A DNA stretch of 64,000 bases, from positions 62,001-126,000 of the forward strand of contig NIVC01000393.1 of NCBI GenBank assembly GCA_002269645.1. The letters are read 5' to 3'. Shown in pieces: positions 1 to 64,000 of this stretch. Numbering within the stretch: position 1 is the stretch's first letter; every line of letters starts with the position of its first letter. Position numbers and translations under genes: made by a program. The notes beneath the pieces are model-generated. The model saw nothing but the letters and a program-made list of their open reading frames with translations. It was not told where the DNA came from and did no database searches. The DNA is from Macrostomum lignano. Taxonomy: Eukaryota.

Positions 1-329
1 CTGAGAAGGTCTGGAGGGCTGGTGACTTGATTCTTGTTTGAGAAGGTGTACAGATAAAGATTTTATGATGAAGATCTGCCGGGAAAATAGGAGTAAATAT
101 GCAGTTGAATTAATTTGTGTTGAGGTTTAGCTCGTATTTAGCTTTCTATTCAAAAATCTTTAATTGCAAAACTTCTCAAAAACTACCTAGTAAGAATTAT
201 AAAAAGTGAAAGTAAATTCTAAAAGTTTCTTGGGCAAGAAAACACTTATAATGTTAAGTTCACTTAAAACATACATACAGACAGACAAACAACGCTTTAA
301 ACTCACTATATATAATGTTAGACGAATAA

Positions 330-766
330 GTTTCAACGCTGACTTGGCTAGGAATCGTATCGAGAGACGGCCAGTGTTCCTTACACCCACCCCAAAACTG
401 AGTACGTGGGCCTATGAAAATTCTTCCACGGACAGCCAGCCATTAAGCCAACCCCCACCCTCGATTAGTGGACCTCTGGCGTTTTGACTATCTACCACAC
501 ACGGGGTAGGACAATTTACGAGCGTGTGGTTTTAATGACTTACCAGTTTAAGTCAAGGAGCGTATATATAGAGCTAGATTCTAGAAAGAACAAGTTGTTC
601 CTACAATTGTTCCTCATTTTAAACGTCTGCATAGAATCAACGCGGTTACTTGCTTTTGTTAAATTCATCTTTACATATTGGTAAGTTCAAGGAATCGAAT
701 AATTTTAAAGAGAAACTGCGCCTGCTTGAATAATTCTTAGTAAAATTCAGTTTTGCTGCAAGCGCA
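330..766. repeat. Dispersed repeat, diverged direct copy at ~21927-22362
   Basis: Shared blocks such as acacccaccccaaaactgag and gtaagttcaaggaatcgaataattttaaag...ttttgctgcaagcgcac occur at both loci. Homology resumes after 1420 and 22450. Confidence 0.8.
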
Positions 767-1372
767 CAGTGGATAAATAATCAGCGGACCCAGTGCGTGA
801 CAACGATTGTCTGGCGAGCGCCGGTAGGCGCGAGCCATAGACAAATCGTTGTCACGTGCTGCGACCGCTGATTCTTTGCATTGTTTTTCTGTTTGACGAT
901 CCTACAGACAATGCATTGTTTGTAGTAATTGATTGTTCTGCACTAATAATGTGAATAATGATCGTCAAATTGCTAAACAATGTAAAGTTTTTCAATAAAA
1001 TAAATATATTAGGTGCTTTCGACGAGCGCCATTAGCGTGGGCGTCACGTGTTCACCCCCTTAAGCACCTCTAAGCAAGGGTATAGTGCCTTCTCCTTTAA
1101 GGACCCCAAAATGCCCCGGATGCCCCCTTTTTGGCGCCTCCTTGCACTACCAGTGCCATTGTTTAGCAATTTGACGATCATTATTCACATTTTTAGTGCA
1201 GAACAATCCATTACTACAAACAATGCATTGTCTGTAGGATCGTCAAACAGAAAAACAATGCAAAGAATCAGCGGTCGCAGCACGTGACAACGATTTGTCT
1301 ATGGCTCGCGCCTGCCGGCGCTCGCCAGACAATCGTTGTCACGCACTGGAATCGCTGATTATTTATCCATTG
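767..1372. mobile_element. MITE/foldback element with ~216-bp inverted arms (767-982 and 1157-1372)
   Basis: The arms are near-perfect reverse complements (cagtggataaataatcagcg... / ...cgctgattatttatccattg). The element is absent from the paralogous locus at ~22360. Confidence 0.8.
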
Positions 1373-2143
1373 CATCGCCAGTGCCATTGTATCCTAGTGG
1401 CACTTCCTTGCACTTCTTTGGCCCTGGCTTAAATTGTGAATGCCGCTTGCACAAACAGCGGGTGGCATTTTGAACTTTAAAATTGTTCGATATCTATTCT
1501 ATCCTATATACTAAAAATGGTCTGTCTGTGTCTATCTACCTATCTATCTATCTATCTATCTATCTATGTGATCGATTAGAGAAAAAATGGCTGGACCGAT
1601 TTTGTTCAAACTTGCACTGTTCGATCAGAAATTTTCCCGTGACTGTACATGCATCGCGGCTAAGAAATTGCTCGATGCTAAAGGCATTAAATATTCGAAA
1701 AACATGCTTTTTTGCAAAGGTCAAGCAAACTTTTCGACTTGAAATGCATTGTAAGAATGCTAGAGAAAAAACTGACTGGTTGAATTCTGGTTCTGAAATA
1801 GATTGCATCATCACTGAATTGTAACTCCGACTTGAATTGAAAATGCAGTGTGGAAGCGTAGCACCAGACTTGATTTAAATTGCGTAACCATATTGTTAAC
1901 TGATACTGACTGACTGAGAAACTGATTATGTCATAACTGCTTCGTGTGATTTACTCTATGCTTGGATTTTAAACTGTTGAATTATATAGGTGCAAAATTT
2001 GATGTTATCAAAACGATGAGAGCTAGCCTAGAGGTGAACAAACTGAACTGCTAAATGCAGCGACGATGGTTCGAATTTTCATAGAGTATAATTTTTTTAA
2101 TTAAAGCTTTTCAACGTCAGGAAAACTAAAAGACTTTTTAAAA

Positions 2144-4250
2144 AGAAGCGCCATGTAATGAATCATAGAAGCGTCATGTAAAAAATCATAGGAGCGTCAT
2201 GTAAACAATCATAGAAGCGTCATGTAAAAAATCGTAGAAGCGTCATTTAAAAATCATAGAAGCATCATTTAAAAATCATAGAAGCGTCATGTAAACGATC
2301 ATAAAAGAATCATGTAAAAAATCATAGGAGCGTCATGTAAACAATCATAGAAGCATCATATAAAAATCATAGATGCGTCATTTAAAAAATCATAGAAGCA
2401 TCATGTAAACAATCATAGAAGCGTCATGTAAACAATCATAGAAGCGTCATGTAAACAATCATGGAAGCGTCATGTAAACAATCATAGAAGCGTCATGTGA
2501 AAATCATAGAAGCGTCACGTAAAGAATCATAGAAGCGTCATGTAAAGAATCATAGAAGCGTCATGTAAACAATCATAGAAGCGTCATGTAAACAATCATA
2601 GAAGCGTCATGTAAAAAATCATAGAAGCGTCATGTAAAAAATTATAGAAGCGTCATGTAAAAAAATCATAGAAGCGTCATGTAAACAATCATAGAAGCGT
2701 CATGTAAACAATCATAGAAGCGTCATGTAAACAATCATAGAAGCGTCATGTAAACAATCATAGAAGCGTCATTTAAAAAATCATAGAAGCGTCATGCAAA
2801 AATCATAGATGCGTCATTTAAAAAATCATGGAAGCGTCATGTAAACAATCATAGAAGCGTCATGTAAACAATCATAGAAGCGTCACGTAAAGAATCATAG
2901 AAGCGTCATGTAAACAATCATAGAAGCGTCATGTAAACAATCATAGAAGCGTCATGTAAAAAATCATAGAAGCGTCATGTAAACAATTATAGAAACGTCA
3001 TGTAAAAAAATCATAGAAGCGTCATGTAAACAATCATAGAAGCGTCATGTAAACAATCATAGAAGCGTCATGTAAACAATCATAGAAGCGTCATGTAAAC
3101 AATCATAGAAGCGTCATTTAAAAAATCATAGAAGCGTCATGCAAAAATCATAGATGCGTCATTTAAAAAATCATGGAAGCGTCATGTAAACAATCATAGA
3201 AGCGTCATGTAAAAAATCATAGAAGCGTCATATAAAAATCATAGATGCATCATTTAAAAAAATCATAGAAGCGTCATATAAAAAATCATAGAAGCGTCAT
3301 GTAAAAATCATAGAAGCGTCATGTAAACAATCATAGAAGCGTCATGTAAGCAATCATAGAAGCGTCATGTAAACAATCATAGAAGCGTCATGTAAAAAAT
3401 CATAGAAGCGTCATATAAAAATCATAGATGCATCATTTAAAAAAATCATAGAAGCGTCATATAAAAAATCATAGAAGCGTCATGTAAAAATCATAGAAGC
3501 GTCATGTAAACAACCATAGAAGCGTCATGTAAAAAATCATAGAAGAGTCATGTAAGCAATCATAGAAGCGTCATGTAAGCAATCATAGAAGCGTCATGTA
3601 AACAATCATAGAAGCGTCATGTAAACAATCACAGAAGCGTCATGAAAAAATCATAGAAGCGTCATGTAAACAATCATAGAAGCGTCATGTAAACAATCAT
3701 AGAAGCGTCATGTAAAAAATCATAGAAGAGTCATGTAAACAATCATAGAAGCGTCATGTAAGCAATCATAGAAGCGTCATGTAAACAATCATAGAAGCGT
3801 CATGTAAAAAATCATAGAAGCGTCATATAAAAATCATAGATGCATCATTTAAAAAAATCATAGAAGCGTCATATAAAAAATCATAGAAGCGTCATGTAAA
3901 AATCATAGAAGCGTCATGTAAACAACCATAGAAGCGTCATGTAAAAAATCATAGAAGAGTCATGTAAACAATCATAGAAGCGTCATGTAAGCAATCATAG
4001 AAGCGTCATGTAAACAATCATAGAAGCGTCATGTAAACAATCAAAGAAGCGTCATGTAAGCAATCATAAAAGCATCATGTAAACAATCATAGAAGCGTCA
4101 TGTAAACAATCATAGAAGCGTCATTTAAAAAATCATAGAAGCGTCATGTAAACAATCATAGAAGCGTCATGTAAAAAATCATAGAAGCGTCATGTAAAAA
4201 ATCATAGAAGCGTCATGTAAAAATCGTAGAAGCGTCATTTAAAAATCATG
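2144..4250 (+). repeat. 23-bp tandem satellite (AATCATAGAAGCGTCATGTAAAC), ~90 copies
   Basis: Period 23 read directly (2411 to 2434). Units vary 22-24 bp in the A-run and have no unique spacers. Confidence 0.97.
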
Positions 4251-5099
4251 GAAAATCATAAAAATCAAAAATTAAATGCAGCTATAATGCTGTGCTGGGG
4301 AGAAAAACTGAGACGTAAAGGCTCTCAGAGAATAACTGCTGAAATTACGGGGGGGGGTTTCTGAGATGTCAAAGCAAAAGTCAGAAGCTACTTCAAAGTT
4401 CATGTACTTTACTCAATTTTTTTATTGCATTCTTTGTTGGCTCGCCACGGGAGGCGCTTATAGAAGAAGAGTCATGTAAAAAATAAAAGTAGCACTACGA
4501 GCGTATGTACGAGCTATACATAAAAGAAAAGTCATGTTCAAGTTAAAAGATTCATTTGGGAATTGCTACGATGTCAAAGCTTGGTGGAAATCGTTATAGT
4601 GCTGTGATTTTTAAAGAAGGAATCACTAAAATTTCAAGGCTTAGGGGAGAAGAATTGCTGAGATTTCAAGGCTTTAGGTTAGGTTAAAGTTAGGTTTAGG
4701 TCAGGTGTGGGTTGAGGGTTATATTTTATCGGGTTTCAAGGTTAACAGAATAACAGGGGATTTTTTAGATTTCAAGGTTTATGGAGGCCATCGCTGACAT
4801 GTTAAGGCTTACGGGGGGAATAGCTGAGATGTCAAGGCTCACGGGGTATAAATGAGATTTCAAGGCTAAAGTCAGAAGCTACATGTAGTTTATTGAAAAC
4901 TTTTTATTACATTATTTGATGCCTCCTCAGGGGAGGGATCGCTGATAAAAAAAGCGTAATGTAAAAAATAAAAGAAGCTTCATGTCGAAGTTAAGAGATT
5001 CATTTGGGAATCCCTACGATGTCGAGGCTTGCAGGAAATCGCTATAATGCTGTAGTAGTGCTATAGTGACTCTTAGAGAGAATTACTGATATTTCAATG

Positions 5100-5156
5100 T
5101 TAGGTTAGGGTTAGGGTTAGGGTTAGGGCTAGGGTTAGGGTTAGGCTAGGGTTAGA
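5100..5156 (+). repeat. Interstitial (TTAGGG)n tract
   Basis: ttaggttagggttagggttagggttagggctagggttaggg; a shorter reverse copy lies at ~25598-25625. Confidence 0.85.
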
Positions 5157-5394
5157 AGGTTGACAGATATTTTTAGATTTCCAAGGCTTATTGGGGCATT
5201 GCTGAGATGTCAAGGGGGAAGTTGATATGTCAAAGCTTGTGGGGGGGAATTACTGACATGTCAAGGCTTACAAGGTTTGACAGGAGATTTTTTAAGATTT
5301 CAAGGATACATGTAGCTTATTAAAAAAACGTGTATTGCATTTATTTGGCTCCCCAATCAAAGTACAAAATACTTTTATTTTTTACATGACAATC

Positions 5395-5625
5395 AAAGAA
5401 GCGTCATGTAAACAATCATAGAAGCGTCATGTAAACAATCATAGAAGCGTCATGTAAAAATCATAAAAGCGTCATGTAAAAAATCATAGAAGCGTCATGT
5501 TAACAATCATAGAAGCGTCATGTAAACAATCATAGAAGCGTCATATAAAAATCATAGATGCGTCATTTCAACAATCATAGAAGCGTCATATAAAAATCGT
5601 AGAAGCGTCATATAAAAATCATAAA
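5395..5625 (+). repeat. Short array of the same 23-bp satellite
   Basis: About 10 copies of agaagcgtcatgtaaacaatcat. Confidence 0.9.
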
Positions 5626-5699
5626 AGCTCATAAGAGCTCAGCTCAGTGGTAGATGTTTCAGAAAAGTGTCATATTCAGCCAGTAGGCTTAGCAGGATA

Positions 5700-5880
5700 G
5701 TACTTAGGAATGCTGTTCAATGCAACCAATTGAGTTCAATTTCAGCACCCCAGCAGCCTGGCTGGCTAGCCGTGTTTTCGCCACTCGACGTTCTGATACT
5801 TGGCGGAGGTGCTTAGCGAGTTATTGCATCTTGCGACAACAGATAAGCACATTCCATCCATAATTGACCCGTTCTGAATT
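5700..5880. repeat. Dispersed repeat, direct copy at ~24683-24860
   Basis: tacttagga(a/c)tgctgttcaatgcaaccaatt...caacagataag(c/t)acattccatcca(t/c)aattgac is shared by both loci. Confidence 0.8.
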
Positions 5881-5905
5881 GTACATAAATTTTCCTGCTG
5901 CAACG

Positions 5906-6289
5906 CCGAGTGGGCCGCCGCCAGCCAAAGCGTCGCCTCAGCATCCTGGGCTACGCCGATGATCTCGCCCTGCTGTCCTCAACCGTCGAGGGCGCCCAAC
6001 GTCAGCTGGACCGTCTGGTTGGCGTTGCTGCGAGCGTCGGCCTGGTGATCAACACGCAAAAGACCGTCTTGCTCACCATGCCCACCAACATCCAAGCAGA
6101 CATCTACTGCCGAGGCGCTGATGGGCAGGCAACGCTGTTGCCGCGCGTTCAGCAGTTCGTGTACCTCGGCGGCCTGGTTGACGCCTTCGACGACCTGAGG
6201 TGTCGCCGTGGACTCGCTTTGGCGGCCTTTAACTCCATGAGAACCGTCCTGCGATCTGCGGCCCTGCCAGACCGCCAGCGCTCAGCGTG
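5906..6289 (+). mobile_element. RTE-type LINE reverse transcriptase fragment
   Basis: GRRQPKRRLSILGYADDLALLSSTVEGAQRQLDRL is highly similar to the 14892-15918 copy. It is truncated at both ends. Confidence 0.88.
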
Positions 6290-7771
6290 CTTAGAAACGC
6301 ATGTGCTTGACACCGTGGCCAGGGCCGTATGCGTGGCGACTGCTTATTCGCCGCGGCGGGTGATGACGAACGCCCGGAGTGACGACATCCGGACGGCGTG
6401 TACGGCGGAGGGGATTAATCTGCGCGAACCACACGGACCGGGGGTACCCGCGAACGGGGGGACGGCGTGGGGACTGCCATCCAACGGCTGGCGCTGCAGT
6501 TCTTTGGACGGTGCCGGCTACTGCCGCCACTTGGAGTCCAACGGCTCCGTGACCATTAGCAGTGTGGCCTACTTCCGGGTGGACGAAACTGAGAATAGTT
6601 TTAAGATAATATACATGCGCGCTCCGCCGCGCGTGCGTCGCCCTTAAACGTTTGGACCATTACCTTTAGATGGTAAAGACTATTTCTTTGGGGCGAATAC
6701 AGACACTTCGAATCTTCCTAGTAGGCATTGGGTTGCGGTTTGGGTGCGTAGCAGGCGGGTTAGGGGGCACCATGGACGAAGAGTCGGGGAATATTTTGAT
6801 TCGCTTGCTTTAGAAATATACTGAAAGTGCGTTCTTGAAGAAGTTGGTCGGTTGATCGGACTTGAGATATTTTTTTCTTTTGAATTCTTTGTGGGTACCG
6901 TGCAGTGAAGTTGAAATTCCTGTAGAATAGCCGAAAAAAAATTTCGTTCCATTTATTTTCTAAGACGGGGGAGATTAATCCATGATTTCAAAAAGGGGGA
7001 ATAATAACGGGATTTAAACTCAGTAAAGGTTTGGGGATATCCAATGAATTACTGACGAGCAAAAGTCCGTTGATGAAAATTGAGATCCGTTCTTCCACCG
7101 TTCTATGTGGGTGCATGGCGCCGTGGATTGTGTAGTAAGACTTCGCTGATTGGGGTAGAGAAGACTGTGTTATGGGGTGAGTGTAGCGCAGAACTGGCTT
7201 TATTTGATGTGTGTGTGTGCGCGCTGCTCTGATCTGCGTTTGGGTGGCTTGAGGGAGCATAAAGTTGACCGCAAAAATTTGACTCCCGCAATTTATTGCG
7301 ATTCTTTCTTTCGTTCTTTGTGGGTGCAGGCAGTGTAGTTAGATTTCCTGTAGAATACCCTACCATTTGGTTCGGTACCTTATCATTTGATTTTTAATAG
7401 AAAAATAAGGTATGTACGTAATAAAATTTCTGACGGGTACCTTATTACGTGTTATGTAATTGAAAAATAGGGTATGGACGTAATTTTCTATTACTACTTA
7501 GGCCATCCAGGCAGTAGGTACTTCATCAGAAGACACTAAATAACTTTATATACTATCACTATACCATACTTAATTTAATGCTACCATTTACGTAAATAAG
7601 GAAATAGGAAAGCAAATAAGGCATGTTACGCTCGTAGTCTCAGGACAAAAATAAAAGGCAGCTAAACAGATCAAGGCAAGTGTTTATTTGCAAGGTTGGG
7701 TGATACTCTAACGGACTTGATAATGAATTACAGTCTAGATTTTTGCATACTAGCATGAAGTTCCCAGTCAC

Positions 7772-8545
7772 TCAAGCACAAAGCAAATCGAGAAGTGAAA
7801 AGGAATCCGGAATTGGCGGATTTGGAGTTTGTTGCGACGAAGCGCTCGGAGAAGCTGGAATAAACAAGTGATTAAAACCTTTGTCCAACGTAGTTACATA
7901 AAAACTGTGGCAGGTGCATTTACAATGGCTGTCAGGGCAATCGAAAATGTTTGAACATAAAACACTTGCACCGGAGAGCTGTGAATCGGCACACTTTTCG
8001 GAGGGATTCCTGGCGGCTAGTGATTTCAGTTTGGAAATTATAATTTCAGCGTTCTCTTTAGCGTCGTCTAAGTTAAATGGGTAGCTTGCGACTTTCCGTT
8101 TGTCTTAGATTGCTTTTCATGTTTTACCCGAACATGGTTTGGTAAATTCGAGGTGATAACACTGCAAACAGGACACTGATAGAGGTAACCCGATTCGGTT
8201 GGCTTCTTCGCCTTTAAGAGTCCAAAAAGGCGGATTGTGGCATCAATTTGCTTTTCAGTGGCATCAGAGTGCTTTCGACGGCAATGTACCTTGAAACCAG
8301 ACGCGTGTCCTGTCCAAGCATTGCAGATTCAACAGGAAATCTTTGGATGAACCTGCACCATGTGAGACATTGTCCTGCGGGTGAAATTCAAGAGCTGCGC
8401 GAAAAAAAGGTTGTGGGCTTATTATTATAAAGCTTCAACGGAGATTAGGGAAATTAAGTTATACGAGTTTATAACTCGTACTTTCCGTTTTAAGACAATG
8501 AGACATATGAGACATCTTTTTGGAACATATCTACTGTGCAGAAAT
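7772..8545 (-). pseudogene. Decayed multi-C2H2 zinc-finger gene
   Basis: Hand translation gives C*ICNAWTGHASGFKVHCRRKH and YQCPVCSVITSNLPNHVRVKH, with RCLIC further upstream. There is a probable GT-AG intron at ~8396-8478, one in-frame stop and a frameshift before a ~100-aa open tail. Confidence 0.6.
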
Positions 8546-8605
8546 AGTACTGACTATTTCATCGAAAAAGAAACAAGTTCGAGTTGAAAATAAATTTCAT
8601 TCAAT

Positions 8606-8944
8606 ATGCCAGCTGACCAGTTTATTTGCCCGATGTGTGACTATTCAACCAATCGGGCCGCCACCCTTCTTCGTCACGCTCGAAGCATACAGCCAACTTG
8701 GATCGAGTCATTCGCCATTTCGGCAAAGCATTTGTTGTAGGCCAGGTAGCCGTAGCTGAGGCGAGGGCAAGGGCATATGATAGGCTCGAGGGGCTGCAGT
8801 TTTTGGCCTTTTATGACATCCGGCCCAAACTAAATCTTAACCCAGCCTTGCCGCTTGAAAGGCTTCCAGAATCTGCCGCGGCTATAACAATGGACGCGGA
8901 CTTAGCTGCCGAAGCTGCCGACGCTGTACCGGCAACCTCCAATG
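8606..8944 (+). pseudogene. Decayed C2H2 zinc-finger exon, divergent from the previous gene
   Basis: ATG at 8606 opens MPADQFICPMCDYSTNRAATLLRHARSIQ. A frameshift leads into the 8698-8991 frame, which reaches a gtaagt donor at ~8946. Confidence 0.45.
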
Positions 8945-10019
8945 AAGTAAGTTACGCATACACTCGTTTAATATCTTATAAGCATTTATAAGATATTATA
9001 AATAGTACTCTTAACCCTAAACTTCCAATAATAAAATTGATGTTTTAGGGCAACTGAAAACTTATTTCAAATGAACGATATTAAGTAAAACTTTTCAGGA
9101 TTTTGTAAAACGCATTTTAAGTTACCGAAGATGAATGAGTAAAACTCCCACAACTATTAATTTTTTATTGCAAAAATGGAAGTTAGAAATCCAAACATTA
9201 CTGGCAAACTACACCAAAGATATTTCAATGATTTTGTGAAATTTTCTGACGGATGCTAAAAGACGAGATTAAATGTTCGCCGAAATTAATTCTATGTTGT
9301 ACGAATATAGGAAATTAATAGACAGTTATGGAGCAAATAAATGTCCTCCATATCTTCACACTTTTCCAATAAAATCTCGAGATCGTACAGAGATACAACT
9401 TTATCCACTAGATATTGAAGAAATTCAAGAGCTAGACGAATTAATTTAACAAATTGCAGAATATTTATGTAACGGTTTAAAAATTCTGTATTTCAAATTT
9501 AGTTTATTTACATGGTGTATTTTAACTTTATTCAGATCCTTAGCTGTTTGAATTATGTGCGTAATTTATTCTAGGATTCTAATATTATGTTTCTGTTAAT
9601 TTTCTTTCCGTTTCCAAGAAATGCGACTCATAATTTAAACATGTAAGTTCTAGTCTTTTCTGTAAGCGTGTGGCAGCCTTGGACGTAGATCAACTTAGCA
9701 TGTACGTGAGATACAATAATTATAATCAGAGCCGATCATCAGCGTACGCATTCATACTAAGACAGTAAGATTTCTTATGCTACGAGTATAGTAAATCGTC
9801 CAGGACTGACAGATGTAGCTGCTGAACCATACGTTGCTAATATACTCTCCTTCGCTAGTAATATTAACTATACCGAACTCGTTATATTTAAATGATTATG
9901 ATTGGGAAGAATGAAGCATTGGTAGTTCAGAGAATAATAGCTTTTTTGAGAGCGAAGAGGATTTAAAAACTACTAATAGTAAATGATGAGTAGGAAAATA
10001 AACGTCAACAAAAACAGAA

Positions 10020-10375
10020 AATATTTTTTTTCTTTTTAGCCAACGCGTTTCGTCAAACACAAGACGTTGTCAGGGTAAATTCAACTAACCTTAATTTTCA
10101 GCACCAATATATTTAAGCAAAACAAACTGTACAGTCCAAAGGCGGGTCAAAACAGTCCGGTAAAATTTCAAAAGTGCCAAGTACATAACGAAGGGAGAGA
10201 GAGAGAAAAATAGGCATGGCTCTGCTCACTGGACTCTTAGCTCACGCTCCACCCCATTGCCAGCAAGCTGCACATTCAAGTTGGGTTTGTGCATTCTGAT
10301 ATAAGAAGCTTCAATAATCTTAAGCTTATGGTCAAATTTGCACCCATCCAGCACTTTAAAGAGCTGAATCGGTTC
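10020..10375 (-). mobile_element. 3' remnant of a Penelope-like element (GIY-YIG C-terminus plus tail)
   Basis: Minus strand 10375-10226 reads EPIQLFKVLDGCKFDHKLKIIEASYIRMHKPNLNVQ...*, matching the PLE endonuclease C-terminal pattern. A hammerhead-like motif follows. Confidence 0.7.
10041..10080 (-). ncRNA. Degenerate minimal type I hammerhead ribozyme-like motif
   Basis: Minus strand reads CTGACAAC-GTC-ttgtgttt-GAC-GAAA-CGCGTT, with stem II and the palindromic ACGCGT typical of PLE hammerheads. The core deviates from CUGANGA. Confidence 0.45.
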
Positions 10376-11221
10376 ACTGTCACAACATTTTTTACTTGAT
10401 GATGAATGTTATAATGCGTGTTATAAGTATTAAATAATGAGTGTTATATTGCGTCAAATATCTGTCAGCTTGAAGGAAATTTGCAGAAACGTGGCAAATT
10501 TCCGGTATCTACTACGAATTCTGACAAAAAGGATTACATTTCTTTGTGTTACTGTCCTCATCCCTTTGTACACCAAATTTCATCCCTCCGTACAATCTCC
10601 ATTGTTCCTATTGTCCCTTCTGTCCTCTATCGTTCTCAAAACGGAAAGTTCTCTCTCTATGTTTCTGCAGCCTTATATATTGGGTAGATATTTTTAGTCG
10701 CTGCGCTGGGCTTTTCACAAATTTACTGGAAAATGTCTGGCCTTGCCACAGTTAGAGCTAGGCGTGCTACGGCGCAGATGACAGCTGCGCTTTATAGAGA
10801 TGTCTTAGTAGCCCTAAAGCCCGAAACTCTATTTCGTCAATGAACGGCGAGGTTCTCCTAGGCGCTTTAGAAGAAGTGCTAAAGAAGACCGAAAGATTCA
10901 TCCAAAAATTAAGACGATTCAAACAACAACTAGCACGCCAAAGAAACTACGACGAGCAAGGAGCAGTCACTCTGCAGACTCGCAACATCGGTAACATCGA
11001 TTTGCCACCGCCACCGCCACCATACCAAAAAGCTCAAGCCCAGGCTCAAGATCAAGCTCAAGCTCAGGCTCAAGGCAACCAACCGTCGCGTCGCGACTTC
11101 CTCGGCGAACCTAAAATAGCGCGCGACAAAAATCAATGAACTGACTTTTCATTCTACTATAAGTAGGATTGTGTCTTTTTACACGTAAAAACAAATACCA
11201 ACTTTTTTAAAACTGGCCAAA

Positions 11222-11621
11222 AAGCGACCTGGCAAGCTGCACCGTGGAGTGCTCTTCCACCACGACAATGCACCAGCCCACACTTCTCGACTGTGCCGGG
11301 AGACTCTACGAGATTTCCGCTGGGAAATACTTCAGCATCCTTCGTACAGCCCTGATTTGGCTCCTTCAGACTTTTTTTGTTTCCAAAGCTGAAGGAGGCG
11401 ATCAAGGGAGTTCGACATGAAAGCAAGGAGGCTGCCAAGAAGGCTACCGTACAGTGGCTTGCTGCGCAGCCTCCTGCCTTCTACACGAATGGCCTGGAGA
11501 GATGGCGACACCGCATGGAGAAGTGCCTGACCCTGGAGGGGGATTATGTAGAAAATTAGATTAGTGCGTGAAGCTTGAAGCTCGTGACAATAATATTATC
11601 ATTACTTTTTGACTGACCCTC
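11222..11621 (+). mobile_element. mariner (DD34D) transposase C-terminal fragment with right TIR
   Basis: VLFHHDNAPAH...HPSYSPDLAPSDF has exactly 34 aa between the Asps. A 1-nt deletion at ~11375 precedes FPKLK...CLTLEGDYVEN*. The TIR-like cattactttttgactgaccctc is at 11600-11621. Confidence 0.93.
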
Positions 11622-13455
11622 AAAGAAATGAGAGATGAGAAATGATGAGAAATGAGAGAGGGGAGATAAGACAGGAAATCAGTTATCTAAAACAGCTTCA
11701 ATTATCAATAGCTGTGGCGTCTCTAATTCATATGACATTGATTTGATAAAGCTGAATAAATCGCCACAGGAGAGTTAACAGCAGCTTCTGGTTAGAGCTG
11801 GTGCAAGTGAGGTTCCTTCTTATAGGTCCTCCGAGCCTGCATTGCACTTGCAGAGTGAAACAACGGAAGCATTTTGTGTGGCAATTAATTCGCATGGCTT
11901 GGTGCGGCATGGCTCTGCTTATAGCCCTGAGCATCTGTTTAAGTAGATAAGCATCCGATGCATGGTGAAGACGTTACAAAACGTATCTGCAGTCGATATT
12001 CAGGAAAAGCACTGCGCGATATTGCAACAATTGGAACTGTGTTATCAGCGTTTTTTACTTTGAGTTAGCAGTCTAATACGTCATTTCTGATTCCATGGGA
12101 ACTGGTAATTGAACCGCATACATGGAAGATTGGATACTACATACATTACCTGAAGATTTGCTGCAACGGTCAGATTCCAAAAATAATAATGAATGAAGAG
12201 GGGATTCATTAGCTAACAACAACCAAGTGTTAGGGTTAGGGTGTTGGCTCAGGCGCGATTCTTTGGGTGTTGGCTGAGGGGCGATTAGAAGTTCAAGAAG
12301 CGGACAAACAGTTGAGCACATGCACTCAGAATGTTTGAAATCGTGCAATTTTGCAAGACTGTACTTGTGTTAACGGAAAGATTAAGAAACAGTAGGTTAG
12401 TTGGGCAGCAAGCAAGGGAAGACGATTGACGGTTAAGATAATAATAAAACCGAAATGATTAGTTAGACTGCTAAAGAGCTACCACATTAGACTGCTAAAA
12501 ATACTATCTGGATACTGATAGTAACACGGTAGATTTAAAAACGGATTAGCATGATTTTTGACTTCACTGAGAACATTGCTGGTTTGATCATAGTTTGGGA
12601 AACATTCTTAGAAGCTGCACCTTGGTCGGCCGTAGTGGGAACGTCAAGCGTCCATTATATAAGGTATAACAAAGGAATGTATGGCATTCTCCCCCTAAAT
12701 GTCCTTAACATAGACTTCCCTTTTCTATTTAAAATTAAATCGCTGTGACAAACAACGACATTGGTTGTTTATATAGTGTTGTGCCCGGGTGCACTTGTAC
12801 CGATGAGCAATCTCTGGCTCTCGGTCAAGTGTGCCCGGAACTGCACTCCCACCCCTCCCGGCCGCGGTCCTGCGCCAACCCCCCCCCTTCTATTCTGTCT
12901 GCGCCAACCCCCCCCCAGTTGTGTGTCAGCCCTTACTATCTGCCCCCTTTTTCTTATAATGCGTTACCCAGCCGGATTGGCTGGCCTGGCCCCCTTTTTT
13001 AGCACTTCCCCCCCTTTTTTGCTATATGCGCTACCCCTCCCTCAAAGGTGATTGGCCAACAAGTTGGTATTGCTCTGGGTTGTTGATAATGCTGTCTGGC
13101 GTGAGACCCTAGGAAGCCTAAATAAATAGAGAACTGCTGGCGGGAGGGGGCAAGGTGAGCGTGTTGCCGTTGACGTCTGCCACTACAAAATCAGTAAACT
13201 TCAACTGTGATATCGAAATCTCAATACTACTATACAACCGATTTCGCCGCCTTGCCCACCGCCGTGCCGATTGGAAGTCAGAAGTAAGACTCGCGTCTGT
13301 ATTTATTAATCATTTGGGACTCGTGTAAAGTTATTTTATAGTTTTATTGCTTTGAAATTGCCAAAAAAAACAAAGTTTCAAAAAACTTGCCCCCCTCTTT
13401 TTGGATTTTACCAAATCCAAATCCAAATCCACTCTCTACCATGCTGCCATGAATA

Positions 13456-14379
13456 AATAGAATAGAAACAAAAACAACACATTTACTTAAGTTACTTATA
13501 TGTCTTGAAATTCTTTGCTATAGGCTATACATAATGGCTGTGCATTTTTAATATGCTATACATCTTAAATGGAATACTATACTATAGCTTTAAGTGGCAT
13601 ATTCAAAAAATTTTAGGGGGACGCCAGGCAGTTTGTTACTGAGAGAGGTGGCACTGGCAAGAATGGGCCCACACCAGAATTTTCCTCTTAAAAAATCTTC
13701 AGTGGCCCTAAGGCAAAGGCCCTAAAGGGGTGGTCGACCCCTCGCCCTTAGGTGCATTTGGTGCAACCATTGGACTTGAGTCAAGCTTGAAAAAAACTAG
13801 TGAATTCCCATTAATGTATGTGTCATTGATCATCATTGATTTGATAAAACTAAAACCTGTTAAATTTAAGCCAAAGGCATTAGTCAATAATTCTAATTCC
13901 AGTGAATGATGTTATTTTATAGAGCTAGCTAGATTCTGCCAATGCCGAAGCATTAACAATAACAAGCTGCGCTTTTAGACTCACCAAAGCAGTACTGTAG
14001 AATTCATAGAACTCCAGCCGTAGGCGTCTTGAGAGCCGTGGTGAGGGGGAGAGGAGAGACGAGCCAGCTGCGGAACCCAGCGTGCCTGCTAATATACGAA
14101 CTCAGTTTATGTTGAAAGGCGCTTGTGTACGCATGGAGGGATGGCTGCACTCCGTGGCGGCCGTGTGGGTAAACCAGATTGGTGGAGAGAGAGAGACAGA
14201 CAGAGAGGGAGATAAGAGAAGGGCTTAGTTGCCTGTATGACTATGACCGGCTGTGTTTGCTCTAAATTTCTATCGGCGTCCTTTTTTCCTTTCCAATGTG
14301 TGACTCAATGGAATTCGAGAATAATCGAACTGAAAAGCTTTTTTTTCGGAACTTGGAACTTGGGGGCGGGGTGGTGTCT
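13456..14379 (+). repeat. Segment F of a tandem segmental duplication (second copy ~36043-36963)
   Basis: Near-identical sequence from aatagaatagaaacaaaaac to gggcggggtggtgtct at both loci. Confidence 0.92.
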
Positions 14380-16031
14380 GGCACTGACTGAGTAATGGGG
14401 GATTCAGAGATCAGAGTTCATAGATGTGCACAAGGCACATGGCTCAGCTCAACCCCACATTTATTCAATTCGTTTATTGAAGGGGGGGCACGGGCAGGAA
14501 GCACACAAGGTAGGGGGCAAATGAGAATCAAACCGTCCAAATGAGAACCAATACGTCAAAACGAGAATCAATGCACCAACCAAAATGAGAATTAATCAAT
14601 GAGAGACAGAGGTAAAATGGGCCACAATTATTGCAATTGCAAGTATTAAAAAACAACAAAGTCAATTTCCGGTAGAATTTAAAGTTTAGTTGAAAGTTGA
14701 AACAGCCATTATCCATTCAGACTGGGGAGGACTTCATTTCACTGTAACACAGCATTCCTTTAAAAAGTCGCCTCACACAGCTGGCACTTGCGAACCCCCC
14801 CCCACCCCACAAGCCCAGGGGAGAGGAGAGGCGCAGAAGGACTGTACATTAACCCCACCTCCATATATAGAAACTATATTATAAACTGCAGTACAACGTG
14901 CGCGTACAACGTGCCTGAGCAGCTGATCTCCGCCATCATGGCGATGTACCGTGATACGACAGCTGCTGTGACAACACCGGACGGCCTATCGGACTCCTTT
15001 GAGACATCCTCCGGAGTGCCTCAGGGAGATACGCTGGCGCCGTTCCTGTTCGTCCTGGTGCTTGACTGGGTGCTGCGGACTGCTCTTCCTACCGACGACG
15101 ACGGTTTTCTGCTGCAGCGACGCGTGGGTCGACGTCAACCGGAGAAGCGGCTCAGCGTGCTTGGCTACGCCGACGACCTCGCCCTGCTGTCCTCGACCGT
15201 CGAGGGCGCCCAACGGCAGCTGGACAGGCTGGTTGCCGTTGCGGCGAGTGTCGGCCTGGTGGTCAACACGCAGAAGACCGTTGTGCTCTGCGTGCCGGAC
15301 GACATCGAGGCTGCAATATTTTGCCGAGGCGCTGACGGGCAGGCGACCGAACTCCCGCGATGTCAGCAGTTCGTCTACCTCGGCGGTCTGGTTCCAGACG
15401 CTCGCGAGGACCTGCGACGCCGCCGCGGGCTTGCCTGGGCTGCCTTTCGTTCTGTGAGGGCAGTCCTGCAGTCCGAGGCCCTACCGGACCGCCAGAGGGC
15501 GGCGCTGTTCCAGGCGGTAATCGAGACCGTCCTGCTGTACAACGCCGAGACCTGGACGCTGACGGACTCACTCGAACAGCAAGTCGATGCGGCGCACGCT
15601 GGTCTGCTGCGCGCCGCCTTCAACATCGGCGTCGAGCGAGTCACCAACGCGGCACTCTATCGCCGCGCTGGCCTGCCACGTCCAAGTGATCTACTGCGCC
15701 GTCGGCGACTCCAGCTCGCAGGCCATCTCATCCGCGCCGAGTCGTACTGCCCACAGCCGGTGCAGGAGGTGCTGCTGCTCACGCTGCAGGCACCCTACCG
15801 GCGAGGTCAAGCGCGAACTCGGCGTTATGTCGACTGTCTGCTGGCTGACGCCGGCGCCCCGGACACTGCCGGTGGCGCGGCCTTTGTTCGCGCCCAAGCC
15901 ATGAAGCGCGCCCTGTGACGCTGACTTTTACCATCATGACAGCGTATTTTGTTGTTGTTGTTGTTGTATAAACTGCAGGGATCACACTACGCTGGGTTGG
16001 AGAAATGAAAATACGCTGGGACGCAATTTAC
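14380..16031 (+). repeat. Direct repeat E, copy 1 (~565 bp plus inserted LINE); copies at 32923-33541 and 36964-37534
   Basis: ggcactgactgagtaatggggg...acgctgggacgcaatttac is present three times in the same orientation. Confidence 0.9.
14892..15966 (+). mobile_element. 5'-truncated RTE-clade LINE with 12-bp TSD
   Basis: RT motifs GVPQGDTLAPFLF and YADD, C-terminal RRRLQLAGHLIR, stop at 15918 and a (GTT)n tail. The TSD tataaactgcag is at 14880-14891 and 15967-15978. Empty sites are visible at ~33477 and ~37470. Confidence 0.95.
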
Positions 16032-16271
16032 CACTAACGGCCGTGGGCTAGCCAGACAATCCACTACACAAAAAATACCTGGCTAGCCAGTGAGTCCACG
16101 TGTGGACCCACACAGGCTAGCCTAGAGAGTCCACACAGTGCGCACAGTGATAGTACGCTAGATATGCCAAGGAACGCTGCTATTGGTCCGTGTAGGCTGG
16201 GGTCGAGTGCACCCGCGGACGGGAATGAGAAGTCTGGGAATTCTCTGAGTGCTAAAAATAGACACCGCTAA

Positions 16272-16336
16272 AAATTGGTTGAGTGGCCAGTGCGCCTGAT
16301 TTGAAATTGGAAGGTTTGAGGTTCGAATCTTGCTAG
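16272..16336 (+). promoter_or_regulatory. tRNA-derived Pol III A/B-box head (SINE-like) inside the inverted repeat; mirrored at ~32615-32685
   Basis: A box tggt(t/c)gagtgg at 16276-16286 and B box ggttcgaatc at 16320-16329, with tRNA-like spacing but broken stems. Confidence 0.55.
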
Positions 16337-17804
16337 ACAAAATATTTTCTTGATGTAAGTATTGTGGGTGTAAAAAAAGCAGAACGGGCAGAAGACCAAA
16401 AATTAGAATTTAAGTGAGCAACATTAAATTATGGTAAGGATTATTACTATTAAAATTAGAGGATTATCAAGTTTAAGCGATGAAAATACGCGGATTAGAA
16501 AAGTAGTATTGAAAGAGTAAAATGTATTATTTATTCAAACATAAATAAAAACGGTGGAAATGATTTTTTAAAATTTAGTATTAGCATTCATACTTTGTCT
16601 GTAATCATAGTACTTTAAATCAGTAGCTCATTTTGGGTTTGTAGAATTTAAGTGATTAAGCTGGTGATAATGCATTGGAGAGCCACTCATAAGCCAAATT
16701 GATATTATCGGGTTAGCCAATAGCCTTAATACTAAGATGCACAGCACAGGTAGGCTCCTTGCATGCACGCGCTCACAGCTCACACTGCTGCCAATATCAG
16801 CAGCAAGCTCAACCGCCTGCAAGTTAGCGATGTGGCAGTCCATTAATGTGGCAGTTGCAGGCCTAAAGTTAAGTAACTCTCATGAAGTCATGCACTCATC
16901 ACTCATGCTCTGTGTTTTTTTTTGGTTTGTTTTTGTTTTGGCACGGTTTGAGTCTAGCAGTGCTAATATTGAACACTTAGTAATCTTTTGTAACACTTCG
17001 GGTGAAGCACATTTAGTTCTTGTCATATTTATTGTCATTGAAGTCGAAGATCAATTATACCGGTACCGTTTCGACGTATCGTAATTATTAAAAAAAGAAT
17101 CTATATTTGAAAGTTTACCTGTTCTGCCACCTTAAATACATTTTTTTCTGGTAAAAAAGTTTTAAAAATGTTTTATGTATTGTAATAAAACTTAAAAACT
17201 CCCCTGCTTTTATCATGGACGAGTAAAAAAATCGAAAGGTAAGTTCAGTTTTGTTAATGTTTTCCGTAGCTGTTGACAACAAGAACTCAGTTACTTTTTA
17301 TTTAATGTATCGTAAATTTATGATTTTTAAAGTTCATATGAGAATGCAGCCTAATTGTTATTATGAATTGTCATGCATTTAATACAGTTCTAGAGTAAAG
17401 TAAAATTATTCAGACACTTTCTCAAGACCTCAGGCAGTATATTCGCCGTGCAATTTTATAATTTTTAGAGGCTAATATCCATCAAAAATAACAGTGCGGA
17501 TGCGGAGACAGGAAAAGCGTCATTTTTGCATCACAAAATCAAGCGATAGCATTTGATCTCGGTTAATGAAGACTACCATTCTTTTAATTTAGGATGCAAA
17601 GCATGTCAGTCTGTTGTATTTTATACATGTATGTTGCCTGTTGGGTTTAAAAAGTTTTTGCCTAATGAGGCAGGCAGTTTAATATAGTAATGCATCTTAA
17701 TACCTTATTCTTCGTTGCCTTCACGACACTGCACCCGATTTAAAATTCAAATCAATTACGCTTCTTTATTCTAGAAATTCAATTTCTTCCAAAGTCTCTA
17801 AAAG

Positions 17805-18385
17805 TCTCTTGATCTTCTACTCTCCTCTCCCCTCTACTCTACTCTCCCCCCTCTACTCTACTCTCCTCTCCCCCCCTCTACTTTACTCTCCTCTACCCTC
17901 TACTCTACTCTCCCCTCCCCCTCTACTCTACTGTCCTCTCCCCCCCTCTACTCGACTCTCCTCTCCCCTCCTCTACTCTACTCTCCTCTCCCCCCCTCTA
18001 CTTTACTCTCCTCTACCCTCTACTCTACTCTCCTCTTCCCTCCCCTTCTACTCGACTCTCCTCTCCCCTCCCCCTCTACTCTACTCTCCTCTTCCCTCCC
18101 CCTCTACTCTACTCTTCTCTCCCCTCCTCCTCTACTCTACTCTCTTCTCCCCCCTCTACTTTACTCTCCTCTACCCTCTACTCTACTCTCCTCTCCCCTC
18201 TACTCTCTGCTCTCTCCTCTCCTCTCCATCTCTACTCTACGTTTCTACTCTCCTCTCTTCACCTCTCCATTCCCCCTCTACTCCTCTACTCTATTCTCCT
18301 CTCCTCAGCTCACCTCTCTACTCTCTCCACACTTCTCCTCTCTACTTTCCCCTCCTTATCTTTCCTCTTCCTTCTCTCCTCTCTC
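17805..18385. repeat. Pyrimidine-rich low-complexity tract (CTCTA/CTC)n
   Basis: Almost exclusively C/T with periodic A. Confidence 0.95.
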
Positions 18386-19286
18386 CGTACTCTGGCCCGA
18401 AGTCATGCGCTAAGTTGTCAATCTAGCCCTTGACGGCTTGAAGTAAAAATTTTGCCGACGTCTAAGTTAATGAACAAACAAACTGAAACAAGCAAGGATC
18501 TATAATGACACTTACCTTCTGCGTTGACTCGAAAATAGACGCCTAAGTAGAAAGTGTAGAAAAAGTGAGAGTTGAATTAGAAAATTAGAAAGAAGTAAGA
18601 AAATTATTTAGTAAGAGAGTGTAGGAAGGAAACTGAGTTTCAGTTGCAAGTGTTTAGAGTTTAGACTGGAGACTGCAGACTGCAGAGTTAGAGTTCGACG
18701 AGCTTTCCAACCGGTTCAAATCGGTTTATACTGGACAGATTGCTTTGTCTGCTTTCTGGGAATTTTCCACTCCCCATTTTCCATTACTGTTGTTTACGGA
18801 AAGTGGGGGAAAGAGACTCCGTGCACTTAGAGGACAAGTGAGTTCGCATCTCCTCATCCAATGGCAGCTGACCAATGCTTCGACGGCAGACTATTGAAAA
18901 AAGAGCTCGTCCCGTTTAGCTTAACAAAATAAAACATTTTCATTGCTCTTACTTTTGTATTTTCCTAATTCCTTTCGAATAAAATAATACATGCTGTAAC
19001 GTGGCGTAAAATTAGCAGTTCAGTTTTTGCTTTTATTGTTTATTTTTTGTTGTTATAGCAACCGTAAAATTCATCTTTCTGTAGGTATTTGGGGCAAAAA
19101 GGCAAAACAGAACTGTAACAACGATAACAAATGAAAATAATTAAAGTATAACTACTTTTTACAGACCCAGACCTTTGCAAATTTATAAATAATTTACAAA
19201 ACTTTGATGCAGAATGCAATGCAGTGTACCATATGCAAGGAACTTTGAGGGAAAATCTTTCAGACAAATTTCGATGACCAGCAGAT

Positions 19287-19465
19287 CAGGCGCGTAGCCA
19301 GGATTCACGTCAGTCGTCAGGGGGCAGCCGATAGGACAGAGACATGAATTCAACTGCAATGTTACCGATGGAAGCTAAAAACAAAAGGCAATGAAAAAAT
19401 CCCCCTTCCAGGGGGGGCATGTCCCAAGTGGCAAGTGTTCGTGTCCCCATTTGGCTACGCCCCAG
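19287..19465. mobile_element. Small hAT-like MITE
   Basis: Imperfect TIR caggcgcgtagcca / tggctacgccccag, a G-rich interior and similar flanks (agcagat / agcagaat). Confidence 0.5.
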
Positions 19466-19525
19466 AGCAGAATTATATCAGGACGCTAGCTAATACATAC
19501 ATGCGTACCTTCGATACAGATACAG

Positions 19526-19832
19526 GGGTCGCTTCACAAGCTTGAAATTTCACGTCCTCGAAAACTTTAGCAAGTGACTTCATAAGCTCAAAATTTCACC
19601 AGCTCGAACTTTCACAACCTCGAAAATGTACCGTATTTGTATTTTTAACACTAGCTTTCGAGCTTATGAAGTCGCCTGCTAAAATTTTCGAGGATATGAA
19701 ACTTTGAGCTTATGAGTTTCGGGTTTGTGAAAGTGGTTGCTACGACGTAAAATGGTTTTCGAGGTTGTGAAATTTCGAGTTTATGAAAATAACTGGTTTC
19801 GATGTGAAATTTCGAGCTTGTGAAAGCAACCC
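19526..19832. mobile_element. MITE with ~30-bp TIRs and internal subrepeats
   Basis: gggtcgcttcacaagcttgaaatttcac versus gtgaaatttcgagcttgtgaaagcaaccc. The right half plus flank (19750-20066) recurs at 30715-31038. Confidence 0.6.
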
Positions 19833-20312
19833 ACGATACATTGATCTGTGAATACAATCAATACATTAAATAAAAACAGTCAGATTCAGAGATCCTGTAA
19901 TTGTTTTGGAGGCTGATTTCCGTGAAAATACACTGGAGAATATATCATTAACAAAATATATTACCCAAAGCATTTCATTCTGCAGGATGAAGACTACCAT
20001 TATTTTAATATTGCGTGCACAACATGTTACTCTACTTTATTTTATATGCTAATAGTTGCGCGTTACAGAAATACTGGATTCGGCTTGCGGGGCGGGCGAG
20101 GCGGGGGACGAGGGCGAGGCGGGGGACGAGGGCGAGGCGGCCAGCCCTTCCATCACTGGTAAGTTGCCATAGGACACCATTTGTTTTTCAACACACAAAA
20201 TTTAATTTTTTGGACACATACATGTACAGTCCAGACACCTGTACAGACACACAGAGAGACAGAAAAACACGGAGAAGGACAGATAAACGGGCAGACAGAC
20301 AGATTCGGCGAT

Positions 20313-21532
20313 CCTGGCGCCAATTTGGGGATCCTGGCGCCAAATTTAGCTTCCGGCGCCAATTCGAGCTTTCCCGCGCCAATTTGAGCTTTCCAGCGCT
20401 AGTTTGAGCTTTCCAGGGCTAGTTTGAGCTTTCCAGCGCTAGTTTGAGCTTTCCAGGGCTAGTTTGAGCTTCCTAGGGCTGGTTTGGGCCTTCTTGAGTT
20501 GATTTGGGGTTCCTAGCGCCAATTTGGGGATCCTGGCGCCAAATTTAGCTTCCGGCGCCAATTCGAGCTTTCCCGCGCCAATTTGAGCTTTCCAGCGCTA
20601 GTTTGAGCTTTCCAGGGCTAGTTTGAGCTTCCTAGGGCTGGTTTGGGCCTTCTTGAGTTGATTTGGGGTTCCTGGCGCCAATTTGGGGATCCTGGCGCCA
20701 AATTTAGCTTCCGGCGCCAATTCGAGCTTTCCCGCGCCAATTTGAGCTTTCCAGCGCTATTTTGAGCTTTCCAGGGCTAGTTTGAGCTTCCTAGGGCTGA
20801 TTTGAGCCTTCTTGAGTTGATTTGGGGTTCCTGGCGCCAATTTGGGGATCCTGGCGCCAAATTTAGCTTCCGGCGCCAATTCGAGCTTTCCCGCGCCAAT
20901 TTGAGCTTTCCAGCGCTATTTTGAGCTTTCCAGGGCTAGTTTGGGTCCTCTCGCGCTGATTTCAGCATTTCAGCGCTGATTCGGCGATCCTGGCGCCAAT
21001 TTGGGGATCCTGGCGCCAAATTTAGCTTCCGGCGCCAATTCGAGCTTTCCCGCGCCAATTTGAGCTTTCCAGCGCTAGTTTGAGCTTTCCAGGGCTAGTT
21101 TGAGCTTCCTAGGGCTGGTTTGGGCCTTCTTGAGTTGATTTGGGGTTCCTAGCGCCAATTTGGGGATCCTGGCGCCAAATTTAGCTTCCGGCGCCAATTC
21201 GAGCTTTCCCGCGCCAATTTGAGCTTTCCAGCGCTAGTTTGAGCTTTCCAGGGCTAGTTTGAGCTTCCTAGGGCTGGTTTGGGCCTTCTTGAGTTGATTT
21301 GGGGTTCCTGGCGCCAATTTGGGGATCCTGGCGCCAAATTTAGCTTCCGGCGCCAATTCGAGCTTTCCCGCGCCAATTTGAGCTTTCCAGCGCTAGTTTG
21401 AGCTTTCCAGGGCTAGTTTGAGCTTCCTAGGGCTGATTTGAGCCTTCTTGAGTTGATTTGGGGTTCCTGACGCCTATTTGGGGATCCTGGCGCCAAATTT
21501 AGCTTCCGGCGCCAATTCGAGCTTTCCCGCGC
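20313..21532. repeat. Higher-order satellite: 159-bp unit of eight ~20-bp monomers
   Basis: Unit starts at 20512, 20671 and 20830 give a period of 159. Monomers are related (cctggcgccaatttggggat, ccagcgctagtttgagcttt, etc.). Confidence 0.92.
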
Positions 21533-24194
21533 TTTTAAAGCTTTTAAAGTTAGTCTGCTTTTCGTCAGCAAGACAGCCACCCTTCCCCCAGACAAGGATC
21601 AGGTGATAGGGATAACTGTGAGGGAAAGTTGAAATAATTTTTTATAGCCTTCTCTGGTAACGTTAAGCCATGACAGTACAGTAAGGAATTCAACTACTGT
21701 CCTACTACGAGCTATCTGATTGCGACTTATGAGTATTCTGTCCTCCCACAATGACAAACTGACCTTCCAAGCACTTGAACTGATGAGCCAGCAGATTTGT
21801 CTGTCTTGTGTGTCTGTCTGTCTGACCATACGCTCGTATATATTCTATATGTACTAATATACATTATAAATTCTAATTCTAAATTCTAGTATATTATATT
21901 TAGTGGAATAGTTTTCCCATAAAAGTTTGAACGCTGACTTGCAAGCAGCCTACTAGGAGTTATCGTACATTGAGAGAGGGCCACCGTTCTACACCCACCC
22001 CAAAACTGAGCACGCGGGCCAATGAGAATTCTCCCACGGTGAGTTAGGCAAGCCAACCCCTCCCTTTGATTAATGAGCCTCTCGCTTTTTGATTCAACGA
22101 TTAATTAATTTAATTAATTTGTGGCTTTATTCACCAGTATCAAGGAGCTTATATAAAGAGCTGGAAAGAAAAGGCTATCCTTGTCTCATTTTAAGCATAG
22201 GCCTGCATAGAGTATAAATATTTGAGCGCAAGCTTAACGGCTATACTTGGTTATTTTTAATTTGTCTTTAAATACATGTAAGTTCAAGGAATCGAATAAT
22301 TTTAAAGCGAAAATGCCACTGTTTGAATAATTCTTAGTAAAATTCAGTTTTGCTGCAAGCGCACGATATCAAGTTTTTTCAATGGAATATATTAGATTAA
22401 TCTTTTAACGAGCGTCATAAGACTTGGCGCCACGTTTTTTTGATTGTGATTTTCGCTTGCACAAATTGTGGATGGCATTTTGAACTTTAAAATTGTTCGA
22501 CTTCCTAGAGTCTTACTCTGATAATATGCTTAGTTATAAGCATATATAGTGAGTTTTAAGCTATGCGCATTTAGTTATAACAGACTTAGACATTTATTAT
22601 AGGTGGATATTTACAGTTCATAAAAAGCTATATATATATTTAGTAATAAGCTATATATAGTTATTTCTGTCATATCTGTTATCTATCCTAGTGTCTATCT
22701 TAGTGTCTGTCCCAATGTCTTTCTTAGTGTCTGTCTTACTCCACTTCTCTCCCGTTGTCTCTCCTCTGCTCTCTCTCTCCCGTCTTCTTTCCTCTCTTAG
22801 TACTCTCATGGCTGTTCTCATGCTTTGATCATGTCTTCTTTCTTGCCAATTTGCAGTCCTGAAAGGAATTTGTGTATTTTCATCTCCACTGCAGTCTGCA
22901 GCAGTTTAACAACAAAGGAAATACGCATTTCTTAGGAGGAAATTTAAAATTTAAAGTACTTTTAAGAGAAACCTAAAATTTCCATGGTGTGACTAATTTA
23001 GTACGGTTGTATTGCATTGCATCGCCTTTTCATAAATCTTTCGCTTTTACAAACCATGCTGGATTCCCTCGATTTGCCATCCACTGTTAAACTGCTGCAG
23101 AGTTTGCCAATACAGAGGACAGTGGTTAGAATTTCTCACTAAACTGTCATGGCTAAACGTAGCCTTTCCACGCGCGGGGGTACACAGAAGGCTATTAAAA
23201 AGTTATTCTAAAACACGGTACATTTGCTATGTACATTCAGCCCTATCGCCTGACCCTTCGTCTGGGCTGGGGGAATGAGTGAGTGAGTGGCACAAACAAC
23301 AGAAAAAGCAGACAAACTTCACATGCTTACAGTTTCTTTTTCGGTTGAGTTACAGAGTTGAAACTTCCTATTTCAACTTGAAATTAAAACTTAAATATTG
23401 AAACTAATCAATCAGCAGCCCTAAGAGGAATTTGTGTATCTCCAGCTCCATCACAGTCTGCGGCAGTGTAACAACCAAGGAAATATGCATTTTTAGGAGG
23501 TCATTTAGATTTAAAAAATTACCTTATGCGAATCTTAATGATAAAATCTTCATGGCGTAACTAATTTAGTAGGATTACATAGCCATCCACTTTTCTCTTT
23601 CCCACCGTTTCTAGTGCTCCCAAAGCACACAAATTTTTCCTATACACAAGCAATATACTGAACACAGACCTTTAAATCCAGGAGGTTCAACCTGAGTATC
23701 TGAGTGACCTGCGAGACAACTAGGAAGAGTAGGCTACTAAAATTAGTATGAGGAGGACATGTGCACTATGGTTTCTAGACATACACTAGCATCATGTTTT
23801 AAGTGACGCAATTCATCATTATGGTTTCAAGATGGTGCGAAAAATGGTTTTTTTCACTCAACTCTGGTTTCTTTTCCAGATGGATCAAGCGCCACCGCCG
23901 CCGGCGCCACCGCCACCACCGCCGGCGCCACCGCCACCACCGCCGCCGCTGCCTCAGCGCCGCCGCATTCGGCGCCGAATCCGGCGCCTTAGAAGCAGCG
24001 GCCTGCGGCTTTCTGTCCGCACTTTCTGTCCGCACTTTCTGAAACGCACTTTCTGTCAAATTGCGCATTGCGCTGGGTGGGCTGGGCTATCTGATTGTGG
24101 GGAAAGTTTTCGGAATTTTTTAACATTTTTAAACAGATGTCCCTAAGGAATAAAGAATAATACCAATTCACAAAAAATCACTATTTCACTATTT

Positions 24195-24541
24195 CAGACA
24201 GACAGGCTAGCAGGCAGACGGATGGACAGACAGACAGACAGGCCGAGAGACAGGCAGACATACAGAAGGACAGACAGACATACAGAAGGACAGACAGACA
24301 TACAGAAGGACAGACAGGCAGACAGACCGATACAGACAGACATACAGAAGGACAGACAGACTGACAGGCAGGCGAACCGATACATACATACATACAGACA
24401 CACAGAAGGACAGACAGACAGACAATTCCGAGAACTTTCCCTACAATCAGATATGAACCCTCGGGGCGAAATGGTTTGGAGTGCGTAGAGTATTTTGTTA
24501 TTTTGTTTTGTTTTAAATAAAATGGTTCGCCCCGAGGGTTC
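24195..24541. repeat. (CAGA)n-type microsatellite followed by a perfect 16-bp inverted repeat
   Basis: gaaccctcggggcgaa at 24455-24470 and ttcgccccgagggttc at 24526-24541 enclose a 55-bp T-rich spacer. This resembles a HINE/Helentron-like end (inference). Confidence 0.65.
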
Positions 24542-25389
24542 TTACCCAGCCCCCTTTTTGGATTAAAAATCTTTGCCTTCAATTTCTTCCTTATTTATTG
24601 ATCATACCATAGTATAAGCTTGGCAAGTTGTAATCAGTAAAAAAGCATTGCACACTGTTACGATTTACATTAAAAAAATATTACTTAGGACTGCTGTTCA
24701 ATGCAACCAATTAAGTTCAATTCCAGCACCCCAGCAGCCTTGGTTTGGCCACTCGGCTACGTTCTGATACTTGGCGGCACTGCATCCTACCATCCTACGA
24801 GTTATTGCATCCTACTACAACAGATAAGTACATTCCATCCACAATTGACTCGTTCGTCTTAAGCAAATACCCTCCAGAATCCACCCTGGGTCTTTACCCT
24901 CCAGAATCTTCAGCAATATGTAACGAAGACAAAACTAACCAGTTAAAAACATTTTGCACTCTCATTCAGATTCTGCCCGATCGCTACGAGGGCTTCGAGC
25001 GCGCTCTGCCGTTGCCGGAGCTCTGGGCTGCCGGCTTTTTAATCTAGCCGGACCTGGGGCCCAGGATATTCAACGCCTATGGCCTGGCCGCTGCGATGCC
25101 ATAGGGGCACCACAAAATCTGCACCTGGATACCTGGATACTTTTGTCACCATAGCAAAACGAGTTGAAAGTGAGAAGCATATGAATGCTTATTTAAAACC
25201 AGTTTAATTATTGGTTTAGTAACTTTAGTTCAGTGAAAACAGAATTAACTGACTAACATTGACAATTTTAAAATCTTCGCTATAGCTACCATAAAGCTCT
25301 CTAGTCATGCTACGCTATAAATTTACACCGAATGTTAACTGTTTACATACGTTACCAATTAATGAGCAACTAGCAATCTACGCCCCCCG

Positions 25390-28300
25390 TTGGGGAGCCA
25401 AAGAAATGCAATACACGTTTTTTTAATAAGCTACATGTATCCTTGAAATCTTAAAAAATCTCCTGTCAAACCTTGTAAGCCTTGACATGTCAGTTACCCC
25501 CCCCCCCACAAGCTTTAACATATTATCAACTTCCCCCCTTGACATCTCAGCAATGCCCAATAAGCCTTGGAAATCTAAAAATATCTGTCAACCTTCTAAC
25601 CCTAACCCTAACCCTAGCCTAACCTTCCCAAATGAATCTCTTAACTTCGACATGAAGCTTCTTTTATTTTTTACATTACGCTTTTTCTATCAGCGATCCC
25701 TCCCCTGAGGAGGCATCAAATAATGTAATAAAAAGTTTTCAATAAACTACATGTAGCTTCTGACTTTAGCCTTGAAATCTCATTTATACCCCGTGAGCCT
25801 TGACATCTCAGCTATTCCCCCCGTAAGCCTTAACATGTCAGCGATAGCCCCCATAAACCTAGAAATCTAAAAAATCCCCTGTTAACCTTGAAACCCGATA
25901 AAATCTAACCCTCAACCCAAACCTGACGTAAACCTAACTTAAACCCAACCTAAAGCATTGAAATCTCAGCAATTCTTCTCCCCTAAGCCTTGACATTTTA
26001 GTGATTCTTTCTTTAAGAATCACAGCACTATAACGATTTCCACCTAGCTTTGACATCGTAGCAATTCCCAAATGAATCTTTTAACTTCGACATGACTTTT
26101 CTTTTATGTATACATAGTGGTACTTTTATTTTTTACATGACTTTTCTTCTATCGGCGCCCCCCCCCCGTGACGAGCCAACAAAGAATGCAATAAAAAAAT
26201 TGAGTAAAGTACATGAACTTTCAAGTAGCTTCTGACTTTTGCTTTGACATCTCAGAACCCCCCCCCGTAATCTCAGTTATTCTCTGAGAGCCTTGACGTC
26301 TCAGTTTTTCTCCCCAGCACAGCATTATAGTTGCACTTAATTTTTACATGAACCCTTCATGTCTGACATGACGTTTCTTTTATTCTACCGTGACGCTTCT
26401 TAATTTTTTAAATGACACTTTCATTAGTTTTTAAATGACGCTTCTATGATTGTTTACATGACGCTTCTATGATTGTTTACATGACGCTTCTATGATTTTT
26501 TCATGACGCCTCTATGATTGTTTACATGACGCTTCTATGATTGTTTACATGACGCTTCTATGATTTTTTACATGACGCTTCTACGATTTTTACATGACGC
26601 TTCTACGATTTTTACATGACGCTTCTATGATTGTTTACATGACGCTTCTATGATTTTTATATGACGCTTCTACGATTTTTTACATGACGCTTCTATGATT
26701 GTTTACATGACGCTTCTACGATTTTTTACATGACGCTTCTATGATTGTTTACATGACGCTTCTATGATTTTTTACATGGCGCTTCTATGATTGTTTACAT
26801 GACGCTTCTACGATTTTTTAAATGATGCTTCTATGATTTTTAACATGACCCTTCTATGATTTTTACATGACGCTTCTACGATTTTTTACATGACGCTTCT
26901 ATGATTGTTTACATGACGCTTCTATGATTTTTACATGACGCTTCTACGATTTTTTACATGACGCTTCTATGATTGTTTACATGACGCTTCTATGATTGTT
27001 TACATGACGCTTCTATGATTGTTTACATGACGCTTCTACGATTTTTTACATGACGCTTCTATGATTGTTTACATGACGCTTCTATGATTTTTTACATGGC
27101 GCTTCTATGATTGTTTACATGACGCTTCTACGATTTTTTAAATGATGCTTCTATGATTTTTAACATGACCCTTCTATGATTTTTACATGACGCTTCTACG
27201 ATTTTTTACATGACGCTTCTATGATTGTTTACATGACGCTTCTATGATTTTTATATGACGCTTCTACGATTTTTTACATGACGCTTCTATGATTGTTTAC
27301 ATGACGCTTCTACGATTTTTTACATGACGCTTCTATGATTGTTTACATGACGCTTCTATGATTTTTTACATGGCGCTTCTATGATTGTTTACATGACGCT
27401 TCTACGATTTTTTAAATGATGCTTCTATGATTTTTAACATGACCCTTCTATGATTTTTACATGACGCTTCTACGATTTTTTACATGACGCTTCTATGATT
27501 GTGTACATGACGCTTCTATGATTTTTATATGACGCTTCTACGATTTTTTACATGACGCTTCTATGATTGTTTACATGACGCTTCTATGATTGTTTACATG
27601 ACGCTTCTACGATTTTTACATGACGCTTCTACGATTTTTACATGACGCTTCTATGATTGTTTACATGACGCTTCTATGATTTTTATATGACGCTTCTACG
27701 ATTTTTTACATGACGCTTCTATGATTGTTTACATGACGCTTCTACGATTTTTTACATGACGCTTCTATGATTGTTTACATGACGCTTCTATGATTTTTTA
27801 CATGGCGCTTCTATGATTGTTTACATGACGCTTCTACGATTTTTTAAATGATGCTTCTATGATTTTTAACATGCCCCTATTATGATTTTTACATGACGCT
27901 TCTACGATTTTTTACATGACGCTTCTATGATTGTTTACATGACGCTTCTATGATTTTTACATGACGCTTCTACGATTTTTTACATGACGCTTCTATGATT
28001 GTTTACATGACGCTTCTATGATTGTTTACATGACGCTTCTATGATTGTTTACATGACGCTTCTACGATTTTTTACATGACGCTTCTATGATTGTTTACAT
28101 GACGCTTCTATGATTTTTTACATGGCGCTTCTATGATTGTTTACATGACGCTTCTACGATTTTTTAAATGATGCTTCTATGATTTTTAACATGACCCTTC
28201 TATGATTTTTACATGACGCTTCTACGATTTTTTACATGACGCTTCTATGATTGTTTACATGACGCTTCTATGATTTTTATATGACGCTTCTACGATTTTT

Positions 28301-29415
28301 TACATGACGCTTCTATGATTGTTTACATGACGCTTCTACGATTTTTTACATGACGCTTCTATGATTGTTTACATGACGCTTCTATGATTTTTTACATGGC
28401 GCTTCTATGATTGTTTACATGACGCTTCTACGATTTTTTAAATGATGCTTCTATGATTTTTAACATGACCCTTCTATGATTTTTACATGACGCTTCTACG
28501 ATTTTTTACATGACGCTTCTATGATTGTGTACATGACGCTTCTATGATTTTTATATGACGCTTCTACGATTTTTTACATGACGCTTCTATGATTGTTTAC
28601 ATGACGCTTCTATGATTGTTTACATGACGCTTCTACGAGTGTTTACATGACGCTTCTATGATTGTTTACATGACGCTTCTACGAGTGTTTACATGACGCT
28701 TCTATGATTGTTTACATGACGCTTCTATGATTTTTTAAATGACGCATCTATGATTTTTATATGACGCTTTTATGATTTTGTAAATGACGCATCTATCATT
28801 TTTATATGACACTTCTATGATTTTTACATGACGCTTCTTTTTAAAAAGTCTTTTAGTTTTCCTGACGTTGAAAAGCTTTAATTAAAAAAATTATACTCTA
28901 TGAAAATTCGAACCAATTCGAACCAAACTGCATTTAGCATTTCAGTTTGTTCACCTCTAGGCTAGCTCTCATCGTTTTGATAACATGAAATTTTTCACTT
29001 ATATAATTCAACACTTTAAAATCCAAGCATAGAGTAAATCACACGAAGCAGTTATGACATAATCAGTTTCTCAGTCAGTCAGTATCAGTTAACAATATGG
29101 TTACGCAATTTAAATCAAGTCTGGTGCTACGCTTCCACACTGCATTTTCAATTCAAGTCGGAGTTACAATTCAGTTATGATGCAATCTATTTCAGAATCA
29201 GAATTCAACCAGTCAGATTTTTCTCTAGCATTCTTACAATGCATTTCAAGTCGAAAAGTTTGCTTGACCTTTGCAAAAAAGCATGTTTTTCGAATATTTA
29301 ATGCCTTTAGCATCGAGCAATTTCTTAGCCACGATGCATGTACCGTCACGGGAAAATTTCTGATCGAACAGTGCAAGTCTCATGAAAATCGGTTAAGCCA
29401 TTTTTTCTCTAATCG
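25390..29415 (-). mobile_element. Satellite-bearing element, copy 2 (inverted relative to 1570-5357); 23-bp array at ~26430-28840
   Basis: Head, array and tail all match copy 1 as reverse complement. Confidence 0.75.
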
Positions 29416-29910
29416 ATTACAAGCAAGCAAGATTTTCATTTTTAGTATATTGGATTAACTGATATCCACAGTCACTTATTACTCTGTATCCATGACAATA
29501 CCTGTAAACTATTTTTTACTACTTAAATCCATCACAATAGTAATCAATATTTTATTGCCTAATAACTGAGCTATCTTTTAATTCCATAATGTCAAATCCT
29601 ATTTTACAATTCAATACATATCAGTTTTCAAATATCAATTCTCTACTTTTATTCGATCTATTTTATACTGTACTTCGATTTATTTATATTGATGCACTGC
29701 TTTATTACTCGCACACCATTATATACAAACTGTAACCAATACTGTAAAAATATTTGAAATATAATAATACATAGTGGCGTAAGAGCCGGCCAAGCTGAAG
29801 CGCCGGGCATCCTATATATCCTAAAAATGAGTTGTCTGTATCTTATATAATAAAAATGAGTTGCCTGTCGGTATTCTTTTCTAAGGCCCAAATACCAGTG
29901 CTTACTTTTA

Positions 29911-30339
29911 GTGCTAAAATGAGTGCCTGTGGAGCTAAAAGGAGTGCCTGCGGTGCTAAAATGAGTGCCTGTGGTGCTAAAAGGAGTGCCTGTGGTGCTA
30001 AAATGAGTGACTGCGGCGCTAAAATGAGTGCCTGCGGTGCTAAAATGAGTGCCTGTGGTGCTAAAATGAGTGCCTGCGGTGCTAAAATGAGTGCCTGTGG
30101 TGCTAAAATGAGTGCCTGCGGTGCTAAAATGAGTGCCTGTGGTGCTAAAATGAGTGCCTGCGGTGCTACAATGAGTGCCTGCGGTGCTAAAATGAGTGCC
30201 TGTGGTGCTAAAATGAGTGCCTGCGGTGCTAAAATGAGTGCCTGCGGTGCTAAAATGAGTGCCTGCGGTGCTAAAATGAGTGCCTGCGGCGCTAAAATGA
30301 GTGACTGCGGCGCTAAAATGAGTGCCTGCGGCGCTAAAA
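29911..30339. repeat. 21-bp minisatellite (GCTAAAATGAGTGCCTGCGGT), ~20 copies
   Basis: Direct reading of the array. Confidence 0.96.
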
Positions 30340-33300
30340 CTGATTTTGTTGCATTCGGGAATACAACAAATGGCATACTGAAAACATTAAAAAACCTTGC
30401 TGCAGTCACTTACATGTACTTACCTAACGATTGCTGTAGTAACTGTATACCACCTGACTGGGACAGAACTTCAGAACATACCGGATTGGGGAATTAGAGA
30501 TATGCGCAGTCTAGATGTATCTACAATTTGTAAAACCTTGCTACGTACTTGTAATTCAGGAATACTAACGTACTCATTCCTTGCCGCCGTTATTTAGACT
30601 AGCATGCCTTTGCAATAAACAACACAGTCTAGATGGACTGCAGAAAGTGCATAAATACTTAAATTGGTTTTCCGTTAAACTTGCTTTCGAGTTTATCGAG
30701 TTTATTCGAGTTCAAAATGGTTTTCGAGGTTGTGAAATTTCGAGTTTATGAAAATAACTGGTTTCGATGTGAAATTTCGAGCTTGTGAAAGCAACCCACG
30801 ATACATTGATCTGTGAATACAATCAATACATTAAATTAAAGCAGTCAGATAATCAGATTCAGAGATCCTGTAATTGTTTTAGAGGCTGATTTCCGTGAAA
30901 ATACACTGGAGAATATATCATTAACAAAATATATTACCCAAAGCATTTCATTCTGAAGGATGAAGACTACCATTATTTTAATATAGCGTGCACAACATGT
31001 TACTCTACTTTATTTTATATGCTAATAGTTGCGCGTTAATAAGTTTCATCATCCTAGTTTTCATTTTTAAAACACTTATGAATTTTTTTACTGTTGTGTC
31101 CCTTCTTCACACTTTATATGCTACATTATATATATACTTGTTTCAAGACAAAGCAAAACAAAATATTTCGGCTACTGATACTAATGTCACTAGTGAGTAT
31201 TTATAACCTTTGGCTTGTAAAAAATTTAAAAAAGAATTATATCTAAATTATATTCAGATTTAATCTAAATATAATCTATATTAGGCAAAAACTTTTTAAA
31301 CCCAACAGGCAACATACATGTATATAATACAACAGACTGACATGCTTTGCATCCTAAATTAAAAGAATGGTAGTATTCATTAACCGAGATCAAATGCTAT
31401 CTATCGCTTGATTTTGTGATGCAAAAATGACGCTTTTTCTGTCTCCGCATCCGCACTGTTATTTTTGATGGATATTAGCCTCCAAAAATTATAAAATTGC
31501 ACGGCGAATGCCGCGAATGTACTGCCTGAGGTCTTGAGAAAGTGTCTGAATAATTTTACTTTACTCTAGAACTGTATTAAATGCATGACAATTCATAATA
31601 ACAATTAGGCTGCATTCTCATATGAACTTTAAAAATCATAAATTTACGATACATTAAATAAAAAGTAACTGAGTTCTTGTTGTCAACAGCTACGAAAAAC
31701 ATTAACAAAACTGAACTTACCTTTCGATTTTTTTACTCGTCCATGATAAAAGCAGGGGAGTTTTTAAGTGTTATTGCAATACATAAAACAATTAAGACTT
31801 TTTTACCAGAAAAAATGTATCTAAGGTGGCACAACAGTTAAACTTTCAAATATAGATTCTTTTTTTAATAATTACGATACGTCGAAACGGTACCGGTATA
31901 ATTGATCTTCGACTTCAATGACAATGAATATGACAGGAACTAAATGTGCTTCACCCGAAGTGTTACAAAAGATTACTAAGTGTTCAATATTAGCACTGCT
32001 AGACTCAAACCGTGCCAAAACAAAAACAAACCAAAAAAACACAGACCATGAGTGATGAGTGCATGACTTCATGAGAGTTACTTAACTTTAGGCCTGCAAC
32101 TGCCACATTAATGGACTGCCACATCGCTAACTTGCAGGCGGTTGAGCTTGCTGCTGATATTGGCAGCAGTGTGAGCTGTGAGCGCGTGCATGCAAGGAGC
32201 CTACCTGTGCTGTGCATCTTAGTATTAAGGCTATTGGCTAACCCGATAATATATCAATTTGGCTTATGAGTGGCTCTCCAATGCATTATCACCAGCTTAA
32301 TCACTTAAATTCTACAAACCCAAAATGAGCTACTGATTTAAAGTACTATGATTACAGACGAAGTATGAATGCTAATACTAAATTTTTAAAAATCATTTCC
32401 ACCGTTTTTATTTATGTTCGAATAAATAATACTTTTTACTCTTTCAATACTACTTTTCTAATCCGCGTATTTTCATCGCTTAAACTTAATAATCCTCTAA
32501 TTTTAATAGTAATAATCCTTACCATAATTTAATGTTGTTCACTTAAATTCTAATTTTTGGTCTTCTGCCTGTTCTGCTTTTTTTACACCCACAATACTTA
32601 CATCAAGAAAATATTTTGTCTAGCAAGATTCGAACCTCAAACCTTCCAATTTCAAGTCAGGCGCACTGGCCACTCGACCAATTTTTAGCGGTGTCTATTT
32701 TTAGCACTCAGAATTCCCAGACTTCTCATTCCCGTCCGCGGTGCACTCGACCCCAGCCTACACGGACCAATAGCAGCGTTCCTTGGCATATCTAGCGTAC
32801 TATCACTGTGCGCACTGTGTGGACTCTCTAGGCTAGCCTGTGTGGGTCCACGGTGGAGCCACCTGGCTAGCCACGTATTTTTTGTTTAGTGGATTGTCTG
32901 GCTAGCCCACGGCCGTTAGGTGGGCACTGACTGAGTAATGGGGGATTCAGAGATCAGAGTTCATAGATGTGCACAAGGCACATGGCTCAGCTCAACCCCA
33001 CATTTATTCAATTCGTTTATTGGGGGTGGGGGCGCACGGGCACGGGTATGAAGCACACAAGGTAGGGAGCAAATGAGAATCAAACGGTCCAAATGAGAAT
33101 CAAGACGCAAACATGAGAAACAACACGTCAAAATGAGAATCAATGCGCCAAACCAAAATGAGAATCAATCAAGGCGTCATAGATGGAATCTTGGCGCTAG
33201 ACAGAGGTTGAATGAACCACAATTGTTGCAATTGCAAGTATTAAAAAACAACAAAGTCAATTTCCGGTAGAATTTAAAGTTCAGTTGAAAGTTGAAACAG

Positions 33301-34674
33301 CCATTATCCATTCAGACTGGGGAGGACTTCATTTCACTGTAACACAGCATTCCTTTAAAAAGTCGCCTCACACAGCTGGCACTTGCGAACCCCCCCCCCC
33401 ACCTCACAAGCCCAGGGGAGAGGAGAGGCGCAGAAGGACTGTACATTAACCCCACCTCCATATATAGAAACTATATTATAAACTGCAGGGATCACACTAC
33501 GCTGGGTTGGAGAAATGACAATACGCTGGGACGCAATTTACACTGGGACAAAAATACCCTACAGAGGGAGAGGGAGAGAGATAAAGAGATCGGGGAAGTT
33601 CAGGCTGTACAAGCCAAACCTGAGCTAGCTGGGTAAACTGTCAACACTTCTTTCTTTTTTACGGGACTTGACTTGGTATTGGATTGACTAATGCAGACTT
33701 GCAGAGCCGCTGTTTCAGGGCAGGGGAAGCTTGATAACTTGCTACTGCTTGCTATATAAAATAGCAATCTGTTAACCAAACTAGTGACACTACCTCTTTA
33801 GTAAGGCTTTGTTTATATATATAAAATAGACCTGTTCAATGATTTATAATTACTGCCTTAAAAATCTGGATTCTAGAAATTAGAATATGCTATCGAATAC
33901 AGATTCAAAAAGGAGTTTAAAAATTTATGAGAATCCTCGTGTTGCACTAGCTCAGTTTTCTGTGTGCTCTATTTATGATCACTTTTTCTCTCTATGATCT
34001 CTATTCTCTCTTAGTCTTGCCGCTCTCTATGATCTCTATTCTCTCTTAGTCTTGCCGCTCTCTATGATCTCTATTCTCTCTTAGTCTTGCCGCTCTCTAT
34101 GATCTCTATTCTCTCTTAGTCTTGCCGCTCTCTATGATCTCTCTTCTCTCTTAGTCTTGCCGCTCTCTATGATCTCTCTTCTCTCTTAGCCTTGCCGCTC
34201 TCTATGATCTCTCTTCTCTCTTAGTCTTGCCGCTCTCTATGATCTCTCTTCTCTCTTAGTCTTGCCGCTCTCTATGATCTCTCTTCTCTCTTAGTCTTGC
34301 CGCTCTCTATGATCTCTATTCTCTCTTAGTCTTGCCGCTCTCTATGATCTCTCTTGGCCATTTCTATGATCTCTCTTCTCTCTTAGTCTTGCCGCTCTCT
34401 ATGATCTCTCTTGGCCATTTCTATGATCTCTCGTGCCTCTCTCTATGATCTCTCTTGCCCTCTCTATGATCTCTCGTGCCTCTCTCTATGATCTCTCTTG
34501 CCCTCTCTATGATCTCTCGTGCCTCTCTCTATGATCTCTCTTGCCCCTCTCTATGATCTCTCGTGCCTCTCTATGATCTCTCTTGCCCTCTCTATGATCT
34601 CTCTTGGCCCTCTTTATGATCTCTCGTGCCTCTCTCTATGATCTCTCTTGCCCTTCTCTATGATCTCTCTTGCC

Positions 34675-35389
34675 TATGGATTGCAAAATCTCGTTTTTGC
34701 GATCCCGAGATCCCGGGATTTACCCAGAATTAGGCCAATCCCGGGATCAGAAAAATACAGATTTTTAAGCTTCTGGCCGTTCTGGGTTGAAATTTTAAGG
34801 CAAAATATGCGCTAAACGTGTTTGCTTCCATTTTTTATTGCTATAGGGTTAATGATCTATTTGTAGATAAAAACAGCATTATCTAGTGACGTATTTAAGT
34901 AAGTAGTTACAAAAGAACCAGTTAGTAGTAAAGAAGCAAATCAAATATCAAAATTTACATTGGAATAAATTTCACATTTAAATCTGTGATGCAGGGTTTA
35001 CAGAGGTGCCACGCGACCAGTAGCGCAACCAGAAATTTTTCAAGGGGGGGGGCGGATTCTGAGGGTAAAGACCCGGGAGGGGGGGCGGCGGAGGGGTGGC
35101 TCTATTTTTGGCGAAAATTCGCTTGGTCCCCCCTTTGATTTTTTTCGGTCCCCCGCCTAAGGGGGGGCGACCGCCCCCCCCCGCCCCCCCCCCCTGGTTG
35201 CGCCACTGCACGCGACGTGAGGCAAGTAACGGAAATTAGCGCAGTATAATAAACTAGTTCTGGGGCCTAATTACTCGTATGTTCATATTTCAACACTTTT
35301 TGTAAAAATAATAACAAAAATTAGTCCCGGGATTAGGGACCCCAAATCCTGGGACTGGAGATCCCGGGATCCCGGGATTGCAATCCCTA
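34675..35389. mobile_element. hAT-like MITE (TAGGGATTGCAA-type ends) inserted in the CT-rich minisatellite
   Basis: tatggattgcaa ... ttgcaatcccta, with repeated subterminal tcccggga motifs. Confidence 0.55.
35018..35208. mobile_element. 191-bp hAT-type MITE with 8-bp TSD
   Basis: TIR cagtagcgcaaccag / ctggttgcgccactg, TSD cacgcgac at 35010-35017 and 35209-35216, and an empty site at 38726-38733. Confidence 0.93.
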
Positions 35390-36002
35390 CGGAGTCTTGC
35401 CCCTCTCTATCTATCTTGCCCTCTCTATGATCTATCTTGCCCTCTCTATGATCTATCTTGCCCTCTCCACATGATCTACATGTATCTTGCCTTTTCAATA
35501 TGATCTCTGTTGCCCCATATATTTTCCTTCTGTACCTTTTCTGGCAACAATAAGAAGCAAAAACTTCACTATATATTTTTAAAAAACAAAACATAATTTT
35601 GATTTTGAAGCTGCAAACTAACAGACAAGAGCGGTATATTTTTTTAATAAAAGCGGCAATGCTCACTGATGCAGATGGCTGGTTCAGAATATTTTCTAAA
35701 CTTTTCTGCCACAACTAAGAGAATTTAAGGCCCAATTGCCTTCCACCTTTTCTATCCTAGCTATGGCCTGTCAGCTGTAAAGAATTTACTCAAAAAGCCC
35801 AAGATTGTCAAAAGCTTAAATTTAGGCAGACATTGAGAGCAAGCTTTGTTGACAAGCTATTTTTTTAAACCAATTTGCCTGCCTAACTTTTGCTTTTCTG
35901 CTAAGATAAGTTCATTTCTTTTGTTGTCTACTTCCAAGCCTTTCCAAAACCAAGCCTTTCCGTTTCTAACCATCGGTCAAAGAATTCTCTCTCCTCTCTC
36001 TC

Positions 36003-36033
<31 letters not shown>

Positions 36034-39000
36034 TTAGAATAGAATAGAATAGAAACAAAAACAACACATTTACTTAAATTACTTATATGTCCTGAAATTC
36101 TTTGCTATAGGCTATACATAATGGCTGTGCATTTTTAATATGCTATACATCTTAAATGGAATACTATACTATAGCTTTAAGTGGCATATTCAAAAAATTT
36201 TAGGGGGGATGCCAGGCAGTTTGTTACTGAGAGAGGTGGCACTGGCAAGAATGGGCCCACACCAGAATTTTCCTCTTAAAAATCTTCAGTGGCCCTAAGG
36301 CAAAGGCCCTAAAGGGGGTGGTCGACCCCTTGCCCTTAGGTGCATTTGGTGCAACCATTGGACTTGAGTCAAGCTTGAAAAAAACTAGTGAATTCCCATT
36401 AATGTATGTGTCATTGATCATCATTGATAAAACTAAAACCTGTTAAATTTAAGCCAAAGGCATTAGTCAATAATTCTAATTCCAGTGAATGATGTTATTT
36501 TATAGAGCTAGCTAGATTCTGCCAATGCCGAAGCATTAACAATAACAAGCTGCGCTTTTAGACTCACTAAAGCAGTACTGTAGAATTCATAGAATTCCAG
36601 CCGTAGGCGTCTTGCGAGCCGTGGTGAGGGGGAGAGGAGAGACGAGCCATCTGCGGAACCCAGCGTGCCTGCTAATATACGAACTCAGTTTATGTTGAAA
36701 GGCGCTTGTGTACGCATGGAGGGATGGCTGCACTCCGTGGCGGCCGTGCGGGTAAACCAGATTGGTGGAGAGAGAGAGACAGACAGAGAGGGAGATAAGA
36801 GAAGGGCTTAGTTGCCTGTATGACTATGACCGGCTGTGTTTGCTCTAAATTTCTATCGGCGTCCTTTTTTCCTTTCCAATGTGTGACTCAATGGAATTCG
36901 AGAATAATCGAACTGAAAAGCTTTTTTTTTCGGAACTTGGAACTTGGGGGCGGGGTGGTGTCTGGCACTGACTGAGTAATGGGGGATTCAGAGATCAGAG
37001 TTCATAGATGTGCACAAGGCACATGGCTCAGCTCAACCCCACATTTATTCAATTCGTTTATTGGGGGGGGGGGGCACGGGCAGGAAGCACACAAGGTAGG
37101 GGGCAAATGAGAATCAAACCGTCAAAATGAGAACCAATACGTCAAAACGAGAATCAATGCACCAACCAAAATGAGAATCAATCAATGAGAGACAGGTTAA
37201 ATGGGCCACAATTATTGCAATTGCAAGTATTAAAAAAACAACAAAGTCAATTTCCGGTAGAATTTAAAGTTCAATTGAAAGTTGAAACAGCCATTATCCA
37301 TTCAGACTGGGGAGGACTTCATTTCACTGTAACACAGCATTCCTTTAAAAAGTCGCCTCACACAGCTGGCACTTGCGAACCCCCCCCCCACCCCACAAGC
37401 CCAGGGGAGGGAGAGGAGAGGCGCAGAAGGACTGTACATTAACCCCACCTCCATATATAGAAACTATATTATAAACTGCAGGGATCACACTACGCTGGGT
37501 TGGAGAAATGACAATACGCTGGGACGCAATTTACACTGGGACGAAAATACCCTACAGAGGGAGAGGGAGAGAGATAAAGAGATCGGGGAAGTTCAGGCTG
37601 TACAAGCCAAACCTGAGCTAGCTGGGTAAACTGTCAACACTTCTTTCTTTTTTACGGGACTTGACTTGGTATTGGATTGACTAATGCAGACTTGCAGAGC
37701 CGCTGTTTCAGGGCAGGGGAAGCTTGATAACTTGCTACTGCTTGCTATATAAAATAGCAATCTGTTAACCAAACTAGTGACACTACCTCTCTTTAGTAAG
37801 GCTTTGTTTATATATATAAAATAGACCTGTTCAATGATTTATAATTACTGCCTTAAAAATCTGGATTCTAGAAATTAGAATATGCTATCGAATACAGATT
37901 CAAAAAGGAGTTTAAAAATTTATGAGAATCCTCGTGTTGCACTAGCTCAGTTTTCTGCGTGCTCTATTTATGATCACTTTTTCTCTCTATGATCTCTATT
38001 CTCTCTTAGTCTTGCCGCTCTCTATGATCTCTCTTGGCCCTCTCTATGATCTCTCTTGGCCCTCTCCATGATCTCTCTTGCCCCTCTCTATGATCTCTCT
38101 TGCCCCTCTCTATGATCTCTCTTGCCCCTCTCTATGATCTCTCTTGCCCCTCTCTATGATCTCTCTTGCCCCTCTCTATGAAGTCTCTTGCCCCTCTCTA
38201 TGATCTCTCTTGCCCCTCTCTATGAAGTCTCTTGCCCCTCTCTATGATCTCTCTTGCCCCTCTCTATGAAGTCTCTTGCCCCTCTCTATGAAGTCTCTTG
38301 CCCCTCTCTATGATCTCTCTTGCCCCTCTCTATGATCTCTCTTGCCTCTCTCTATGATCTCTCTTGCCCATCTCTATGATCTCTCTTGCCTATGGATTGC
38401 AAAATCTCGTTTTTGCGATCCCGAGATCCCGGGATTTACCCGGAATTAGGCCAATCCCGGGATCAGAAAAATACAGATTTTTAAGCTTCTGGCCGTTCTG
38501 GGTTGAAATTTTAAGGCAAAATATGCGCTAAAAGTTTTTGCTCCCATTTTTTATTGCTATAGGGTTAATGATCTATTTGTAGATAAAAACAGCATTATCT
38601 TGTGACGTATTTAAGTAAGTAGTTACAAAAGTACTAGTTAGTAGTAAAGAAGCAAATCAAATATCAAAATTTACATTGGAATAAATTTCACATTTAAATC
38701 TGTGATGCGGGGTTTACAGAGGTGCCACGCGACGTGAGGCAAGTAACGGAAATTAGCGCAGTATAATAAACTAGTTCTGGGGCCTAATTACTCGTATGTT
38801 CATATTTCAACACTTTTTGAAAAAACAAAAATTAGTCCCGGGATTAGGGATTTTGAAGCTGCAAACTAACAGACAAGAGCGGTATATTTCTTTAATAAAA
38901 GCGGCAATGCTCACTGATGCAGATGGCTGGTTCAGAATATTTTCTAAACTTTTCTGCCACAACTACGAGAATTTAAGGCCCAATTGCCTTCCACCTTTTC

Positions 39001-39245
39001 TATCCTAGCTATGGCCTGTCAGCTGTAAAGAATTTACTCAAAAAGCCCAAGATTGTCAAAAGCTTAAATAAATTTAGGCAGACATTGAGAGCAAGCTTTG
39101 TTGACAAGCTATTTTTTTAAACCAATTTGCCTGCCTAACTTTTGCTTTTCTGCTAAGATAAGTTCATTTCTTTTGTTGTCTACTTCCAAGCCTTTCCAAA
39201 ACCAAGCCTTTCCGTTTCTAACCATCGGTCAAAGAATTCTCTCTC

Positions 39246-39329
<84 letters not shown>

Positions 39330-39361
39330 TCTCTCTCTCCCTCTCTCCCTCTCTCCCTCTC

Positions 39362-39450
<89 letters not shown>

Positions 39451-39679
39451 TTACTGAGAGCGGACAGTCTGGCACGCAAGATCCTTCTGGTTCCGCCCTT
39501 TGCCAGCAATGAAGAATTGACTCAAATTCTGAGTAAGAAACTCTCACCTGTTACTCTTATTGCATCCCCTCCTCTTAAACCAATTGTATTCTTCTCAGCG
39601 CCTGACTTTATACTGGCGCGGGCATCCTGGCTGAGAACTTTAAACTAGCTGACTACTGTAGGCCTCCCAAACTGGAAGG

Positions 39680-41625
39680 CAACATTTTGAATCTACACCC
39701 CACCTTCAAACTCTCTGAGTCTGAGACGAGGCTGCTAGGAGACTCAATTTTATCCCAACCCAAGCCCTTGATTTCGATGATCTGAGGAACAGCATGACAG
39801 AATTTCATCGTAGACCTTTCTGGAAAGACTTTTTCAAAAAGAGGGATCTCGCCAATACCAGCCCGCCCCCCTCACCGGGAAATCAGTGAAGGAGGTTCCC
39901 CCTAGTCTTGGAAGGGATGAGTGCAACTTGTTGGTACTTGAGAACCAAAAACTGGTGGAGGATTTGACAACGGTACAGATCAAAGGCAACCTAGAGGCAC
40001 CAGAGACCAGAGCGATTCAGGGGCTCAAGCGAAACAGCTCCGTCCTTATAAAAAGGCGGACAAAGGACAAAGGTAACGCAGTGGTCATCATGCACCGAAT
40101 TTACGAATTTGCAGCCTACAACCAATTGCTGGACACCAATGCCTATCAACAGCTGGACCAGCCACTGCAACCTGAGACTCCAGAAATTATCAGGGGATCT
40201 TCCTGGATTTAAGTGACAGAAAGTTCATATCTAAGAAACAGTTTTCTTTTCTTTGTCCCGGAGTGAACTTCGGTCCCCGGCATTTCTACCTGCTCCCAAA
40301 AATTCACAAGGACCCGGCCACCTGGCTGATTCCTTACGGGTCCCAGCAGGCAGACCTATTGTTAGTGGATGTAGTTCTGAAGCAATTGGGGCAGAAAAGT
40401 ACATAGACTTCTTTCTTAAACCAATTGCCCAAGCGCAACCCACTTTCATTAAGGACTCCTATGACTTCAAGGCACACCTTATGGATAAATGCTGCACGTA
40501 AGGTTCGACTCTGGCAACCTGTGATGTCGAGTTTATACTCCATGATCCCTATAGACCAGGGCATTGCAGCGATCCAGGAATTCTTTAACCGATACCCGGA
40601 TCCCATTAGACCGGATGCTAAGATAATAAAGCTAATAGAACTTTGTTTGTACAGGAATGACTTTGAATTTGACAAAATGATCTTCCTACAACTTAGAGGT
40701 ACAGCCATGGGGCGCATCTTTGCGCCCAGCTATGCCTGTCTCTTCATGAGTCTTCATTCTGGGAGGAAACTGCCTTGAGAACTGCTCTTTATAAGCCGAA
40801 AATTTATTTTAGGTACATATATGATATCTTTATTCACTGGGACTACCCGGCTGAAGCTCTGACAGAATTTGTTCGACACCTGAACTTCATCAACCCAAAC
40901 ATTAAACTCACCGTCAGCTCCTCATCAACTGAGGTCAGTTTCCTTGACATGACCATCAAGAAAGCTGATACCCGCTTCCCAACACAACTGTTTTCAAAAG
41001 AAACAGACACTGATAGATTGTTGCACCGACAGTCCTTCCATCTGTCATACACATTAAAGGGGGTAGTAAAATCCCAAGTCATTCGGTACGCTTGGATCTG
41101 TGAGGACTACAAGTCTTTCACCGATTCTTTCAATTCGTTGAAATCGGAACTCAAGCAGTTAGGCTATTCGAAGATTTTTCTTAAGAAACTGCAAAAAGGA
41201 GGTCCTCAAACTTATGAACTGGACTGCAGGACCAACGACCAATCTGGGTCTGCTTCCCAAAGGGTTCCATCTCTGTGAGTCATCCCGCTGCAAATGCTGC
41301 ACCCACTCACCGCCTGCTCTCTCCGCCCAGGGACTGGGACCGGCTTCCGGTTTTTTAATCTCTCAGAGCCTGTCCTGTGGCTCCAAGAGCATCATCTATG
41401 GCATCTCCTGCAACCAGTGCCACCCTGGGAAAATCCTCTATGTAGGGATGACGAGAAGAACCATGAGAGATAGAATGAACCAACACAGGTCAAATATAAC
41501 AGGAGAGCATAGATACTATATTATATAGTATCTATGCAGGAGAGTCGTTACTTCGGGGTCAGCGCACTTTCTCACCCCCAATCACTCGATTGCAAACTTG
41601 GTTACCATTGCTATTGAACAAGTTC
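39680..41625 (+). mobile_element. Decayed Penelope-like retroelement 1 (RT plus Cys-rich linker plus GIY-YIG; Neptune-like)
   Basis: Motifs across frameshifts: DKGNAVVIM, GRPIVSG, FIKDSYDF, GTAMGRIFAPSYACLFM, YFRYIYDIF, FLDMTI, CESSRCKCC, IYGISCNQC...LYVGMTRRTMRDRMNQHRSNI. Confidence 0.9.
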
Positions 41626-41694
41626 TTAATAACAACAACCCTATTTTCTAACAAAATATTTTAACACTCCGTGACCTCTCTTCTCTCTCTCTCT

Positions 41695-41744
<50 letters not shown>

Positions 41745-41819
41745 TTCTCATTCTCAGGCAATATTCTCTGGCACCAGCGCTTTGAATCAAATCGCCCTAC
41801 AGTGGCTGGTGCACACAAC

Positions 41820-44362
41820 GGCGGACATGAAGACGCATTACGGCACCCAGTTCGCAGCGGCGGTGGCCAAGAAGTTGGAGCAGCTTCGACTATCCGGCCC
41901 GGTGGAGGAATTCAGAACCGGCTGGCTTGTGGGCATCCGGTGGGCCGCTAACAAGATTGGCAGAACATGGAGCCCCCGCATCGTTGACGGTGTGATGGAG
42001 CACCTGTACACCCGCGGGTTCAAGGCACTGGCTGACTGTCTGAGTGAACCGGCTACGCAGCTCCATGCCCACACCGCATTCCCAAGCGTCGACCGCTGCC
42101 CCGCCTACGTCTGGTTTGTTGGCTTCCATCATCGAGGAGGCATCGACTGGAGCTAACGCGTCGGCGGCTTCATCGGCGGCCTCGTCGGCGACTGCGCCGG
42201 CGGCTTCATCGGCGCCTCGTCGACGGCCCTGTCGGCGGCCGCGACTCCGGTGAGCAGGGAGGTGTCCCTCCCCATGACCGATTCTGTTGGTGCTACAGAG
42301 ACGGTCACTGCTGAGGTCACTGACCGCAGAGCCCCAGCCACCACCAGAAAGCGACCCGCATCGGGGTCCCTAGAGTCGACGAGCCTGGAGCAGCCACCAA
42401 AATCCGCCAGGAACTTCCCTGAGAATCTGAGAATTCCCAAAGTCATCTTCCACGATGGCTCAAAGAAGAACCGGCACCTGAGATCGAGGCAGACGCCCAC
42501 CCTGGTGATCGCGGACCAAAACGTGGAGTTCGTGAAACCCGCCTCTCGGGACTTGGATGTGCACTGCTTTCCCGGCCTCACACTGGACTATCTCAAAAAT
42601 ATCTGCAGAGTCGAGAACGAGAGCCCCGCCACGAGCCGCATCATCATTTGGGCCGGCTACAATGACCTCCACCGCCAGAGCTTCGACCTTTCCATCGCCA
42701 GGCTCAGGAAGGCGAGCTTCACCAACCTAAGGAAGGACTTCCCCAACGCGACAATCTGGGCAGTGCAGGTGGTCTGCCCCCGGACGCCTCGGCAACGGTG
42801 AGGAAAAACTGCCACAATACCAACCAGCTGCTGAGCAGTCATCGATCGGTCAGCCTCATCACGTTGGACGACATCAGAGACGGGGTTAAAGACTGCAGGA
42901 ACACTCCGAATATCAGCAAGGCGGAGGCGAGGGCCCTGCGGAGGACCGGTCGAATAGGTCCATCGTCATCAAACCGGCCGACAAGGGCAGCCAGCTGGTC
43001 ATTCTGGACCGGCAGGACTATGTCTGTGAATGCCTGCGTCAGCTATAAAGACCCGCTGTTTTATCGGCCTCTGAGCGCACCGATCAGCCGCTTCACAGCC
43101 CAGATGATCCGCGGCGTCCTCAGATCGCTGCTGGACCGAAGGATCATCGATCGGCGCCAGTTCAACGTCTTCAATCCGAAGAGCGAGTTCCGCACGCGGT
43201 GCTTCTACATCCAGCAGAGGATCTACAATGACGTCGAGTCGTAGGCGCTCGGTGACATTCCTCCGGGTCGACCCATCGTGTCTGATGTGGATAGCGAGTC
43301 CTACGCCAGCGGCCGCTTCATCGACAGCTTCCTGCAGCAGATCGTCATCAATCTGCCCAGCTTCATCGCGGACACAGACCACTTCCAGGCCGCCATCCGC
43401 GGGATCGGTTGTGCGGCGTCCGAGAAGACCTTCCGGTTCACCATGGACGTCGCCAGCCTGTACACAACATCCCGACGGAGGCCGGTCTCGAGTGTGTGCG
43501 AAGAGCGTTTAGGGAGCACCCGGACAGCCGACGCCCAGACGCCAGCCTGCTCAGCCTGCTCAAGCTGAACCTGGAGCGCAACGACTCCGAGTTTGATGGC
43601 AGATACTTCCTGCACGTGAAAGGCACTGCCATTGGGAAGTCGTTCGCGTCCAGCTACAGCAGCATCTACATGGGCTACTGGGAGAAGAGAGGCCTGGAGA
43701 CCAGCCCGCAAAAGCCCAGCCTGTGGCTCCGCTGCATTGACGACGTCTTTGGAGTGTGGCGCGGCACAGAGGCGGAGCTGGTCCAGCTCCATCAATACCG
43801 AGACGCCCTCGACCCGAACATCCGACTTCAACTGAGCCACAGCAGCACAGAGGTAAACTTCCTGGACACCACCGTCTTCTGGGACCGCGAAGGCGACAGC
43901 AAAAGCCTGGCAACCAGGGTGTATTTCAAGCCCACCGACAGCCGAGCCCTCATCCACTGCGGCTCCTTCCATCCTAAGCTGACTTTCCGGGGCGTGGTGA
44001 AGTCTTAGACCCTCAGCTACGCCCGGCGGTGCTCCCGGATGGCCGACTTCGACGCAGCGTGCACCGAGCTGATGTCGAATCTGGCGCAGCACCAAGGCTA
44101 CAGCCGGCGCTTCCTCCGCACCATCAAGTACGACGTGCTGACGGAGCTGGGCTTCTACCCGACCAGACGGTGGGAGTTTGGCTTCCTGCCGCGCAACCCA
44201 GCCCGACTCTGCAAGTGCTGCCAGGCGCACGCCCAGTTCAACATCGTTTGTCCCGGTTCGGTAGCCACCACCGTCCAGATACTCATCTATGCCGTGTTCT
44301 GCCGCCAGTGCGACCACACAGTATACGTCGGCGAGACCGCCAACAGCATCCGCGGTCGCATG
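41820..44362 (+). mobile_element. Decayed Penelope-like retroelement 2 (N-terminal domain, SGNH-like domain, RT, GIY-YIG truncated)
   Basis: KPADKGSQLVILDRQDY, PGRPIVSD, FIADTDHF, DVASLYT, GTAIGKSFASSYS, LRCIDDVF, FLDTTV, YFKPTD and CKCCQAH...IYAVFCRQC..YVGETANSIRGRM. Several stops and frameshifts. Confidence 0.9.
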
Positions 44363-45576
44363 AAAAAATTCGCATTTTTTCTCTGCTTTTTTATTGTAAG
44401 GTTTGCTAACACTGTACGGTGCAACTGCACTTTTTGCTCTGAGCTTTTACTAACTTTTTATCTTGTCTATTTTGCCTTTTAATTTTACAATTATTCTCCT
44501 ACACTTAAAGATCGTTTAGGCCCACTTGTACAGTTTTAGCCACCCCCTCCGCATTTCTCAGAGTCTCAGACTCGTTTCAATGTACTGGCCATGTGTACTG
44601 TTTTAAGCGCTTGAGCACACCCATTTATCGATCGTCCCTCCCTGGCGATATCGCCTTTATATATTGACGGTAATTCAGTTTAATGTTACCATGTTAGTTT
44701 CCGCATAGTGAACCCCCCCCTGCCAAACAGTGGCCCTCCTAATTCTAGCTGACCCCGATATCAAACTGAAATCTGCTACAAAGAAGCCCCAAAAGTTTAA
44801 GTAGCTAGTAGTAGGAGTTATGTGCACTCTGCCGCAGGAATTTCCGTGGGAAAACCACGGGCCTATAGTGTGTAAACATAGCGCCTATGTAAATGCATAG
44901 GTGGACTCTGCCGCAGGGAAAGCCATGGAAAAGCCATGGAGCCGCATCGGGCGGGCACCTATGTGGGAGAAATGTTTGTAAATCGTAGTAGGTTTTCCTG
45001 AGTTTGAAAAACTTTCACTTCCATGGCCCTCATCTCACCAAGAGTTGTCTAAACATTTGGGTGCTGACTATACAAGCATTCTATTGAAACAAAGATAAAT
45101 TCGTAGCAATTTGGCTGCGAAAAATGCGTCCTGAAGGAAATGTTCGGTATTAGTTTTGATTTTTGAATAAAAAATTCAGTGAGAGTCTTTTTAGATGGTG
45201 ACTCCGTTTGGTCAAGAGTGCCTTCGCACTTGAGTAAATTGGACTGAATTTGTTGTGAAAGTGAACTTGCAAAGCGCCGTTTATTGCTTTGTTTTTGCTG
45301 ATTTTATTGAATTTGGCGGCGGGGAAGTGGGGTGGCGGTCTTTAAAACTAATTTGTACACTGGGCGGGGGAATGTTATCAGTTTTATTGCTTTTATTGAA
45401 TAACGGCAAGAAAATAACTAGTGTATACACATATGTAACGTGTAAACATATCTCTGTGTGTGCATATTGGGCGAATTGTCTGGTGATTTGGATATAAGGA
45501 CTGAAACTTTCTACTGCCCCCATTAAAGTCAGATATTTTTAAAATTCTCCTTTTTGAATTCTGTTAAAAAACAATA

Positions 45577-47061
45577 ATGAGCAGGACACGCTGCCCATCC
45601 TTTGTGCATGAGGTTTGCACAACCTGCAATATAAGCCGACTCGGTGGGTTAAAATCGTATGAGCACACTGCTCGTGAGACCTGCAGCATCACCCGCTGGC
45701 TGATCTGCTACGAATGTAAATCCATCGAACTGTTCACGGCAAGAAACCAATCGAGAAGACATGGAAGCCACATCGTTGTAAATTGGAACTCGGCTGAGGA
45801 TCGGGAGCAAGCCCGCATCATCGCTTTGGAGGTGGCGGAGCAAGAAGAGGGATTTAGAGCTGCTGAGCGAATTCGAGAACCTGAGAGCTCACTGAGTCAG
45901 GTGATCTCAAGTTTATGTGGTCGGCCATCGATGACGATCACCGCTGAGCTGCCTGCCGCCTCCTCTGATCCTCCGCCGATCACCGCTGAGCTGCCTGCCG
46001 CCTCCTCTGATCCTCCGCTGATCACTGCTGAGCTGCCTGCCGCCTCCTCTGATCCTCCGCCGATCACTGCTGAGCTGCCTGCCGCCTCCTCTGATCCTCC
46101 GCCGATCACCGCTGAGCTGCCTGCCGCCTCCTCTGATCCTCCGCCGATCACCGCTGAGCTGCCTGCCGCCTCCTCTGATCCTCCGCCGATCACTGCTGAG
46201 CTGCCTGCCGCCTCCTCTGATCCTCCGCCGATCACCGCTGAGCTGCCTGCCGCCTCCTCTGATCCTCCGCTGATCACTGCTGAGCTGCCTGCCGCCTCCT
46301 CTGATCCTCCGCCGATCACTGCTGAGCTGCCTGCCGCCTCCTCTGATCCTCCGCCGATCACCGCTGAGCTGCCTGCCGCCTCCTCTGATCCTCCGCCGAT
46401 CACTGCTGAGCTGCCTGCCGCCTCCTCTGATCCTCCGCCGATCACTGCTGAGCTGCCTGCCGCCTCTGATCCTCCGCCGATCACTGCTGAGCTGCCTGCC
46501 GCCTCTGATCCTCCGCCGATCACTGCTGAGCTGCCTGCCGCCTCCTCTGATCCTCCGCCGATCCCTACTGAGCTGCCTGCCGCCTCCTCTGATCCTCCGC
46601 CGATCACTGCTGAGTTGCTTGCTGTCACGATGGATGAAGATGGTACTGAGCTGCCCGAATTAGATACGGCGTTCCTTGAGGAGTTTAATTTAGAATCTCA
46701 GGCCGACAACGTGACCAAAAGTTTGAGCAAACAACAACAACAACAACAACAACAACAGCAGCAGCAACGATCCGCCATCCCAGTAGCTGGAAAGAATCTT
46801 GAGCAGGCTAGGACGATGATGATGCCAGAAAACAGTATTTCTGACATTCTCCGCGAGCGGGAATCTGGCCCTGCTCAACCACCAACGATGGATGCGGAAG
46901 CAATGGCGGGGGCAACAACGGGTGAGGCTGAGACTGCTTCTTCTGGAGTGCAGCAGCAGCCTTCGTATGTGTCTATTCAACTCGTCCTTCCTAGCAGTGT
47001 TGTGGGAGAATACTGGGTTGACCTCGGGGGTAACTTTAGAATCCGGCTTAGCAACTCATAA
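45577..47061 (+). CDS. Polinton accessory protein: Cys/His-rich N-terminus, ~16 copies of a 14-aa repeat (ITAELPAASSDPPP), poly-Q
   Basis: 494-aa ATG ORF; the 42-bp in-frame repeats span ~45937-46620; TATAAG lies ~80 nt upstream. Function unknown. Confidence 0.65.
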   Translation: MSRTRCPSFVHEVCTTCNISRLGGLKSYEHTARETCSITRWLICYECKSIELFTARNQSRRHGSHIVVNWNSAEDREQARIIALEVAEQEEGFRAAERIREPESSLSQVISSLCGRPSMTITAELPAASSDPPPITAELPAASSDPPLITAELPAASSDPPPITAELPAASSDPPPITAELPAASSDPPPITAELPAASSDPPPITAELPAASSDPPPITAELPAASSDPPLITAELPAASSDPPPITAELPAASSDPPPITAELPAASSDPPPITAELPAASSDPPPITAELPAASDPPPITAELPAASDPPPITAELPAASSDPPPIPTELPAASSDPPPITAELLAVTMDEDGTELPELDTAFLEEFNLESQADNVTKSLSKQQQQQQQQQQQQRSAIPVAGKNLEQARTMMMPENSISDILRERESGPAQPPTMDAEAMAGATTGEAETASSGVQQQPSYVSIQLVLPSSVVGEYWVDLGGNFRIRLSNS

Positions 47062-48024
47062 TTTGCGTTTAATTTTACTTAATGGGTAGATTGCTAATTA
47101 GTGGTAATCATGGTAAAAGATAAATGTACAATTTTAAATGTGTACATGGTTTGTAGCGTTTAATGTGTAGAAATTAACAGCCGAAAGACTAAGATATATA
47201 TGAATTACAATATCTAGGTAGCTTATTACAAAAATCAAGAAGTGCATTGGCTATAGTTCAATTGCAGCTTTGAAACCAATTATCTGAAGCAATTACTGTT
47301 TTGAAATAGCTAATGGGATCTCTCATTATAGGGATTATGTTCTCATACACTAAAGAGGTGTGAAACGGGGCACATCCTATCTGAAATGAGCATTGTGGTC
47401 TTTCGGCTGTAAACTTATAGGGTCGTAGTACGCTCGTATGCTCTACCGTTTCTGTGTTGTTGATTGACATTTCTGGGACCCCAATAATTTTGTAGGCTAA
47501 AAGTAAATGTTAGTTGCTCTATGCGTAATTGACAATGATCTATCAAGCAATTTTGCTCAAAGCCTTTAGTGTTTCTATTTGTTGTCACTAATTTGGATAA
47601 TTCTTTCGAAATAAAAGCTCGTAATACGAGCATGTGACGGCTTTGAATGCTGATGAAGAAACATGCCAGACTTGATTTTCAATCATTTCGATCCCTACTA
47701 AATATTTGGATAAAAAATAGGGTTGAGGAGCAGTAAAAATAAATAAATAAGTCGTGTTATTCATTTACAGCTGTTTATCCCCTTTGAAACTCTCCAAGCT
47801 CAGCTAGGCGAAATTGCTTACTCAGGAGCTTTTGATTTTTATTTTGAGTTAATTCCCCAATGATTTTGAGTCTATTAATTATAAATTTAAAGACTGCTTT
47901 GCTGATTCCTAGAAAAACAATTGTTAGCATTTGTAACTACATTTCAGCATCTGATTTCCATGCAAAATCAAATAAGATTTGAGCTGACACAGCACGTCCG
48001 GCACATCGAACTGACTGCTGTCTG

Positions 48025-48106
48025 ATGGAGGATTCGGTTCGGGAACCCACAGGACAGGGCTCGCTGCTAGAGTCCACCGATTTCAGTGTCGAACCTGGGA
48101 CCAACA
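48025..48106 (+). CDS. Predicted leader exon of pPolB (27 codons plus 1 nt)
   Basis: ATG at 48025, donor a|gtgagt at 48107 and acceptor tttcctttaccag| at 48455. The phase-1 join is in frame with pPolB. Confidence 0.6.
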
Positions 48107-48455
48107 GTGAGTTAGATTCACTATATAGTTTGCGAATTCTTTGAATAATAGATTACGAATCTGAAAAATCCCCACAACCAATCAGACAGGTGATTGACTC
48201 ATTTAAATGAAACGCCATAGTTTAGTTAATCTATGAGCAACTTTCAAATTATTGGGATTCCCAAGCTCGGATCCACTGATTACCGATATGCCATGCAACT
48301 CCTGTAGCTATATGAATCATATCAAAAACGTCATGGGATTTGGTCCTTCAATAATATTTCTAATTAAAAATCAAAATTAAAAAATTAACTTTGCTCAAAA
48401 ATATTTTAATATACTTTGCTTTAATTTCTATACAATATTTTATTTCCTTTACCAG

Positions 48456-51400
48456 GAATCCCATTCCGATCTGCAATCGTATCAACGGCGCACGACAATG
48501 TCCTTCAAGTGCTGCGCTTTATTCCGACTGTGCCATGCGATCCGTTTGAATTTCTTCGTGAGGCCAAAGACGCCATTCGACAGGCACTTGAATTGCGACT
48601 CGACTCTTCTGATGGCCAGTCTGTTCGCGCACAACTCAAGCTCAACGTTCGCATGGTTAGACTCGCTGCAACAGATGTATTGCCTATTAATGCTGAAAAT
48701 AAGTACATCGCACACCACCTGGTATGCCTTAATACCATATGCGAGTTTAAGAACTGGTGGATGCAGCAATTTGCTGAGCTTGAGCGCAAAATTGACGTTT
48801 ACAATTCTAATGGCAGTGGATGGGTTGTTGATGGTCTCAATCACGTCGATCTTTGCAGTGCCCTGTCCGACCGCATTCGGTACTATTCGGGTAGATGTAG
48901 TGAATTTTCCTTGCCTATTGAGCTACGAGTACTCAACAAAAAGGCTCTCATTAATCCGCCGAGTAATGGAAATGACTGTTTCCGCTTTGCCTGTTTGGCC
49001 TATCTTCATCGTGATGATCCCACCGTGAAGAAGTCGGGCCACAGATTGTCGACTTACAAAAAGTGGGAGGCGGAAATTGATTTGACAGGTATTAATCTGC
49101 CAGTCTCAATAAGTGACCTAGAAGCGATCGAGCAGAGAAATAAAGAAATCTGTTTCACGGTTCTAACATGGGAGAATTCGGAGCCTTCAGTGATCCGCCA
49201 ACCCAGCGCACAATTGGCGACATCTCGGAAGATTGTGCTACTCATGTTGGTGCAGTCAACATTGTCTCACAGGGACTCAGAAGATGATAGTGAAGAGGAT
49301 GACGAGCAGGAAAATGATGGGATCGATTCCAACAATCTTAGCCACTGGTGTGCAGTGTCAAGCCTCGATCGGTTGTTCAACAGCAAAGGAGGTTTTCGAA
49401 ATCGAAAGTGGTGTGAACGATGCTTGAGTAATTTTCGAACCGAAAAAGATCTACAATCACACCAAGTGCATTGCAATCTCCAAGATTCGATCTCCATCAA
49501 AGAGATTATGCCTGAGCCAGAAAGTTGCTTCCTGCGCTTCAAGTCCTGGGAGAAGACACTGAGCCCTCCTTTTGTCGTCTACGCCGACTTTGAAGCACTG
49601 AACGTTCCAACTACTGCTGTAGATAATACACCATCAATCACCAAGCTAACAGAGCACGTGCCAGCTGCTGCAGGCTACATCACAATCTCCCGAGAGGGAA
49701 TTAGCCAGTTGCGTAGGCCTTGCGAGGATGTAGCTCTGTTTTGCAGTTCTGATGCACACGCATGCGTCAAGGAATTTTTGATTTCTCTGGAGCAGCTGGC
49801 TCGAAAAATTTATGACTGGAACAAGGAGTTCAGTCACAAGCCAGCCGTTAAACATGAATCAGACATTAGAAAATTTAATGAGTCTGTTTGCTGCCACTAT
49901 TGTGAAGAAAGAATTTTCTCTTCTAGTGAGAAGCACTGGGACCACGATCACTTGACTGGTGCGTTCCGTGGTGCTGCCTGCAGTTCATGCAACAAACTCG
50001 CCAGACTAAAGCGCCGCTTTCTACCAGTTGTTCTACACAACTTGCGTGGCTATGATCTGCACCTCATCTTCTCAACCGCCCTTGGGGATATGCCTGGCTG
50101 GAAAATCAGCATCATCCCGCAAGCAGCCGAGGCATACCTATCAATGCGGGTTGAGTTCAAAATCGATGAATTTGAAAAGGATGGTAAGATGAGGCCACTA
50201 AACTTCACACTTCAGTTTATCGACAGCTTGCAGTTTCTACACAGTAGCATTGCACAACTAATTGCAACTTTGCCGAAAGATGAATGCGTAGTGACAGCTC
50301 GAATGCGTGAGCATTTCCCAAACGTAAGCAATGAAGTCCTTTTTTCAAAGGGAGTATTCCCGTACGACTATCTTTCTGGTAGTCATGTACTCAGTGATAC
50401 GCAACTGCCTAGCCGAGAGCAATTTTTCAATCGATTGAACAACTGTGAATGTAGCCTAGCAGAGTATGAGCATGCTCAAAAAGCATGGCGCGAATTCGAT
50501 GCGGTTAACTTGCGTCATTATATGCTCTGCTACCTTGAGTTGGATATCCGTCAACTTGCGGATATTTTTGAGAATTTCCGCCGGCTCAGCCTCCGAGAAG
50601 ATGGACTGGATCCGGCCCATTTTGTATCAACACCTGGGCTTTCATTCGCTTCCGCCCTTAAGTCACTTTGTGGCAATGGCATTCAGCTTTTGAGCGACAA
50701 CAAAATGTATCGAACCTTTGAGAGAGGCATTCGTGGTGGCATGTGCTTTGTCAACATTCATCATGTGCAGGCAAGTATGGCTGAAAGCACTGAAGCGGCT
50801 AATCGTCAACCAACCAAAAGTTTGCTAGCAGTAGACGCAAACAATCTCTATGGCCACGCTCTCACAATGCCACTCCCAGTCAAAGGCTTCCGTTGGCTTA
50901 GTGAGGGAGAAGTTAACAGCTGGACGGAAGAGAGATTTTTGGGCTTGAATGAAAATGGACCCGTTGGTTATCTCGTTGAGGCCGACCTTTACTATCCAAC
51001 CACAATTCATGATGGTACCGCAGATCTGCCGTTCGCGCCCGAAAAACGGAAAGCCAGATTTGACGACTTTCCGCCACACATGAAGCAGCTTTGGAATGTG
51101 CTGCATCAAAAACATCGTGAACATCAGCAGCAGGAGGAGCATGAGCTTTCCGAGTTAAGTAATTGTGAAGAATATCGTGGTTCTGAGAAACTGCTCCTTA
51201 CCTGTCACAACAAAATGGCTTATGTGTTGCACTCTTCCGCGCTAAAGTTCTATCTGGCACATGGCTTGAAGCTGATCAAGGTGCACACGATGATTGAGTT
51301 CTACCAAGAGCCAGTTTTTGCCGCATATATCGCCAAGAATAGTGACAAGCGATCGAAGGCTGAAAATGAATTTGAAAAGGATTTCTATAAATTAAAGAAC

Positions 51401-52270
51401 AACAGTCTCTTTGGCAAGACAATGGAGAACGTACGCAAAAGACGAGACATTAGAATTATCAATTCTACCAACAAGGCCAGAATCTTTGCTGCCAATCCTA
51501 ATTTAAAGTCATTTACAATCATTACTGACAGCCTTAGCATATTTGAGCTACAGAAGGCTCAAGTGACTCTGGATCGACCTATTCCAATAGGGCAATGCGT
51601 ACTTGACCTATCAAAGATCGTGATGTACGAGCTGCTGTATGACAAGCTGAAGCCATTGCTGGAGCGTGATGGTGGGCGTGTTCGAGTTTGTGGCGGGGAC
51701 ACCGATTTGTTGTTTCTTTGCTTGGAAAACATTGACGTTCGGAAGGATGCCCTGCCTTTAATGATTGCCCATGATCTTCTAGACACGTCCAACTTCCCCA
51801 AGGACGATTTACTTCACTCCGATCGCTTAAAAGCAAAGCTGGGCTGCATTAAGGATGAGTCGGCTGGTGTACAAAATGAAGAGTGGATTCTGCTGCGGCC
51901 CAAGTTGTACTCATTCCTAACGAAGCAGTCATCAACTGACAAAAAGAAGGCGAAAGGCATTCAAGCGTGCGTTGTCAAGCGGAATTTGAGCCACGAAGAC
52001 TACCTGCGAGTTTACAGGGACTCAACTCAGCTATCACTTACTGTTCGCCGCATCGGTAGCATCAACCACAGATTGTTCACGCTCGAGCAACAGAAGTTGG
52101 CTCTAAGCATCTGGGAAGACAAAAGAGCCTGGATAGGACCCAACTCAAGCCTTCCTTTTGGACACTTTCGACTTTTGCAGCTACAGGAGCAGCAGCGCCT
52201 TCTAGATGAAGAATGCCAGCCGGTATGCAAACCCGATGACAGGTCAAAGCAGCGAAAGTTGCAGCTTTAG
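48456..52270 (+). CDS. polB: Protein-primed family B DNA polymerase (with terminal-protein region and EndoVII-like insert)
   Basis: Uninterrupted ORF of more than 1250 aa: NGSGW, YADFE (ExoI), CHYC...HDHLTGAFRGAACSSCN, HNLRGYD (ExoII), VDANNLYG (A), KLKNNSLFGK (B), GGDTDL (C, normally DTDS). Confidence 0.96.
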
Positions 52271-52898
52271 TTATATGACGACTGTTTTTAAGGAGCATTA
52301 GAAGTGATCGTAGCGTCAGGGTTGCTCATTATATGCGGGAATTACACAATTATTTTACAAATTATTATAATTCTAAATTAGTTATGACATTTAGCTTCAA
52401 ACGATAACTTTCTGCTTTGTGACACTGATTGCGTCTTCCATACTTAATTTGTTTTCACGACTCGTGCTACAGATAGACTGGCGTTTCAATTTGCTCAATT
52501 TTAATCATATTTTCTATTAATAAATGCAGTCGCTTTGGATCTGTTCTTTGCATTCGGTTGTGTTTTGTTTTCTGCTCACGAACTATTGCTCAGAAAAGTA
52601 AATATGCCGTTTCTTATTTTTTAGTACGTACAGTATACCAAATCATGTGCGTTGATTTTTCGCGAACTTGCTTTTTACTCTTTATTTTTAGCGTTTAGGA
52701 TTCATATCTCACCCTCTTGTAATTTTTTGTTCGTTGCTATATATTACTTTCTGCAATGATTTTATTTCCTCATGATTGATAAATAAAAGAAGAAAATTAA
52801 AAGACTCCATCTCATTGTACTTATTTTAAAATGGATTAAACAGCTTTTAGTGTCTGATATTTATTTAAATTACAGACCTTAAAGGAGAAAAACAGTTT
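52271..52898. terminator. AT-rich convergent 3' region between polB and TBP-like genes
   Basis: AATAAA occurs on the plus strand (~52519, ~52781) and the minus strand (~52682, ~52862). Confidence 0.5.
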
Positions 52899-53465
52899 TT
52901 ACAGGCGTACAATGCTGAGAAGGAGAGAAAAATCATACTGTAACATGTTCATTGACTTCGCACCACTTAAAACAAAAGAGCCGTTGTGAAAAAGTATGCA
53001 TTTACAGAATCTAAGCTTACAGATCAAAGCAGAAAATGACTCGGGTTCATACTGAGCGTTTGGGAGGGCGTTTACAAGGCTTGCGAGGGAAAGAGCAGTG
53101 CGTAAATCGATCTTTCCATGAGCAGTAATTGTTTTAATCCTCACACAAATGGATTGACGAGGCAGCAGTTGAGCAGGCACTCTGCGATGCAGCATAGCCA
53201 CGAAGCGACGAGCGGCCCTGACTGAGGCCGAGTAGCTCCGGGCGCCACAGATACTCAGTTGTCCAGTCGGATAGAGCAATAGAGTCACTCTGGGATTCCG
53301 CATCCTCTTGATGAGCACTCGGGGCCAGACGGGACGATAGATGACATGAGCCATGCTGAGAGCCAGTTCCCGCAGAGGCAACTGAGCACCCCTGCCTCCA
53401 GCCAGTCTCAGATCCACGCCGCCGACCAGATTGGTCACTCGCAGGGCTGTCGCAGGTGTACTCAT
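52899..53465 (-). CDS. TATA-binding-protein (TBP)-like protein, intronless, core only
   Basis: Two-repeat TBP pattern: VTNLV...IKRMRNPRVTLLLYPTGQLSICGARS...AARRF and YEPESFSALI...CILFHNGSFVLSGAKS, versus canonical [26 protein letters not shown] and YEPELFPGLI...LLIFVSGKVVLTGAK. Confidence 0.88.
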   Translation of the reverse strand: MSTPATALRVTNLVGGVDLRLAGGRGAQLPLRELALSMAHVIYRPVWPRVLIKRMRNPRVTLLLYPTGQLSICGARSYSASVRAARRFVAMLHRRVPAQLLPRQSICVRIKTITAHGKIDLRTALSLASLVNALPNAQYEPESFSALICKLRFCKCILFHNGSFVLSGAKSMNMLQYDFSLLLSIVRL

Positions 53466-53979
53466 TTAGAGAGTCCTTTCTGTCAGTGGTGCTGTCTTTG
53501 CGAGCTTTTGAGTGGTGCGGGCACACCTCGCTTCTTAAGTTGATACAGAACTTCGGCTTCAGCCAGTTATAGTACAGTAATACATTTTTCACTGCGCAAC
53601 CAGTATCAGATGCTTGAATCAAAGGTGATCCCAAATCCTCTAAGTTGTACACCTGTCTGCCAAGCAGCTCAGTCAGAAAGATGGACTTCTTCACCCCGCT
53701 TGTCCATGTGGGGCCGTAAGCAATGTTTAGAATGTCATTAGCCAAATGCATGTACGGTCGGGATCCATCTGTCCACTTGAAATGATGAAAATTCTTTGAG
53801 AGCTTTCTGTAATGCACCTGCATCTCAGGTGAGATTCTCTCCCATGAGAACGGAGAGGCGTACACGTGATGAGTGATATGGTAACTGCCTGCCCGGACTT
53901 GAGCAATGGCCAGCTCCTTCACAACGAAATCTCTGCTCGATCTCTCGCGTGGGAAGCCTTGGAAGTCAATATAGTTCAT
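53134..53979 (-). CDS. Putative DnaQ/DEDD-fold-like protein (first ~150 aa); C-terminal read-through over the TBP ORF is probably artefactual
   Basis: N-terminal YIDFQGF...FVVKELAI, then H..W.DG..PY, NLEDLG and CAVKNV resemble an RNase H-like exonuclease fold. The assignment is tentative. Confidence 0.5.
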   Translation of the reverse strand: MNYIDFQGFPRERSSRDFVVKELAIAQVRAGSYHITHHVYASPFSWERISPEMQVHYRKLSKNFHHFKWTDGSRPYMHLANDILNIAYGPTWTSGVKKSIFLTELLGRQVYNLEDLGSPLIQASDTGCAVKNVLLYYNWLKPKFCINLRSEVCPHHSKARKDSTTDRKDSLNEYTCDSPASDQSGRRRGSETGWRQGCSVASAGTGSQHGSCHLSSRLAPSAHQEDAESQSDSIALSDWTTEYLWRPELLGLSQGRSSLRGYAASQSACSTAASSIHLCED

Positions 53980-53991
53980 GATCGGATGGTG

Positions 53992-54714
53992 TTAAGATGC
54001 CAGATGTCGGGAAGCCGACACAGTTCCCCTTCTTAAATAGTTTTTTTTCCTGGTCAGCTGTAGCCAGGCTCTCCCACTCCCGAATCCCTTAACTATATGA
54101 TGAGCAGGGGCGGCCTGTGGAGAAACAGCAGGTTTAGAAATTAGCTGCCTTACTGACTTTCCTATAGCCGAAGCTGGGATGTAAAGCTTTTTGTCTTGAA
54201 GCAATGAGACAAACTCACTCCAGCCCACCGGCTCGCTGGCACATTTCGAATCCCTCACCGCACTGTGAAACAAATCCAGGATGTTTGAGGAGGGTATTGT
54301 CTTCCCAGAAATTTGCGCCTCGCCATTTTCGGACACCCGAATCAGAGAGGGATTGCCAGATAGGATGGCCCATAGACTGCGGGCTCTCGCTTTAAACTTC
54401 TGCGGCACGGATTGGGTGATCTTTTCCCCCCAGCTGCTTGGTGCAATATCAGTTTTCAGCATCTTGGCATCTCTCGCAGTTACCACACCATCCTTTCCAG
54501 TCCGCTTGCGCTTGGCCAGCAAATTCTTCATCGCATCATGGTACATGGCAGCTTTCACATCGTCTGGGCAATCCTCGGCAAGCAAAATATCATTGCATTT
54601 CCTCTGCGCATATCTCACAGCAGTGTCGAGTTCAGACTCAACTGGCTTCAAATTCTGTGTGAGCATATCGTATTCTGACTTGGGGATCAGAACCATTTCT
54701 GAGAACTTATTCAT
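53992..54714 (-). CDS. Conserved Polinton hypothetical protein (240 aa)
   Basis: ATG ORF overlapping the upstream gene by ATGA, in the virion-gene block. Confidence 0.7.
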   Translation of the reverse strand: MNKFSEMVLIPKSEYDMLTQNLKPVESELDTAVRYAQRKCNDILLAEDCPDDVKAAMYHDAMKNLLAKRKRTGKDGVVTARDAKMLKTDIAPSSWGEKITQSVPQKFKARARSLWAILSGNPSLIRVSENGEAQISGKTIPSSNILDLFHSAVRDSKCASEPVGWSEFVSLLQDKKLYIPASAIGKSVRQLISKPAVSPQAAPAHHIVKGFGSGRAWLQLTRKKNYLRRGTVSASRHLAS

Positions 54715-55025
54715 TTTGTTTCTTTTTCTTCACTAGCTTTATTAGAATGTAGAGAATTTTGGATAAAACCCGTATTTAGCAGATCCGCAGTTCTTCGATG
54801 TGTAGAAATTTTGCGGATTATTTGCTTTTGCTTCACCAGCGCTGCCTTTTCAGTGAGTGAGAACGACAAAGTGTTTTGCAATAGGTTGTAGCAGGCCTCA
54901 ATGAGAAATTCACGTACGGCTTTTGGACCCGCTCTGATCAACAAGCGTTTAAAGCTGATGGAATATTTTGGTGAGGCGAGAATATCAAACAAACTTTCAT
55001 GTGAGTCGAATGTTTCCATTTTCAT
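54711..55025 (-). CDS. Small Polinton hypothetical protein (104 aa)
   Basis: LIEACYNLLQN...LVKQKQIIRKI helical basic pattern, located between the ATPase and the 240-aa gene. Confidence 0.65.
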   Translation of the reverse strand: MKMETFDSHESLFDILASPKYSISFKRLLIRAGPKAVREFLIEACYNLLQNTLSFSLTEKAALVKQKQIIRKISTHRRTADLLNTGFIQNSLHSNKASEEKETK

Positions 55026-55072
55026 TAGTGTTGCAGAATATAGAACAAATGGCGAAATCTCGGCTGTTATTC

Positions 55073-55726
55073 TTAAGTGTAAAAAAGGTGGGGTCGATGA
55101 TTGGGCAGGATTCGAGCCCGGACGCGCAGCTCATCAGGGGTGGAAGGGTGAAAATCCAGGAGCAGGTAGGCTCCCCTGCCGTGCGATGTCACGTGCTTGA
55201 ACACTGACAGCAGAAAGCCGGGCTTCTCAGCAAAACACTGCCTGTCCAGCGCTGCAATCTGCAGCTGGTCTCTGGGGTTCTTCATGATCACAAAGTACAT
55301 CGCATTCAGACTCATTGTTCTCAACTCCTTCCCTTTAAAAAATACATTTTGGGTCAGCATAACCAGAAAGCAGGGCAAATGATGGGCAATTCCTGTGAAA
55401 ACATTTCGCATAGCAGCAGAATTGGAAGTTTCTTCAATCAGGTCATCAAATCCAACCAGGTCATTGGGTCTCAGTGCGGTCTCGATACTGCTGGGAAATC
55501 CCTGCTGCAGGTGCACGCCGAGACTGCTCAGCTCAGAGTGTGCTGCTTGTGAAATCCCATAGTACCACAGAACTCTCCCTGGCTTCACATCAAACATGAC
55601 ATCCCTGTACTGGATCAGATGTTTCACGAAGGTTGTCTTTCCTGCATTTGTAGGCCCGCTGACAATCATGCAGCTTCCCTGTCGCAGGCGCACATCATAA
55701 CGGTTTATCCGCTCACGCGTTTCCAT
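55073..55726 (-). CDS. A32/FtsK-family genome-packaging ATPase
   Basis: Walker A IVSGPTNAGKTT, Walker B VGFDD, and RTMSLNAMYFVIMKNPRD. Confidence 0.93.
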   Translation of the reverse strand: METRERINRYDVRLRQGSCMIVSGPTNAGKTTFVKHLIQYRDVMFDVKPGRVLWYYGISQAAHSELSSLGVHLQQGFPSSIETALRPNDLVGFDDLIEETSNSAAMRNVFTGIAHHLPCFLVMLTQNVFFKGKELRTMSLNAMYFVIMKNPRDQLQIAALDRQCFAEKPGFLLSVFKHVTSHGRGAYLLLDFHPSTPDELRVRARILPNHRPHLFYT

Positions 55727-55737
55727 CGCCTGTTGAG

Positions 55738-56277
55738 CTAAATCCTTGATTTTAAAATTCTAATTAAAATTCTTTTTCTTAAGCAACTCTCAAACCTTTG
55801 CAGAATTCTTTCATTCAAGTGGCTCTGCTGATTTGCATGGAGGTGCCGCAGAACCCACTCAAACGAGCGCTTGAAACGAAACTTTTGATAGACAAACAAG
55901 AGACAGAACAAACCGCATTTAGCAGAGTCGCAGCTCTAAATTCGATTCACATTGCTACGTAAGTAGAATGGAGAATACCAAAAGGATTTCAGTGCTCCGT
56001 GAATGATGTCTAAAGTGCTTGAGTCCCAGCCCAGAGAGTTAAAGAGTTCTATGGAATTCTCCTTATTAGCATAACAAACCACCCAGTGACCGAATCACGA
56101 GCTGTACGGAAGCAGAAAGAAAATAAACTTACATCGAGATAAATTTCTTTTGAGAGTTGCTCGCTGAATAAAGTTTAAAGCATAAGATGTTTTATTTATT
56201 GAATTCAAGACAATAATTAAACAATTATTTTGTGGCAAAAAGCTTTTAGCCAGTTTAAGCAGTTGAAAAGCATCCAT
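55738..56277 (-). pseudogene. Adenain-like (Ulp1 fold) cysteine protease with two nonsense codons
   Basis: Hand translation reads ...YSS*FGHWVVCY...ELFNSLG...NRI*SCDSAKCGLFC. Stops are at 56095-56097 and 55936-55938; the second replaces the oxyanion Gln. Confidence 0.88.
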
Positions 56278-56300
56278 ATTAGCGTTGCGCCTGCGTACTC

Positions 56301-57576
56301 CTAGGATGGAAAATCTAGCAGAATCTCCCTGTGCTTGGTGACCTCAATCAGTGAGTCATACAGGCACATAACAATCAGAGATACAGGCTCCTCCAGGGCC
56401 TGTCGGAAGCGAATCTCCAGCCGCAAATTGCCCTCCTTCTGTCCGTACCACAGGGCCGCTCCCTCAGGCGTGAGATCGAATGCGAAAGCTGTGTTGCCGT
56501 TGGAGAACAACTGGTAGGGGACCCACGGAACCGAGTTGCTAGGGCTGGCAGACTGACAGCTTTTCAGGTAGTGCAAGTACTCTCTCACGAATGAATTATT
56601 CTCAGGTGCAAATGCAGCGTGGCACATGGCTTCACCACCTTTCTTTAGTGCTAGCTGGCTGAGGTTGAAGCTCTGGAACTCGAAGGGGCTGGAATGGTGA
56701 TGGCCATTGAAGGCTCGGTGGTTCACGAAGACCAGCATAACGAACTTAGGCAGTTTGCCATGGGTGAATCCTTCAATGTTTTTTGACTGAATTCCCTGTG
56801 GTAGAATGAAGTTTTGCATTTCGGTTCGCTCGATGGGGTAAAGTGCGTTCTGATTGGTAAGTCCCTGCTCATGCGCTAGGCTGATGTGAGGCGCCACTTT
56901 GACTCGGCGCAGGTTCAGAATGCAGTGGGAGATTTCCATTCGGTAGGCTGTGTTGTTCTCATCTGGGGTTCGGATGGCAAATGCAGCATCGCTGGGCATC
57001 AGCTTGATGTGCAGGTGTAAATTGTTCAGCAGCAGAACAGGACACTGGAAGATGTCGCTGAGCAGTGGTCCCGCATACTCCACCCAGCGGGACTCCCTGT
57101 GGCTCTCGGCATGCCCCTCAGCAGCAGTTTCGGGTTCCGGCGGGGTAGAAATTTAACTGCTGAGCATCGGATGAGCTCATGAGAGCTTTTAGGTAGGCAT
57201 GGTAGGGGTAGAGCTGGTCTCCGCCTGAGACAATGCGCTGGTTGATGCTCACGATTACATCTGAGAATGCCGTAGATAGGACAAAGTTTTCTGGATGCAC
57301 CCCACTGTCTCTGCGCTCAGTGACAACTCCATCGGCATTCCGAACCTCCTCCCTCATCAAAGCCCCGCCAAGCCGGACTAGGCGACAGCGAATATACAGG
57401 AATGAGCTCAGCAGATCAGTGTACTCATCAGCCGATGGATGGCAGTCGAATTCAATAGGTGAGTTAGTAGAAATAGAGTTCACGGGGTGAATATCAACAT
57501 ACGTGGATTTTTCAATAGCAGTCTGCAGCACGGGGGACTTGAACAAATCGAGTCTCGGGTTGAATCCGTAAGCCAT
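56301..57576 (-). pseudogene. Double-jelly-roll major capsid protein, one frameshift at ~57145
   Basis: LDLFKSPVLQTAIEKSTYVDIHPVNS...YPYHAYLKAL, then GPLLSDIFQ...LPKFVMLVF...FNGHHHSSPFEF...AFDLTP...GNLRLEIRF...LIEV. Confidence 0.88.
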
Positions 57577-57578
57577 TG

Positions 57579-57995
57579 CTATGAGAGTGAGTCCAGAACA
57601 CGCTTCACAGTTTCTTTGCCCACTTTTTGGTTTCTTTTGCCTGTTTTCTTGGCCTGTGTTTTAGTCGTTCTTTTCTTAGGTTGCTTGCTTGTTCTGACCT
57701 TGCTTGTTTTGCGTGCTTCGCCACTTTTTTTCTTCTTCTTCATGCGCACCTGCTTTTTATTCACCTTTTTAGCCTGTCCTTGATTTCCTATGTTTCTATT
57801 ACTCGTACTATTGCTTCTGCTGCTACTGCTGGTTTGTACAGGCTTTGATGCTAATGATGATGATGATGTTATGGAAGGTGCTGGAGGAGGCTGGTAAGTC
57901 ATTATTCCAGGAAAACTCCCGCAGCCATAGAGCATGGACTTTTCATTTCCCGTCCGAGTCCCTGAATACTGCCGAATCAGCTGCTGATAGTTCAT
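57579..57995 (-). CDS. Basic (Lys/Arg-rich) putative core/DNA-condensing protein
   Basis: Lys-rich C-terminal half. LYGCG resembles an adenain-type cleavage site. It lies between the minor and major capsid genes. Confidence 0.6.
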   Translation of the reverse strand: MNYQQLIRQYSGTRTGNEKSMLYGCGSFPGIMTYQPPPAPSITSSSSLASKPVQTSSSSRSNSTSNRNIGNQGQAKKVNKKQVRMKKKKKSGEARKTSKVRTSKQPKKRTTKTQAKKTGKRNQKVGKETVKRVLDSLS

Positions 57996-58819
57996 TGCAT
58001 TGGTCTCTCACGTATCAGAATTGTGAGCAGAACAGGGCTGCCGCTATGAGCAGTCAGTGAGAAGCCAAAGATGTCTCGCAGTTGAACTCGAATGCTGTGT
58101 AGAAAATTTGTTTTCTGAATGGGGAAGAAAACTGTTTTCTTAAACACTTTGCTCCAGTAGCTTCCCCATCCGGCTTCAGGATTCATGTTCACAGTTCGCA
58201 GCAGGGAATTCCAGTTGCAATTAGTTGACTCCACAATGCTACAATGCACGTTGATCAGATTGGTGGGCGGGCAGCCAATGTGGTACATGGAAACTTGGCG
58301 CCCAGGTGGAATTTTCACGGACTGATTTCCGAATCCCAGCCACTGCAGAATTTTACTTGATGGAAGGAATAATTCTGCTCGAGCCGTGTTGTTGAGCACT
58401 ACCGTTCTCAATTCTTGGATCTCAAACTTTATGCCAATATCTCTAGCGCTGCTCCGCCCCATTAAACCAGACTCATCAGCCTCCATTTCAGACTCCCTCT
58501 CACTCATTGCATCGAAGAACAGTGACTCAGAGTTGGCCAGCAGCTCATTCATGCGCTCCACCAACTCCTCCACTCTAGCAAAGCGTCCGGGTTGAAGAAC
58601 CAAGGCCTCATGCTCTCTTCCATCTGAGACAGTGAAGCAGTAAGGCTCGTCAACATTGAACCATGCAGCAGGCAGATGGATTTCAGCCAGACCTGCCTCA
58701 TAGTCCACATTTCGATCCAAGTAAATAGGTGAAGGCAGGTGAAAATGAAAGTCAGCAGGAGTACCTTCAGCATTTTCGCTGTTAATGATGATGCTTCTCA
58801 TAATTGGGAATGGCTGCAC
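57992..58819 (-). CDS. Minor capsid protein (penton, single jelly roll)
   Basis: NTPADFHFHLPSPIYLD..YEAGLAEIHLPAAWFNV...INVHCSIVES...LLRTV...IRVQLRD pattern of Polinton pentons. Confidence 0.82.
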   Translation of the reverse strand: MQPFPIMRSIIINSENAEGTPADFHFHLPSPIYLDRNVDYEAGLAEIHLPAAWFNVDEPYCFTVSDGREHEALVLQPGRFARVEELVERMNELLANSESLFFDAMSERESEMEADESGLMGRSSARDIGIKFEIQELRTVVLNNTARAELFLPSSKILQWLGFGNQSVKIPPGRQVSMYHIGCPPTNLINVHCSIVESTNCNWNSLLRTVNMNPEAGWGSYWSKVFKKTVFFPIQKTNFLHSIRVQLRDIFGFSLTAHSGSPVLLTILIRERPMQ

Positions 58820-58831
58820 AATGTCGGCATC

Positions 58832-59897
58832 TTACACTTTTCTTAAGTCCTTCTCATCCACCCAGTCAGTGGAGTCGTAGCCGGCCCACTTGACCAGATA
58901 TCGGATCTTTCCCTGCCGCTTCTCAGTCTTCAAAATCTTTTCAATCACATACAGCCGCTGCGACTCCGGAACGGCCTGCAGTTCATGCTCGTGAAAAAGC
59001 CCACGAATCTCTTCTCCTTTCATGTCTTTTATCTTGTACATGTAGGGATAATGCTTTGGAGCTCTGGACACCACCGTGTACACTTCTTCGCTCCAGTTGG
59101 CCTTGTACCCTTTTCTAAAAAGCCTGGGTGCATTGGAAATCCGCACAGACTGGTTTTCGCTGAACTTTGGCTTTCCCAGCTTTTCCACAGTTTCAATCGC
59201 TTTCCCGTCATATAGGCTCATCCAGACCTCGGACTCGTTCTCCTGGCTGACATTCGTTGGGCCATTCGTATGCTTCTGTGGTAGTTTTGTTGTAGGACTT
59301 CACTAGCTTAGGCAACACATCAAGCCAATGCAGAGTGCTGTTGTGAGTGAAGTAGCGCCACATTTTGCTCTTTAAAGTTCGGTTCCATCGTTCAATGACA
59401 GCCGCCTTCTGCTCACTGTTGGTTGGGAATGCCAGGATTCCCCTTTCCATACAGCATTGGCGAAAAGTAGAGTTGATAAACTCTTTCCCCTGATCAGTGC
59501 GAACAGTGCGCGGTTGCCGCTTTGAACTTCTTAATATGCTCTCGAATGCCGACTTCACTTCAATAGAAGACTTGTTCTTTAATGCCCTCGCCCATCCGTA
59601 CTTGGACAGCACATCAATGCATGTTAGAATATACCTGTAGCCGTTATTATACTTGGAAAAAGGAATCATCTCCACCAGATCCAACTCCCATTGGTCATCA
59701 ATACTTCGAACTATGATTGGGGCCCTCGGATAATTCCTCCTTGCTGGCTTATGTAATGTGTAGACTGTCTGATCGTTAAGCCAGTTTTTCGCAGCTTTTT
59801 CACTCACTCGGATACCCTGCGTGCGAACTTCATTAATAAATTTATTGCAGCCAGAAAAGCTTGCTGGCTGCTCAGGGTTAAAGTAAATCTTTTCCAT
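58832..59897 (-). pseudogene. Retroviral-like (Polinton c-type) integrase with C-terminal chromodomain, frameshifted at ~59230-59285
   Basis: DDQWELDLVEM, CIDVLSKY, RTDQGKEF, AVIERWNRTLK; the C-terminal part has FRKGYKANWSEE and YVIEKIL...YLVKWAGY. Confidence 0.93.
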
Positions 59898-60117
59898 TTT
59901 TAATTAGAGAAAAAATTAAACTCATTTCGCATTCTTAAGTTCACCAGTAAACTAGCATAACTATAGAGAGAGATGCTTATTTTATTTTATTTTTAATTTT
60001 AAACGAGCTCATTTAATAGGACATTAATGAATAAGCTGAAAAAGCTGGATAAATAGAACTGTTAGACATCAATACAGATGGCATAGCAATGTCCACGCAT
60101 AGTCACTTAAAAAGTTA

Positions 60118-60846
60118 TCAAGCACTTTTGTCTGCGTCACCATCCTCTCCACCATTGATCACTTTGGGCAACTTGATTGCATTTTGCCTGCGCAGGGGCC
60201 ACGGAAGCTTTCGTTTGTGACAGCCGCTGTTGCCGAGCCCTGAAGCAGCACGGAACCGGTACCACAGTGGGTCGTGCGACAGGTCGCTGTCTTGCTGGGG
60301 TATGCGCCCGACTGAAGTCTCTGGCAGAACAGGCGAGCTGGTTGCATTGTCCGACTCGACGATGCGCAGCCTCTTCTCTTCTTCTTCTTCTTCTTCGCTG
60401 ACCGGCAGAGTTTCTTGGCCCTCATGCTTGATGTCCTCGGCCTCCAGCTGATACTCACTCTCCGCCGACTTCTCTCGCAGCTCGTTGTCGATCCACTCGG
60501 CCTTCTTCCAGAGTTCTCCCCATAGACGGGGAGTCAGCGCCACTGAGTTCCGCCGCAGATAATCCTCTGTACAGTCTTCCGGCAGGCGCTTCAGCCAGAT
60601 GATACCCCTGCTGACCACAACGAGTTTATCAAAGCCAAGCTTGACTGTGACGCTGTGCCGATTGACTGCCGAGTGCACAAGCTGGCGTTTCAGCTGCTTC
60701 AACTTCTCCCATTGGTATGCATTGAGGTTAAAGCCAGGGATGCCCGCTCTGAGCCCGCTTTCAGAGGAGAAGAAACGTCGGATTGCAATAAAGCGATGAC
60801 CTTCGTACTCTTGCACTTGAACTTTGAAGCCGTCACAGAGATCCAT
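60118..60846 (-). CDS. PC4/Sub1-like ssDNA-binding (transcriptional coactivator fold) protein, possibly two PC4 repeats plus acidic tail
   Basis: KVQVQEYEGHRFIAIRRFF...GIPGFNLNAYQWEKLK matches the PC4 pattern. A second degenerate unit reads KLVVVSRGIIWLK...VALTPRLWGEL. TATATATAAG lies ~75 nt upstream. Confidence 0.72.
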   Translation of the reverse strand: MDLCDGFKVQVQEYEGHRFIAIRRFFSSESGLRAGIPGFNLNAYQWEKLKQLKRQLVHSAVNRHSVTVKLGFDKLVVVSRGIIWLKRLPEDCTEDYLRRNSVALTPRLWGELWKKAEWIDNELREKSAESEYQLEAEDIKHEGQETLPVSEEEEEEEKRLRIVESDNATSSPVLPETSVGRIPQQDSDLSHDPLWYRFRAASGLGNSGCHKRKLPWPLRRQNAIKLPKVINGGEDGDADKSA

Positions 60847-61254
60847 TAATGATATGTTTCTTTAAGAAGGATGCACAAAAATTCCTTTCGTCATGAAGCC
60901 AACCTCAAAAAATCGCCCATCTTATATATACTTTCTAGGCGGAGTGGGGTGGGTGCAATAATGAGTTTCCTTCAGTACATATACCAGCATGCGCTTTGTT
61001 ATCTCACCGGGCCCCCATGCCCACCCGATGTGCCCCCCATGGAATTTCCATGGCTTTCCCTGCGGCAGAGTCGCTCAATGGATTTACATGGGCCCGTATG
61101 TTCACTCACTAGGGCCCATGGCTTTTCCACGGAAATTCCTGCGGCAGAGTTCTGTTATCCCATACTACTTATTTCCTTGCTTTGTTTGCTTCTAGGGGTC
61201 AGTTTCCGATATGTATAGTAAACATCATTTGTTTGTAAACAGGAAAGCTGGTGG

Positions 61255-64000
61255 CTTTGCCGACATGTTGAGTAAATAACTTTATTGCCAGTTATAGTGA
61301 GCCTGTAGGTTTGCCGACACGTTGAGTAAATAACTTTCTTGCCAGTTATAGTGAGCCTGTAGGTTTGCCGATATGTTGAGTAAATAACTTTCTTGCCAGT
61401 TATAGTGAACCTGTAGGTTTGCCGATATGTTGAGTAAATAACTTTCTTGCCAGTTATAGTGAACCTGTAGGTTTGCCGACACGTTGAGTAAATAACTCTC
61501 TTGCCAGTTATAGTGAACCTGTAGGTTTGCCGACACGTTGAGTAAATAACTTTCTTGCCAGTTATAGTGAACCTGTAGGTTTGCCGATATGTTGAGTAAA
61601 TAACTTTCTTGCCAGTTATAGTGAACCTGTAGGTTTGCCGACACGTTGAGTAAATAACTCTCTTGCCAGTTATAGTGAACCTGTAGGTTTGCCGACACGT
61701 TGAGTAAATAACTTTCTTGCCAGTTATAGTGAACCTGTAGGTTTGCCGACACGTTGAGTAAATAACTTTCTTGCCAGTTATAGTGAGCCTGTAGGTTTGC
61801 CGATATGTTGAGTAAATAACTTTCTTGCCAGTTATAGTGAACCTGTAGGTTTGCCGATATGTTGAGTAAATAACTTTCTTGCCAGTTATAGTGAACCTGT
61901 AGGTTTGCCGACACGTTGAGTAAATAACTTTCTTGCCAGTTATAGTGAGCCTGTAGGTTTGCCGATATGTTGAGTAAATAACTTTCTTGCCAGTTATAGT
62001 GAACCTGTAGGTTTGCCGATATGTTGAGTAAATAACTTTCTTGCCAGTTATAGTGAACCTGTAGGTTTGCCGACACGTTGAGTAAATAACTTTCTTGCCA
62101 GTTATAGTGAGCCTGTAGGTTTGCCGATATGCTGAGTAAATAACTTTCTTGCCAGTTATAGTGAGCCTGTAGGTTTGCCGACACGTTGAGTAAATAACTT
62201 TCTTGCCAGTTATAGTGAGCCTGTAGGTTTGCCGACACGTTGAGTAAATAACTTGCCAGTTATAGTGAACCAAGAAGAGAAATGAGTAGGTTTGCCGATA
62301 TGTTGAGTAAATAACTCTCTTGCCAGTTATAATGAGCCTGTAGGTTTGCCGATATGTTGAGTCAATAACTTTCTTGCCAGTTATAGTGAACCTGTAGGTT
62401 TGCCGATATGTTGAGTAAATAACTCTCTTGCCAGTTATAGTGAGCCTGTAGGTTTGCCGATATGTTGAGTAAATAACTTTCTTGCCAGTTATAGTGAGCC
62501 TGTAGGTTTGCCGATATGTTGAGTAAATAACTTTCTTGCCAGTTATAATGAGCCTGTAGGTTTGCCGATATGTTGAGTAAATAACTCTCTTGCCAGTTAT
62601 AGTGAGCCTGTAAGTTTGCCGATATGCTGAGTAAATAACTTTCTTGCCAGTGATAGTGAGCCTGTAGGTTTGCCGATATGTTGAGTAAATAACTTTCTTG
62701 CCAGTTATAGTGAGCCTGTAGGTTTGCCGATATGTTGAGTTAATAACTTTCTTGCCAGTTATAATGAGCCTGTAGGTTTGCCGATATGTTGAGTAAATAA
62801 CTTTCTTGCCAGTTATAGTGAACCTGTAGGTTTGCCGATATGTTGAGTAAATAACTTTCTTGCCAGTTATAGTGAGCCTGTAGGTTTGCCGACACGTTGA
62901 GTAAATAACTTGCCAGTTATAGTGAACCAAGAAGAGAAATGAGTAGGTTTGCCGATATGTTGAGTAAATAACTCTCTTGCCAGTTATAATGAGCCTGTAG
63001 GTTTGCCGATATGTTGAGTAAATAACTTTCTTGCCAGTTATAGTGAGCCTGTAGGTTTGCCGATATGTTGAGTAAATAACTTTCTTGCCAGTTATAGTGA
63101 GCCTGTAGGTTTGCCGATATGTTGAGTAAATAACTTTCTTGCCAGTTATAGTGAGCCTGTAGGTTTGCCGACACGTTGAGTAAATAACTTGCCAGTTATA
63201 GTGAACCAAGAAGAGAAATGAGTAGGTTTGCCGATATGTTGAGTAAATAACTCTCTTGCCAGTTATAATGAGCCTGTAGGTTTGCCGATATGTTGAGTAA
63301 ATAACTTTCTTGCCAGTTATAGTGAGCCTGTAGGTTTGCCGATATGTTGAGTAAATAACTCTCTTGCCAGTTATAATGAGCCTGTAGGTTTGCCGATATG
63401 TTGAGTAAATAACTTTTTTGCCAATTATAGTGAGCCTGTAGGTTTGCCGATATGTTGAGTAAATAACTCTCTTGCCAGTTATAGTGAGCCTGTAGGTTTG
63501 CCGATATGTTGAGTAAATAACTTTCTTGCCAGTTATAGTGAGCCTGTAGGTTTGCCGACACGTTGAGTAAATAACTTGCCAGTTATAGTGAACCAAGAAG
63601 AGAAATGAGTAGGTTTGCCGATATGTTGAGTAAATAACTCTCTTGCCAGTTATAATGAGCCTGTAGGTTTGCCGATATGTTGAGTAAATAACTTTCTTGC
63701 CAGTTATAGTGAGCCTGTAGGTTTGCCGATATGTTGAGTAAATAACTCTCTTGCCAGTTATAGTGAGCCTGTAAGTTTGCCGATATGCTGAGTAAATAAC
63801 TTTCTTGCCAGTTATAGTGAGCCTGTAGGTTTGCCGATATGTTGAGTAAATAACTTTCTTGCCAGTTATAGTGAGCCTGTAGGTTTGCCGATATGTTGAG
63901 TAAATAACTTTCTTGCCAGTTATAATGAGCCTGTAGGTTTGCCGATATGTTGAGTAAATAACTTTCTTGCCAGTTATAGTGAACCTGTAGGTTTGCCGAT
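61255..64000. repeat. 54-bp tandem satellite, running off the window end
   Basis: Unit gttgagtaaataactttcttgccagttatagtgagcctgtaggtttgccgatat. An interrupting variant (aaccaagaagagaaatgag) occurs at ~62270, 62925, 63205 and 63590. Confidence 0.97.

Follow-up and report, generated by a model that had tools for sequence, protein, structure and literature searches.

Polintons have, to our knowledge, no RNA polymerase, and the literature that we searched, mostly open-access, holds no account of how they time the expression of their capsid genes. Nor did these searches (listings and abstracts, mostly open-access) return an analysis of a Polinton TATA-binding protein (TBP) or late box. For vertebrate Mavericks the end motif is given as AGTAGT/ACTACT, and TBP is not among the eight core genes in the available part of that account (PMC8097293). 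The legend to Fig. 5 of PMC8502044 uses the label 'TBP' for an unnamed MELD virus, without an analysis in the portion of the text available. Thus, a Polinton TBP is not wholly without precedent. The one file of the Starrett supplement does not mention TBP, TATA or Macrostomum, and 10.1101/2023.08.22.554363, 10.64898/2026.06.19.733378 and PMC11161782 contain no mention of TBP, TATA or promoters.

Viral TBPs are described in two other settings, both cited here from partial texts. The beta/gammaherpesvirus TBP mimic, ORF24 of KSHV, has several domains; it makes direct contact with Pol II within a six-protein viral complex and reads TATTWAA (PMC12529657). Most viral TBPs vary at two C-lobe glutamates, named as TFIIB/Brf contacts, and come with their own TFIIB (PMC7221094).

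A TBP-like gene inside a Macrostomum Polinton

The window, the whole 64,000-nucleotide stretch of contig NIVC01000393.1 of Macrostomum lignano that we analysed, contains a 16.4-kb Polinton (44807-61169) bounded by inverted repeats with AGTAGT/ACTACT ends. Repeat comparison places the left terminal inverted repeat, which starts AGTAGT, at 44807-44957 on the plus strand; the right one (61017-61169, minus strand) matches it imperfectly, at 82-86% in the two best blocks. A protein-primed PolB, a retroviral-type integrase, a double-jelly-roll major capsid protein (MCP, recognized through its relative P0228) and (AGT)2//(ACT)2 repeat ends identify the element as a Polinton. The 6-bp target-site duplication of Polintons is absent from the ends of this mosaic copy, where the flanks differ.

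On the plus strand are ORF494 (45577-47061), with a 42-bp tandem repeat and TATAAG upstream, and the polymerase gene pPolB (48653-52270; PF03175, E 8e-19), which converges with the TBP-like gene. The minus strand holds a block that runs from the integrase (INT) through ORF269, ORF138, MCP, protease, ATPase, ORF104 and ORF240 to ORF281 and the TBP-like gene. INT (58832-59897) carries a chromo domain (rve E 6e-13, Chromo E 8e-6). ORF269 (57992-58801) is a putative minor capsid protein by synteny only, with no Pfam match, and the Lys-rich ORF138 (57579-57995) occupies the Maverick pw position, again by synteny only. The MCP (56301-57576) is 74-78% identical to P0228, whose model matches the double-jelly-roll capsids of PBCV-1 and mavirus. 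The putative protease (55741-56277) and packaging ATPase (55073-55726) are assigned from synteny and, in the ATPase, a visible Walker A motif; the Pfam P-loop matches of the ATPase and the Peptidase_C48 match of the family-2 protease counterpart (E 0.0085; family 2 is described below) are below cut-off. ORF104 (54711-55025) and ORF240 (53992-54714) sit, by synteny only, at the Maverick pm and pz positions. ORF281 (53134-53979) has a conserved N-terminal domain of ~170 aa, and its C-terminal 110 codons overlap lobe 1 of the TBP-like gene in another frame; it has no Pfam match, and an Atlas lead to Maelstrom reached 0.88 only.

A PC4-like gene (coactivator/ssDNA-binding domain; PF02229, E 8e-5, below cut-off) lies at 60118-60846 on the minus strand. 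It is preceded by the canonical-type TATA run TATATATAAG (60921-60930, minus strand), a candidate early promoter. Family 2 has the gene too (L071:7909-8601), there on the other side of TBP; its product is a second candidate transcription or ssDNA-binding factor.

The TBP-like gene (52899-53465, minus strand) is an intact, intronless ORF of 188 aa without an N-terminal extension. PF00352 matches two TBP stretches in the protein (E 3.7e-23), and a PDB sequence search returned TBP matches from E 1.5e-17. An AlphaFold2 model built from an 11-row alignment reached pLDDT 82 and pTM 0.71 (the remaining four models, 59-65) and superimposes on the human TBP core with TM 0.81 and rmsd 2.4; it resembles nucleocytovirus TBPs too, but less well. 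These results bear out the two-repeat TBP core that had been read from the sequence in an earlier note on this DNA. The same note placed the gene well inside the terminal repeats, and it does lie ~8 kb from either end. That it is packed into the virion-gene block is right as to block and strand, but it is the last gene, facing the 3' end of pPolB, and not among the capsid genes. Shortly past its stop is an AATAAA (52860-52865, minus strand), probably the common poly(A) signal of the block. A 359-aa database protein, P0010, joins the N-terminus of ORF281 to most of the TBP-like protein; a frameshift in that copy or an error of the gene model may account for it.

The earlier note also set the intact TBP ORF against broken neighbours. 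In the window this is so: INT and MCP are each split over two frames, and two in-frame stops interrupt the protease. However, contigs from short reads of other runs (three presumed to be RNA and one unlabelled), which cover genic and intergenic DNA alike, show small indels relative to the window within INT and MCP, so part of this breakage may be copy- or assembly-specific and the contrast is weak evidence when taken alone. We rejected it as proof of selection and used dN/dS in its place.

Several other repeats surround the element. Directly to its left (40400-44500) are broken reverse-transcriptase and GIY-YIG pieces (the latter below the Pfam cut-off), which we take to resemble Penelope-like elements. 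Long inverted repeats up to 27 kb apart (1567-29421 and 16244-32712) consist of 23-bp satellite arrays and enclose a reverse-transcriptase fragment at 14938-15918, and a 54-bp satellite runs from 61256 to the end of the window.

Copies, ancestry and DNA-facing residues of the TBP-like protein

The closest named relatives are M. lignano proteins, at 78% and 96%. The genome holds at least 152 matches to the TBP-like protein (150 of 230 candidates scored), and 94 of the 150 listed cover residues 8-176 or more without a stop. ORF281 is upstream in all 39 fetched loci with a whole ORF, and 36 show the end of pPolB downstream. In a second family (L071, L081, L083) the TBP-like protein is 35-37% identical to that of family 1 and its gene has the same position behind ORF281; among 151 matches, 42 are at 70-100% identity, and 20 are near full length without a stop. 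These genomic copies leave out three further family-1 subfamilies, and control families were seen in part. Pairwise dN/dS was 0.09-0.31 for codons 1-110 (28 of 28 pairs) and 0.07-0.31 for codons 111-184 (22 of 28 pairs; five were saturated and one identical) among eight representatives of 21 distinct TBP-like coding sequences. Values this far below 1, the shared synteny and the many near full-length copies confirm that the TBP-like gene is a selected core gene of these Polintons, probably a long-resident one, and, with the fold, the view that the element encodes a divergent TBP of its own is upheld.

The converse view, that the gene is a recent and neutral retrocopy of host TBP in one insertion, could appeal to the lack of introns, a trait that the host TBP core shares. 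It is refuted by the copy number, by dN/dS and by the same position in a second family; the protein is also just 29% identical to host TBP. Phylogeny adds to this. In a tree of 43 sequences chosen by hand from the matches, including six viral-contig TBPs and two TRF2 sequences, the seven element-type sequences formed one long-branch clade (100/98), and a clade with host TBP was rejected (p-AU 0.004). We regard this explanation as virtually dead. None of the three refuting outcomes named in the earlier note (no TBP fold, a host retrocopy confined to this insertion, dN/dS near 1) was observed. A forced clade with TRF2 was not rejected (p-AU 0.13), and the free tree shows no TRF2 grouping, with two TRF2 sequences only. 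The element-type clade does not group with the six viral-contig TBPs either. Long branches may bias these tests. If the gene was captured, as the note proposed, its donor is by the AU test not of the host's own TBP lineage, and a TRF2 origin is not rejected. Host TBP (L031-L036) and a TRF2-like gene (L037-L042) have three occurrences each in the assembly, with intronless cores.

Among 1.84 billion representatives, only five score under 1e-30 with the profile of the TBP-like family, and P0013 (JGI) and P0018 (ENA) extend the element-type clade to short unnamed contigs. Scans of viral contigs (A2, P0013) and metagenomes (A3, P0175) returned no locus, and the alignment A4 of short TBPs yielded 16 loci, in which TBP was the only gene of the window Polinton to find a match. 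Many unnamed, core-only TBP-like proteins of 166-200 aa (P0036, P0038, P0052, P0110, P0145, P0161-P0187) occur on contigs from metagenomes and runs, up to 18.8 kb long, and form a clade apart from cellular TBP and from the Polinton family. They could be TBPs of other Polinton-like elements or viruses. At least two more pPolB-carrying families occur in the genome (L073:3-1461 and L072); in L073 there is what we take to be an ATPase behind a short gene and a dUTPase-like tail.

Comparison of the window with L003, L022, L046, L047 and L052 shows the copies to be mosaics whose crossover zone lies near codons 100-120 of the TBP-like gene. Members of a group are 92-100% alike in lobe 1 and in the genes upstream, whereas lobe 2 and pPolB fall to 55-65% amino-acid identity or to saturated synonymous identity. 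The pPolB and virion modules are therefore swapped through the TBP-like gene. The stretch of ORF281 that overlaps the TBP-like gene, in another frame, measures 329-332 nt at 32 of 39 loci; in the rest ORF281 is broken upstream. Synonymous codons that would make a stop in the overlap are never used (0 of 13-18 in each copy, compared with 4-8 of 12-16 for lobe 2; 0/12 against 4/13 in family 2; window 53134-53465, L001-L054, L071, L076, L077 and L083). The overlap therefore seems to be kept open in both families, and its sequence is not specially conserved. As a speculation, the overlap could keep ribosomes that have translated ORF281 from initiating again at the ATG of TBP.

Residues were assigned from 13 element-type sequences aligned with L031, the genome's own host TBP (29% identical); lobe 1 aligned without gaps. 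The earlier note had listed aromatic residues (W, Y, F, F) at all four DNA-intercalating positions, and here the alignment disagrees. The first intercalating phenylalanine is replaced by Pro48 in 13 of 13 sequences, and Trp47, a His in family 2, aligns to the preceding Arg position. The set is thus P48, Y65, F144 and F159 in place of the four canonical phenylalanines, and for this reason we speak of a TBP-like protein rather than a canonical TBP. The reading of the paired minor-groove asparagines was correct: N12 is kept and its lobe-2 partner is T112, in 13 of 13 sequences.

Relative to TBP the changes are F99 to P, F116 to Y, A100 to R, V122 to S/T, T124 to C, N159 to T and P191 to S/T/N, in a yeast numbering that we presume for some of the DNA-face positions. 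The equivalents of F99, A100, V122, T124 and N159 are altered alike in both families, and that of Pro191 is S, T or N in all 13 element sequences. V203 corresponds to an invariant Lys by strand register, a manual reading of a strand that the automatic alignment gaps, and the C-lobe hairpin is two residues shorter than in cellular TBP. Thus, the DNA face is changed yet nearly invariant across subfamilies and partly so across families. The partner surfaces differ in how well they are kept. The TFIIB/Brf-contact glutamates E140 and E142 are present in 13 of 13 sequences. Of the N-lobe basic patch (TFIIA/TAF1/Mot1/Brf1), R86/R87 are present in most family-1 sequences and lost in family 2, with a helix register that varies between alignments. 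The equivalents of N91, E93 and R141 on the TFIIA/TAF side show no clear retention, and the helix register there is uncertain.

A box shared by genes of the virion block

Seven of the minus-strand starts in the window are preceded by a copy of TTAAGAA, at 41-73 nt in six of 11 cases and at 148 nt in the seventh. The octamer CTTAAGAA lies 74 nt before the TBP-like start, inside ORF281 (53532-53539), and TTAAGAA is present there in 39 of 39 family-1 loci. By motif count, the same octamer occurs 52 nt before ORF104 (55070-55077), 57 nt before the ATPase (55776-55783), 46 nt before ORF269 (58840-58847) and, in non-coding DNA, 42 nt before INT (59932-59939), and TTTAAGAA lies 58 nt before ORF281 (54030-54037) and 149 nt before ORF138 (58137-58144). 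The MCP of the window has only the variant CTAAGAA, 102 nt upstream; these boxes are all on the minus strand.

TTAAGAA is the best 7-mer in six of 11 upstream windows, which none of 2000 random window sets reached after correction for the choice of the best word. Within the virion block there are eight sense copies and no antisense copy. Five copies fall in coding sequence, against 0.9 expected under synonymous resampling (0/400). The count over the whole window is at chance (17 against 18.6), so significance belongs to position and strand within the block only, and the terminal repeats are without TTAAGAA. Family 2 gave an independent result: ATAAGAA occurs in five of nine windows (0/2000), at homologous places that include the non-coding DNA before INT. 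The boxes of family 2, where no 8-mer reached significance (p 0.08), are often TATAAGAA, a near-canonical sequence.

Taking both families together, xWTAAGAA is found on the coding strand upstream of 44 of 59 virion-block starts in nine loci. As these loci are related, the 59 starts are not independent trials; only the two families are. The box precedes TBP in 7/8 cases, ORF281 in 9/9, ORF104 in 7/7, the ATPase in 5/5, the MCP in 4/5, ORF138 in 4/4, ORF269 in 4/4 and INT in 4/5, and it is absent upstream of ORF240 (0/8) and the protease (0/4), which lack it in the window too. Nearly all boxes (45/46) are at least 35 nt before the ATG, as for a -30 element, and 29 of 46 start with C. The box is kept before INT in both families, in non-coding DNA that can no longer be aligned; some boxes lie in coding sequence, where at least one (at the end of INT) may be held by the protein. 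In the window, PC4 and ORF494 are preceded by ordinary TATA-type boxes; in family 2, this holds for pPolB and the TBP gene. In a control pPolB family (L072; 9.9 kb seen, no TBP match) the box stood before one of eight starts, without strand bias.

Work on TBP specificity, available to us in part, offers a way to relate the box to the altered residues (PMC1636458). The C-lobe reads the TATA box's 5' half, Pro191 forbids bases other than T at position 1, and changes at I194, V203 and L205 shift specificity at position 2. The S/T/N at the Pro191 position would fit the frequent C at the start of the box. Similarly, the shared N-lobe changes (F99P, A100R, F116Y, V122S/T, T124C) would read the shared G at position 6, an argument that is weakened because wild-type TBP itself has room for a G there; swaps of A and T also have little effect on it (PMC1636458). 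For the same reason host TBP itself might read TATAAGAA or TTTAAGAA.

Possible roles and comparison with known systems

We propose that the TBP-like protein is a TBP of altered specificity that hands host Pol II to the late promoters of the element, and we give this reading a probability of about 0.6. The early genes (PC4-like, ORF494 and, in family 2, pPolB and the TBP gene) would be served by host TBP at their ordinary TATA boxes. The element TBP would then bind xWTAAGAA in the minor groove, in preference to TATAAAAG, and recruit host TFIIB through the kept glutamates of its YEPE motif, so that host Pol II would start ~30 nt downstream of the box. The integrase, capsid and packaging genes would be switched on as nested transcripts that end at the poly(A) signal past the TBP-like stop. 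Positive feedback would follow in family 1, where the TBP gene itself has a late box. The earlier note had suggested that the protein redirects host Pol II with altered specificity. The conserved non-canonical box, the retention of both TFIIB glutamates and the remodelled DNA face back this suggestion indirectly, and it stays an inference. On the other hand, loss of an intercalating phenylalanine and of the second asparagine could weaken DNA binding.

The same observations can be arranged differently. The box may be a weak TATA element read by host TBP/TFIID or another host factor, with the element TBP as a helper or repressor that silences or shields promoters from Mot1/NC2. The lost phenylalanine, the near-canonical family-2 boxes and the room of wild-type TBP for G at position 6 are in keeping with this, but the host Pro191 is said to forbid the C with which most boxes start, and early-type genes keep ordinary TATA boxes, so that two box classes exist. 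We consider this account improbable, if worth keeping in mind. It is less probable still that the protein is, as the note also suggested, a dominant-negative decoy, which would soak up host TFIIB or Brf1 through its glutamates and dampen host transcription without serving element promoters. Invariant TFIIB-contact glutamates next to many altered DNA-face residues are what a decoy would show; yet the altered face is itself nearly invariant, as one would expect if it had a specific ligand. Moreover, the element depends on host Pol II, and the box is left unexplained.

Two further accounts separate the box from the TBP-like protein, and we think both very unlikely. If the box were the initiator at which a nuclear helper virus's RNA polymerase starts, much as virophage promoters follow those of the giant virus, the protein would have some other task. 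TTAAG/ATAAG does contain TAAG, the late start motif of baculoviruses (PMC9786725, available in part), but the conserved core is longer (TAAGAA) and an initiator has no need of the 35-nt floor before the ATG. We know of no helper of the baculovirus or nudivirus type in this host. Alternatively, the TBP fold may bend DNA in replication, recombination or packaging, at the termini or where pPolB meets the virion block, while another element protein, such as ORF281 or the PC4-like protein, would use the box. Copies do recombine within the TBP-like gene, with exchange of the pPolB and virion modules, and TBP folds occur in viral proteins of several functions; such a role would not need the TFIIB glutamates, the box is TATA-like in sequence and spacing, and the terminal repeats are without TTAAGAA. 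We rejected a self-contained TBP-TFIIB system of the NCLDV type, because the 24 ORFs scanned with Pfam include no TFIIB or RNA polymerase and the genome has no multicopy TFIIB: its 15 TFIIB-domain matches are all low copy (23 of 23 candidates scored).

We return to the altered-specificity TBP. In a broader form, a single captured and naturally re-specified TBP would read its own box, plug into host TFIIB and Pol II, and so set up an early-to-late cascade in a branch of animal Polintons. Together with the many short, unnamed TBP-like proteins of metagenomes, this may point to a common but overlooked Polinton module whose TBP and box evolve together. We see an even chance that this is so. If true, it would be the smallest known viral late-transcription system, and it would imply helper-independent expression of virion genes from integrated copies. 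A self-encoded TBP with a matching box could also mark Polintons that still behave as viruses, and a natural TBP with shifted specificity and the host TFIIB surface kept would be of interest for TBP structure-function studies and orthogonal promoter design.

With cellular TBP and TRF2 (TBPL1; PF00352) the protein shares the two-lobe saddle, N12, V14, F144 and F159 of the C-lobe and the YEPE glutamates; it differs from cellular TBP as a minimal core of low identity (~29% to host TBP) in its own long-branch clade. As a Polinton, the element shares pPolB, rve integrase, double-jelly-roll MCP, terminal motif and size with Polintons, Mavericks and adintoviruses (PMC8097293, PMC8502044, available in part) and the gene order int-mcp-pw-Mcp-pro, atp-pm-pz with Mavericks (PMC8097293, available in part), whereas the TBP-like, PC4-like and ORF281 genes are additions, and this copy has no target-site duplication.

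If our preferred reading holds, the likeness to KSHV ORF24 (PMC12529657, partial text), a comparison by fold only, would lie in a viral TBP fold, a non-canonical box shared by late genes and the use of host Pol II. The box here would be analogous but of different sequence, and the Polinton protein is a bare 188-aa core with TFIIB glutamates, lacking the extra N- and C-terminal domains and partner activators of the herpesvirus protein. A divergent, virus-encoded TBP is also common to the TBP-TFIIB pairs of nucleocytoviruses; most of these viruses have TFIIB and RNA polymerase genes of their own and their TBP glutamates vary, whereas the Polinton keeps them (PMC7221094, as far as available). Against these systems, our results suggest a large flatworm Polinton family that carries its own altered TBP and a matching, candidate late-gene box, and what is new is the xWTAAGAA box before most genes of the block.
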